The notes under the pieces: model-generated | Told to the model about the DNA's origin: nothing | Database searches by the model: none | What the model saw: only the letters and a program-made list of their open reading frames with translations | Position numbers and translations under genes: made by a program | From: Nemertoderma westbladi | Lineage: Eukaryota > Animalia > Xenacoelomorpha | Reading direction: 5' to 3' | DNA length: 64,000 bases | Assembly: GCA_032718475.1 (NCBI GenBank) | Contig: JAUCBJ010005016.1 | Coordinates: forward strand, 159,187-223,186 | Part shown: positions 1 to 64,000 of the stretch, piece after piece | How the letters are laid out: the number at the start of each line of letters is the position of its first letter | How positions within the stretch are numbered: the first letter of the stretch is position 1

Positions 1-226
1 ACCAACAAGGGACCCATTAGCGAGATCTACAGGCGATGTTCCATAATGTTCAAATTCATTATTTATCTTTCCCAGGTAAGGAATGTCCTGTTTAGGAAGT
101 AAATGTTCCTGGATAAAAACAATGTCACATGATTCACAGAGTTTATCTAAAACTAGACGACTGCTACCGGTTCGTACAGAGTTTGCATTGTATGATCCTA
201 TTCTCATTATCATTCTCATTCTCATT

Positions 227-3200
227 ATGGAGCGGGAGTATATGACGTAGTTTGTAGAAGAGACCACCAGTCCTAGTGGAGCGGGAGTATATGATGTAGT
301 TTGTAGAAGAGACCACCGGTCCTAATGGAGCGGGAGTATATGACGTAGTTTGTAGAAGAGACCACCAGTCCTAGTGGAGCGGGAGTATATGATGTAGTTT
401 GTAGAAGAGACCACTGGTCCTAATGGAGCGGGAGTATATGACGTAGTTTGTAGAAGAGACCACCAGTCCTAGTGGAGCGGGAGTATATGATGTAGTTTGT
501 AGAAGAGACCACCGGTCCTAATGGAGCGTGAGTATATGACGTAGTTTGTAGAAGGGACCACCAGTCCTAGTGGAGCGGGAGTATATTACGTAGTTTGTGG
601 AAGAGACCACTGGTCCTAATGGAGCGGGAGTATATGACGTAGTTTGTAGAAGAGACCACCAGTCCTAGTGGAGAGGGAGTATATGACGTAGTTTGTAGAA
701 GAGACCACCGGTCCTAATGGAGCGTGAGTATATGACGTAGTTTGTAGAAGGGACCACCAGTCCTAGTGGAGCTGGAGTATATGATGTAGTTTGTAGAAGG
801 GACCACTGGTCCTAATGGAGCGGGAGTATATGGCGTAGTTTGTAGAAGAGACCACTGGTCCTAATGGAGCGGGAGTATATGATGTAGTTTGTAGAAGAGA
901 CCACTGGTCCTAATGGAGCGGGAGTATATGACGTAGTTTGTAGAAGAGACCACCGGTCCTAATGGAGCGAGAGTATATGATGTAGTTTGTAGAAGAGACC
1001 ACTGGTCCTAATGGAGCGGGAGTATATGACGTAGTTTGTAGAAGAGACCACCAGTCCTAGTGGAGCGGGAGTATATGACGTAGTTTGTAGAAGAGACCAC
1101 CGGTCCTAATGGAGCGGGAGTATATGATGTAGTTTGTAGAAGAGACCACCAGTCCTAGTGGAGCGGGAGTATATGACGTAGTTTGTAGAAGAGACCACCG
1201 GTCCTAGTGGAGCGGGAGTATATGACGTAGTTTGTAGAAGGGACCACCGGTCCTAATGGAGCGGGAGTATATGATGTAGTTTGTAGAAGAGACCACTGGT
1301 CCTAATGGAGCGGGAGTATATGATGTAGTTTGTAGAAGAGACCACTGGTCCTAATGGAGCGGGAGTATATGATGTAGTTTGTAGAAGAGACCACTGGTCC
1401 TAATGGAGCGGGAGTATATGATGTAGTTTGTAGAAGAGACCACCAGTCCTAGTGGAGCGGGAGTATATGACGTAGTTTGTAGAAGAGACCACCAGTCCTA
1501 ATGGAGCGGGAGTATATGATGTAGTTTGTAGAAGAGACCACTGGTCCTAATGGAGCAGGAGTATATGATGTAGTTTGTAGAAGAGACCACTGGTCCTAAT
1601 GGAGCGGGAGTATATGATGTAGTTTGAAGAAGAGACCACCAGTCCTAGTGGAGCGGGAGTATATGACGTAGTTTGTAGAAGAGACCACCGGTCCTAGTGG
1701 AGCGGGAGTATATGACGTAGTTGGTAGAAGGGACCACCGGTCCTAATGGAGCGGGAGTATATGATGTAGTTTGTAGAAGAGACCACTGGTCCTAATGGAG
1801 CGGGAGTATATGATGTAGTTTGTAGAAGAGACCACTGGTCCTAATGGAGCGGGAGTATATGACGTAGTTTGTAGAAGAGACCACCGGTCCTAATGGAGCG
1901 AGAGTATATGATGTAGTTTGTAGAAGAGACCACCAGTCCTAATGGAGCAGGAGTATATGATGTAGTTTGTAGAAGAGACCACTGGTCCTAATGGAGCGGG
2001 AGTATATGATGTAGTTTGTAGAAGAGACCACTGGTCCTAATGGAGCGGGAGTATATGACGTAGTTTGTAGAAGAGACCACCGGTCCTAATGGAGCGAGAG
2101 TATATGATGTAGTTTGTAGAAGAGACCACTGGTCCTAATGGAGCGGGAGTATATGACGTAGTTTGTAGAAGAGACCACCAGTCCTAGTGGAGCGGGAGTA
2201 TATGATGTAGTTTGTAGAAGAGACCACTGGTCCTAATGGAGCGGGAGTATATGACGTAGTTTGTAGAAGAGACCACCAGTCCTAGTGGAGCGGGAGTATA
2301 TGATGTAGTTTGTAGAAGAGACCACCGGTCCTAATGGAGCGTGAGTATATGACGTAGTTTGTAGAAGGGACCACCAGTCCTAGTGGAGCGGGAGTATATT
2401 ACGTAGTTTGTAGAAGGGACCACTGGTCCTAATGGAGTGGGAGTATATGACGTAGTTTGTAGAAGAGACCACCAGTCCTAGTGGAGCGGGAGTATATGAC
2501 GTAGTTTGTAGAAGAGACCACTGGTCCTAATGGAGCGGGAGTATATGACGTAGTTTGTAGAAGAGACCACCAGTCCTAGTGGAGCGGGAGTATATGATGT
2601 AGTTTGTAGAAGAGACCACCGGTCCTAATGGAGCGTGAGTATATGACGTAGTTTGTAGAAGAGACCACCAGTCCTAGTGGAGCGGGAGTATATGATGTAG
2701 TTTGTAGAAGAGACCACCGGTCCTAATGGAGCGTGAGTATATGACGTAGTTTGTAGAAGGGACCACCAGTCCTAGTGGAGCGGGAGTATATTACGTAGTT
2801 TGTAGAAGGGACCACTGGTCCTAATGGAGCAGGAGTATATGACGTAGTTTGTGGAAGAGACCACCAGTCCTAGTGGAGCGGGAGTGAATGACGTAGTTTG
2901 TAGAAGAGACCACTGGTCCTAATGGAGTGGGAGTATATGACGTAGTTTGTAGAAGAAACCACCAGTCCTAATGGAGCGGGAGTATATGACGTAGTTTGTA
3001 GAAGGGACCACTGGTCCTAATGGAGCGGGAGTATATGACGTAGTTTGTAGAAGAGACCACCAGACCTAATGGAGTGGGAGTATATGGCGTAGTTTGTAGA
3101 AGAGACCACCAGTCCTAATGGAGCAGGAGTATATGACATAGTTTGTAGAAGGGACCACTGGTCCTAATGGAGCGGGAGTATATGACGTAGTTTGTAGAAG

Positions 3201-5477
3201 GGACCACTGGTCCTAATGGAGCGGGAGTATATGACGTAGTTTGTAGAAGGGACCACTGGTCCTAATGGAGCGGGAGTATATGACGTAGTTTGTAGAAGAG
3301 ACCACCAGACCTAATGGAGTGGGAGTATATGGCGTAGTTTGTAGAAGAGACCACCAGTCCTAATGGAGCGGGAGTATATGACGTAGTTTGTAGAAGGGAC
3401 CACTGGTCCTAATGGAGCGGGAGTATATGACGTAGTTTGTAGATGGGACCACCGGTTCTAATGGAGCGGGAGTATATGACGTAGTTTGTAGAAGAGACCA
3501 CCGGTCCTAATGGAACGGGAGTATATGACGTAGTTTCTAGAAGAGACCACCGGTCCTAATGGAGCGGGAGTATATGACGTAGTTTGTAGAAGAGACCACC
3601 GGTCCTAATGGAGCGGGAGTATATGACGTAGTTTGTAGAAGGGACCACTGGTCCTAATGGAGCGGGAGTATATGACGTAGTTTGTAGAAGAGACCACCAG
3701 TCCTAATGGAGCGGGAGTATATGACGTAGTTTGTAGAAGAGACCACCGGTCCTAATGGAGCGGGAGTATATGGCGTAGTTTGTAGAAGAGACCACCAGTC
3801 CTAATGGAGCGGGAGTATATGGCGTAGTTTGTAGAAGAGACCACCGGTCCTAATGGAGCGGGAGTATATGACGTAGTTTGTAGAAGGGACCACCGGTCCT
3901 AATGGAGCGGGAGTATATGACGTAGTTTGTAGAAGGGACCACTGGTCCAAATGGAGCGGGAGTATATGACGTAGTTTGTAGAAGGGACCACTGGTCCTAA
4001 TGGAGCGGGAGTATATGACGTAGTTTGTAGAAGAGACCACCAGACCTAATGGAGTGGGAGTATATGGCGTAGTTTGTAGAAGAAACCACCAGTCCTAATG
4101 GAGCGGGAGTATATGACGTAGTTTGTAGAAGGGACCACTGGTCCTAATGGAGCGGGAGTATATGACGTAGTTTGTAGATGGGACCACCGGTTCTAATGGA
4201 GCGGGAGTATATGGCGTAGTTTGTAGAAGAGACCACCGGTCCTAATGGAGCAGGAGTATATGACGTAGTTTGTAGAAGGGACCACCGGTCCTAATGGAGC
4301 GGGAGTATATGACGTAGTTTGTAGAAGAGACCACCGGTCCTAATGGAGCGGAAGTATATGACGTAGTTTGTAGAAGAGACCACCGGTCCTAATGGAGCGG
4401 GAGTATATGACGTAGTTTGTAGAAGAGACCACCGGTCCTAATGGAGTGGGAGTATATGACGTAGTTTGTAGAAGGGACCACTGGTCCTAATGGAGCGGGA
4501 GTATATGACGTAGTTTGTAGAAGAGACCACCGGTCCTAATGGAGCGGGAGTATATGACGTAGTTTGTAGAAGAGACCACTGGTCCTAATGGAGCGGGAGT
4601 ATATGGCGTAGTTTGTAGAAGAGACCACCGGTCCTAATGGAGCAGGAGTATATGACGTAGTTTGTAGAAGGGACCACCGGTCCTAATGGAGCGGGAGTAT
4701 ATGGCGTAGTTTGTAGAAGAGACCACCGGTCCTAATGGAGCTGGAGTATATGACGTAGTTTGTAGAAGGGACCACCGGTCCTAATGGAGCGGGAGTATAT
4801 GATGTAGTTTGTAGAAGTGACCACCGGTCCTAATGGAGCGGGAGTATATGACGTAGTTTGTAGAAGAGACCACCGGTCCTAATGGAACGGGAGTATATGA
4901 CGTAGTTTGTAGAAGAGACCACCTGTCCTAATGGAGCGGGAGTATATGACGTAGTTTGTAGAAGGGACCACTGGTCCTAATGGAGCGTGAGTATATGACG
5001 TAGTTTGTAGAAGAGACCACCAGTCCTAGTGGAGCGGGAGTATATGATGTAGTTTGTAGAAGAGACCACTGGTCCTAATGGAGCGTGAGTATATGACGTA
5101 GTTTGTAGAAGGGACCACCAGTCCTAGTGGAGCGGGAGTATATGGCGTAGTTTGTAGAAGGGACCACTGGTCCTAATGGAGCGGGAGTATATGACGTAGT
5201 TTGTGGAAGAGACCACCAGTCCTAATGGAGCGGAAGTATATGACGTAGTTTGTAGAAGGGACCACTGGTCCTAATGGAGCGGGAGTATATGATGTAGTTT
5301 GTAGAAGAGACCACCGGTCCTAATGGAGCGGGAGTATATGACGTAGTTTGTAGAAGAGACCACCGGTCCTAATGGAGCGGGAGTATATGGCGTAGTTTGT
5401 AGAAGAGACCACCAGTCCTAATGGAGCGGGAGTATATGGCGTAGTTTGTAGAAGAGACCACCGGTCCTAATGGAGCG
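227..5477. repeat. 49-bp satellite array, left block (~107 monomers)
   Basis: Tandem consensus TCCTAATGGAGCGGGAGTATATGACGTAGTTTGTAGAAGAGACCACCGG (49 nt), with variation at a few fixed positions. The ~79-aa minus-strand ORFs are translation artefacts of the repeat. Confidence 0.98.
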
Positions 5478-7701
5478 TGTTACGGTATATGGCGCTGTAC
5501 TTACATTATTAGCCATTATACAGTATAATATATTGGTCCATTATGCAGTATAATATATTAGTCCGTTATACTGTATGCAATATTAGTCCGTTGTGCAGCA
5601 TAATATTTTAGATAAGGCATAATAGCGCAGTGATGTTTAGATAGGGAAATCGAAACGGCCATATATTTTGAACCCATCCATTTTGTATAGTATGTAGCCT
5701 TACCTACGTAATTTTGTATTAGGATATAGGTAGATAGTTCCAGGGTAGCAAGTTCAGTTGGACCCTGGATTTTGTGCTTGCTGTTATTAGCTTCAATAGG
5801 GCTAGCATAGGGACGCTGTCCTGGCCATTCAGCAGCCAGGGACATGATCCATTACCATATATGGTAATAATTTGAGGGTTGGGAAGCAATAGGGCTACAA
5901 TCCGGCCTCCTTATTGGACTAACTGCTTCCAGGTTGGTCTAATGCTAGCGCGGACTGGAGAGCCAATAGGAGAGCGATTGAGTCACCCTATTGCATCACC
6001 CCACTCGGATCACCTATAAATTGGCGGTGTGCCGGTAGAGCTGTACCTATCACCAACCTTATTCTCCTACAATCCCTATTCACTTTTTGATGGATAATTT
6101 AGCGTATTTCTGCAATTTGCTATTTTCGATTAATTTCTCAAAATGATTTGCTAGTGCGATTATTCTTGATTGTGTTTCTCAATTAATCCTATCGATTACT
6201 GCTAATTACAACCGGAACTATGATTTCTATCTTTTGTTAATGGTTCTATGTGATTCCTTTCTACGCAATAATCCTAAGGGATTTCTGAGACTGTCAGACT
6301 TTGTGATTTGCATGCGCCGCTACGGTAGCTATTAGCATAATGGAGGGCTAAGGTGCCAGTAGGCGGTGGGCTCATCGGGGGGTTAGCGACGAAGGGAGTG
6401 CGGAGGATTCAAAGGCGGGCAACGCTGGCGGGGGTCAACGTTGCGGTCGGGCAATTTGGACTGTGGGTTGGAGACCGCTCGCCGGTACAGTAATTAGGGG
6501 GCTGATGATCCAAGGTTTTGTCTCTATTTAGTATTAGGGGGGCAGGAATTGGGTTAGTTAGGAAGCCTAGATGTACCCGGGAGGGGCCTGCATACCTTAC
6601 AGTAAGTGAGTAAGTTGCGAGTAAGTAGATTGCGAATTAGTCAATTGCGAATTAATACGTTGCGAATTATATAATTGCAGATTGTATAATTGCAAGTCGT
6701 GCTATTGTGATCTGTGATTGCTGACGCTGATTGGTGTGTTACTGAAGTGTGCCTATGATTACGAATGCTGAGGTAGGCGCCCCTTTCTCTTTGATTGATT
6801 TCTATTTCTTAGTTACAACAAATAATTACTGATTAGGTCAAAGTAATACGGCATTTTAGGCTATTACTAGCGAAACCTGTTGTGTAATAAATTTGAATTA
6901 CGCATTCTGGAACTCTTAGTAATTAGTGCGCTGTTACATATTTGTGACTGTAATTGATTAGTAAAATTAAGAATTAGTACGCAGCATAGCGGAGAGTAGC
7001 TAAGGTAATAATTTAGAGTACCGTAAACTATTCACGCTAAGCGGTTATTTGCATTAGCGGGCAATAAACTAGATCGCAGTAGTCAGTACGCAAGACACTA
7101 GTAAGTTGCTGGCCTAAAGCCAGCTGCAGGCAAGTTTAGACCCAGAGCGGTATCACCTATGAAAGACATTGTACTGTACCATTTTTGATTATTTTAAATA
7201 TTCTCGCATTCACACATTCTGTTAGGGAACCCTCAGTATTCGCGATTAGAAAAGACGTAAGCATTGGCGTATTTCAGTAGTAAAATTAGGCGTAAGAATA
7301 CTCTGAGTGCAAAGCCCCTCGCACTCGTCTTAAGTAAGCTTAGGGAGCCGACTCGGGTTTATTGTTTTGGTTATTCCCGCGTGGCTCATAGATTCGAACA
7401 GTTAGCTCTCTATCGAGCGATCGGTAGAGAAAGGAACAAGCGATTTTGCAGGAGTTGTGTAAATTTAGTAAAATATATTAGCGGACGGCAGATTAGCGCC
7501 ATCCAACGGTAAGTAGCTGTTTTGTATTTAGCAACCCTTACAATTTAGTAATAGCACACTCCTGATCCCCTTTACTTAACAGTAGAGCAGTCTTTGTGTC
7601 TTATTGGTTAGGCGAGAGCTCATTAGGTTGGCAGAGAGGTATACGGGTATTTGTCTGTTCAACAGTTCTGCTGTTAGTATAGGTGTCGCGGTTGTTTAAC
7701 A
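5478..7701 (+). mobile_element. Putative solo LTR (2224 bp) inserted in the satellite
   Basis: Termini TGTTA...TAACA, flanked by GAGCG (5473-5477) and GAGTG (7702-7706), i.e. a 5-bp TSD with one mismatch. The satellite resumes in phase. CCAAT (~5963), TATAAA (~6015) and later AATAAA motifs lie on +. No credible ORF or internal direct repeat was seen. Confidence 0.8.
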
Positions 7702-10700
7702 GAGTGGGTGTATATGACGTAGTTTGTAGAAGGGACCACCGGTCCTAATGGAGCGGGAGTATATGACGTAGTTTGTAGAAGAGACAACCAGTCCTAATGG
7801 AACGGGAGTATATGACGTAGTTTGTAGAAGAGACAACCAGTCCTAATGGAACGGGAGTATATGACGTAGTTTGTAGAAGAGACCACCGGTCCTAATGGAG
7901 CGGGAGTATATGATGTAGTTTGTAGAAGAGACCACCGGTCCTAATGGAGCGGGAGTATATGACGTAGTTTGTAGAAGAGACCACCGGTCCTAATGGAGGG
8001 TGAGTATATGACGTAGTTTGTATAAGGGACCACTGGTCCTAATGGAGCGGGAGTATTTAACGTAGTTTGTAGAAGAGACCACCGGTCCTAATGGAGCGGG
8101 AGTATATGACGTAGTTTGTAGAAGGGACCACTGCTCCTAATGGAGCGGGAGTATATGACGTAGTTTGTAGAAGAGACCACTGGTCCTAATGGAGTGGGAG
8201 TATATGACGTAGTTTGTAGAAGGGACCACTGGTCGTAATGGAGCGGGAGTATATGACGTAGTTTGTAGAAGAGACCACCGGTCCTAATGGAGCGGGAGTA
8301 TATGACGTAGTTTGTAGAAGAGACCACCGGTCCTAATGGAGTGGGAGTATATGGCGTAGTTTGTAGAAGAGACCACCAGTCCTAATGGAGCGGGAGTATA
8401 TGGCGTAGTTTGTAGAAGAGACCACCGGTCCTAATGGAGCAGGAGTATATGACGTAGTTTGTAGAAGGGACCACCAGTCCTAATGGAGCAGGAATATATG
8501 ACATAGTTTGTAGAAGAGACCACTGGTCCTAATGGAGCGGGAGTATATGACGTAGTTTGTAGAAGAGACAACCAGTCCTAATGGAACGGGAGTATATGAT
8601 GTAGTTTGTAGAAGAGACCACCGGTCCTAATGGAGCGGGAGTATATGACGTAGTTTGTAGAAGAGACCACCGGTCCTAATGGAGCAGGAGTATATGACGT
8701 AGTTTGTAGAAGAGACCACCGGTCCTAATGGAGTGGGAGTATATGACGTAGTTTGTAGAAGGGACCACTGGTCCTAATGGAGCGGGAGTATATGACGTAG
8801 TTTGTAGAAGGGACCACTGGTCCTAATGGAGCGGGAGTATATGACATAGTTTGTAGAAGGGACCACTGGTCCTAATGGAGCGGGAGTATATGACGTAGTT
8901 TGTAGAAGGGACCACCAGTCCTAATGGAGTGGGAGTATATGACGTAGTTTGTAGAAGAGACCACCGGTCCTAATGGAGCGGGAGTATATGACATAGTTTG
9001 TAGAAGAGACCACCAGTCCTAGTGGAGCGGGAGTATATGACGTAGTTTGTAGAAGAGACCACCGGTCCTAATGGAGCGGGGGTATATGACGTAGTTTGTA
9101 GAAGAGACCACCAGTCCTAATGAAGCAGGAGTATATGACGTAGTTTGTAGAAGAGACAACCAGTCCTAATGGAACGGGAGTATATGACGTAGTTTGTAGA
9201 AGAGACCACCAGTCCTAGTGGAGCGGGAGTATATGACATAGTTTGTAGAAGAGACCACCGGTCCTAATAGAGCGGGAGTATATGACGTAGTTTGTAGAAG
9301 AGACCACCAGTCCTAATGGAGCGGGAGTATATGACGTAGTTTGTAGAAGAGACCACCAGTCCTAATGGAGCGGGAGTATATGACGTAGTTTGTAGAAGAG
9401 ACCACCGGTCCTAATGGAGCGGGAGTATATGACGTAGTTTGTAGAAGAGACAGCCGGTCCTAATGGAGCAGGAGTATATGACGTAGTTTGTAGAAGAGAC
9501 CACCGGTCCTAATGGAGCGGGAGTATATGACGTAGTTTGTAGAAGAGACCACCAGTCCTAGTGGAGCGGGAGTATATGACGTAGTTTGTAGAAGAGACCA
9601 CCGGTCCTAATGGAGCGGGAGTATATGACGTAGTTTGTAGAAGAGACCACCGGTCCTAATGGAGCAGGAGTATATGACGTAGTTTGTAGAAGAGACCACC
9701 GGTCCTAATGGAGCGGGAGTATATGACGTAGTTTGTAGAAGAAACCACCGGTCCTAATGGAGCAGGAGTATATGACGTAGTTTGTAGAAGAGACAGCCGG
9801 TCCTAATCGAGCAGGAGTATATGACGTAGTTTGTAGAAGAGACCACCTGTCCTAATGGAGCGGGAGTATATGACGTAGTTTGTAGAAGAGACAACCGGTC
9901 CTATTGGAGCGGGGGTATATGACGTAGTTTGTAGAAGAGACCACCGGTCCTAATGGAGCGGGAGTATATGGCGTAGTTTGTAGAAGGGACCACTGGTCCT
10001 AATGGAGCGGGAGTATATGACATAGTTTGTAGAAGAGACCACCGGTCCTAATGGAGCGGGAGTATATGACGTAGTTTGTAGAAGGGACCACCAGTCCTAG
10101 TGGAGCGGGAGTATATTACGTAGTTTGTAGAAGAGACCACTGGTCCTAATGGAGCGGGAGTATATGGCATAGTTTGTAGAAGAGACCACCAGACCTAATG
10201 GAGTGGGAGTATATGACGTAGTTTGTAGAAGAGACCACCAGTCCTAGTGGAGCGGGAGTATATGACGTAGTTTGTAGAAGGGACCACTGGTCCTAATGGA
10301 GCGGGAGTATATGACGTAGTTTGTAGAAGGGACCACCGGTCCTAATGGAGCGGGGGTATATGACGTAGTTTGTAGAAGAGACCACTAGTCCTAATGGAGC
10401 GGGAGTATATGACGTAGTTTGTAGAAGAGACCACCAGTCCTAGTGGAGCGGGAGTATATGACGTAGTTTGTAGAAGGGACCACTGGTCCTAATGGAGCGG
10501 GAGTATATGACGTAGTTTGTAGAAGGGACCACCTGTCCTAATGGAGCGGGAGTATATGACGTAGTTTGTAGAAGGGACCACCGGTCCTAATGGAGCGGGG
10601 GTATATGACGTAGTTTGTAGAAGAGACCACTAGTCCTAATGGAGCGGGAGTATATGACGTAGTTTGTAGAAGAGACCACCAGTCCTAGTGGAGCGGGAGT

Positions 10701-13700
10701 ATATGACGTAGTTTGTAGAAGGGACCACTGGTCCTAATGGAGCGGGAGTATATGACGTAGTTTGTAGAAGGGACCACCTGTCCTAATGGAGCGGGAGTAT
10801 ATGACGTAGTTTGTAGAAGAGACCACCAGTCCTAATGGAGCGGGGGTATATGACGTAGTTTGTAGAAGAGACCACCGGTCCTAATGGAGCGGGAGTATAT
10901 GACGTAGTTTGTAGAAGGGACCACCGGTCCTAATGGAGCGGGGGTATATGACGTAGTTTGTAGAAGAGACCACCGGTCCTAATGGAGCGGGGGTATATGA
11001 CGTAGTTTGTAGAAGAGACCACCAGTCCTAATGGAGCGGGGGTATATGACGTAGTTTGTAGAAGAGACCACCGGTCCTAATGGAGCGGGGGTATATGACG
11101 TAGTTTGTAGAAGAGACCACCAGTCCTAGTGGAGCGGGAGTATATTACGTAGTTTGTAGAAGAGACCACTGGTCCTAATGGAGCGGGAGTATATGACGTA
11201 GTTTGTAGAAGAGACCACCGGTCCTAATGGAGCAGGGGTATATGACATAGTTTGTAGAAGAGACCACCAGTCCTAGTGGAGCGGGAGTATATTACATAGT
11301 TTGTAGAAGAGACCACTGGTCCTAATGGAGTGGGAGTATATGGCGTAGTTTGTAGAAGAGACCACCAGACCTAATGGAGTGGGAGTATATGACGTAGTTT
11401 GTAGAAGAGACCACCTGTCCTAGTGGAGCGGGAGTATATGACGTAGTTTGTAGAAGGGACCACTGGTCCTAATGGAGCGGGAGTATATGACGTAGTTTGT
11501 AGAAGGGACCACCAGTCCTAATGGAGCGGGGGTATATGACGTAGTTTGTAGAAGAGACCACCAGTCCTAGTGGAGCGGGAGTATATTACGTAGTTTGTAG
11601 AAGAGACCACTGGTCCTAATGGAGCGGGAGTATATGGCGTAGTTTGTAGAAGAGACCACCAGACCTAATGGAGTGGGAGTATATGACGTAGTTTGAAGAA
11701 GAGACCACCAGTCCTAGTGGAGCGGGAGTATATGACGTAGTTTGTAGAAGGGACCACTGGTCTTAATGGAGCGGGGGTATATGACGTAGTTTGTAGAAGA
11801 GACCACCGGTCCTAATGGAGCGGGGGTATATGACGTAGTTTGTAGAAGAGACCACCAGTCCTAGTGGAGCGGGAGTATATTACGTAGTTTGTAGAAGAGA
11901 CCACTGGTCCTAATGGAGCGGGAGTATATGGCGTAGTTTGTAGAAGAGACCACCAGACCTAATGGAGTGGGAGTATATGACGTAGTTTGTAGAAGAGACC
12001 ACCAGTCCTAGTGGAGCGGGAGTATATGACGTAGTTTGTAGAAGGGACCACTGGTCCTAATGGAGCGGGAGTATATGACGTAGTTTGTAGAAGGGACCAC
12101 CGGTCCTAATGGAGCGGGGGTATATGACGTAGTTTGTAGAAGAGACCACTGGTCCTAATGGAGCGGGAGTATATGACGTAGTTTGTAGAAGAGACCACCA
12201 GTCCTAGTGGAGCGGGAGTATATGACGTAGTTTGTAGAAGGGACCACTGGTCCTAATGGAGCGGGAGTATATGACGTAGTTTGTAGAAGGGACCACCAGT
12301 CCTAATGGAGCGGGGGTATATGACGTAGTTTGTAGAAGAGACCACCTGTCCTAATGGAGCGGGAGTATATGACGTAGTTTGTAGAAGAGACCACCAGTCC
12401 TAATGGAGCGGGGGTATATGACGTAGTTTGTAGAAGAGACCACCGGTCCTAATGGAGCGGGAGTATATGACGTAGTTTGTAGAAGGGACCACCGGTCCTA
12501 ATGGAGCGGGGGTATATGACGTAGTTTGTAGAAGAGACCACCGGTCCTAATGGAGCGGGGGTATATGACGTAGTTTGTAGAAGAGACCACCAGTCCTAAT
12601 GGAGCGGGGGTATATGACGTAGTTTGTAGAAGAGACCACCGGTCCTAATGGAGCGGGGGTATATGACGTAGTTTGTAGAAGAGACCACCAGTCCTAGTGG
12701 AGCGGGAGTATATTACATAGTTTGTAGAAGAGACCACTGGTCCTAATGGAGCGGGAGTATATGACGTAGTTTGTAGAAGAGACCACCGGTCCTAATGGAG
12801 CAGGGGTATATGACATAGTTTGTAGAAGAGACCACCAGTCCTAGTGGAGCGGGAGTATATTACATAGTTTGTAGAAGAGACCACTGGTCCTAATGGAGTG
12901 GGAGTATATGGCGTAGTTTGTAGAAGAGACCACCAGACCTAATGGAGTGGGAGTATATGACGTAGTTTGTAGAAGAGACCACCTGTCCTAGTGGAGCGGG
13001 AGTATATGACGTAGTTTGTAGAAGGGACCACTGGTCCTAATGGAGTGGGAGTATATGACGTAGTTTGTAGAAGGGACCACCAGTCCTAATGGAGCGGGGG
13101 TATATGACGTAGTTTGTAGAAGAGACCACCAGTCCTAGTGGAGCGGGAGTATATTACGTAGTTTGTAGAAGAGACCACTGGTCCTAATGGAGCGGGAGTA
13201 TATGGCGTAGTTTGTAGAAGAGACCACCAGACCTAATGGAGTGGGAGTATATGACGTAGTTTGTAGAAGAGACCACCAGTCCTAGTGGAGCGGGAGTATA
13301 TGACGTAGTTTGTAGAAGGGACCACTGGTCTTAATGGAGCGGGGGTATATGACGTAGTTTGTAGAAGAGACCACCGGTCCTAATGGAGCGGGGGTATATG
13401 ACGTAGTTTGTAGAAGAGACCACCAGTCCTAGTGGAGCGGGAGTATATTACGTAGTTTGTAGAAGAGACCACTGGTCCTAATGGAGCGGGAGTATATGGC
13501 GTAGTTTGTAGAAGAGACCACCAGACCTAATGGAGTGGGAGTATATGACGTAGTTTGTAGAAGAGACCACCAGTCCTAGTGGAGCGGGAGTATGTGACGT
13601 AGTTTGTAGAAGGGACCACCGGTCGTAATGGAGCGGGGGTATATGACGTAGTTTGTAGAAGAGACCACCGGTCCTAATGGAGCAGGGGTATATGATGTAG

Positions 13701-16700
13701 TTTGTAGAAGAGACCACCAGTCCTAGTGCAGCGGGAGTATATTACGTAGTTTGTATGAGAGACCACTGGTCCTAATGGAGCGGGAGTATATGGCGTAGTT
13801 TGTAGAAGAGACCACCAGACCTAATAGAGTGGGAGTATATGACGTAGTTTGTAGAAGAGACCACCAGTCCTAGTGGAACGGGAGTATATGACGTAGTTTG
13901 TAGAAGGGACCACTGGTCCTGATGGAGCGGGAGTATATGACGTAGTTTGTAGAAGGGACCACCAGTCCTAATGGAGCGGGGGTATATGACGTAATTTGTA
14001 GAAGAGACCACCGGTCCTAATGGAGCGGGAGTATATGATGTAGTTTGTAGAAGAGACCACCAGTCCTAATGGAGCGGGAGTATATGACGTAGTTTGTAGA
14101 AGAGACCACCGGTCCTAATGGAGCGGGAGTATATGACCTAGTTTGTAGAAGAGACCACCAGTCCTAGTGGAGCGGGAGTATATGACATAGTTTGTAGAAG
14201 AGACCACTGGTCCTAATGGAGTGGGGGTATATGACGTAGTTTGTAGAAGAGACCACCGGTCCTAATGGAGCGGGGGTATATGACGTAGTTTGTAGAAGAG
14301 ACCACCAGTCCTAGTGGAGCGGGAGTATATTACGTAGTTTGTAGAAGGGACCACTGGTCCCAATGGAGCGGGAGTATATGGCGTAGTTTGTAGAAGAGAC
14401 CACCAGACCTAATAGAGTGGGAGTATATGATGTAGTTTGTAGAAGAGACCACCAGTCCTAGTGGAGCGGGAGTATATGACATAGTTTGTAGAAGGGACCA
14501 CCGGTCGTAATGGAGCGGGGGTATATGACGTAGTTTGTAGAAGAGACCACCAGTCCTAATGGAGCAGGGGTATATGATGTAGTTTGTAGAAGAGACCACC
14601 AGTCCTAGTGGAGCGGGAGTATATTACGTAGTTTGTAGAAGAGACCACTGGTCCTAATGGAGCGGGAGTATATGGCGTAGTTTGTAGAAGAGACCACCAG
14701 ACCTAATGGAGTGGGAGTATATGACGTAGTTTGTAGAAGAGACCACCAGTCCTAGTGGAGCGGGAGTATATGCCGTAGTTTGTAGAAGGGACCACTGGTC
14801 CTAATGGAGCGGGAGTATATGACGTAGTTTGTAGAAGAGACAACCGGTCCTAATGGAGCGGGAGCATATGACGTAGTTTGTAGAAGAGACCACCGGTCCT
14901 AATGGAGCGGGAGTATATGGCGTAGTTTGTAGAAGGGACCACTGGTCCTAATGGAGCGGGAGTATATGACGTAGTTTGTAGAAGAGACCAGCGGTCCTAA
15001 TGGAGCGGGAGTATATGACGTAGTTTGTAGAAGAGACCACCAGTCCTAGTGGAGCGGGAGTATATGACGTAGTTTGTAGAAGAGACCACCGGTCCTAATG
15101 GAGCGGGAGTATATGACGTAGTTTGTAGAAGAGACCACCGGTGCTAATGGAGCGGGGGTATATGACGTAGTTTGTAGAAGAGACCACTGGTCCTAATGGA
15201 GCGGGAATATATATAGTAGTTTGTAGAAGAGACCACCGGTCCTAATGGAGCAGGGGTATATGACATAGTTTGTAGAAGAGACCACCAGTCCCAGTGGAAC
15301 GGGAGTATATTACATAGTTTGTAGAAGAGACCACTGGTCCTAATGGAGTGGGAGTATATGGCGTAGTTTGTAGAAGAGACCACCAGACCTAATGGAGTGG
15401 GAGTATATGACGTAGTTTGTAGAAGAGACCACCTGTCCTAGTGGAGCGGGAGTATATGACGTAGTTTGTAGAAGGGACCACTGGTCCTAATGGAGCGGGA
15501 GTATATGACGTAGTTTGTAGAAGGGACCACCAGTCCTAATGGAGCGGGGGTATATGACGTAGTTTGTAGAAGAGACCACCAGTCCTAGTGGAGCGGGAGT
15601 ATATTACGTAGTTTGTAGAAGAGACCACTGGTCCTAATGGAGCGGGAGTATATGGCGTAGTTTGTAGAAGAGACCACCAGACCTAATGGAGTGGGAGTAT
15701 ATGACGTAGTTTGTAGAAGAGACCACCAGTCCTAGTGGAGCGGGAGTATATGACGTAGTTTGTAGAAGGGACCACTGGTCCTAATGGAGCGGGGGTATAT
15801 GACGTAGTTTGTAGAAGAGACCACCGGTCCTAATGGAGCGGGGGTATATGACGTAGTTTGTAGAAGAGACCACCAGTCCTAGTGGAGCGGGAGTATATTA
15901 CGTAGTTTGTAGAAGAGACCACTGGTCCTAATGGAGCGGGAGTATATGGCGTAGTTTGTAGAAGAGACCACCAGACCTAATGGAGTGGGAGTATATGACG
16001 TAGTTTGTAGAAGAGACCACCAGTCCTAGTGGAGCGGGAGTATATGACGTAGTTTGTAGAAGGGACCACCGGTCGTAATGGAGCGGGGGTATATGACGTA
16101 GTTTGTAGAAGAGACCACCGGTCCTAATGGAGCAGGGGTATATGATGTAGTTTGTAGAAGAGACCACCAGTCCTAGTGGAGCGGGAGTATATTACGTAGT
16201 TTGTAGAAGAGACCACTGGTCCTAATGGAGCGGGAGTATATGGCGTAGTTTGTAGAAGAGACCACCAGACCTAATAGAGTGGGAGTATATGACATAGTTT
16301 GTAGAAGAGACCACCAGTCCTAGTGGAACGGGAGTATATGACGTAGTTTGTAGAAGGGACCACTGGTCCTGATGGAGCGGGAGTATATGACGTAGTTTGT
16401 AGAAGGGACCACCAGTCCTAATGGAGCGGGGGTATATGACGTAATTTGTAGAAGAGACCACCGGTCCTAATGGAGCGGGAGTATATGATGTAGTTTGTAG
16501 AAGAGACCACCAGTCCTAATGGAGCGGGAGTATATGACGTAGTTTGTAGAAGAGACCACCGGTCCAAATGGAGCGGGAGTATATGACCTAGTTTGTAGAA
16601 GAGACCACCAGTCCTAGTGGAGCGGGAGTATATGACATAGTTTGTAGAAGAGACCACTGGTCCTAATGGAGCGGGGGTATATGACGTAGTTTGTAGAAGA

Positions 16701-19700
16701 GACCACCGGTCCTAATGGAGCGGGGGTATATGACGTAGTTTGTAGAAGAGACCACCAGTCCTAGTGGAGCGGGAGTATATTACGTAGTTTGTAGAAGGGA
16801 CCACTGGTCCCAATGGAGCGGGAGTATATGGCGTAGTTTGTAGAAGAGACCACCAGACCTAATAGAGTGGGAGTATATGATGTAGTTTGTAGAAGAGACC
16901 ACCAGTCCTAGTGGAGCGGGAGTATATGACATAGTTTGTAGAAGGGACCACCGGTCGTAATGGAGCGGGGGTATATGACGTAGTTTGTAGAAGAGACCAC
17001 CAGTCCTAATGGAGCAGGGGTATATGATGTAGTTTGTAGAAGAGACCACCAGTCCTAGTGGAGCGGGAGTATATTACGTAGTTTGTAGAAGAGACCACTG
17101 GTCCTAATGGAGCGGGAGTATATGGCGTAGTTTGTAGAAGAGACCACCAGACCTAATGGAGTGGGAGTATATGACATAGTTTGTAGAAGAGACCACCAGT
17201 CCTAGTGGAGCGGGAGTATATGCCGTAGTTTGTAGAAGGGACCACTGGTCCTAATGGAGCGGGAGTATATGACGTAGTTTGTAGAAGAGACAACCGGTCC
17301 TAATGGAGCGGGAGCATATGACGTAGTTTGTAGAAGAGACCACCGGTCCTAATGGAGCGGGAGTATATGGCGTAGTTTGTAGAAGGGACCACTGGTCCTA
17401 ATGGAGCGGGAGTATATGACGTAGTTTGTAGAAGAGACCAGCGGTCCTAATGGAGCGGGAGTATATGACGTAGTTTGTAGAAGAGACCACCAGTCCTAGT
17501 GGAGCGGGAGTATATGACGTAGTTTGTAGAAGAGACCACCGGTCCTAATGGAGCGGGAGTATATGACGTAGTTTGTAGAAGAGACCACCGGTGCTAATGG
17601 AGCGGGGGTATATGACGTAGTTTGTAGAAGAGACCACCAGTCCTAGTGGAGCGGGAGTATATTACGTAGTTTGTAGAAGAGACCACCAGTCCTAGTGGAG
17701 CGGGAGTATATTATGTAGTTTGTAGAAGAGACCACTGGTCCTAATGGAGCGGGAATATATATAGTAGTTTGTAGAAGAGACCACTGGTCCTAATGGAGCA
17801 GGGGTATATGACATAGTTTGTAGAAGAGACCACCAGTCCTAGTGGAGCGGGAGTATATTACATAGTTTGTAGAAGAGACCACTGGTCCTAATGGAGTGGG
17901 AGTATATGGCGTAGTTTGTAGAAGAGACCACCAGACCTAATGGAGTGGGAGTATATGACGTAGTTTGTAGAAGAGACCACCTGTCCTAGTGGAGCGGGAG
18001 TATATGACGTAGTTTGTAGAAGGGACCACTGGTCCTAATGGAGCGGGAGTATATGACGTAGTTTGTAGAAGGGACCACCAGTCCTAATGGAGCGGGGGTA
18101 TATGACGTAGTTTGTAGAAGAGACCACCAGTCCTAGTGGAGCGGGAGTATATTACGTAGTTTGTAGAAGAGACCACTGGTCCTAATGGAGCGGGAGTATA
18201 TGGCGTAGTTTGTAGAAGAGACCACCAGACCTAATGGAGTGGGAGTATATGACGTAGTTTGTAGAAGAGACCACCAGTCCTAGTGGAGCGGGAGTATATG
18301 ACGTAGTTTGTAGAAGGGACCACTGGTCCTGATGGAGCGGGAGTATATGACGTAGTTTGTAGAAGGGACCACCAGTCCTAATGGAGCGGGGGTATATGAC
18401 GTAGTTTGTAGAAGAGACCACCGGTCCTAATGGAGCGGGAGTATATGATGTAGTTTGTAGAAGAGACCACCAGTCCTAATGGATCGGGAGTATATGACGT
18501 AGTTTGTAGAAGAGACCACTGGTCCTAATGGAGCGGGAGTATATGACGTAGTTTGTAGAAGAGACCACCAGTCCTAGTGGAGTGGGAGTATATGACGTAG
18601 TTTGTAGAAGGGACCACCAGTCCTAATGGAGCGGGGGTATATGACGTAGTTTGTAGAAGAGACCACTGGTCCTAATGGAGCGGGGGTATATGATGTAGTT
18701 TGTAGAAGAGACCACCGGTCCTAATGGAGCGGGAGTATATGACGTAGTTTGTAGAAGAGACCACCAGTCCTAGTGGAGCGGGAGTATATGACGTAGTTTG
18801 TAGAAGAGACCACCGGTCCTAATGGAGCAGGGGTATATGATGTAGTTTGTAGAAGAGACCACCAGTCCTAGTGGAGCGGGAGTATATTACGTAGTTTGTA
18901 GAAGAGACCACTGGTCCTAATGGAGCGGGAGTATATGGCGTAGTTTGTAGAAGAGACCACCAGACCTAATAGAGTGGGAGTATATGACGTAGTTTGTAGA
19001 AGAGACCACCAGTCCTAGTGGAGCGGGAGTATATGACGTAGTTTGTAGAAGGGACCACCGGTCGTAATGGAGCGGGGGTATATGACGTAGTTTGTAGAAG
19101 AGACCACCAGTCCTAATGGAGCAGGGGTATATGATGTAGTTTGTAGAAGAGACCACCAGTCCTAGTGGAGCGGGAGTATATTACGTAGTTTGTAGAAGAG
19201 ACCACTGGTCCTAATGGAGCGGGAGTATATGGCGTAGTTTGTAGAAGAGACCACCAGACCTAGTGGAGTGGGAGTATATGACGTAGTTTGTAGAAGAGAC
19301 CACCAGTCCTAGTGGAGCGGGAGTATATGCCGTAGTTTGTAGAAGAGACAACCGGTCCTAATGGAGCGGGAGCATATGACGTAGTTTGTAGAAGAGACCA
19401 CCGGTCCTAATGGAGCGGGAGTATATGGCGTAGTTTGTAGAAGGGACCACTGGTCCTAATGGAGCGGGAGTATATGACGTAGTTTGTAGAAGAGACCACC
19501 GGTCCTAATGGAGCGGGAGTATATGACGTAGTTTGTAGAAGAGACCACCAGTCCTAGTGGAGCGGGAGTATATGACGTAGTTTGTAGAAGAGACCACCGG
19601 TCCTAATGGAGCGGGAGCATATGACGTAGTTTGTAGAAGAGACCACCGGTGCTAATGGAGCGGGAGTATATGACGTAGTTTGTAGAAGGGACCACTGGTC

Positions 19701-20660
19701 CTAATGGAGCGGGAGTATATGACGTAGTTTGTAGAAGAGACCACCGGTCCTAATGGAGCGGGAGTATATGACGTAGTTTGTAGAAGAGACCACTGGTCCT
19801 AATGGAGCGGGAGTATATGACGCAGTTTGTAGAAGAGACCACCGGTCCTAATGGAGCGGGAGTATATGACGTAGTTTGTAGAAGAGACCACCGGTCCTAG
19901 TGGAGCGGGAGTATATGATGTAGTTTGTAGAAGAGACCACTGGTCCTAATGGAGCGGGAGTATATGACGTAGTTTGTAGAAGAGACCACCGGTCCTAATG
20001 GAGCGGGAGTATATGACGTAGTTTGTAGAAGAGACCACCGGTCCTAATGGAGCAGGAGTATATGGCGTAGTTTGTAGAAGGGACCACTGGTCCTAATGGA
20101 GCAGGAGTATATGACGTAGTTTGTAGAAGAGACCACCAGTCCTAGTGGAGCGGGAGTATATGACGTAGTTTGTAGAAGGGACCACCGGTCGTAATGGAGC
20201 GGGGGTATATGACGTAGTTTGTTGAAGAGACCACCAGTCCTAATGGAGCAAGGGTATATGATGTAGTTTGTAGAAGAGACCACCAGTCCTAGTGGAGCGG
20301 GAGTATATTACGTAGTTTGTAGAAGAGACCACTGGTCCTAATGGAGCGGGAGTATATGGCGTAGTTTGTAGAAGAGACCACCAGACCTAATGGAGTGGGA
20401 GTATATGACGTAGTTTGTAGAAGAGACCACCAGTCCTAGTGGAGCGGGAGTATATGCCGTAGTTTGTAGAAGAGACAACCGGTCCTAATGGAGCGGGAGC
20501 ATATGACGTAGTTTGTAGAAGAGACCACCGGTCCTAATGGAGCGGGAGTATATGGCGTAGTTTGTAGAAGGGACCACTGGTCCTAATGGAGCGGGAGTAT
20601 ATGACGTAGTTTGTAGAAGAGACCACCGGTCCTAATGGAGCGGGAGTATATGACGTAGTT
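7702..20660. repeat. 49-bp satellite array, right block (~264 monomers) with higher-order repeats
   Basis: Same monomer. Diagnostic variants recur at 294 bp (6-mer), 1568 bp (32-mer) and 2450 bp (50-mer) spacings. Confidence 0.98.
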
Positions 20661-21904
20661 TGTAAAAGCTTTTGTGGGATAACTGATTCGTTTGCCTTGC
20701 TAACCAGTTCCCCCCAGGCGCTGGAATACTCTAAAAAAGGGATCTATAACTCGAATAGCGCAAGCTACCGGCTGATTGGCTGATTCGCTGTGCGAAGGGA
20801 TCTGGGCTACGTTTGATTGTCCAACCAGCTTGGGAAAGTTGCCCCACAGCCCTGCTTTCTGTATCTGCCAATAGGATTTGAGTTGATTTTGATTTCGACC
20901 TATCACAGATCTACTGAACTGAATTTTCCTATCTGTATGCTCTTTCTCTGTGTTGGGTGGAAGCCTTTGTAAATAAGGTTATTCTTATCAGTTTTCAGTG
21001 TTGTTGGTCTTTCTGTCCTGAGCCAGGAGAGAACGGCTTGTAAATATTTTGTGCTTTTCTGTTTTAGTCTAACACTAGTAGGCTTAATTATAAGGACATA
21101 TATCCGTTATCAAACTAATGAACACACTGAATCACTGTGCATAACAATCCAATTCAAACTGATGTTTGGTCTTTCTTGCATACTTTTATATTACTATTTT
21201 TACTACTATTTTTATCTCTACTATTATTACTACTTTTATACTGCTATTTACTGTCAGTTCTTCATAATATGGTTGATGAATTATTATATTTGGAATAACG
21301 ATAAATAACCCCGAAACCCAATATTCTTGATATACCGAAGGTAAGAGAGAAAGGTTACATATAACGATTGTGACTTATGTTAAAGTGGTTTGAAGTGAAT
21401 CTAATGTTATTTGATAGACCCTACATGAGTCGGTCCGTGTTCCTTTTATATATAACTAAAATCAGTGAAGATCGGCAGATCAGTGTGCAGTATTGTGCAG
21501 CATTGTGTATGAGTGAGACTGATAACGAAGCATTTCCTAAAGAATGCGCCATATATGTGAATTATAACTAAGCCATATCGTTGTGAGTAGTTTAAGTCAT
21601 AACTCTGTTTATATAGATAGAGCGCCACGTCCTAAAGGAACCTGTTAATATTTCCCGAAGGTGAATAATATTGTCAGAGATTATATAATACTGTCAGTCG
21701 AATAATACATTAGGCTTACATAGCAATAAGATTAAGCCGTCGAACCCAATCTCCCGGGTATATCCAGCGGGTGAATGATCGCGCACAGATTGGTTTCGAC
21801 CAGTGTAGTGAATTAAATACTTGTCATAGGCTAAAAGTGATTTATTATCTAGAAGACATCCTAATTTGGCGGGTTAAACTGCCAAAGGTCTGAAAGCGCG
21901 AACA
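20661..21904 (+). repeat. Element 1 5' LTR (1244 bp)
   Basis: TG...CA ends. The ~21235-21904 part is near-identical to 36103-36770, while the upstream part is strongly divergent from the 3' LTR. Hairpin TTTGGCG...TGCCAAA near the 3' end. Confidence 0.93.
21096..21110 (+). promoter_or_regulatory. Candidate self-primer segment in the LTR (ACATATATCCGTTAT)
   Basis: Exact reverse complement of 21905-21919. Also present in the 3' LTR at 36034-36048, although the sequence just downstream differs between the LTRs. Confidence 0.8.
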
Positions 21905-21919
21905 ATAACGGATATATGT
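21905..21919 (+). promoter_or_regulatory. Non-tRNA primer-binding site of element 1 (ATAACGGATATATGT)
   Basis: Abuts the LTR 3' end, has no TGG, and is complementary to 21096-21110. Confidence 0.8.
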
Positions 21920-21984
21920 TTCTTTATTGCAGTAAGCAATAAAGTTGAAAGTACCGGTCAACCGGTAAACCTGAACGGTACATC

Positions 21985-22100
21985 TGTAGGTCAGTAGGCC
22001 CAACTGCCAGAACCGGTACTGCCGTAGGTCCGTAGGTCCAACTGCCAGAACCGGTACTTCTGTAGGTCCGTAGGCCTAACTGTCCTAACCGGTACTTCCC
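21985..22100. repeat. Short tandem repeat (~35-39 bp, 3 copies) in the element 1 leader
   Basis: Recurrent GTAGGTC..GTAGG(C/T)CCAACTGCCAGAACCGGTACT units. Confidence 0.75.
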
Positions 22101-22275
22101 GTATAAGTACATTAGTATTATTCGATTTGATTGTTGCATACCGGTAGGCTGTTTAAGAGATTAGGGACTGTACACCCCTTGTTTCTTTTGGAGCTTACTT
22201 ATTTCTGTCAATTTTATTTTATTTGTAGGCCAGTATTGAACAGAAGGCATGTAAGCCTGATCAGATTGTACAGAC

Positions 22276-22850
22276 AATTTGTAGGCTGAGCTGTTGTCTG
22301 ATTGCTGTTAGGTCTGAACGGATTGCAGTGTGTGTAGATCACCTGTCAGATAAAGAACGGTTAGGAAGTAGGGGCAGCAAATGCTGTAAGGTAAACCCCC
22401 AACTAAAGAATAAGTCGTACTACTGGGTTAGAACGCATACTACCTAATCATTTCGGAGTCTGCATGTCCTGTAGTTTATTTAGGCTTGAGAGTAGTCTGC
22501 CATCGTTGAGTCTGTACTTTGTTTGTGTAAGTCTGTACGGGTAGCGTATAATATTTATTTAGATAATTTGTAGGCTGGATAGTTGTCTGGCTGTTGTTAG
22601 GTCTGAACGGATTGTAGTGTGTGTAGAGCCCTTGTCCGATAAAGAACGGTTAGGAAGTAGGGGCAGCCAATGCTGTAAGGTAAACCCCCAATTAAAGAAT
22701 AAGTCGTACTACTGGGTTAGAACGCATACTACCTAATCATTTCGGAGTCTGCATATACCGTAGTTTGTTTAGGCTTGATAGTAGTCTGTCGGTATTTGGT
22801 CTGCATTTTGTTTGAGTATTTGTACGCGTAGCGTAATATTTATTATTCAG
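22276..22850. repeat. ~289-bp tandem duplication in the element 1 5' leader
   Basis: Two copies (~22276-22563 and ~22565-22850) with a nearly identical core TAAAGAACGGTTAGGAAGTAGGGGCAGC...TTTCGGAGTCTGCAT. Confidence 0.9.
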
Positions 22851-24166
22851 AGTTTATGCGATTATTCGCAACATTCATTCCCCAAGTTTGTTCCTACAAT
22901 AATTGTGTTTGTTATACATACCGCTATAGTTAAATTAACCCCGGTACTACACGGGCTGCTTGGCGTAGGTAAAGACTGGTGATTTTGTGCACCGGTCACT
23001 CCAGGAGATGCCGTGGTTCTTTTAACTGTTCAAGTATATTTAACTACTGATTATATGTTGTACAAGTACTCGTACCTAATTTAGGGTTTAGTGTACAGTG
23101 CTTTCCGAAAGTAATTAGTGTAGGCATTATATTTGTGTTGTAAAGTGGTTGATAGGCACGTTCGATTAGCTCTATTAACTTCTAGGTGGGAACACTCCGT
23201 GATACATAACGTAGTACCTATAGCGATACGGCTATAGGTCGTCAGGCGGTGGTATTTTCCTATCTGGACAACGCAGTGTATTTACTACTACGTATTATTT
23301 TCAAATACCGCAGTACCCTGTCCGTTGTAATAACCAGATTTCTAACCCTTTGTTAGGCTGGTTTGTAGACTTCTTGTAAAATTACCCTAAAAAATTCGTA
23401 TTTTGTGTTTTTTGTAAATTTTTGTGTTTATTTAGAGATTGTAATCTCACCCGAATTGTACGTAATTTGTAGTATTAAGTAACTTAGGTAAATTAGTATT
23501 ATTTGTTTTAGTGTCCTATAAGTAACACTTCACTGAAAGCGCACCGCTTTGTGTAGTGATTACTCCCTAGAAATAATAACATTTATTTCAAACATTGACA
23601 AAACCCATTAAAACGGGTATATATATATTATAAATCAAATCTAACGATTTATAAATAGTAGGCCTACCATACAACCATTAGGTCTCAATATCAGTTGGAT
23701 TACTGCTCAAATAACGGTAATAAAGTAAGTAAAGTAACCAAGTAACCCAAAAAATTCAGAAATTCAATTATTTAAAATAATTGATATACCGGTATTTACG
23801 ATAGGCCTATTATCTTCATTTCTATAAATTTAGGCTGAAACTATACCGGTACTTTATAATTAATTCTAGTCCAGAATTATAATTATATATACTACAAAAC
23901 TGTAAGCTGTATACCGGTATTCCCGATAGGCCTATTATATATTTATATATATTTGTGCTAAAATTATACCGGTATTCTGTGATAAACCTAGTCTGTAATA
24001 ATAGTTATATATACTATAAGCATACCGGTATTCTAATATATTATATATATCATGCTACACTGAGTAGCAGTACCGGTAATTAATTACTAGGCTATCAGTT
24101 AACACTGAGCTACTAGACTTGCTCAGACTGTAATACAGCAGTAGACATTCAACTGTACACATAAAC

Positions 24167-27100
24167 ATGTCTGATACTAAGCAGAACCTGTCAGACAGTT
24201 TATTAGATGTAACTATCTGCGACTCAGATAGAGGCATAGAACCGTCTAGTCGTAAGTTCAGTTCACCTCCCACTGTGAGGAAGGTCATCCCTCCAGTAGT
24301 AATAAAAGAACCTAGGCTGGTCCAACATCGTAGGTCTATCATAGGCACTCGAGCTCAGGTCAAGCGGGACCAAGAAGCAGCGGAACAGCAACAACCCGCG
24401 AGCCAAGAACTTACTTCTCAACGGCCCAACAGCTCTAGTAGTGAGGATACTGTAGAACTGACACCAGAACGCGGAGCAAAGATGATGGATGCGGTTTATT
24501 CGGATCCCCTTCTCATCCTTCCTGCAGCCGTACTCACTAGGTTATTGATCGCTGTGGAAGAACACCAGATCGATTGGGCGAGAAGCCAGCGTTCAACTAG
24601 AGATAGTTATGCTGGATACACAAGGGAAGAACTGAAGTCCATGGTCGAGTCGCAATGGAACTTCCCCGGACCCGGACTCCTGTTTGATTTATCAGAAGCT
24701 GCCTGGGAAGACATACACCGGATGGGAGTAGCCAAGGAAACCATCGATCCAGCTGTGTGGAAGAGGTCCGCAGCCGGATACGCACAGGGATTCTTCAGCT
24801 CTATGGAGCGAGTAAAAGGACAACTGTTTCAACAACCACAAGGACCTCAAGAGCAGGGACAACTGCTTTATCAAGTTAGAGAAAGAATTCTACGAATCAG
24901 GCTAATATTATCGGCCTTTGAGGAGGCTTCTAAACGAAGGCAAGACACGTCGTTGCAAGTTGCCGTAAAGACCTGGTTTCAAAGGGTGAGTCTCCAGGTT
25001 CAAGGAACAGCTCAGTGGAAAGCTCAGCTGGAGGAGCGCTCAACCCATGGAGAATCTACAGACGCTACTTTTTCCCAAGTGGAAAGTGAAGCGACGGCAG
25101 AGAAACCGCATAAGAGGGATGCCATTGACATCTATCTGTCAGACTATCAACGTTTTTTAGGTGATGACGAGTTGAGGAGAAGGTTAGAGGGACTTAGCCC
25201 TAATAGTGAAGGAACCAAGCTTGTGCTGGATGCCATCGATGTGGAAATGAGGGCTGCGAATCAGGCCAAATTTGATGAACAACTCCGCCTGACACGAGTC
25301 CAAGAAGAACAAGTAAAGAAAAAACGCATAGAAGACAGAAAGAAAGCAGCAGTGGTAGCTGCAGAAGCAGAAAGAAAAGCGGCAGCGGCAGAGGCAGCGG
25401 CAGAGGCAAAAGCAGCCGAAGCTGAAAGAAAAGCGGCAGCGGCAGCGGCAAAGGCAGCGGCAGAGGCAAAAGCGGCAGAAGCAGAAAGAAAGGCGGCAAT
25501 GGCAGCGGCCGAAGCAGAAAGAAAGGCGGCAATGGCAGCGGCCGAAGCGGAAAGAAAAGCGGCAGAGGCAGTGGCAGAAGCAGAACGGAGAGCGGCTGAA
25601 GAAACCATCCAATTAGAATTGGAAAACATTCAGGAGAATCAAGACTGCATAAATAAACAGTTAACAGCTAGTAATATGCAGATGATGAATCGATCTACTC
25701 CCAAAAGACAGGGATATACATCATCTGAGGAAGGCGATACCACCGATACTGAAGGCAAAGGAAATAGATCTCGTCTAAGCAGACGTAAAAGAACATTCCA
25801 CCGTCAGAAATTGCCTGATTTGCCTCCAGCTGTTAGAAGGCAACTAAATAACACCAACTTAGGTAGTACAGAGCCCACAGACCAAATAATTAAAATAGAA
25901 AGACTCCCTACTATAGTAGATGAGCCTGAAATAATTAGGCCTGTTCTTGAAATCACCCCTTCGGTGATAGATACACCTGTGCTCCCTGAAACTACCTCTA
26001 AATTCCCTCTGCATAGCACTAAGCTACCTGTGCCCCGTAGAACTGCCCAGGAGACAGTTCAGGTCCTGGACCCCGAGCGAAATATTCCTGATTTGTCGCC
26101 CGTTGTCCCTCGTCCGCTCGCTACAACGTTGGCGACTCCCGCTTCGGCGGTCGAATGGGTGGACGAGAGACGGCGGGGGATGGATCTCCTGCTCGGGCAG
26201 ATGCAGGAGACGGTTCAGCAATTCAAGTGCACAGTAAGGGAAAGTAGGCTTGAGTTGCAAGAAGTGCAGCAAAGTATCGCGCTAGAACGCGATAAATTAG
26301 TAAATACACAGAGGGGTATACCACCACCCCCTGTAACAATGTGTCAACCTGTTAGGTCTGAAGTATCTCATGCGCAAGGTGTGGAGCCTACACGCATATA
26401 TACTGCTAGCGAAGTAGAAACTCCTATAGTGAACCCTATTAAGGGTAATTATAGACCTGTTGATAATGACATTCCCTATAGAACTGATCATAATCCGAGA
26501 AATTTATATACCGATAACTCGATATTAAATAACACGATGGCCCAAGAAAGTTTTACGCGTCAAATGGCTAGAACCGAAGCCCGGCAAGCGGTAAAGGTGG
26601 GAGAGATCGTCAAGTTCAATGGAGATGAGATGAAATGGTTACCTTTTAATGAATATTACAAAGATAACATACAGAACTCTGTACTATCTAATGGAGAGAA
26701 ACTTAGATTCCTCATCGAGTGCTTGGAAGGATCTCCCAAGTTAATGGCGTTAAAGTTTATTGGACATCCAGACGGATTAAGACAAGTTTGGGATACACTA
26801 AACATCAGGTATGGTAATAGGAATAACATAGCTGGGTATTTGTATGCAAAGTTGGTAGCGCCCCGAAAGTTTATTAGCAACGGGATTATAGAGTTTTCCG
26901 ATGAAATTCAGGAGATCTGCAGACAATTAGATTGGCTAGGTAAGTCTCATGAGTATCAGAGTGCTATGGTTATTAGAGCAGTGGCCTCTACTTTACCGAA
27001 GGGTGGAGTAGGTACACGCTGGGACAAGAAAGTGTTATACATGATGGAACAACAACAACGAGACCCTACCATGACTGATCTCATGACATTCTTGGATGGC

Positions 27101-30100
27101 GAAGTGAAATTACAGCTCATAAAGCAGTCCAGAGAGAAGACATCGGAAAACAAGGTAAGTGAGAAACCCGTCTCCAGAAGAAAGGTAACACCAGTGTGTT
27201 ATACCGACGACGGCGAAAGCCAAGCTTCCCAAGGGGAGGATAGCGGGAAAGACACTGAAAGATCTTATTATGTCAATAAAAAACCTAACGAACAGGGAAG
27301 TAAATTTAAGTCTCGATCCAATGACCAGAGAGAACAGGTAAGAAAAACTCCTCCTACGTCTCCCAAGAGAATTCAGGTGAGAAAGCCCGAAGAAAGAACG
27401 AGAGTGCAAAATGTTACCCAAATTAAGGTAAGTAACATCAAACCGAAATGTGCGCTATGCGACGGGACCCACCGTTTGAATATGTGTGATGAATTCCTGA
27501 AGAAATCATTATCGGAGAGACGAGAAGTCATGTGGGATAAGCGGTTATGTTATAATTGCCTCAGACAAGGACACCAACGGCGTACCTGTTTCTCTGACAT
27601 AAGGTGTGCAAAGTGTGGTGCGAAACATCATATCTTGTTGCACGCTGAATTCGAGCGAAATAGTCCGAATCAGGTAAGTGATTCCGAGCTACATGTCCAA
27701 TTCAGTGATGTGAACGACACTGATCAATCTGAGATGGAAGGATTCTATACAGACGAGTTCTCCGACGAAAACGAATCCTGTTACATGATAAATACCGCAG
27801 TGTATCGAGCACTCACATATGAAAAGGATACAGACAGCGACCTCACTCTAACTACTTCTGATCGACAACCATCTTGGAAAGCGCCATCTTCCAATGTAGG
27901 GATCCGAGAGTTTCCTGTGGTGCAGTTAAGGGTTCACGGACCTAAACGGAGTTATGTAGTGAACGCCCTCCTTGACTCCGGCAGCACAGGAACATTCATT
28001 GATAAAGAACTAGCCGAAGACATATTCGCTGGACAACCCAAGTTCCGAACTAAGCTAAACATGTCAGGAATTATGCAAGTTTGGAAATCTACAGTAACAG
28101 CGGATTATTATGTAGGAGCGTTGTCCACCCCCCAGGACGAACTAGGAGAACATAGCATAAGGTCAGTGAAAATGGTGGCTATAAAGAACTTCGCTACTAC
28201 TCAAGCAGACCTTTATAATTGGGACGAGGATGAGAGCATCCAACATCTTAAGATACCTCGATTCCAGACTGATTATCCTGGAGTGCAAATACTCATCGGC
28301 CAAAACGCGCATGAGGCGCTCGAGACATTGGAGAAACGGCCTGCTCAACCGCAGCCACTACAGACCTATGCGGTAAGAACTAGAGTAGGTTGGTACTTTA
28401 CTGGCCCTTCCCGTAGAACACTCAGAGAAAGACTACCGCAAGAGCGCGTCTGCCAGGTGAGTGAATGGGAAGATGATACTAGTGAGGGAGACGATTTAAC
28501 TGAGGGAACCCCATACTCCTCAGATAACGACGACGTTCACCAGCTTTTTGATGAGGAGAATACCATCGATCTCCTTAAGGAAAACGAGGCTTGGCAAAAC
28601 CAAGTGAACTTATGTCAACTTCTTTATCCATCTGAACGAGAAGCTTATAACGACGAGTTAAATGACGTCATTGAGCGTTGTAATGCCAAGACTCGAGATG
28701 AACATGCCGTACGATTCTTTACGCAAGAGGCAGTAGAGCCCAATTCCTACGATAAAGCCTTATCGGTGGAAGAGGAAAGGGCCAAGCAGATCCAAGAAAC
28801 AACTACACGTTTCCTCAAAGATCAAGGTAGGTATGAAGTCGGTCTACCTTTCCGCAAGAGAGAACCGAAGTTCATCAATAACAGACCCTTGGCGGAAAAG
28901 AGAATCGCGCAACTCCATCGACGCCTTACGGCTAATTCTTCAGCTAAAGCAATGTATCAAACACAGCTGGAGAAATTTATTAGTAAGGGATACGCGGAGA
29001 GAGTACCGGAAGAAACACCTGTGACTGAAAGAACGTATTACTTAACTCACCATTACGTTCCTAAACCCGGTAAACCACATGAAGTGAGAGTAGTGTTTGA
29101 TGGCTCCGCTCTTTACATGGGTCAATCCCTTAACTCTGAATTGTTACCCGGACCCAACTTACTTCAATCTTTGTTGGGAATTCTTTTAAGATTGAGACAA
29201 TATTCGATTGCTTTCGCCTCCGATATAGAAGGCATGTTCTTACAAGTCAAGGTGCTAGATAGGGATCGAGATAGTCTACGATTTCTGTGGTGGCCCGAAG
29301 GAGACCTCAACCAGAAACCGGTGGAGTACTGGATGACCATCCAGGCCTTTGGGATAATCTCAAGCCCTTCCAACGCCTGTTCTGTAGTGCGTACCACTGC
29401 AGAGGACAACCGAGAGGCCTTCTCTAAGGAAGTGATCGACAACATCAAGCGAGACATATACATGGACGATAATCTGAAGTCCCTTCCATCAGTTGAGGAA
29501 GCCATTGAGGTCGCTAAAGGAACGGTAGAGTGCTTAAAAAGAGGTGGGTTTCGATTAACGAAATTCACCAGCAACTCCCGTGAGTTTCTGGAGTCGATCC
29601 CTGCGGAAGATCGAGGAGCGAAAGATCTCGATTTGATCAAAGATGATCTGCCAGAAACCAAGACACTCGGCTTGAAATGGGACACAGAGCGAGATATCCT
29701 GTTTTTCCAACTAAAACAGCGAGATAATCCAGTTCGAACCAAACGGATTTGTTTAAGTATACTGAGCACTTATTTCGATCCATTGGGATTTATTAGCCCA
29801 GTTATATTGATTGCTCGGAGTTTGGTACAACAAATGTGGCTTGAAAACCACTCATGGGATGATCCACTTAAGGGAGAATTATTAAAGAAGTGGATGAAAT
29901 GGGAAGATTCTCTGCCAGCTATCGAGGATTTTATAATTTCCCGTTCATATTTTGGTCATGTTCTCCCTACGTATTCCTATCAACTCCATGTGTTTGGAGA
30001 CGCCAGCGATATGGGAATAGGTATAGTAGCCTACCTAAGAGTGGAAACTCCGGATGGAATCAAAGTCGCCTTGGTTACTTCTAAGGCATTAATCAACAAC

Positions 30101-32344
30101 AAGTTGAAAGTTCCTCGAGCGGAGTTAAAGGCGGCTCTATACGCTACAGCCATCGGCCGGAATGTAACAGAACAGATTGACTATCCATTAGAGAAAACGG
30201 TCTATTGGACCGACGCTTTACTCGTGTTAGAGTATATAACCAATGAAGTCTGTCAGTTCAGCGTCTTCGTTACCAACAGAGTAGCCATCATACTTAGTCG
30301 CACGACGATGGATCAATGGAGACATTGCCCCGGAACGATTAATCCAGCAGACATCGCTTCCAGGGGAGCGACTCCAAAGGAATTGGTAAATACTCCCGAA
30401 TGGTTAGGAGGACCTGACTTTCTCTACAGAGAAGAAGAAGAATGGCCTCCCCATCTCACAACAGCAGAGATCAGACAGGCCAAGGGAGCGGAGAAAGTTA
30501 AACCCAAAACTCGAGCGAGTAAATCGAAGTTGTTTAAACCTGCGGTTGATCTATCTGTATTATTTACTTCCGGAGAGGATGCTTTGGATCAGAAACCCAC
30601 CGCCACGGATAAAGAAGTCTTGGAAATCCGTGACAAGGATTGGAAATCTGGAATACCAGATATCTCACAAGGACTCTCACCTCTCTTGCAGAGAGCGATA
30701 CGTCACTACAGTTCCTGGAATCGGCTCTGTAAAGCTGTCACCTATTTGAAACGATGTTTTCATCATCGTTACTCAGGAACAAAGACCAATAGTGATGATG
30801 CTCCATCAACATCTGCACGAGTCCATGTTGTTAAAGATCTTCCTAAATACAAGATATCCGACAGGTTTCTAAAGGAGAAGATCAGTTACCAGGAGCATGA
30901 TGAAACCAACAAACAGATGCTGAGACTTCTACAATGCTATGAGGATTCCGATAAGTATTTCCTGTTGTTAAGAAATCCGCAGATGCGCTTAAGGGATCGC
31001 TTCTCTAGTACCATGATAGATGGGTTAATACGTGTTGGAGGCAGGCTTACCAACGCCCCATTATCCTTTGACACTAAGTTTCCCATACTCATTAGAAATC
31101 TTGACATACAAATCAAGATGATTGTAGATGTTCATAGCAAACTGTACCATGCTGGTAGAGAACGAGTTCTGAGCGAAATTCGAACTCGCTACTATTTTTA
31201 TAAACCCCGTAGGGCTCTGAACCAAGTTCTTAGGAACTGCATACCCTGTAGGAAAGCATTCAGTAGGCCTTTAACACAGCGAGAGGCAGAATTACCTAGG
31301 GAAAGAGTAAGCTTCTATGAACCACCCTTTACTAATACCGGTGTGGATTTATTTGGCCCTATTGAAGTATATCGTGCCCGGACTATAGTCAAGAGATGGT
31401 GTGTCATCTTCGTTTGTATGACTTGTAGAGCTATCCATCTCGATATGGTAAACGATCTATCCACCAACAGCTTCGTGTTGAGTTTACGACGACAGATCGC
31501 TCGCTTCGGAACCAGTAACACGATGAGATCGGATAAGGGAACGAACTTCATTGGCGCCAACAACGAAATTCAAGCTTACGTAAAGGACTGGAACAAAAGA
31601 CAGGTGGACGATCAGCTAAAGATAACAGCGTCTAGCTGGACCTTCAACGCCGCCGACGCCCCTTGGTGGGGAGGAAGTTGGGAGAGATTGATTAGGAGCG
31701 TGAAGACTGCGTTCCACTTTATTGTGCCTTGTCGCGCTTATCTCACCGACGAACTATTGCGGACGTTAATGGAGGAAATCGCCGCCTATCTCAACGAAAG
31801 ACCGCTTATGCCAGTCTCTTCAAATCCTGATTCCCTGGAAGCGCTAACACCCGCGCACTTTCTACTGAAGAAACCCGTAGCCATGCTCCCACGATCGGAG
31901 ATCACAGACGGAGACGAGTACTGCCGTCGAACCTGGCAACTTATGCAGTTGCTATCCCGTCGTTTCGCTGACCATTTCGAGAAACATTACCTGCCCACTC
32001 TACAACTTCGAACTAAGTGGTTTGCGCAGCAAGAAAACGTCAGCGCTGGAGACATGGTGCTTATTGTGGACCCCGATCTCCCACGTAAGCGATGGCAAAC
32101 AGGTCGTATCATCGAGACTCATATCTCGAGCGATGGTTTGGTGCGATCAGTAGAACTCGTCGTCATGCGGCGTAATTTTAAGAAACCAGGGATAGTCTTT
32201 GAGACTCAACAGCTCAATCGCCCAGTGGGTCGTTTATGTTTACTGGAAAGAGACAGAGAGCTCTCCGGAAACTATGGAAGACAAGAAACTCTTCCCACGA
32301 CCACTTCCCTAATCCAACCGACACCTAGGGACTCCCCAACTTAA
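24167..32344 (+). CDS. BEL/Pao Gag-Pol polyprotein (2725 aa, uninterrupted)
   Basis: Gag KFNGDEMKWLPF (DUF1759-like); three Zn knuckles (CALCDGTHRLNMC, CYNCLRQGHQRRTC, CAKCGAKHHILLH); protease ALLDSGS; RT RVVFDGS, SDIEGMFLQV and YMDD (29459-29470); Pao RNase H LHVFGDAS, PRAELKAA and NPADIASRG; integrase HHCC plus GVDLFGP, SDKGTNF and GGSWERLI. Confidence 0.97.
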   Translation: MSDTKQNLSDSLLDVTICDSDRGIEPSSRKFSSPPTVRKVIPPVVIKEPRLVQHRRSIIGTRAQVKRDQEAAEQQQPASQELTSQRPNSSSSEDTVELTPERGAKMMDAVYSDPLLILPAAVLTRLLIAVEEHQIDWARSQRSTRDSYAGYTREELKSMVESQWNFPGPGLLFDLSEAAWEDIHRMGVAKETIDPAVWKRSAAGYAQGFFSSMERVKGQLFQQPQGPQEQGQLLYQVRERILRIRLILSAFEEASKRRQDTSLQVAVKTWFQRVSLQVQGTAQWKAQLEERSTHGESTDATFSQVESEATAEKPHKRDAIDIYLSDYQRFLGDDELRRRLEGLSPNSEGTKLVLDAIDVEMRAANQAKFDEQLRLTRVQEEQVKKKRIEDRKKAAVVAAEAERKAAAAEAAAEAKAAEAERKAAAAAAKAAAEAKAAEAERKAAMAAAEAERKAAMAAAEAERKAAEAVAEAERRAAEETIQLELENIQENQDCINKQLTASNMQMMNRSTPKRQGYTSSEEGDTTDTEGKGNRSRLSRRKRTFHRQKLPDLPPAVRRQLNNTNLGSTEPTDQIIKIERLPTIVDEPEIIRPVLEITPSVIDTPVLPETTSKFPLHSTKLPVPRRTAQETVQVLDPERNIPDLSPVVPRPLATTLATPASAVEWVDERRRGMDLLLGQMQETVQQFKCTVRESRLELQEVQQSIALERDKLVNTQRGIPPPPVTMCQPVRSEVSHAQGVEPTRIYTASEVETPIVNPIKGNYRPVDNDIPYRTDHNPRNLYTDNSILNNTMAQESFTRQMARTEARQAVKVGEIVKFNGDEMKWLPFNEYYKDNIQNSVLSNGEKLRFLIECLEGSPKLMALKFIGHPDGLRQVWDTLNIRYGNRNNIAGYLYAKLVAPRKFISNGIIEFSDEIQEICRQLDWLGKSHEYQSAMVIRAVASTLPKGGVGTRWDKKVLYMMEQQQRDPTMTDLMTFLDGEVKLQLIKQSREKTSENKVSEKPVSRRKVTPVCYTDDGESQASQGEDSGKDTERSYYVNKKPNEQGSKFKSRSNDQREQVRKTPPTSPKRIQVRKPEERTRVQNVTQIKVSNIKPKCALCDGTHRLNMCDEFLKKSLSERREVMWDKRLCYNCLRQGHQRRTCFSDIRCAKCGAKHHILLHAEFERNSPNQVSDSELHVQFSDVNDTDQSEMEGFYTDEFSDENESCYMINTAVYRALTYEKDTDSDLTLTTSDRQPSWKAPSSNVGIREFPVVQLRVHGPKRSYVVNALLDSGSTGTFIDKELAEDIFAGQPKFRTKLNMSGIMQVWKSTVTADYYVGALSTPQDELGEHSIRSVKMVAIKNFATTQADLYNWDEDESIQHLKIPRFQTDYPGVQILIGQNAHEALETLEKRPAQPQPLQTYAVRTRVGWYFTGPSRRTLRERLPQERVCQVSEWEDDTSEGDDLTEGTPYSSDNDDVHQLFDEENTIDLLKENEAWQNQVNLCQLLYPSEREAYNDELNDVIERCNAKTRDEHAVRFFTQEAVEPNSYDKALSVEEERAKQIQETTTRFLKDQGRYEVGLPFRKREPKFINNRPLAEKRIAQLHRRLTANSSAKAMYQTQLEKFISKGYAERVPEETPVTERTYYLTHHYVPKPGKPHEVRVVFDGSALYMGQSLNSELLPGPNLLQSLLGILLRLRQYSIAFASDIEGMFLQVKVLDRDRDSLRFLWWPEGDLNQKPVEYWMTIQAFGIISSPSNACSVVRTTAEDNREAFSKEVIDNIKRDIYMDDNLKSLPSVEEAIEVAKGTVECLKRGGFRLTKFTSNSREFLESIPAEDRGAKDLDLIKDDLPETKTLGLKWDTERDILFFQLKQRDNPVRTKRICLSILSTYFDPLGFISPVILIARSLVQQMWLENHSWDDPLKGELLKKWMKWEDSLPAIEDFIISRSYFGHVLPTYSYQLHVFGDASDMGIGIVAYLRVETPDGIKVALVTSKALINNKLKVPRAELKAALYATAIGRNVTEQIDYPLEKTVYWTDALLVLEYITNEVCQFSVFVTNRVAIILSRTTMDQWRHCPGTINPADIASRGATPKELVNTPEWLGGPDFLYREEEEWPPHLTTAEIRQAKGAEKVKPKTRASKSKLFKPAVDLSVLFTSGEDALDQKPTATDKEVLEIRDKDWKSGIPDISQGLSPLLQRAIRHYSSWNRLCKAVTYLKRCFHHRYSGTKTNSDDAPSTSARVHVVKDLPKYKISDRFLKEKISYQEHDETNKQMLRLLQCYEDSDKYFLLLRNPQMRLRDRFSSTMIDGLIRVGGRLTNAPLSFDTKFPILIRNLDIQIKMIVDVHSKLYHAGRERVLSEIRTRYYFYKPRRALNQVLRNCIPCRKAFSRPLTQREAELPRERVSFYEPPFTNTGVDLFGPIEVYRARTIVKRWCVIFVCMTCRAIHLDMVNDLSTNSFVLSLRRQIARFGTSNTMRSDKGTNFIGANNEIQAYVKDWNKRQVDDQLKITASSWTFNAADAPWWGGSWERLIRSVKTAFHFIVPCRAYLTDELLRTLMEEIAAYLNERPLMPVSSNPDSLEALTPAHFLLKKPVAMLPRSEITDGDEYCRRTWQLMQLLSRRFADHFEKHYLPTLQLRTKWFAQQENVSAGDMVLIVDPDLPRKRWQTGRIIETHISSDGLVRSVELVVMRRNFKKPGIVFETQQLNRPVGRLCLLERDRELSGNYGRQETLPTTTSLIQPTPRDSPT

Positions 32345-32887
32345 TATCGTTCGGAGTGGGCGTGTGACTCTATTATTTTATATTATTTTATTATTTTTAT
32401 ATTTATGTATGTATTACTATGTAATTTTATTATAATCGTTTTATTTAATTTAGTAGAATATTATTTAGCGATTATTTAGTAGAATAGTGCAATATATTCG
32501 TGTTTATTACGTACGTAATTACTTATATTATATTTAGTGTGACGTTGAGAAACAAGTGTTTTTATCTTTCCTTACTGTCCGTATTATACTATAAATACGT
32601 AACTACAGTAAGATGAAACGTCTGTACTTATTAAAGTACAATAAAGCCACTACTATATTCAAGTATTATTGGTAGGCAGAGTATTAGGAATGCAAAGTTC
32701 AGATCCTCGTGTCTCGGCTAAACCAAGCTCTGGGTAGACCTTGGAAACGACTTGCCTCTTCACACTGACATTGCTTCGTGCGATATTGCTCTCATACCGT
32801 ATATTAAATAATACATATAGTAGCGTGATGTCCCTTTAACAGTAGCGTATAACGCAAAATAAATCTGTTAAACCCTTTGACCATCTG

Positions 32888-33180
32888 TAATTCTAGTCGA
32901 TTAAGATATCGCGGCACCCACCGATATACTTGAAAGACAAATTTTAGAATCAATGGTTAACGTCCCCAGACAAGTTCTGGAATAAATCGGTGCCCATCTC
33001 AAATATTAATTATTTAATATTTGCAAATCTAATAAATCAAATCTGTAAAATTCAGATCCTTCAACAATTCTAGTCAATTAAGATATCGTAGCATTTACCG
33101 ATATTCTTAAAAAGACAATTTTCATAGAATTAAGGATCTTGTGTCCCCAGACATGTTCTAGACTCAAAATATGTCCATTT
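32888..33180. repeat. Degenerate ~178-bp-period duplication between pol and ORF2
   Basis: AATTCTAGTC(G/A)ATTAAGATATCG...AAAGACAA...GTCCCCAGACA occurs at ~32889 and ~33067. Confidence 0.7.
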
Positions 33181-33988
33181 AATTATCAAATAATAAAATT
33201 TCAGGGAATAAATTTAAATTCATGCCTTTTAATGAGTTTAATAAATTGCCATTTTTACGCAATTTATAACATTCCCAAAATTCCATTAATTAATAGATCA
33301 AGGGAGCGGAGATTTGTCTTATTATGAGTATGAGTGTGCGAAAGTCTCCCAAACATGGTCAATAGCCGATAAAATTCATAAAGTCATGTATCAAACAGGA
33401 CATTGACTATTAAAGAATTACTATTAAATAACATCCCAGATCTGTATGCATGGGAATTACGCTAATTCTACCGCTAGCTTTGCATAATGTCACCATGGCA
33501 ACAACCACGCTAGAATTAGAATTGAGTTAAAAGAACAATAGAAAGCTTGTCCCATTGAATAGCATAGGGAATAAATAGCGCACTGCTAGTATCCAAGGAT
33601 ACATAATAATACAGTGACATTCTGGAAGGCATTGACTAACGGACAAATGGCCCGAATGTGCGTAGTTGTGACCAGTTGTGTGGTATTTGTGAGTTTATAG
33701 GTGAATGTTACTGCTAAAGTGTGTTTACAGTAGCTAGTCGCAATTGTGAAAGTAACCTAACTCTCCAAGGAAAACCTGAAGTACATCTAAGCCTTTGGGA
33801 CGGACAGTGGAGTGACTTGTGCCGGTTGTCATTGTCGTTGTGCGGCTACGTCGTTGGCGAAAGTACAGCGGCGACAACACATCGGCGCTGAGGATCTCGC
33901 ACTGTCCGGGGGCTGATTGGGGTAGGCAGCGACGCCCGCTCGCCTAAATATAAACTCATTATAATATGGATAAATTTATATAGCAGAT

Positions 33989-35119
33989 ATGATTGAGTTG
34001 ATAGAAGATGATCTTGGTATCAGGGAGCGATATACTCTACCTTTACAAGCGTTTGTTGATAGCTTGATACACGGCGACGCTGGTCCAACTGCTGCGGAGG
34101 ACGATGATCGTTATATCGAACCGCCAATGTCCCAAGAGCAGCTCACGCGTGAGTTGGACTATAAGAAATTCACCGCTCGCTATACGCATCGTAATGGTAC
34201 GTATGTGGACTTCTTAACTACTGGTCATCCTATCGATTTACACGATACGGACAATGTCGACACCAAAAGGGAAATGGTACGATTGAAATATCCTACCCAG
34301 CGGAGGCGGAACGATAAACCGAGAATGGAACACGAGAATTCTATTCGAAACAGACTCGAAAGAGAAGACGTTGAGGAGCCGGATAAACGCAGCGACTTCA
34401 ACGATTATCTGGAATTCCTGATAGAAACATATCTCAATATTGCCAGTCAACAAAATCTAGAAACTCGATATCCTCAAGGTATACATCATGACCGCATGGT
34501 AGAACTCAAACGGCTCGATTCCCCTATGATGTATCTTACCGCCGATCGACCGCTACCTGTTGTACCGAATAGCTTCGAACGGATGGAGGAATATTGTAAG
34601 CTGGAGAAAGATCACTCGCGTTTCCCCTACAAGACGTACGTTTTTGGGTATTATTGCGATGAATGCCCTAGACCCAACCAACAAACGGAAAGACATAAAC
34701 ATCCGCGGAGACGTTGCTTTAAACACGGTTTTACTCGCTATACTTACGGGAGTTTCGAGCGAAACTTGTTCAATGTATCACCTACGCTCGTTCGACTCAG
34801 ACGATCCTTAAATAAACCAATGATCAGAGTTTCGGAATACTCGATCAGAGCTCCTCATTCCCTAGTGAGGCCTCAGACTCTTGATCCTATTAGTATGACG
34901 GATCCTCCCGAGCTGTACTCACTGCTCAAAGATCTAGTGTTACCTGAACGATTAGTCGGTGGCACCCCAGTTGTGGGTTTCTTAGATATTAGCCCATCCT
35001 ACCTAGCCGGATTGGGACGCGGACATTTAATATCGCCGTTTAACCCTTACCATCGTCCCGGCTTGACACGATATAACCTGTCACCAGAGTGGCGGAGAAC
35101 GTTGTACCAAACCAGTTAA
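33989..35119 (+). CDS. Extra ORF2 of element 1 (376 aa), unknown function, in the env position
   Basis: Long ATG-initiated ORF between pol and the PPT. Hydrophilic, with no evident signal peptide or TM helix. Cys/His cluster YYCDEC...HKH...CFKH. AG acceptor candidates (TAGCAG) lie just before the ATG. Confidence 0.75.
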   Translation: MIELIEDDLGIRERYTLPLQAFVDSLIHGDAGPTAAEDDDRYIEPPMSQEQLTRELDYKKFTARYTHRNGTYVDFLTTGHPIDLHDTDNVDTKREMVRLKYPTQRRRNDKPRMEHENSIRNRLEREDVEEPDKRSDFNDYLEFLIETYLNIASQQNLETRYPQGIHHDRMVELKRLDSPMMYLTADRPLPVVPNSFERMEEYCKLEKDHSRFPYKTYVFGYYCDECPRPNQQTERHKHPRRRCFKHGFTRYTYGSFERNLFNVSPTLVRLRRSLNKPMIRVSEYSIRAPHSLVRPQTLDPISMTDPPELYSLLKDLVLPERLVGGTPVVGFLDISPSYLAGLGRGHLISPFNPYHRPGLTRYNLSPEWRRTLYQTS

Positions 35120-35581
35120 ACGCTATTCTACAAAGATCAGAAAGGAAACCTACGTTTGTTCAGATAAACGTAAGTTGTAACAGCAAGTCCAAGCGATAAA
35201 CGAATTGTCTTTATCTCAGTTCGATTGTGAAATCCAGAATCTCTAAGAAGATATCGCACTTAGACAACCCCATTCTCTGCGAGAGTTTTTGGATGAACGT
35301 ATCCAGCTACGAGCGGAGGAAAATCAGCTCGAGGAGAAGCATATCGAAACGGCGGATACCCCGACCATAATCCTACACCTTCTGATGCAATCATATTGCA
35401 CCCTTCACCCAGGATTTATAGCCCTCCTAGTAAAGTGGCTCCCCCCAAAGAGAAAAGGACTCTTGCTAGCCTCAAAAAACTGCGTAAACGCCGCCTGCGT
35501 AAGAAAGACTAACTGTTTAGAGTATTTTTATATTTTAGAAACTGTGATTTGTTATATTTTATAGACTTAAATCCCATTTTC

Positions 35582-35590
35582 TGGGAGCGG
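35582..35590 (+). promoter_or_regulatory. Polypurine tract of element 1
   Basis: TGGGAGCGG immediately precedes the 3' LTR start TGTAAAAG. Confidence 0.7.
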
Positions 35591-36770
35591 TGTAAAAGCT
35601 TTTGCGTCATTAACCGGTTATTTTCCCTTAAAGTACTCTGTAGTTGGTTTGCCAGGCATAAAAAGGCCGTGTCCTTGCTGTACTGGTGTTTTAGAGGACA
35701 TAAAAGTCATTTCTTATGTATTTGTACTGTATTCGTACTTTAGAGGACATAATCCACAATCTCGTGACGCGATAAGCTAGATACTCTTGAAAACAGTGTC
35801 GCTACCATGACGATGGCTAACAGCTGATATTGCCATGTCGACGTTTCTTTGTTTCTTTGTTCTCTCGTTGTTCGGTTGACCAATCAGAGCGTTTGTTGTC
35901 TCTGTGTTGGAGGTGTATACAGAGGCTCAGTAGTTCAGTGTTATGTTTTTTGCCCAGAGCCAAGGAAGAACGGCTTTGGAGTATTTTTGTGTTTTTCTGC
36001 TTTAGCCTTACACTAGTAGGCTTAATTATAAGGACATATATCCGTTATCATAACATAACATACCATACCTAATCAAACAACCTGTGCATACTTTTATATT
36101 GTTATACTGCTATTTACTGTCAGTTCTTCATAATATGGTTGATGAATTATTATATTTGGAATAACGATAAATAACCCCGAAAACCCAATATTCTTGATAT
36201 ACCGAAGGTAAGAGAGAAAGGTTACATATAACGATTGTGACTTATGTTAAAGTGGTTTGAAGTGAATCTAATGTTATTTGATAGACCCTACATGATTCGG
36301 TCCGTGTTCCTTTTATATGTGACTAAAATCAGTGAAGATCGGCAGATCAGTGTGCAGTATTGTGCAGCATTGTGTATGAGTGAGACTGATAACGAAGCAT
36401 TTCCTAAAGAATGCGCCATATATGTGAATTGTAACTAAGCCATATCGTTGTGAGTAGTTTAAGTCATAACTCTGTTTATATAGATAGAGCGCCACGTCCT
36501 AAAGGAACTGTTAATATTCCCCGAAGGTGAATAATATTGTCAGAGATTATATAATACTGTCAGTCGAATAATACATTAGGCTTACATAGCAATACGATTA
36601 AGCCGTCGAACCCAATCTCCCGGGTATATCCAGCGGGTGAATGATCGCGCACCGATTGGTTTCGACTAGTGTAGTGAATCAAATACTTGTCAGAGGCTAA
36701 AAGTGATTTATTATCTAGAAGACATCCTAATTTGGCGGGTTAAACTGCCAAAGGTCTGAAAGCGCGAACA
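35591..36770 (+). repeat. Element 1 3' LTR (1180 bp)
   Basis: Same termini as the 5' LTR. CCAAT at ~35880 and Inr-like TCAGT at ~35927 and ~35935. Confidence 0.93.
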
Positions 36771-36959
36771 CAGTGGTCGGTAAGAGTCATCCGTAGTGAC
36801 TGCAGTGTGGCACTGGGACTTAGCAGATCTCGGTTTCTACCCTACCGAGAATGTACATTGCAATGCTAGTTCATCAACTAGTTTATTAATACAACACTCT
36901 AACCTAAATTATCTATATTAACTCCTGCATCCCGTAGTGCATTTAGAAACAGTGCCGGG

Positions 36960-37460
36960 ACTACCCTGTTGCTTATTGTATTGAGGCTGATTCTATTGGA
37001 CCTACGTGCAGCCTTCAACGTGATTGACCACTCAATCCTACTTAAAACACAAGAGAATAAATATGGAGGTTACAATAACTTTGATTAAATACTATCACAG
37101 TGGCAGTTCTTGGAATTAATTGCTAAAACACTGTCCGAAGCAAAGTGTCTGAGATATTGAGTTCCTCAAGGTGCGGTGTTAGTGACATTCTTCTTTAATA
37201 TTTGCACAAGATCTCACTAAAGTTATTGGTAAACCGCTATACAACCTATTTACAGATGATACACAACTATATCTTAAATTTTTACCAGGGAGCATTGCAA
37301 GTTAGTGCAGAATGTATATCGGATATTAAGTTGCGGATGAATAAACATTTCATGAAAATGAACTCTGATTAATCGCTAACGATTATTTGGCAGAATTGGC
37401 ATCACAATACAGGCCCGCGCGAGATCTCCGTTCTACAAATCAACATATTTTAGTAGTTAC
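36960..37460 (+). pseudogene. Decayed L2/CR1-group LINE reverse transcriptase fragment
   Basis: Broken frames give LLDLRAAFNVIDHSILL, VPQGAVL, FTDDTQLY, MKMNSD and YRPARDLRS, matching the LLDLSAAFD, GVPQGSVLG and YADDTQLY motifs. Confidence 0.8.
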
Positions 37461-38766
37461 ATAATATCGTGTCGGTCAGTGTCAGTCTGTGTTGTATATC
37501 GCTTATTGCGCTCCTTAATGTATGTTTATTATATATTGTACTGTCCCTTTTACTTCCGACTTTAACTCAATTCTTATGATAAATAAATGCCACTGCAACT
37601 GGTTTGCGCTCTTGAGTATATAATATAATATATAGATGTTGCGCTTAACAAATACGCCATGTCGAAATATGTATATTGGCGCTTTTGCGACCTGTTTATA
37701 TAAGATGAGGGCGTTCTGCGGGATATAATGGCGTTTGGTAGGCATGTCATCTTAACGCCATAATGGCGATAATGCTACTTAAGACCAAAAAATTCATCAT
37801 AAGTGGCGTTTGATTATCAGTTTATATTCAAGCGTTCCTAGCACCAATTATTAACATATTATTAATCATCCTATCATCTCTTGTATTTCATGCAACGAAA
37901 AAAGCATAATGTTCCTGGGGAACGATTTATAATTCTTTTTGACGGCACCCTGGCTAGCAATAAAAAATAAACCATTTTTAATATAAACAATTAAAATGAG
38001 CATAATATTAATTAAAGCTATAAACTCATGGGGTGACTTGACTATTAATGGCATTTATTGTGGTATATAGGCCTAAGTAAAAACACGGGACCTACAGTAA
38101 ATTATCAGCAATTTACGATTTATGTTCGCATAAGAAGCCTAAGAAGTTCGCTAGGTTCACCAAAGTCAGGTTTCTTAGGATCTAATTTAGACTTTTTATC
38201 CTGCAGGCTGCATCGCATGTACCAGTTATACCAAACAGCCAATATACAAAAATTAAATACACAAGCGTGATTGGCGCAAGTTTGTGGTGCTGCTTCCCAG
38301 TGGATAGTTACTGCCCACAACTCTATTCGTTTCGTAGGCCGTTCCTTCCCCCTTTGAGGATTCACTCTTATTGTCATCTCTTGGGCTCCCTCTTGAGAAT
38401 GCCTTCATTTGTGATGCGAAACAGGACGAGCGCAACCAGTCTAGTGATGGAGACGAGTTTATTCACGAAATTGGCAAATTGTTGACCTATTTATTGTTGG
38501 CACACTGTAAACATTTTACAACTAAAGTGGCGTTTCAATTCAAATTCACATATAAAACAAATTAATAATAAGCAGAATAATTCTGCGGGTAATATTTAGG
38601 AATGTCCAGTCCAGTGTACTGTAATTTGTTTCGAAGGCCACATTATTTACATAAACTGAACCATAACGTACATGGACCTTCAAAATCATAGGCAAAACCA
38701 TACCGGTATCACCTGCACTGTGACCTTAAGAGATCTAAAGACTTACCCGAATCATCATAACCATAT

Positions 38767-39326
38767 CGTCCCTTTCATTTTGAAACCACCTATATGCCAT
38801 TTTTGCCGAAATGGTGATTTCTGCATTTCTTTATGTTAAAATGTATTCTGAATCCGATTAACACACTTAGAAGGCCATGCTCCCACGTATAACTGACTTT
38901 TCAAAACCACCTATATGCCAGTTTTGCATAGACCGCATTATAAAGAAATTTACGAAACGTTGATTTAAAATTGGAAACAACGAATCAGGAGCTAGAATTG
39001 TTGTTTATTATGATAGAGGGAGATTTGTTTTATATTTTTAAAACTTAATAATCGAATTTGTCTTAAGGGTTTTAATACTTTTTGAGTAATCATTGTGAAA
39101 AATGAAATATTTTTTTTGAAACAACCTATATCCCTATACATAGTTTCCTATCTAATATGTTACATAATTCCAATACCATAACTGTTTTTGTTTAAAATCG
39201 TTACATTTAATGGATTCAAAAGTAAATAAGACCAAAATCCTGGAATATTACTTTCAAACAAAATTAGAATCGAAAATGCCGTTTTACAGGAAATTAGATT
39301 TAGGTTGTTTGAAAATGAAAGGGACG
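38767..39326. mobile_element. 560-bp MITE with ~26-bp TIRs and ATAT TSD (Sola1-like)
   Basis: CGTCCCTTTCATTTTGAAACCACCTA ... TAGGTTGTTTGAAAATGAAAGGGACG with ATAT on both sides. Empty paralogous sites CATATCTTGAAA occur at ~40023 and ~42878. The family call is inferred from the 4-bp AWWT TSD. Confidence 0.85.
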
Positions 39327-40650
39327 ATATCTTGAAACAGAACCCTAACATGAAACCATAACACCAAAAAACGCAAAACTTAACCATACCCTTACTCTGG
39401 GCGTACTGAAGCCATTTTACATTTTTAATAACCACATTGGCAAATTGTTAACATATTTAGCTTCTGGCGCATGCCGAATATTTTATAACAAAATTGGCGT
39501 TTCATTACATGTTCGTAAATATTACAAATTGAGACAAGTTTTTTGATGTTCGTGTGCCAGAATATACTTAGTAGAAATGCAATGAAGAGCTCATATTATA
39601 TAATAATATAATATACATTATATATAATTATACAATTTATGAAGAGCTGAAGAAATCATATTGGCTATCGACAATTTTTGTCGAATTAAAACCATTTTAC
39701 GTAGATACTGGCGTTATGTAGTCTTTTATTCACGAAATTGGCATATTTATAGTTGGCACATTGTAAACATTTTACATCTAAATTGGCGTTTCAATTCAAA
39801 TTCCCATATAAAACAAATTGATAAGACATGTTATTTTTTATATATCAGAAACCAAAAAATTTACTGTCAGGAATGTCAAGCGTACATTAATTTGTTTGGA
39901 AAGCCACTGAACCAATAGCCAAACCTTAATCTGAACCATAATATGGACCATAACAAAACCATACCGGTATCATTACCTGCACTGTGACCTTAAGAGATCT
40001 AAAGAATTACCCGAATCATAATCATATCTTGAAACAGAACCCTTACATGAAACCATAACAACGATAACGCAAAACTGAACCACACTTACTCTGGGCGTAT
40101 TAAAACCATTTTATTCTTAAAATGTTACTTTTTCGCTCGAATTTAGTCCAACATCGGGAGAAAAAGTTTCACTTTTTTTCCCTAGGGAAAAAAGTAACCC
40201 ATAGGAAAAAAGTAAATTAAAATATTTTTGGCGGAATTTCTTAAATTTTATTACATATATTGAAACAGCATCGACGTAGAAAAGGTTTGCAAGTAATTTG
40301 AGCAAAATCCATTCACTCACTCACTCAAAAGTTATTGCCACTTTAGTGTCTGCGCGGCGTATCTCCAAAACGGAACTCAATATCCAATATGGGTTTAGGT
40401 AGTTAAGCGGCTCCCTAGTTACGTAATAAATTTTCGAGAATACTAAATTATTTAACATGGAGTATGGCAACATCAGGAGTTGAAGAGTACAATAATTTGA
40501 ATCGCAGTAACTATGGAAGCAATATAGTAAAATACTGCAGTTCAATTTATTTTGTAACACTACGGTAGGCTACTAATACTGTACATACATAGAATATTGC
40601 TATGTTTTATTAAAGAATTTAGCAACAAAAAAGTACCAATTTAAGAATAA

Positions 40651-40797
40651 AATTACGTATTACATGGGAATAAAAAGGTAGAACATTTTTTTTCAATATT
40701 CTCTCCACCCTTTATTAACCTCGCTGCGCTCGGTAAATAAAATGCCTCGAGAATAATGAAAAAAAGTTCTACTTTTTTTCCCAAGTCATAAATAATT
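40651..40797. mobile_element. Small palindromic element
   Basis: Imperfect ~50-bp inverted arms (AATTACGTATTACATGGGAA... / ...TTCCCAAGTCATAAATAATT) around a CTCGCTGCGCTCGG core. Confidence 0.7.
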
Positions 40798-40798
40798 A

Positions 40799-41190
40799 TT
40801 ATTCCAAAATTGTAACATTACTCAACGCCGTTAGTATTACCATCGAGTTGTTATTTAGCACTTTACAACTTTAGAGGACATTACTGCATTGTATTGGCCT
40901 GTACATTTAGTATTGTGTTTGGTGTTATTGTTTACCTGGTAACCCATGACGGCGTTAAGTAATGTCCACTAAGGGGACATTACGGGGTATATCTATTGAT
41001 AACCAGGAGGGCCTAGCTATATTATTATAACATGGCTCCAAACGCCACCATAAATATAAGCTATCTTATTTATAACATAATTTATGTCATTTTTACATTT
41101 ATTTATACAGCAACTAATATAATTTGTGCAGTTTCTATCACTTATACTGTATATGTACAATCATTTCGTAATGTTAAAATTTTGGAATAA
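40799..41190. mobile_element. ~390-bp MITE with 23-bp TIRs
   Basis: TTATTCCAAAATTGTAACATTAC and GTAATGTTAAAATTTTGGAATAA are complementary at 22 of 23 positions. Confidence 0.7.
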
Positions 41191-41197
41191 AACTACA

Positions 41198-41335
41198 TAC
41201 ATACTTGTTGCAAAGTACAGTTACAGTGTTCTGATCCTCGTGGCTTTATTTCCACTCACTCACTAACGTTCGTTCGTGTAACAAAGCCACTCGGATCATT
41301 ACACTGTAAAGTGCTACTTTACACACAAGTATGTA
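41198..41335. mobile_element. Small palindromic element
   Basis: Imperfect inverted arms TACATACTTG..TTACAGTGT..TGATCC..GTGGCTTT and AAAGCCAC..GGATCA..ACACTGTAA..CAAGTATGTA. Confidence 0.7.
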
Positions 41336-42112
41336 AATACAGTAGTTATTACATATACCCTGGCGATATGTAGACTTTTAATAGCCACATTGGCAAATTG
41401 TTTACATATTTAGCATCTGGCGCATGCCGAACATTTTATAACAAAATTGGCGTTTCATTACATGTTCGTAAATATTACAAATTTAGACAAGTTTTTTGTT
41501 GTTTGTGTGCTAGAATATACTTAGTAGAAATGCAATGAACAGAGAAGCCGGCAAAGAAATGCCCTTGTCCCATGTAAATTGTTGAGAAAACCCCCATCAT
41601 TAAAATTGCCTGACCGCATAACACGAACCTTTATCCTAACCTTAACACGAACCACATTAAAACCTTGTCATTATTACTTGTAGGGCGTACCTAGACATTC
41701 AACAGTCCGGCATACCATACAGCCATACCAATACTTCAATGCAGAAACGTGATTGGCGCAAGTTTTCGGTGCTGCTTCCCAGTGGATGTTTACTGGTCAC
41801 ACATCTTTTCGTATCATGCAAAGCGGAACCATTTCCCCAAGACAAAATACGGCAATGAACCATGTCGTATCCAGAACCTCAACAGAACCACACAATAAGA
41901 ACATATTGGCTATCGACAATTTTTGTCGAATTAAAACCAGTTTACGTAGATACTGGCGTTATGTAGTCTTTTATTCACAAAATTGGCAAATTGTTCACAT
42001 TGGCATATTTATAGTTGGCACATAGTAAACATTTTACATCTAAATTGGCGTTTCAATTCAAATTCCCATATAAAACAATTTTTTTATTTTTACACAATTT
42101 TTTATATTTTGA

Positions 42113-42650
42113 ATGATATTTTTACACTTTAATGTTGATGGAAACTTGACAACCATTGATAATAATCAACTAAGGAAGGTCGACGACTTCCAGTACCTTG
42201 GATCATGGATAGAGAGTAGCAAAAAGGACATAGAAGTTAGGAAAGCAAAGGCTTGGGTAGCTCCCAAATCACTTGAACAACAAATTGATGGTTGCTACAC
42301 AAGACTACCAAGGACATCGCTAAACATCAGCTGGAGACAACACATGACAAACGCCGAGCTTTATGGTACAATACCACCTGTATCAACCACCCTCCGTGAA
42401 CGCAGATTAAGATTCAGTGGGCACTGCTGGCGAAGTAAAGACGAGGTCATACCAGATCTACTTTTCTGACAACCAACTCATGGAAAGCGTAGTCATGGAC
42501 GACCGGCCATAACATATATAGATCAATTTGAAAGGGATACTAAACTTGGGAGAAACTAAATTGCGACAACTATGGAGAATCGGGAAGCCTGTAAGGATCT
42601 AATTTCCACTGTCCGAGTTCGCTCGACCTTGTAGTAGTAGTAGTAGTAGT
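42113..42650 (+). pseudogene. 5'-truncated RTE-clade LINE with (GTA)n tail
   Basis: VDDFQYLGSWI, DGCYTRL..LNISWRQHMTNAELYG and RERRLRFSGHCWR are typical of the RTE C-terminus. Internal deletion, stop at 42469, and a GTA-repeat tail at 42631-42650. Confidence 0.85.
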
Positions 42651-43563
42651 ATATTTTATATGTCAGAAACCAAAAAAATCACTGAGCAGAATTCTGCGGG
42701 TAATATTTAGGAATGCCCAGCGTACAGTAATTTATTTAGAACGCCACATCATTTACATAATCTGAACCAATAGCCAAACCTTAATCTGAACCATAATATG
42801 GACCATAACAAAACCATACCGGTATCATTACCTGTACTGTGACCTTAAGAGATCTAAAGACTTACCCGAATCATAATCATATCTTGAAAAAGAACCCTTA
42901 CATGAAACCATAACAACGATAACGCAAAACTGAACCTTACTCTGGGGGTATTGAAACCATTTTACATATAACCTGGCGATATGTAGACTTTTAATAACCT
43001 CATTGGAAAATTGTTTACATATTTAGCATCTGGCGCATGCCGAACATTTTATAACAAAATTGGCGTTTCATTACCCCCATAATTAAAATTGCCTGACCGC
43101 ATAACCCGAACCTTTATCCTAACCCTAACATGAACTACATTTTAAAACCTTGTCATTATTACTTGTAGGGCGTACCTAGACATTCAACAGTCCGTCATAC
43201 CATACAGCCATACCAATACTTCAATGCAGAAACGTGATTGGCGCAAGTTTTCGGTGCTGCTTCCCAGTGGATGTTTACTGTTCACACATATGTTCGTTTC
43301 ATCAGCCGTTCCATCCCCTTTGGGGCTCCACTCTTAATGTCATTTCTTGGCCTGGCCTCTTGAGAATGCCTTCATTCGTGAGGAGAAACCTACCGGTCAG
43401 CTGGCTGCCGTCGGCTGATCAGTGATTGCATTCACCAAGTTTAGCTTATTGGGGTCGGTCTGGACCAGCCCATTTATTTTGGTGAACGCAGACTTATTAA
43501 ACGAGTGCAATGATAGTTGTAATGAAGACGAGTCTGTGCTGACTAAAATACTCAACCATATTA

Positions 43564-43845
43564 GGTTCCACCTTGGTGTAGTGGTTGCATTGAATTCACA
43601 TCTCCTGTAGGTCGTGGTTTCGATCCTTACATGGGCCAGTACAGTTTTTGTTTCAGCACGAATGCTTTAAAGTGGCCAACCAGGGTTCATCTCTGCCTTG
43701 CATCCTTAAGTGGTAGCTAAATGAGTACTAGAGTTTCCTCTGGGGAGTTAAGTTCTGGGGGGACCGCACTGGAAATCAGACTTGGTGCGTAATCCCTGGC
43801 CAAGCGGCCGAAGAAAATTTACTTTTTTTACTTTACTTTACTTTA
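43564..43845 (+). mobile_element. tRNA-derived SINE with a Nin/Deu-like central domain
   Basis: A box TGGTGTAGTGG (43574-43584), B box GGTTTCGATCC (43616-43626), central GCCTTGCATCCTTAAGTGGTAGCTAAATGAGTAC resembling the Nin-domain core, and an (ACTTT)n tail. Confidence 0.7.
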
Positions 43846-46163
43846 TAACGCAAAACAGAATCATTCCTCAAAGACACACAATGAACCATGTCGTATCCAG
43901 AACCTAAGCAGAACCACACAATAAGATAATATTGGCTATCGTCACTTTTGGCGAAATATAACTATTTTACATACATACTGGCGTTATGTAGTCTTTTATT
44001 CACGAAATTGGCAAATTGTTCACATATTTATAGTTGGCACATTGTAAACATTTTACATCTAAATTGGCGTCCCATATAAAACAAATGAATAAGACAAATG
44101 GATAGATTTATTTATACATAACAGATGCACCAAAATGCATATAGGTATTGTCCAACATACTGTAGCATATAGGATTACCCCTAAAGCTTTGCAGCTTATT
44201 TCCAAGGGGGTCCTTTATGTTACTTGGTTACAAATACAATATTACACTACGCTAACCTAAAACCAATATAAAACGTAATTACACTATGTACATGTACAAC
44301 TTTACCGAGAGCGTGAGAATTGTACGACTCAACGATAAAGACGTAACTATGTACAGTACAATTTAATATTAATATAAAACGAAATTAAACTACGTACAAC
44401 TTTAACGAGAGCGAGACAATACTCCGACTCAACGAAAAATAAGTAACTATCGCCTTTAACCATTTTCGGAATATTTAAATCCTTCATTTGAACCCCATGG
44501 GCAGCACAATGCCGCCTTAATCAATTGTAAGAATATTATTGGTTAAATTGAAATTAAATTGCATAAATTATGTAATAAAATAATAATATATTACCCTCAA
44601 ACCAATAGGAATCCCTTCAAGCAATATTAAATTAACTTTTCTAGACCAGTTTTTCCTGCCGCCCAACAAGAATATGATTATATGATATAATATGATTTAA
44701 ATAAATTTAAATTTAATAACTATGCGATAACGAAAAACTTGAGACAGGGGGGGGGGGGGGGGGGGGGATGGAAGCAAAACAGTTTTAATTTTGAGAGTAA
44801 TCAACTGTTATTTGCGTCGAATTTCCCCTGGAGAGGGATGAAATTTTATTGTGTCCAGTCCCCCCCCCCCCTATCTGCAAAACTGAATCATAACATTACT
44901 CTGGGCGTATTGAGACCATTTTACATATACCCTGGCGATTTGTCGACTTTTAATAACCTCATTGGCAAATTGTTAACATATTTAGCATCTGGCGCATGCC
45001 GAATATTTTATAACAAATTTGGCGTTTCATTACATGTTCGTAAATATTACAAATTGAGACAAGTTTCTTGTTGTTCGTGTGCCAGAATATACTTAGTAGA
45101 AATGCAATAAACAGAGAAGCCGGCAAAAATAATAAATGTAAATTGTTGAGAAAACTCATATCATTAAAATTGTCTGACCACATAACCCGAACCTTTATCC
45201 TAACCCTAACTTGAACTACATTAAAACCTTGTCATTATTACTTGTAGGGCGTACCTAGACATTCAACAGTCCGTCATACCATACAGCCATACCAATACTT
45301 CAATGCAGAAACGTGATTGGCGCAAGTTTTCGGTGCTGCTTCCCAGTGGATATTTACTGGTCACACATATTTTCGTTTCATCAGCCGTTCCTTCCCACTC
45401 TGGGGCTCCACTCCATTGTAATTACAAATCACATTCTATGAATTCAATAGCTAAATTTGCAGTGAAAACATTGTCAAAGGGAGTGAAAATAATGTAGTTG
45501 ATTGTTTAACGCCATTTCTATGGAAGGAGTTAAAATAATGTTCTATTTTTAAATAAAATTTATTGGTTTTACAGTATTATATTATTAGCTTCACAATTTT
45601 TTCATTTATGGCGCATTTCCTACTAATCCCTTATTAGAAAATTCATTTTAATTATAATTTGTTAATTCGTCATTTTTTTGTATTTATTGCGCATTGTTAA
45701 CTGCGATCTGAACCAATATCATATATAAGAAAGGCGTATTTGATACATTATATCTATATATATATATGTAATATCATATTTAACACTACGGACTTAGAGC
45801 TTTCTCCCCCACTCCATGAATAATTAGATCCCCACAGGGACTGGAGAAAGCAGAACAGGCTCTACTGCTGTCCGAAATAAATTTACCTTCATAGAAGATT
45901 TGATTAGTAGTGTAATTATTAGATTTAATGCAGACCATTGCTAATGCATTGCTTTGCTCCTTCGTATGCAGAAGTCTTCAACAGCAGATATCGGAATCCA
46001 CGACCGCTTATTTTAGAGCGTTAAATTAGTCCGCAAAGTTTATTGAAATTTTCCCATTTTCTATTATATATCTATTTCTACTACCCCAACTGCACAATTT
46101 CGTCTTATTCATAAATATAAATAAAAAATGATAAAATAACCTTTGTAGGAACCCTTCATTGTG

Positions 46164-46670
46164 TGTGACGACTGAGGCCAAGTCGTGGGTTTTTTTGGTA
46201 ACTGTAATATGACGCAGCGTCATCGCGTATTGTTACCAAGCTATATGCAGGCCTGAAACAGGGACACCGCAGATAGCTTCAACTTTGATAATTGAAAACA
46301 TAAAGTATAAAAGAAGCTTTCATGTTTATTCACAGTATATCTATAACAATACAAATTGATTCTTGGCAGCGTATAAAACAGTGAGCAATAACTAATCTTC
46401 ACAACTAATAATTATGTGGCCTAAAGCTAAAATGGACCCTCCACCTAATATATATATATTGTCAACCTAATCTACGTGAGTGATAATAGAGGTGAATTCA
46501 GTGCATTGCAAGGCCAATCAGCTATTGGCTAGTTTATTATCTGGGATTCCCTCGACTGATTGGGCTTAAGCAATGCTTTGAATGTTTCCTCTTGGTGAAA
46601 GCAATGTAGGCCTATAATAAATGATTGCAGATTGGAATCGGGGTTTGATGGGCATGCTACAGCCGTGACA
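46164..46670 (-). repeat. Element 2 3' LTR (507 bp)
   Basis: Only two substitutions seen relative to 55450-55956. Confidence 0.96.
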
Positions 46671-47186
46671 GTCCCCTCTGCAATTTCGCTCGCGAATTGC
46701 ATTACTTTAACATGATATAAAAGGAAAATCTAAAATAATAATTATTCTTCTTCGATAAAAAAATATGTATTACGAAATTTGATATGAATTTGATTCCCAA
46801 AAATTAATATAAACATGGACTTCACTGAGTGCTTTGTAGTATGTACCGACACCGTAAAGCAAATGGGTCTTAACGTTCTAAAAAACTTTCACTTTCGTTT
46901 TCCTAAATTATATAATTACAAAACATGTCATAATAATTAGAGCCTTTCTTTTTAAATCGAAAATAACCTGTTGTGTGTCGCCCAGAAATTTAAAATGGCT
47001 CATAAACTTACAACAATTGGATATTTATAGAGTTTGAAGGCTGTTGTGGTGGGGGATAATTGAAATGTCAAGGAGGAAAGCAAGATTGCGTTTCTGATTG
47101 GAACACTAATAAAGTGTATCTCTATTTTAATCAGGACTCTGCTGGAAATGGAAAACACGAAACAATATTGGATTTCGGCGTATGAT

Positions 47187-47327
47187 ATGGTCAGCTAACC
47201 CGCCGAGAGCCTTGTAAGGGGATCACGGGCTGCCTACTGTTTAAATGAGGTATTAATTTAACTACAGTAAATGGTCAGCTAACCCGCCGGGAGCCTTGTA
47301 AGGGAAGGGGGTCACGGGTAGCCTACT
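47187..47327. repeat. Duplicated ~52-57-bp GC-rich hairpin motif in the element 2 3' UTR
   Basis: ATGGTCAGCTAACCCGCCG(A/G)GAGCCTTGTAAGGG..TCACGGG..GCCTACT at 47187-47238 and 47271-47327. Confidence 0.8.
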
Positions 47328-47818
47328 TATGAAAACCACAGAGACTACCGGACGTCGTCAAGTGCCTCTGGGTCAAAAGGGATGATGTGGGACTATTAAT
47401 TAAATTAGCCAAAAATCCAATAAGGTACGAGTCTTCATACAGCACAAAATATGGAAATATAATGTAGAAAATGTTCCCAAAACAAACACATTTTGATGGG
47501 GGATTTATAAATACCGGCCTTCAAATCTAAAAATAATGATATAATGAATTTTAAATCGGGAATATTTGAATTATATGAATTTCTGGGAGACAGAACAAGA
47601 ATGGTTTTCTTGTTTAAAGGTCTAACATCATGAAATATATGCTTGTTTTATATTTATGGGTCTTTACAAATTTTACTATACAAAACTCTCATAAACAATC
47701 CAAAAATTTTCTAGATTATTTTTATTGAAAAAAAATAATAGAAACAAATTTGTAAATTATAATTCCAAAGTTAATGGTTAATGAAACAATTCGAGTTCAA
47801 TAATAGAGTTAGCTCATA

Positions 47819-50800
47819 TTATATGTCTGCCTCAAGCATAATAAGATCATGTATAGAACGTTTATAAGTGGTTCCACTGCTATGGGTTAGAATGTCGACA
47901 GAACGAACATTGCCGTATTCATCAGGGTACACACGTGTAATCCGTCCCCAAGGCCACTGTGATCGAGGGATAATTTCTTGTGAGATAAGAACAACGTCAT
48001 TGACTTTCACATCACGTTGTTGTCGTGTCCAGTCCTTTCTGTCTTGAAGAAGACACATATAACCAGTTATCCATTCGTTCCAAAAGCGAGTCGCTAGTAT
48101 CTGACCTTGCTTCCATGTCTTTGTTGAGTAGATGTCGTTATCATCTTGTGAATCCACTGGGACATGATAAGCTGCTCTCTGTAACAATAAATGATTAGGG
48201 GTTAATGGTTCACTTGACTTTGGATCGTTATGGATAGTGGTTATTGGCCTGCTATTCAAAATACCCTCCACTTCGACCATGTACGTATGTAAAACATCCT
48301 CTGAGACTAACTGGTTTTCTAATACGGCTATTAAAATACGTCTGGTTAATTGAACTATTCGTTCATGTAACCCTGCTGTATGTGAAGCATAGGGGGTTAG
48401 AAATTGACATTTGGTTCCTTTATTTCTAACGTATGTCTCGGATGGACCCTGCTCAAGATCAGAAAAAAATGTTATATCAGCTTCTGCCCCTGTAAGATTA
48501 GTGCCGTTATCAGATATTATTTCAACTGGAACGCCCCTACGTGATATAAATCGCCGATAGGCATTAATAAAGGCATCTGATGACTTGTCAACAGCTAGTT
48601 CCAGGTGAATGGCACGAGCGTTCTGGCACACAAAAATAATCATGTAACGCTTTACAGTAATGCGCCCTCTTGTGGCCCTACATGGCCCTATCATGTCCAG
48701 TGAAATGAAAGTAAAAGCATATGCTGTAAACGGGATGATGGTAAGTTAGCCATTATTTGGGTCATGGGGCGCCCTTTTATTTTGTGGCATTGAAAGCAAG
48801 TAGATGTGACAGACCGGGCTACAGCCTGGCTTTTGATTACCCAAAACCGTTCACGCAACTTGCTAACAATATATGAGTAACCAACGTGTCCCAAGCTGGT
48901 ATGAATATATAATATAATAGCTCGAGTTATTGGATTATCATTAGGCAGAATAATTGGAAAAGCCGTATCATAGGGTACTAATGATTGAGCAATACGACTT
49001 GATACACGCATAATGTTGTTCACATCAAGAAAAGGACAGAATTTTCTCAAGGAACTATTAAACAAAATATTCTTACCTAAAGACAGGCGTGTATATTCGT
49101 TGGGAAATGATATTTTTTGAGCATAACGAAATATACATTTTTGTGCATTTTCCATATCACGGGCGGTGATATTTGGTGACGCTAACATTGCCTGTCTAGA
49201 TGTTGGATTATATAAGTAGTGACAATAGCGAATGATGTAGGCGATTTTTACCTGCAACTTAATCCAAGATGATGTTGTAGAAATCAGATAATTTAATCGC
49301 TCGTCTATTGTTAAATTTCGTGTTTTCTGAAATAAGGCATGGCGACGCTTGTTTTTAAGAACAAGATGAGCTTTACGAGTTCCAGCAATCAAACAATCGG
49401 CCCCATAAGAATCACTATGTGCCCCTTTCTGTTCACTCTTATTTGTTGTTACGTCTAAGTGTTCAGCTGATTCAAATTTAGACTCAGAATATTCAAGAAT
49501 ATCGGTTAACATATTGGCTACAATATTTACCTGTGGTTCTGGCTCCTCCAATTCTACCTGAAGAGCAAGTTCTGTAGCTTCAACATGTGACACTTTAATG
49601 TCCAGATCGTTTTCACTAAATACATACAAACCTGGTTGAAAAGGCAATTGCCAATTCGACTCTGCTTCAGATAGAAATTTTGGGCCGTACCACCAACATC
49701 TTGAATTGAGTAGTACTTTGGCATCTACTCCACGACTTACTAAATCGGCAGGGTTTTCCTTACCTGCAACATGTCGCCATTGATTCGTTTGAGTGTAACT
49801 ATGAATGAGAGCAAGTCGATTGGCTACAAATCGTTTAAAGGATTTAGTAACATTGTTGATTTGACATAACACAACAGTGGAATCTGTCCAAAAATGAACT
49901 TCTACCTGAAAATCTAATTCTCCTTGAACGATTTTCGCACTGGTTGCAGCTAACACTGCGGCAACTAATTCTTTATGTGGGGTTGAACTGCTATCATGGA
50001 TACCGAAAACCTTACCTTTACTAAAAACTAAAGATATGTCAATAGTTTCTGTAGTGCAGCGACGTAGATATAAGACAGCACCAAATGCTTTCTCTGATGC
50101 GTCGGCAAAGCAATGTATTGATATGTTGAGATGTTTGTCGGACCGGTGTGATAAGCCAAGGGAATACTCAGAGCCTTCAACTCACTTACCTGTTCGATCC
50201 ACTTTAACCATGATCGTTGGAGTTCGTTTGAAATTATGTCCTTCCAACCGTATTCAGCTTTCCAAATGGATTGCAAAACTAATTTTCCTTTAACAAGAAA
50301 AGGAGATAAAAATCCGAGAGGATCAAATATCGACATATACTGACTAAGACAACCGCATTTCGTAAGTGGACGCACACGGTGAGTGGACTTAAAAGTTAAT
50401 AAGTCTGTTTCTGGTTCCCAGATAACACCTAAAGCTCGGGTTACCGGTAGTTTGTCGAGATCAAGATCGATGGGTTGAGCTATAATTCCCAAGGGCTCGA
50501 TAGCTCTGAGAAATTTACGAGAATTTGAATGGAATTTCTTAAGATTAAACCCACCCTTTGCTAAGCACTGGATTAATGAATATGAAAGCTTTATTGCCTC
50601 GGCTACAGTTTCAACTGATGGGAGACCATCATCTACATAGAATGAACGTTCAATAACCTCTGCAACTTCAGTACCAAACTGATCTGCGTTATCCCATCCA
50701 CATTGTTTAACTGTGTTACAAGCAATGGATTGAGAACAACGGGCTCCAAAAATATGTCGCAACATTTTGTAAACAATAATGTGCTTATGACCGGGAGGCT

Positions 50801-53800
50801 TCCATAAAATGCGCAAGCTATCGCTGTCTTCATCAGTTACTCTTATCTGGTGGTACATTCCCTCAATATCACAAATGAAGGCTACTGATTTCTGACGGAA
50901 ACGGAGAAGTACTCCTATAAGAGAGGAAACTTGATTTGGGCCATCTAGGAGCTGAGTGTTTAATGACATACCTTTATATGATGCAGCAGCATCGTTGACA
51001 ATCCTTATCTTGCCGGGTTTGTTTATATTCTCCACATAGTGGTGCGGCAAATAATAAGTTTGCTGTGAAGAAATGTTAGCTTCTTTGGAAGACATCTTAA
51101 TAGCGTATCCCTTTTCTTCATATTCCTTTAATTGATTATCATACATGACATATTTATCATGATTAGATTCTAGACGTTTCAATAATTGATTTAATCGGCG
51201 TTTCGCTAATGGGTAATTATTTATAAGAGAAGGGGGGTTTGATTTCCACAGCATACTCACCATATAGCGGCCATTTACTAACCTTGAACTTTCCTTTAGA
51301 ATATCTAAAGCGTAAGAATCATTACGAGATAATGTCAAGTCTTCATCACTACTAAATTCAGTTTTAACTAATCCTTCTATACCAAGTGATTGTTTAACTA
51401 ATGACACTAAATTAGAATCGATGGATTCGTCAGACATTTTATTTATTTGAAATTGCTGTCGATCCTTATAAGGGATACTTGGAACGGGACCAATAATACA
51501 CCAACCAAATATGGACTATGGATGGTGTATCATCACCACCGAAAACGAAACGGTCTTCAAAAATTGCAAATGGATAATCACGTCCAAGTAAAATTGTTAC
51601 TTGCGGAATATCAATAATCTCCTGTTGACTTAATTCTGGCAACAATTTACTTGTGTGAGGCCATTGTCCTAAATTAATTTGGTTCACGTTGTAATTATAA
51701 TCATATTTGTAATTATCAACCACATACATTTGTTCTGCTTCCAACGTGTAACCTTCATTTGCTCCTAACTTGTTTGGTAGAGGGCGTATGGAACAATCAA
51801 CCTTACCTGCTTTTCCGACAGTGGAATTAAACACAGCTTTAACATTAAGGTTAATATTGTAACTTACCTGAACTCCAAGATAGTCAATAACAAACTTATC
51901 TATAAGTGATGTTGTACTTCCTCCATCCAATAATGCGTAGGTAGAAATGGATAGGGAGTTTATCGTTATCATGACAGGAACAACTGGCAACCATACAGAA
52001 TGCAATGCTGTTGTGTGTGAGACTGACCTAGGATTCTGTGATATGGAAGAGGAAGAAATATTCATATTTGAATTTGATGACAAATTCGTTTCAGTCTGAT
52101 TCAAAACATCATTGTCTGAAACTGCAATAATGTTTGTAGTATTAATAGATGAGTGCATTGAAGGAGGCTTATGCAAAAGTACATTATGATCACCTGTGCA
52201 ACCATATATTGGACACACCATAGTAGATTGGCAATTTTGTGCTTCATGCTTAGGATTTAAACATCGGCGACAAATATGTGCCTTCTCTATATATGCGCCA
52301 CGTGAATCACAATTTAGTGCCAGAAATGTTTCACACCTGTATATAGGGTGGTTGCCTTTGCAAAACAAACACGTTAGAATTCTCTTAGATTTACTGTTTT
52401 GTGAAACACTTGAATTTGATGCAGACTTGACCAATGGAACATCATTATTATTTGATGTCGATGTTCGCAAAAGGCTACTCACTGCTGGTGCTGCATCAGT
52501 TTTCATACTTGTTACTTTAAAAGGTTTGTTTACCATGCCTTGCGTTGGTACAGCGTTACGTCTGGTCGTTTCACACTCAGATGAAAGAAAGTAAACGGGA
52601 TCGTTTGCAAATTCTGCCTCATCCTTTATGAATGAAGCTAATTCACTCAAAATTGGTTCGCGTCTATATTTGCGGCGTATGATAACAGCCTGTCTACACC
52701 AGCGCCTTTGCATACGTTCATCGAGATTCAAAAATATTTTTCTTAAATGTGCTGATGAATTCAATTCACCAGTAGATATAAAATGTTTTAAAACTAAAAC
52801 GTGTTGGTTTAATTTGTCAGCATAGGCTCTGAGTTTTAGACGGCGTTGGTCAATTGTGCCACTTTTCAAATCTGCTGTGGCAGTTAAATCTGCCACTACC
52901 TGTTCAACTATTACACTTGGATGCCCATAACGGTCATGCAATGCTGACCAGGCTGCATCATAGCCCCCAGGAATTCCAGAATATCCCTTTATTAAACTCT
53001 GAGGCTCCGGTCCAAGGTATTTGAATAAGGCATTAAATTTCTTCACTTCTGTTAATTTTAAGGACTCTATATGTGCCACAAATGTAGCTACAAAAGGCAA
53101 GTATAATCCTGGCTCACCGCCATATTTCCAAGGTTCTGATACTGGTGCGGACATCTTAGTGTGCATTCTCTCAATGGCCGCAATTGTGAGTTGGTTAGTC
53201 ATATTGAATGCGGTGAGTAACTGAGATTGGGTATCAGTGGCTGTGGCTGCTGCATCATAATGCTGAGCAGAATGTTGTGGCTGGGATATGCCTGCTGCAT
53301 AAGAACTTGGAGGCATATTAGTGTTTGTCATAGATGGGTAAGTTGATCCCTGAAAAAAACTGGAAGGATCTGTCCCATAGGGATTATTTGGGTTAGTCCC
53401 CTCGTGAGAGGTTGAATTTACGTAAGAATTTTCCCCATTGAATAAATCATTACACACGTCTCCAATGGTACCAGATAACGTCACATTTGGGGCAAAATTC
53501 GTAGGTGTTATAGTAGACATTAAGTTTTGTCGATTTGTACTATTATCGTATAGGTTGGGCACAAAAATACTATTTCTATGACTGTTACCTAGTGGGCATT
53601 CTGTTGGGTTTGAGACGCCAACATATGGACTAGATGTGCCACCCTGAAAATTGGAAGTTAAAAATCTAGGCTTAGAATCAAATGTTGCGGATATTGGCCT
53701 AGAAAATGATTTAATATAAGAATCAGAAGGTATCATTGAGTTTGACATTGACTGGCTGACATCTGAAATATAAGTATTATTATTATCTAAATCAAGTGGT

Positions 53801-55192
53801 AGTAATTCTTGTTGCGAAGTAAAACACGGCTGAAATTTATTTTGAGCCTGCAAATAATTACTTGAATTAGCGGGAACATGCGCAGTGTTCCTGAGCGTCT
53901 TAGCGCCTGAGGAACTGGTAAGTGTAGTTATCCCTATACCTGTTGTTGTATTCTGAGTAAATGAAGGTATATCAAGATAATATATATTTCCAGCTGATGA
54001 AACAGGAACAGTATTGGAACAGTAATGCAGCTCCATTGCTACAAGGATAGGTAGATTGTGGCATCAAACAATAATTATTTCTAGCAAAATCTATCGATTT
54101 TCCTCCATGGGTGTGTGAGTAGGGTTGCTGCTGTCGGTGAAATGTGTTTTCCCCTACACTACTGCATGTTTTACTTTTGCTTTCCTCTGAAACTGGTAAA
54201 TTAAATTCTACTGTAGTTTCTGGATTTTGTAATTCTATCTCAGTTAAATGTGAAAGCGATTTTTCTTCTTGCAATGCTATGGCAGCTTTTAATTCAGCGA
54301 ATTTTAGTTCGTCTTGCGCTGCAGCTTGTTTAATATCCTTAACTTCAGCCTCAGCTTGCTTTAATTGTGTTTCCCTTTGTTTAAGTTGTATTAGCTGCTG
54401 CAACTGTAATTCCTTGCGTTTTCGCTCACTTTCTGTTTGCAAAGTTCGGCGTTTAGCAGCCGATAATTGAGAGGTTCTAGAGATTCTGGTATCCTTAGAG
54501 GACAAAGAAGATGCTCCGTTTGAGTTACCAGAAAGGGGTACAATCGGTAAATTTTCCGCTCGAAATGTAACTGTACCTCTAGTGACAGGGGGAGGAGTTA
54601 AAAATTCATCCCCAGAACCAAAACCAGTTAATTGCGCTGGTTGTTTAATTACATTTGGATGCCTTTGGTCAACACGTGATGTCACTGGCGTATCATAACT
54701 ACCTATGGCGTCACGCATTGAGGCTATCTTGTTTTCTATAGAAGCTATGAGCGAAACTGATTCGTTAAATACCTTATCAGCTTCCTCGCGTGCGTGTTGC
54801 TGCCTCAAATATTGGAGGACTGTGGAATAAATTTCCTGTATCTCTAATTTTAGTTGTGTACACTCACAATATAACTTATTTAGCTCTTCTTTACCAAATT
54901 TCGATCTACCAGCTAGAAAAATATTATAATTTTTTGTAAATGCTGATTTATGTCCTCCTAATATTCGTTTGAAGCTGGTACTGCTTGAAGACCGCGCGAT
55001 TTGCGGTACTGCGTCCCTTTGGTTAGTACCAATAGAGTCAGCGGCCCTCCGACGGCTATTGGGACTAATCAAAGATAAATCTACAGAGCCACTTACCGTT
55101 TCATTTAAGTTAGAATCCTCGAGGAACTCTGAGACTTCTTCTTCAGCTGTTTCCCCCTCACTGAAGCTGTATAAGGAATCACGATCATCCAT
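47819..55192 (-). pseudogene. Frameshifted BEL/Pao gag-pol, split into five ORFs
   Basis: Gag KYGGEPGLY, Zn knuckles CLFCKGNHPIYRC, CRRCLNPKH and CPIYGCTGDHNVLLH, protease ALLDGGS, RT DIEGMYHQI and YVDD, RNase H HCFADAS (out of frame) and NPADLVSRG, integrase SDNGTNL. Frame breaks near 54030, 51500, 50117 and 48725. Confidence 0.93.
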
Positions 55193-55439
55193 ACTTCTTC
55201 AGTAAATAAATGGTATAGATCTAAACTACTGTACAATAATGGCACAGTTCTATACGCTAGGTTGTAAATTAAAATTTAAACGCAATTTAAATTTACATAA
55301 ATTTGATTAATTAAATTGAAGATAAGAGTTAAATGTTGTTGGAGAAACCAATCGTTTAAACTAGATTAGCTGCTCAATTTAAAATTTATTAATAATTAAA
55401 TGATAATTTTGTATTCAAAAATTATTTTATCTGACACAA

Positions 55440-55449
55440 TGTTTTATAC
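55440..55449 (-). promoter_or_regulatory. Non-tRNA primer-binding site of element 2 (GTATAAAACA on -)
   Basis: Abuts the 5' LTR end, has no TGG, and is complementary to the LTR segment 55657-55666. Confidence 0.7.
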
Positions 55450-55956
55450 TGTGACGACTGAGGCCAAGTCGTGGGTTTTTTTGGTAACTGTAATATGACG
55501 CAGCGTCATCGCGTATTGTTACCAAGCTATATGCAGGCCTGAAACAGGGACACCGCAGATAGCTTCAACTTTGATAATAGAAAACATAAAGTATAAAAGA
55601 AGCTTTCATGTTTATTCACAGTATATCTATAACAATACAAATTGATTCTTGGCAGCGTATAAAACAGTGAGCAATAACTAATCTTCACAACTAATAATTA
55701 TGTGGCCTAAAGCTAAAATGGACCCTCCACCTAATATATATACATTGTCAACCTAATCTACGTGAGTGATAATAGAGGTGAATTCAGTGCATTGCAAGGC
55801 CAATCAGCTATTGGCTAGTTTATTATCTGGGATTCCCTCGACTGATTGGGCTTAAGCAATGCTTTGAATGTTTCCTCTTGGTGAAAGCAATGTAGGCCTA
55901 TAATAAATGATTGCAGATTGGAATCGGGGTTTGATGGGCATGCTACAGCCGTGACA
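55450..55956 (-). repeat. Element 2 5' LTR (507 bp)
   Basis: TG...CA ends. TATA-like run at ~55734-55742, CCAAT boxes, and hairpin ACGACT-GAGGCCA-AGTCGT next to the U5 end. Confidence 0.96.
55657..55666 (-). promoter_or_regulatory. Candidate self-primer segment in the element 2 LTR (TGTTTTATAC on -)
   Basis: Reverse complement of the PBS-position 10-mer, overlapped at its 5' end on - by Inr-like CTCACT. Also present in the other LTR at 46371-46380. Confidence 0.68.
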
Positions 55957-55961
55957 TTGTG

Positions 55962-56192
55962 TCAAGTACAAAGCACACATCTCTAACCAGACATTATATA
56001 ACATTGGAGGTGTCTCATTGGTACCTCCAAGCTTGACACTAGAACAAAACCGCCTCCGCTTTGCATGATATTACTTTCGCCGTGAGGACCAGCCAGTGCA
56101 TAATCTTCATTGAGACGTATCTTAAAGGACACTGGGCTTGAAGATGCGGATGATCTAGCAAATGTCATGGGTGATAGGGAGTTGCGGAGGTG
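55962..56192 (+). pseudogene. Old RTE-like LINE 3' remnant next to element 2
   Basis: Broken frames give KYKAHISNQTLY, LEQNRLRFA and LKDTGLEDADDLANVMGDRELRR, similar to the RTE C-terminus at 42113. Confidence 0.6.
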
Positions 56193-56796
56193 CAACTTTG
56201 TCGATAAGCCGGTACAGCATTCTTAATATATTAATGTAATATATATATAATGCAGCTGCAATGCCGCATGCCGATTGTAGTAGTAGTAGTAGGAACCCTT
56301 ATCATAATCATACATATGAAATAATGTGAAAAAAGTGGTTGACTTTAAAAACAAACAGGCAGTATAATAGTAGCAGTCAAATGTATTATTAAAACACTTA
56401 TACTAATCAACACTAATTTAACCATAACACCAATAATAAATAATACACTAATCAAATAACCAATCAGCTTTAACTAAAACACTTTAACCTAACCAATAAA
56501 CTGTAAATGAATGTAAAAGATAATCAGCTCAATTATATATAATGCTTATATATTTTAAATTGGAAATCAATTGAAAACAAAAATTACCATTTTGGCCAAA
56601 TGGCCAATGGAATATTTGTAATTAAAATTCACATTTGTAACTGTAGGCCTATATAAATAATAATAAAACGGATTTGAAAGAAAATAATATCGAATAATAT
56701 CAAACCCGCTATCAAACGCGCCATATTGTAAATTATTTAAAATTATTAAATAAATTATATAATATACAAAAGGGATAGGGGGATATTATCTTTTAA

Positions 56797-59020
56797 ATAA
56801 TGTATGTCAGCTGTAACCTATTAACTGTTACTGTTCTATATAACTAAATATTGTATGTGTCTGCTGTAACCTAGAAACTGTTACTGTTCTATATAACTAA
56901 ATATTGTATGTGTCAGCTGTAACCTAGAAACTGTTACTGTTCTATATAACTAAATATTGTATGTGTCAGCTGTAACCTAGAAACTGTTACTATTCTATAT
57001 AAATAAGTATTGTATGTGTCTGCTGTAACCTAGTAACTGTTACTATTCTATATAACTAAATATTGTATGTGTCTGCTGTAACCTAGTAACTGTTACTATT
57101 CTATATAACTAAATATTGTATATGTCTGCTGTATCCTAGTAACTGTTACTATTCTATATAACTAAATATTGTATGTGTCAGCTGTAACCTAGTAACTGTT
57201 ACTATTCTATATAACTAAATATTGTATGTGTCTGCTGTAACCTAGTAACTGTTACTATTCTATATAAATAAATATTGTATGTGTCTGCTGTAACCTAGTA
57301 ACTGTTACTATTCTATATAACTAAATATTGTATGTCTCTGCTGTAACCTAGTAACTGTTACTATTCTATATAACTAAATATTGTATGTGTCTGCTGTAAC
57401 CTAGAAACTGTTACTATTCTATATAACTAAATATTGTATGTGTCTGCTGTAACCTAGTAACTGTTACTATTCTATTTAACTAAATATTGTATGTGTCAGC
57501 TGTAACCTAGTAACTGTTACTGTTCTATATAACTAAATATTGTATGTGTCTGCTGTAACCTAGTAACTGTTACTATTCTATATAAATAAATATTGTATGT
57601 GTCAGCTGTAACCTAGTAACTGTTACTATTCTATATAACTAAATATTGTATGTGTCTGCTGTAACCTAGAAACTGTTACTATTCTATATAAATAAATATT
57701 GTATATGTCAGCTGTAACCTAGTAACTGTTACTATTCTATATAACTAAATATTGTATATGTCTGCTGTAACCTAGTAACTGTTACTATTCTATATAAATA
57801 AATATTGTATATGTCTGCTGTAACCTAGTAACTGTTACTATTCTATATAACTAAATATTGTATGTGTCAGCTGTAACCTAGTAACTGTTACTATTCTATA
57901 TAACTAAATATTGTATGTGTCAGCTGTAACCTAGTAACTGTTACTATTCTATATAAATAAATATTGTATGTGTCAGCTGTAACCTAGAAACTGTTACTAG
58001 TCTATATAAATAAATATTGTATGTGTCTGCTGTAACCTAGAAACTGTTACTATTCTATATAACTAAATATTGTATGTGTCTGCTGTAACCTAGTAACTGT
58101 TACTATTCTATTTAACTAAATATTGTATGTGTCTGCTGTAACCTAGTAACTGTTACTATTCTATATAACTAAATATTGTATGTGTCTGCTGTAACCTAGT
58201 AACTGTTACTATTCTATATAAATAAATATTGTATGTGTCAGCTGTAACCTAGTAACTGTTACTATTCTATATAACTAAATATTGTATGTGTCTGCTGTAA
58301 CCTAGAAACTGTTACTATTCTATATAAATAAATATTGTATATGTCAGCTGTAACCTAGTAACTGTTACTATTCTATATAACTAAATATTGTATATGTCTG
58401 CTGTAACCTAGTAACTGTTACTATTCTATATAAATAAATATTGTATATGTCTGCTGTAACCTAGTAACTGTTACTATTCTATATAGCTAAATATTGTATG
58501 TGTCAGCTGTAACCTAGTAACTGTTACTATTCTATATAACTAAATATTGTATGTGTCAGCTGTAACCTAGTAACTGTTACTATTCTATATAAATAAATAT
58601 TGTATATGTCAGCTGTAACCTAGTAACTGTTACTATTCTATATAACTAAATATTGTATATGTCTGCTGTAACCTAGTAACTGTTACTATTCTATATAACT
58701 AAATATTGTATATGTCAGCTGTAACCTAGTAACTGTTACTATTCTATATAACTAAATATTGTATATGTCTGCTGTAACCTAGTAACTGTTACTATTCTAT
58801 ATAAATAAATATTGTTTGTGTCTGCTGTAACCTAGTAACTGTTACTATTCTATATAACTAAATATTGTATGTGTCTGCTGTAACCTAGAAACTGTTACTA
58901 TTCTATATAACTAAATATTGTATGTGTCAGCTGTAACCTAGTAACTGTTACTATTCTATATAAATAAATATTGTATGTGTCAGCTGTAACCTAGAAACTG
59001 TTACTAGTCTATATAAATAC
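56797..59020. repeat. 53-bp AT-rich satellite (~42 copies)
   Basis: Unit CTGTAACCTAGTAACTGTTACTATTCTATATAACTAAATATTGTATGTGTCTG with period 53 (56811 to 56864). Confidence 0.97.
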
Positions 59021-60200
59021 ATATATTTAGCACACTGTCATCTGATTAGAGGCGATCAAAAGTAAAACTATAAACTATAAACTGTATCGATTTTGTGTTT
59101 CTAAAACAAAGTTCTACTTCCATAAGGTAATCTTTACGAATGAAAATAAAGACCAATAGGTAAACAGCACAAAATTGAATACGGATCGGAAAGGCTAAGA
59201 AACAAAAAAAAATATTTGTTTCTTTGTACTAAATTTCACTCTATAGGCCTATTTTTGGAACAGCGCAGAATTGTCCCGAATATATTTGTAAGTAACCGAC
59301 CAGATTACAGACATTAGTGATAGGATCTGGCCTTATAGTTATTGATATAATAATATTTTTTATATCGCCAAAGACTTTAAAAATAAATTATTAGATACAC
59401 ACAAGCAATGAATAATGTCCAGATAAACATGTAAAATAAGGAAAGATGAGATTATATAAATTTTTAAATTAATATTGTTCAATAATAACCTTAATTAAAG
59501 GCTTTAAATTCTTCTAGTATTGTTACTTCTACAACTGCGAGATTGTTGTACCTATTTTTAGGCACCTGATTGCGGAGGTCAGGTATGCGAAGTGTGGCTT
59601 AGAGATTTACATATCTTTCCTATGTAAACCAACGTGGTAAAGTAATACATTAATTTTACCAAAAAATAAGATCACATTAATGATGCATTTCATAATTAAA
59701 TGTAATTCATTTATTAATATTTGGCAATAATATTGTACACAATGACCAAGACAAAGCGGTGCTAGGAATTTGTAAAAACTAACATATAAGATACATTACT
59801 TACAATTACATATACAGTCATACCAAATTATTGGGATGTATCAAACGTATTTTATGCATAAATTGTAATAACGTACTGAAATGACCGGTGTAAAGTTTAA
59901 GAATAACGTCCCCCAGTCACCGCCCCACAGTTTACTCGATGACATGGGCGGTCTAGTACGCCTTTTTTTTATGACTAACAGAACATTCAATCTCTGTATG
60001 GCGGAACTGAAATATTTAAAAATCACAACGAAAACACGTGCAGCTATAGCCCAGAAAAGTAAAAGAACAACAATCCATCTAATAAGAGAATCCGAGTAAA
60101 TAGTCTCCATAAACACAACAATATGGATCTATGCAATAATTTAATTTATGGCAAATAAGCAATGATTTGACTCCATTCTCGATATTATATTTGTTAGAAG

Positions 60201-60819
60201 TAGGGTTTAATAAATTCATGACCCAGAAAATTACCCATGAAACTTTTTAATTTTTTGTGAAATATATTGAATTTTTTAAATTTTTAAATTTAACAATGCG
60301 GGGGGTGGATGTGGGGGGATGAGGGGTATCTGTGTGACTTATGAGGCTTATGTGGCAGTAACCCCCCCTCCCCCCACCCCCTTCCGGTCAGTCAGAATCG
60401 CTACCACCCGTACGGTACACGATTTAATTAATATAATAGGGCCTATAACAACTTACTATTGATGATTTTCACTTTAATCGAGGATTATTAATGTACAGTA
60501 GTGGGAGGAGGCAGAGCCAGAACACATTGTAGTAAAACAGTCTAACTCTAACAACTACTACTAGGATCGGCATGCTGCATTGCAGCTGCATTTTTAAGAA
60601 TGCTGTGCCGGCTTTATGTGCCGGCACTAACTCTAAAATAAACTATATCAAACAGTCTAAAATTAACAAAGCTGTAATGGACTAGTCACGAAAGAGATGA
60701 GTCGGTGAATTACTCTAATTGCAATAAATTTCATGGAATTAAAAAAATTTTAAATTTCAAAAATTTCATTGAAATATTTCACGTGAAATATTTCATGTTT
60801 ATGAATTTTTTAAACCGTA
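60201..60819. mobile_element. Possible degenerate hAT-like MITE
   Basis: Imperfect TIRs TAGGGTTTAATAAATTCATGA and TTATGAATTTTTTAAACCGTA, with near-TSD GTTAGAAG / GTTTGAAG offset by 3 bp. Confidence 0.4.
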
Positions 60820-61112
60820 GTAGTTTGAAGTAGAGCTTTGAAATAATAAGGAAATCAACCTTTCCAGTTTTATTTACTATAGGTTGTTTATTGGTAAGTA
60901 ATGTATTGCACCATACGTTACCAACTTTAAATGATTTACCAGAGTGTTTAGAAAAATATATACGAGCTATGTATTTATTAAATATACTAGCTATTTATAT
61001 TAAATATGTTTGTTTATGAAAATACTGTAATAGCGTTTTAAATCAATTTTATTCAACTTTGGTTATATGTTAATAAAGAGTTAGTTAATAGTCGATTGAG
61101 GTAAGGCAATAT

Positions 61113-61571
61113 CAATAAGAATTAAGTTTTATTTACTGTTTTAATATAATAAAATAAATATAACTATATTTCAAGGGCTAATGGCCCACATTGTCAATAA
61201 TCAACTGAATGTAAACAGAATTAATGAATTATTACAGCTACCTATTTATGAAATGTTTTTAACAGTACAAAGGTACCTAACTACCTAACTACTAAATTAC
61301 TATACGCACAAAATTATTTAATTTTCAGGAACCCCCCGCTTTCCAAGGGGGGTTCCTGAAAATTAAATAATTTTGTGCGTATAGTAATTTAGTAGTTAGG
61401 TAGTTAGGTACCTTTGTACTGTTAAAAACATTTCATAAATAGGTAGCTGTAATAATTCATTAATTCTGTTTACATTCAGTTGATTATTGACAATGTGGGC
61501 CATTAGCCCTTGAAATATAGTTATATTTATTTTATTATATTAAAACAGTAAATAAAACTTAATTCTTATTG
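61113..61571. repeat. Perfect 225-bp inverted repeat with a 9-nt loop
   Basis: 61113-61337 is the reverse complement of 61347-61571, with loop GCTTTCCAA. Confidence 0.95.
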
Positions 61572-61708
61572 TTAATAAAGAGTGGACGTTTTGACAATTA
61601 AATAAGTAGTTTGAAGGAAAATAAGTGACTTCCAACAAATATAATCGATATGGTTTGAATTTCAAACAACTCGCACGCTATTCTCGTGGAGTTATCTATC
61701 GCTGGTTT

Positions 61709-62142
61709 CTATAAATACTTGGCGACTGCCATGGCTGCTAGGAGGGCCAGACAGCTGACAACCGGGACTCCAACTCCATCCTGGGTTGATGCGTCAGCGA
61801 CTTCATTGTCTGCTGCTGATGCTGCCTTGGTGGCGGTGGTTTCCGGGGCTTTGGTATTACCGGCATCCTCCTTTGGTTTCTCCTCGCACGTGTACTTGTA
61901 CGTTCCTTTGTTGTACTTCAAGGTCTTTCCCTCTTTGCAGGCGCACTTCTTCTCTTCTTGACTTCCTTCCAGAATCAGATGTGAGTTATCACCGCAATCA
62001 TTCTTTTTCTCCGGGTGTTTACAACCGAATCCTTTGTCGGATACGCGAGCATCCTGATTAACCGACAACCCTTTGTTGCATTCGCAATGATCGCTGATGC
62101 ACTCCGCATTATCGCCACAGTCTCCGTGAGCTGTACAACTTC
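61709..62142 (-). CDS. Terminal exon of a cysteine-rich (EGF/EB-module-like), probably GPI-anchored surface protein
   Basis: Acceptor TTTTTTGAATAG| on -, then a phase-1 exon reading SCTAHGDCGDNAECISDHCECNKG...DCGDNSH...KCACKEG, a Thr/Ala-rich stalk and a hydrophobic C-terminus VPVVSCLALLAAMAVAKYL*. The upstream exon was not identified. Confidence 0.75.
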
Positions 62143-62574
62143 CTATTCAAAAAATTACTTATGTTTTATTTTCAAATCGGGGTGAAATAAATAAAGTAGA
62201 ATTTATACTACACTACTACTATACTATATCCTAGGCCTGTACTATTATTGGGTATGATTTAATAATGTGTGTAGGAAGTAGACTCGTGTAGGTCATTATA
62301 AATAATAAATTTATTTGTGTTAGATATATCCTGTATTAAATAATAATGTACAGTTAGTGGTATGATAAAATAACGCTCTCCCAATTGGGGCTCAAACTAC
62401 GGAGCCCGGGAAGGGACATGAGAAAAATATTTTTCTAACACGAGAGCTAACATGATAGCTCCAACGAATTATATTACAAATATGGAGTTGTTTGATTGGT
62501 TGTAGTAACATAGGAGAACTAAATTGGAGGGAAATTAAAGTTGTATATCAGTGGTTCTTACGTTTCTGTTCTGT

Positions 62575-62830
62575 TCCTGTGGGGCGAGCCACGAAGTGAG
62601 TGAGCCTTAGCGTAGTGGTACCATTAATCAACCTGTCGTTCTGTCGTTCTGTCGTTCTGTCGCGTTTTTTTTCAGTATTTTATTTTAAACGTTAATAACT
62701 CGGCCAATCCTTGATGAAATCTATACAAACTTGGTACACATGTTGTTTGGCAAAAGTTTGAAAATTTTCCAAGTAGAATTTGCGTGGGGCCTTCGTGCAG
62801 CATCAGTGTAACTGTTATTGCAGTTATAAT
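62575..62830 (+). mobile_element. Possible Helentron-associated non-autonomous element (HINE/DINE-like)
   Basis: GC-rich 5' segment, (CTGTCGTT)n microsatellite, AATAACTC..AAACTTGGTACACATG core and a 3' hairpin TAACTG-TTATTG-CAGTTA. Confidence 0.45.
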
Positions 62831-63245
62831 AAATTTATTTATCCAAATTTAAAATGCGTTAAATTATTATTACTGTAGGATAAATCAGCTGGTTTTCTGA
62901 CAAATTTTGCAATTCTGCATGTACCATGTGTACCGGTACTGTCAGGCTGTACTCAATCCCTGAATCGAGAATCCTGCTAGGGTGCATTTATAGTCAGATG
63001 CCGTCCGATCCGATCCGATCCGATGCATTTCGGCAATTATTGTAGCTACAACTGTCAGACTGCAGACTGTACAAACCTAGCTGCTTAGGCTAGGCCTACT
63101 TCTGTTTTGCCTAACACTGAACGCAGTCTGGTTGTATGACTATTCTGCTATTGCTGTATTGCTGTATTGGCCTATTGCATTAGGCTCTTGTATATGGCAT
63201 GGCAGTACTGCAGTATGCAGGTATGGCAGTACTGCAGTACACAGT

Positions 63246-64000
63246 ATGGGATCATTCGTAGCTCTGTAGCTGACTGTGGTGTTCAGAAGGAAATCGGACG
63301 CGCGTTGGACTGTTGGATGTCCTGGAATGGAGTCTACCGACCAACTTGCAGGGTGAGGCTGTCCGGGACAGCCTGTCCCTCTGCAGCTCTGATCCTGGGC
63401 GGTGGAGACTGTGCTGATGGCGGCGGAAGCGGGAAGACCGGGGCATTCTGTATCCCGATACTACAGCTGGTCCATGAAACTCTACGGTACAAACTCCGAG
63501 ATGGAAAACTCGATGGGAAATCGGGGGGAAGAACTAGGCCTACGAAATTTCAGTTGAACTCATTCGATAGAGCGATAGACAGATAGAGGTGACCAGTTGG
63601 CCATCTCCCCGGACGGTTGCTGTGTCATGCGCGTGGCCAGAGGAGTTGGCACGGTACCCGGACGACTAAAGGAATAGTCGGATCCGGTCGTTTCGTTACT
63701 ATTCAGCTATTACGACAGTACGAGGCGACGGTAAAGGACGAGGTGCGAGGGCCCATGCCGGGTTAGTTGGAGCACCGGAAGCGCGACACTCGATATCGGG
63801 ACTGATAAAAATAGTTTTGGCTTCGGAGGAAACGGTAAGAAGTGTTTCGGGCGGCATTTTGACGACTATGGACAACCATATGGACTAGGCGACGTGATCG
63901 GTTATCGGATCGATCTGGATGTGGGCACAATTGGGTACCGGTACAGTAAAAACGGAAGTGATCTCGGGAAAGCTTTCGACAGTTCGAGATTCCCGCTAAT
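63246..64000 (+). pseudogene. DDX1: Intronless decayed DDX1-like DEAD-box helicase copy (N-terminus plus SPRY domain), running off the window
   Basis: Fragments [72 protein letters not shown] and SKNGSDLGKAF match DDX1 ([66 protein letters not shown]). Several frameshifts. Confidence 0.9.

Follow-up and report, generated by a model that had tools for sequence, protein, structure and literature searches.

A BEL/Pao Element of Nemertoderma westbladi With a Primer-Binding Site Complementary to Its Own LTR and a Probable Element-Derived Primer

Two BEL/Pao Elements and Their Surroundings

The window, that is, the whole 64-kb stretch of Nemertoderma westbladi DNA that was analysed, contains two LTR retrotransposons, element 1 on the forward strand and element 2 on the reverse strand (Table 1). 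Based on its long ORF, which encodes DUF1759, Peptidase_A17, Integrase_H2C2 and DUF5641 in that order, and on its TG...CA LTRs and purine-rich tract, element 1 belongs to the BEL/Pao superfamily. The motifs of the protease, RT, RNase H and integrase are in place, including the RNase H acidic motifs, and PF05380 was found in all of the at least 120 homologues among the matches listed. At an identity of ∼40%, named homologues occur in echinoderms, a sea anemone, a mussel, amphioxus, a hemichordate, a nemertean and fish. The element spans positions 20661–36770 (16.1 kb), outside the ICTV genome range of 4.2–10 kb. The extra ORF after pol matched nothing in Pfam or in the Atlas. The Gag starts with a long Ala/Glu/Lys repeat region, and the 2.2-kb leader (21905–24166) carries 38-bp and 289-bp tandem repeats. 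A ∼20-kb array of a 49-bp satellite (1–20668) abuts the 5′ LTR and shares the first bases of this LTR. Elsewhere in the window, a cluster of nested dispersed repeats of 100–470 bp (38225–45422), a 53-bp tandem array of 42 copies that are 95% alike (56794–59024) and a perfect 228-bp inverted repeat with a 9-nt spacer (61110–61574) were observed.

Table 1. Coordinates of the features of elements 1 and 2 in the window.
Feature	Position	Strand	Description
Element 1, 5′ LTR	20661..21904	+	1244 nt, TG...CA; from the LTR pair alignment
Element 1, identical island in both LTR variants	21072..21112	+	41 nt; ends 2 nt past the primer segment; TATA-like hexamer at 21089
Element 1, putative self-primer segment	21096..21110	+	21094–21110 including two G-U pairs
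Element 1, hypervariable stretch 3′ of the predicted cut site	21113..21235	+	36% LTR identity; depth collapse and joints in family contigs
Element 1, PBS position	21905..21919	+	Complementary to 21096–21110, without TGG
Element 1, hairpin directly after the PBS	21922..21944	+	9 bp; acceptor-like AG (21931–21932) in the loop
Element 1, gag-pol ORF	24134..32344	+	2736 aa stop to stop: DUF1759, CCHC knuckle, protease, RT (YMDD), RNase H, integrase, DUF5641
Element 1, extra ORF after pol	33974..35119	+	381 aa, no family
Element 1, purine-rich tract before the 3′ LTR	35575..35590	+	
Element 1, 3′ LTR	35591..36770	+	1180 nt, different U3; primer segment intact at 36034–36048
Element 2, 3′ LTR	46164..46670	-	2 differences from the 5′ LTR; 5-bp target duplication
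Element 2, PBS position	55440..55449	-	10 nt complementary to own LTR, without TGG
Element 2, 5′ LTR	55450..55956	-	507 nt; primer segment 55666–55657 = LTR nt 291–300

The two LTRs of element 1 differ strongly from one stretch to the next: the identity is 54% over 20661–20993, 79% over 20994–21070 and 100% over 21072–21112, drops to 36% over the hypervariable stretch and reaches 98% over 21236–21904. The U3 and U5 halves appear to have been exchanged as modules. No target-site duplication was found at the element 1 flanks. Near-identical LTRs together with a target-site duplication, the mark of a fresh insertion, were thus seen in element 2 and not in element 1, which concerns the history of the copy and not its superfamily membership. 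We infer that the element 1 copy arose by recombination between two subfamilies or as a chimera of the assembly, and not by a fresh insertion. A first-pass annotation of this DNA had described the element as intact; this holds for the 2736-codon ORF, which is open and has its catalytic motifs, but not for the LTRs, whose halves have diverged and which lack a target-site duplication.

With such an origin of the copy, the identical island within the LTRs, which stops 2 nt beyond the last paired base, becomes informative. Its first 24 nt are not accounted for by the pairing with the PBS described below. In the family contigs, the depth peaked in the bin 21056–21112, which exceeded both neighbouring bins in all four runs analysed (X1, X3, X4 and X5). 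The depth, summed over contigs and not equivalent to copy number, was 307,561 versus 38,328 and 1,270 in the neighbouring bins for X1, and 148,620 versus 29,007 and 822 for X3; X4 and X5 behaved likewise. The hypervariable stretch consists of short repeats and begins directly after the predicted cut site.

Complementarity Between the Primer-Binding Site and the LTR of Element 1

The sequence 21905–21919 is the exact reverse complement of 21096–21110, and 21905 is the base directly 3′ of the 5′ LTR. When the PBS was searched for as at least 10 nt of complementarity within 0–5 nt of the LTR end, 15 nt were obtained at offset 0. Among the 13,655 internal start positions used as an empirical control, the PBS alone reached 15 nt of complementarity to the LTR, the next-best being five unrelated sites with 11–12 nt, and, apart from the intact copy of the LTR string in the 3′ LTR (36034–36048), neither the PBS string nor the LTR string occurs elsewhere in the window. 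Two G-U pairs lengthen the helix to 17 bp (21094–21110 with 21905–21921). The energy of this duplex was −21.3 kcal/mol versus −12.2 ± 1.8 kcal/mol for shuffled sequences, and none of 300 shuffles was as low. Moreover, the helix core was predicted with a pair probability of 0.8–1.0 in all six leader folds (842–1011 nt). The polarity is that of a primer, with 21110 opposite 21905, and 794 nt lie between the paired segments. The nearest TGG downstream of the 5′ LTR is 284 nt away. The first-pass annotation had reported the exact 15-nt match, its extension by two G-U pairs, the primer polarity, a PBS without TGG, an intact primer segment in the 3′ LTR and a spacing of ∼790 nt, and all of these were borne out.

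Within the family of element 1, the PBS side varies. Position 21905 is T in 54% (X1) and 34% (X3) of the family contig depth, 21909 is A in 50% in both X1 and X3, and single-base losses at 21916/21917 occur in some family contigs. On the LTR side, no change at 21096–21110 was present among the 45 of 180 variant rows listed for the family contigs. Compensatory changes, which the first-pass annotation had proposed to look for, were therefore not seen within this family among those 45 rows, whereas two-sided changes were found between sister families of relatives, as given below.

Complementarity in Element 2 and in Related Families

Element 2 is also a BEL/Pao element; its pol is spread over three frames, and its RT shares 41% identity with that of element 1. 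The first 99 nt after its LTR contain no TGG. A complementarity of 10 nt to its own LTR starts at offset 0, a length found at 5 of the 8,739 internal positions, the PBS itself among them. A TATA-like box (LTR nt 215) precedes the primer segment, and an AATAAA (LTR nt 341) follows it. The duplex is weak: its energy was reached by 43 of 300 shuffles, and the helix was missing from the minimum-energy fold when the longest of the leaders was folded (pair probability ∼0.35). The PBS also matches the LTR of an unrelated family, L038, over 10 nt.

Relatives were taken as the best 80 of 517 loci (54 clusters) from a profile scan of metagenome contigs; the loci may come from few host species. No relatives were found in viral contigs. 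A long-range direct repeat was present in 40 of the 80 loci, and the 3′ end of the LTR was fixed by the LTR pair, independently of the pairing with the PBS, in 15 loci (13 clusters). The 56 loci left unscored comprised 40 that had no LTR pair and 16 that had no usable LTR end. A match was defined as at least 10 nt at an offset of 0–5 nt, either contiguous or across a GT-AG intron of 45–450 nt with a pyrimidine tract. The offset window had been widened from 0–3 to 0–5 nt after L038 and L056 were seen, and one donor pattern was added after L035; at the stricter offset of 0–3 nt, 11 of the 15 loci scored.

In 11 of the 13 pair-fixed families, the PBS pairs with the LTR of the same family over 10–15 nt, each time in different letters, and none of 200 shuffles was as good in any of them. 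The pairing starts 0–4 nt from the LTR end in the scored families. Nine of these families pair only across a splice junction, with introns of 67–164 nt (L001/L004, L005, L007, L017, L034, L035, L038, L050/L052 and L055), and two have a contiguous match (L021 and L056). The two misses, L029 and L069, scored 4 nt and carry a TGG 5 and 2 nt after the LTR, respectively; they are sisters in the tree (100/97), and the L069 site is a 12-mer assigned to tRNA-Met (PMC5445492). L035 is ambiguous, having a TGG as well as a 10-nt junction match. The first-pass annotation had staked its self-priming reading on relatives sharing the complementarity, which proved to be present in 11 of 13 families and absent from exactly the two with a TGG-type site; its recurrence in element 2 and in these families, each time in other letters, supports that reading. 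Nine more loci, in which the LTR end was chosen by eye, all matched (10–15 nt) and were not counted as independent.

When 18 families were compared in a matrix, 16 cognate pairs reached 10 nt versus 3 of 306 non-cognate pairs, none of which reached 12 nt. Two-sided changes distinguish the sister families L056/L060 within the helix and L005/L055 at its distal end; in L007, the helix is merely shorter. An A plus a pyrimidine ends 15 of 16 predicted primers, and C comes next in 10 of 16, a pattern that hints at a shared cut-site preference. The order TATA box, primer segment, poly(A) signal is found in element 2, L001 and L055. The loop was 51–251 nt long in the other scored cases, so that the 794 nt of element 1 are three times the next longest. 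When a splice-junction match was sought in elements 1 and 2, the best were 3 nt and 0, respectively, and their primers are therefore contiguous. The tree places elements 1 and 2 together, on long branches (97/97). The primer types are scattered over this tree, contiguous primers requiring at least four changes and spliced ones at least six (starred branches), with no direction, be it intron loss or gain, readable from the midpoint rooting.

Three further observations were made among the relatives. L024 shows, by eye, an 11-nt PBS match across a splice junction; its LTR end is uncertain and it was left unscored. L027 and L028 lie on one contig in which multi-kb units of the element follow each other in tandem at 100% identity, which is probably an artefact of the assembly. 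The LTRs of L038 end in TA instead of CA, with a 5-bp target duplication.

Proposed Priming Mechanism

Judging from the sequence, RNA derived from the element itself, and not a tRNA, probably primes minus-strand synthesis in a Tf1-like manner (probability about 0.75–0.79), and we think it fairly probable that the primer would act in cis from the 5′ LTR of element 1. For this, the RNA would have to start upstream of 21096. The candidate start is a conserved motif near 20994–21002 which we take to be initiator-like; the LTR similarity climbs from 54 to 79% at this motif, ∼100 nt upstream of the primer segment, and a start there would give a primer of ∼110 nt. The 5′ leader would then fold back so that 21094–21110 pairs with 21905–21921, and a cut 3′ of 21110, for which the RNase H of the element is the probable enzyme, as in Tf1, would free a 3′-OH from which the RT could copy U5 and R into strong-stop DNA. 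In most relatives, the primer would be present only once the LTR intron is spliced, elements 1 and 2 being intron-free versions. Because reverse transcription would drop an intron that had been spliced out of the 3′ LTR copy, contiguous primers could arise from spliced ones.

The main doubt about priming in cis comes from the TATA-like hexamer at 21089, which lies 7 nt upstream of the primer segment and is the only consensus one before the segment in both LTRs. If it is used, the start would fall near 21119, ∼9 nt past the segment.

More broadly, the data tilt slightly towards a scenario in which a large branch of BEL/Pao elements in marine animals dropped tRNA priming in favour of a primer cut from their own LTR RNA, mostly after splicing by the host, the two lineages in the window having lost the intron and priming across loops of up to 800 nt.

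Splice-like signals were also seen in the LTRs of element 1. A strong donor-like site is present in both LTRs (21341–21342), and an mRNA spliced from it to 21931–21932, 12 nt past the PBS, would lack both U5 and the PBS. Upstream of the primer segment, both LTRs likewise carry acceptor-like pyrimidine tracts (21048–21067 and 20983–20998), unaccompanied by a conserved donor; they are possibly the remnant of an intron or a trans-splice site.

Alternative Explanations

The doubt raised by the TATA-like box bears on whether the element's RNA has to act in cis. The primer could instead be supplied by the 3′ LTR copy (36034–36048), by a short or spliced LTR transcript or by packaged solo-LTR RNA, and no 794-nt loop would then be needed. 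A start driven by the box at 21089 would leave the segment out of the 5′ transcript, the segment is intact in the 3′ LTR, and the relatives must splice one LTR copy while leaving the intron of the second in place, a difficulty that two RNA pools would remove. We nevertheless consider this source unlikely, given that in element 2, L001 and L055 the segment is preceded by a TATA signal and followed by a poly(A) signal, so that the 5′ transcript should contain it, and that the LTR similarity of element 1 rises at the initiator-like motif upstream. A slightly less probable reading is that the helix is structural or regulatory, acting as a switch in packaging, translation or splicing, with priming left to something else, for example to a protein, to a DNA end or to a host RNA at another site. 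It would fit the variation at two PBS positions, including the terminal pair, in half of the family, the hairpin and acceptor-like site directly after the PBS, and fungal GalEa, in which a hairpin that is not a tRNA site takes this place and has no mechanism assigned to it (PMC5445492). It fits poorly with a pairing that always lies 0–4 nt from the LTR end, has primer polarity and shares a terminal dinucleotide, and that is mutually exclusive with a TGG site in 13 families (L035 being ambiguous); moreover, the U5 end needs a primer at that place to be defined.

Half-tRNA priming exists in Ty1/copia lineages (PMC6317226), and a fragment of a host tRNA or another host RNA could by coincidence match the PBS and be the real primer. 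This is very improbable in view of 16 families with unrelated PBS sequences, each of which fits its own LTR while non-cognate pairs rarely do. The only Rfam match over 20600–24200 was at chance level (E 0.92), and no tRNA genes were detected in the window by ARAGORN. The least credible explanation is that the complementarity arose by chance or by a one-off inverted duplication; the sequence is AT-rich and the element 1 copy recombinant or chimeric, but the shuffle, internal-position and non-cognate controls largely refute it, and a DNA event cannot make matches that exist only across splice junctions. The recurrence of the pairing with different letters rules out both chance and a single host RNA as explanations, and priming by the element's own RNA is the reading that we carry forward.

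If this reading is true, BEL/Pao would be the third LTR superfamily with self-priming; proof of this mode exists for Tf1 alone, and predictions for some Ty3/gypsy and plant Ty1/copia lines. It would explain the lack of an annotatable PBS in many marine BEL/Pao elements, and such elements would escape control by tRNA fragments. In its splice-junction form, self-priming would link host splicing directly to primer supply, the splicing of one LTR copy serving as a licence for replication.

Comparison With Known Systems

No report of self-priming or of splice-made primers in BEL/Pao elements was found in the open literature, a search that covered neither subscription papers, Repbase reports and GyDB pages nor supplements. 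The accessible texts of PMC3601003, PMC13524379, PMC3286476, PMC5445492 and PMC6934838 do not propose self-priming for BEL/Pao, and terms for PBS, tRNA or priming are absent from the accessible main text of the BEL/Pao surveys PMC554778, PMC3118150, PMC6238403, PMC8556966 and PMC2774666. With the Belpaoviridae (Tas, Achilles), element 1 shares the Gag-PR-RT-RH-IN order and the Pao-specific Pfam domains. The ICTV profile gives an 18-nt PBS for tRNA-Arg or tRNA-Gly and a genome of 4.2–10 kb, and calls the replication poorly understood (PMC8742986); for Achilles, a tRNA-Tyr PBS is given (PMC4580426). Element 1, in contrast, has no tRNA-type PBS and exceeds this size.

In fungal GalEa Copia elements, a tRNA PBS is also lacking and a conserved pairing, a hairpin, lies at the PBS position; its partner is downstream in the leader, with no complement in the LTR found according to the accessible text of PMC5445492, whereas the partner in element 1 is in the LTR. 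For the plant Ty1/copia elements TAR, Houba and Osr-1, self-priming was predicted by the same rule (at least 10 nt, 0–5 nt after the LTR). They differ in their Copia domain order and plant hosts, and the accessible text mentions no splice junction (PMC6317226).

A close likeness is to Tf1/Tf2 of Schizosaccharomyces pombe, Tj1, Tf1/sushi and Tcn1, in which the PBS by the 5′ LTR pairs with LTR sequence of the same element, and not with a tRNA, over ∼10–15 bp (PMC7175516, PMC4600332). Self-priming has been demonstrated for Tf1 (PMC4600332, PMC7175516), whose RNA supplies the primer with its first 11 nt, RNase H cutting after base 11 (PMC7175516), and it has been proposed for Tj1, Tcn1, Tf1/sushi, plant TAR, Houba and Osr-1 (PMC4600332, PMC7175516, PMC6317226). 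The Tf1 group belongs to another superfamily, Ty3/gypsy, and the segment of element 1 is probably internal whereas that of Tf1 is formed by the first 11 nt. No chromodomain was found in the element 1 proteins, which carry Pao domains instead, so that element 1 is not a Tf1/sushi member. Further differences are the 794-nt loop of element 1 and the splice that most relatives appear to need; the cleavage is shown for Tf1 and predicted here. Element 1 is a BEL/Pao element that departs from the description of its family and that, by its sequence, would work like the self-priming Tf1.

Follow-up and report, generated by a model that had tools for sequence, protein, structure and literature searches.

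A BEL/Pao element of Nemertoderma westbladi with a predicted Tf1-like self-primer that a candidate LTR intron interrupts in most relatives

Self-comparison of the window, that is, the 64,000-nt stretch of Nemertoderma westbladi contig JAUCBJ010005016.1 analysed here, identified two LTR elements, both of them BEL/Pao elements, with E1 located on the plus strand (20661-36770) and E2, the one carrying a 10-nt self-complement, on the minus strand (46164-55956). The E2 LTRs (5' LTR at 55450..55956 and 3' LTR at 46164..46670) are 507 bp each, have the form TG...CA and are 99.6% identical, and a polypurine tract at 46671..46681 lies flush with the 3' LTR. With only two mismatches between the LTRs over 507 positions, and a 5-bp target-site duplication on either side of the element (left copy at 55957..55961, right copy at 46159-46163), the LTR edge is defined independently of the self-priming hypothesis. 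E2 is a young element.

The gag-pol region of E2 (47819..55198, minus strand) is distributed over five separate reading frames and includes DUF1759, an RT region, Peptidase_A17, an integrase and DUF5641. The Pfam domains DUF1759, Peptidase_A17, Integrase_H2C2 and DUF5641 were detected, homologues share the same set, and the named homologues, at ~40% identity, belong to sea urchins, corals, anemones, mussels, lancelets and fish. In the order of its Pao-type domains (gag, RT, RNase H, integrase), as well as in its LTRs, polypurine tract and target duplication, E2 agrees with BEL/Pao (Belpaoviridae), but the 18-nt tRNA-complementary site of the ICTV profile is absent and no TGG follows the LTR. 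E2 is placed in BEL/Pao by its protein domains, and the missing tRNA site is the departure.

The companion element E1 has a 5' LTR of 1244 bp (20661..21904) and a 3' LTR of 1180 bp (35591..36770), and its coding region is one open frame of 2,736 codons. It looks chimeric: a target duplication is absent, and the two LTRs are dissimilar over the first ~400 nt and once more directly past the primer block, while the final 669 nt are 98% identical. A 15-nt predicted self-primer at 21096..21110, with an identical copy at 36034-36048, matches the primer-binding site at 21905..21919, which has no TGG; the block containing the primer is the same in the two LTRs even though the sequence has diverged on either side of it, and a 15-nt match was seen in 0 of 20,000 shuffles. 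A 14-nt split reading of E1, which uses a non-consensus donor, was discarded because it follows merely from the 15-nt contiguous match. In both LTRs a pyrimidine-rich, acceptor-like tract (21040-21070 and 35980-36008) ends ~30 nt before the primer, and could reflect an upstream intron or an alternative start site. The 2.2-kb leader of E1 contains a 289-bp tandem duplication (22276-22844), and pol is separated from the 3' LTR by an open frame of 381 codons (33974-35119, plus strand) with no Pfam match and no usable Atlas hit.

The remainder of the window is rich in repeats. E1 abuts the end of a ~20-kb array of a 49-bp satellite (227-20664), ~42 copies of a 53-bp satellite occupy 56805-59016, and a mosaic of short dispersed repeats, 70-96% alike, extends from 38225 to 45422. 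A perfect inverted repeat at 61110-61574, with 228-nt arms and a 9-nt loop, is either a foldback element or an assembly artefact.

The original prediction was that the 5' LTR of E2 is followed without a spacer by a TGG-less 10-mer whose exact complement lies ~207 nt upstream within the LTR, behind CTCAC and an AT-rich stretch, and all of these features were borne out. The primer-binding site GTATAAAACA (55449-55440, minus strand) directly follows the terminal CA of the 5' LTR, and its complement, the predicted self-primer, occupies LTR positions 291-300 (55666-55657), 207 nt before the LTR end, without an intron; a second copy lies in the 3' LTR at 46380-46371. CTCAC immediately precedes the segment, and its A at 55668, two bases before the paired segment, is the predicted transcription start. 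The AT-rich, TATA-like stretch CATAATTA (55695..55702, putative function) begins at 55702, 34 nt above this A, and ends 27 nt above it, and a second TATA-like run starts at 55742. An AATAAA at 55611..55616, 40 nt after the primer segment, likely sets the end of R. The stem-loop that had been described next to the U5 end of both elements was recovered for E2, the element to which this result applies, as a 5-bp stem with a 9-nt loop at 55454..55472 that is present in the centroid structure. When 55668-55400 was folded, the primer helix appeared in both the minimum-energy and the centroid structures (z -2.8), and the former also contains a 6-bp inner helix; the primer duplex itself is AT-rich and weak (-8.3 kcal/mol). 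No tRNA was predicted by ARAGORN in the 64,000-nt window, all loci together contain only two tRNA genes, and Rfam gave no match within 55200-56000.

As had been cautioned, an AT-rich 10-mer is weak evidence when taken alone. Among dinucleotide-shuffled E2 LTRs, 37 of 20,000 reached 10 nt at offset 0, and 176 of 20,000 (about 1%) did so with offsets 0-3 allowed; in the internal region of E2, 5 of 8,749 positions, position 1 included, match the LTR by at least 10 nt. By itself the E2 match is suggestive, not decisive. Its self-complement becomes strong because relatives show the same pairing.

Relatives were retrieved with a 67-protein alignment as query, which yielded 80 metagenome loci (the best 80 of at least 542 confirmed) and 45 further loci from prokaryote-labelled assemblies, 125 in all. 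The latter (L081-L125) are tblastn matches in assemblies labelled as bacteria or archaea and are likely animal host DNA binned there. Two scans of viral contigs revealed no relative. For want of a usable LTR, approximately 80 of the 125 loci were left unscored, and L113 and L117 were excluded from the both-edge set on account of unclear LTR edges. This left 23 relatives with both LTR edges usable, 19 of which have no TGG after the LTR; the 3' edge of one, L028, is the contig end and was fixed by its relative L033.

When only contiguous complements at offsets 0-3 were sought, just 2 of the 23 relatives reached 10 nt or more, and many of the short contiguous matches start right after a pyrimidine tract and AG. 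Given the rarity of contiguous matches, a search for complements split by one GT-AG intron was therefore tried. The final test allowed offsets 0-4 and a match that was contiguous or extended across GTRAG...YAG, with a threshold of at least 10 nt; the widening of the offsets from 0-3 to 0-4, and the move of the L044 edge to the end of its exact repeat, were chosen after the data had been seen. Under this test, 15 of 21 TGG-less elements with both edges fixed, E1 and E2 included, have an own-LTR complement of 10-15 nt, as compared with none of the four TGG elements and none of the 496 mismatched (cross) element pairs. The lineage-wide enrichment of own-LTR complementarity that had been proposed is thereby upheld, with the 15 positive elements representing 13 families once L028/L033 and L088/L090 are merged. 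Six of the 21 TGG-less elements fall below the strict cut-off. Four of them are near misses, namely L030 (11 nt, with GTACGT as the donor), L084 (11 nt with a single mismatch), L066 (8 nt in an old copy) and L105 (12 nt located ~10 bases past an uncertain edge), and the others are L025 and L057.

A second set comprised 22 loci with an LTR start only or on a circular contig, from which 20 usable regions were scored with the LTR end left free. These were scored after the idea had been formed, and L012, L017 and L018 are closely related to elements of the first set. Of the 20 regions, eight had a split match of at least 10 nt, eight a contiguous match and 14 a match of either kind, the corresponding counts among 376 cross pairs being 0, 12 and 12; the other six regions show no match.

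In most relatives, the LTR yields the complement only when a GT-AG intron within it is skipped, a feature that the original prediction had missed. The intron interrupts the paired segment 3-9 nt into it and is 67-451 nt long, and among the 25 tabulated hits 16 are split and nine contiguous. With no requirement beyond GT and AG, 11 relatives gave a split match of at least 10 nt, and for 10 of them the best solutions included one with a GTRAG donor; the background of GTRAG in the LTRs of these 11 relatives is 47 of 1,028 GT dinucleotides. The acceptors are pyrimidine-rich, with 0.75 across nine introns as compared with 0.55 at 112 other YAG sites (p 1e-4). Donor and acceptor are common to L088 and L090, and where the exon ends in CAC or TAA the primer site reads GTG or TTA; as judged by sequence, these differences are two compensatory changes across the intron. 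Similarly, in the sisters L003 (split) and L011 (contiguous), primer sites and primers differ together.

The best evidence here for splicing is provided by L061 and L054, members of one family with the same primer site, since a 168-nt GT-AG intron present in L061 is gone from L054 exactly at the junction, which is what reverse transcription of spliced RNA leaves. In L050 the acceptor is present in the 5' LTR and the 3' LTR is of the intron-less type, but the contig could be a collapsed assembly. Intron-less LTRs likely arise when RNA spliced in its 3' copy of R is reverse-transcribed. E1 and E2 are both intron-less forms, and the E2 LTR has neither a GTRAG donor nor a split match. The E2 family was not found elsewhere among the retrieved relatives; that E2 itself once had an intron is suggested by its relatives only, the intron-loss step being supported for one family.

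To compare geometry, the 25 hits were reduced to 22 families, with only matches of at least 10 nt entered. The paired length is 11 nt in 14 families, 10 in three, 12 in three and 15 in two, and the primer of Tf1 is reportedly 11 nt long. In 17 of 22 families the base two positions ahead of the paired segment is an A, against a background of 0.26 (p 8e-7, before correction for the 50 columns inspected), and the A of E2 at 55668 occupies this conserved position. In every hit the 3' arm begins 0-4 nt after the LTR end, the length of this spacer varying among families. The poly(A) signal, where seen, lies 0-93 nt beyond the primer segment, and priming from a natural RNA 3' end was rejected since these signals are downstream of the segment. 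The predicted helix has a mean probability of at least 0.5 in 19 of 25 modelled RNAs and below 0.5 in six. A clear TATA box is not conserved among the tabulated families, and the LTRs of L022, L044, L048 and L054 end in TA rather than CA.

With respect to E2 only, chance has to be considered, in that its AT-rich 10-mer could be fortuitous and its true primer something else, or its site decayed. Shuffling puts such a coincidence at about 0.2-0.9%, the E2 site reaches 9 nt against the LTR of one other family, and a coding region in five frames would suit a decayed element. However, the two LTRs are nearly identical, the sister E1 has a 15-nt match, and E2 displays the family geometry (offset 0, a site starting with GT, an A two bases upstream and a poly(A) signal 40 nt downstream), and this explanation is considered very improbable.

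The pairing might alternatively have been selected for packaging, dimerisation or translation control, with priming by, for example, a tRNA fragment or a protein. Long-range pairing is common in the leaders of retroelements, which counts for a role of this kind, as does the finding that Tf1-like flanking duplexes are not a family trait, the own pair being best in 2 of 22 families for the inner duplex and 1 of 22 for the outer one in a crude fixed-window test. Half-tRNA primers also exist in Ty1/copia, according to the retrieved portion of PMC6317226. Yet the 3' arm lies precisely where minus-strand synthesis must begin, and the pairing is absent from all four TGG elements. Moreover, as expected from the proposal that different primer-binding sites match their own LTRs, the primer sites of the 25 tabulated elements comprise 22 distinct 10-mers, every one of which pairs with the LTR of its own element, and a single host RNA acting as primer would therefore not explain the data. 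A role other than priming is thus thought to be quite unlikely.

An RT tree was built from 44 RT-RNase H pieces from the fetched loci only, L091 and L105 being omitted as too short; two long-branch rows served as outgroup, and the primer-type labels were assigned by the author. A 40-row clade (100/99) holds all self-pairing elements and two TGG elements, L026 and L040, and two further TGG elements fall outside it. E1 and E2 had been regarded as unrelated, but this description did not survive, as their RT-RNase H regions are 41% identical and the two are sisters (96/96) on long branches, separate from the 34-row clade into which most relatives fall. They are distinct families yet sisters in the tree. 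Contiguous forms are scattered among split forms, as repeated intron loss would give. The tree is compatible with one or more gains of self-priming and does not distinguish between them. In L001, a TGG-starting stretch after the self-primer site (56-85) resembles the tRNA site of its tree neighbour L040, and is possibly a relic of tRNA priming.

Taken together, the data make it likely that E2 is an intron-less member of a BEL/Pao lineage with Tf1-like self-priming, in most relatives of which the primer would be built by splicing. Transcription would begin at or near the A at 55668, and RNA bases +3 to +12 would fold back onto the site just past U5. A cut after the paired segment would then free a 3'-OH for copying of U5 and the rest of R. 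Self-priming of Tf1 reportedly requires RNase H, as the title of a reference has it, and in E2 the cut would be made by its own RNase H if the Tf1 mechanism applies. As the primer would be cut off before copying, progeny LTRs would take the primer region from the 3' copy of R, from which the primer-coding DNA would be restored. In most relatives the primer would exist only after host splicing, as the GT-AG intron interrupts the segment. Since the progeny region would come from the 3' copy of R, the intron could survive only if that copy is usually unspliced, and a spliced 3' copy would give an E2-like LTR.

The same segment might instead prime in trans, supplied either by the copy of R at the 3' end of genomic RNA or by short spliced RNAs transcribed from other LTRs. 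The segment is present in both E2 LTRs, and exact intron loss shows that the 3' copy is sometimes spliced, as priming in trans would have it. Against this, the segment has no natural 3' end, given the position of the poly(A) signals beyond it, and the fixed upstream A and 11-nt length fit an RNA 5' end. Routine splicing of the 3' copy would also erase the intron in each cycle, whereas 16 of 25 tabulated elements keep it. Priming in trans is accordingly held to be improbable, and folding of the RNA 5' end onto the site beyond U5 is preferred.

More broadly, it is somewhat probable that a large BEL/Pao lineage of aquatic animals has exchanged tRNA priming for a primer assembled by the spliceosome from a first exon of 4-9 nt and the start of exon 2. 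Splicing would then act as a licence for replication, only the cap-proximal copy would serve as a primer, the unspliced 3' copy would keep the intron, and E1 and E2 would be processed escapees. If so, self-priming arose in all three LTR superfamilies and here depends on host splicing, which would invert the usual rule, under which the RNA through which an LTR element replicates has to stay unspliced, and would open a route to tissue-specific control of transposition. Exact, testable predictions would follow for the start site, the junction and the cut site. The finding also suggests why finders of tRNA-based primer-binding sites would miss many BEL/Pao elements.

Replication of BEL/Pao elements has been described as poorly understood and tRNA-primed. 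A search of the openly available literature, Repbase reports and supplements aside, returned no report of BEL/Pao self-priming or of a splice-junction primer. A term search of the retrieved text of the BEL/Pao surveys PMC554778, PMC3118150, PMC6238403 and PMC8556966 found no mention of PBS, tRNA or priming, and the retrieved parts of PMC8220671, PMC3601003 and PMC6934838 contain nothing on BEL/Pao priming. The ICTV profile of Belpaoviridae (PMC8742986) gives tRNA priming from an 18-nt site for tRNA-Arg or tRNA-Gly. E2 resembles that family in domain set and order, TG...CA LTRs and polypurine tract, but E2 and 20 other elements of the strict set differ from it in having no TGG site.

Self-primers amid otherwise tRNA-using lineages have been predicted from own-LTR complementarity for Tcn1 (plant Ty3/gypsy) and TAR/Houba/Osr-1 (Ty1/copia), as described in the retrieved portion of PMC6317226. 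These elements belong to other superfamilies, and no intron through the primer is mentioned in that portion. A close parallel is the self-priming of Tf1, Tf2 and Tj1 and the Tf1/sushi group, in which, according to the retrieved sections of PMC5341516, PMC10085805 and PMC4600332, a self-primer at the 5' terminus of the RNA anneals to the site behind the 5' LTR and is cut by RT. Like them, E2 is without a tRNA site, has a complement of its own LTR directly after the LTR and has a predicted primer of similar length. However, Tf1/sushi elements are chromoviruses of Ty3/gypsy, whereas E2 has BEL/Pao domains and no chromodomain in Pfam, and so belongs to another superfamily. The flanks of the three-duplex 'pretzel' of Tf1 are not conserved in the BEL/Pao set studied here, in which the primers are preceded by 1-2 unpaired bases and the site is separated from the LTR by 0-4 nt. 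Finally, the primer of the relatives of E2, unlike that of Tf1, is usually split by an LTR intron.
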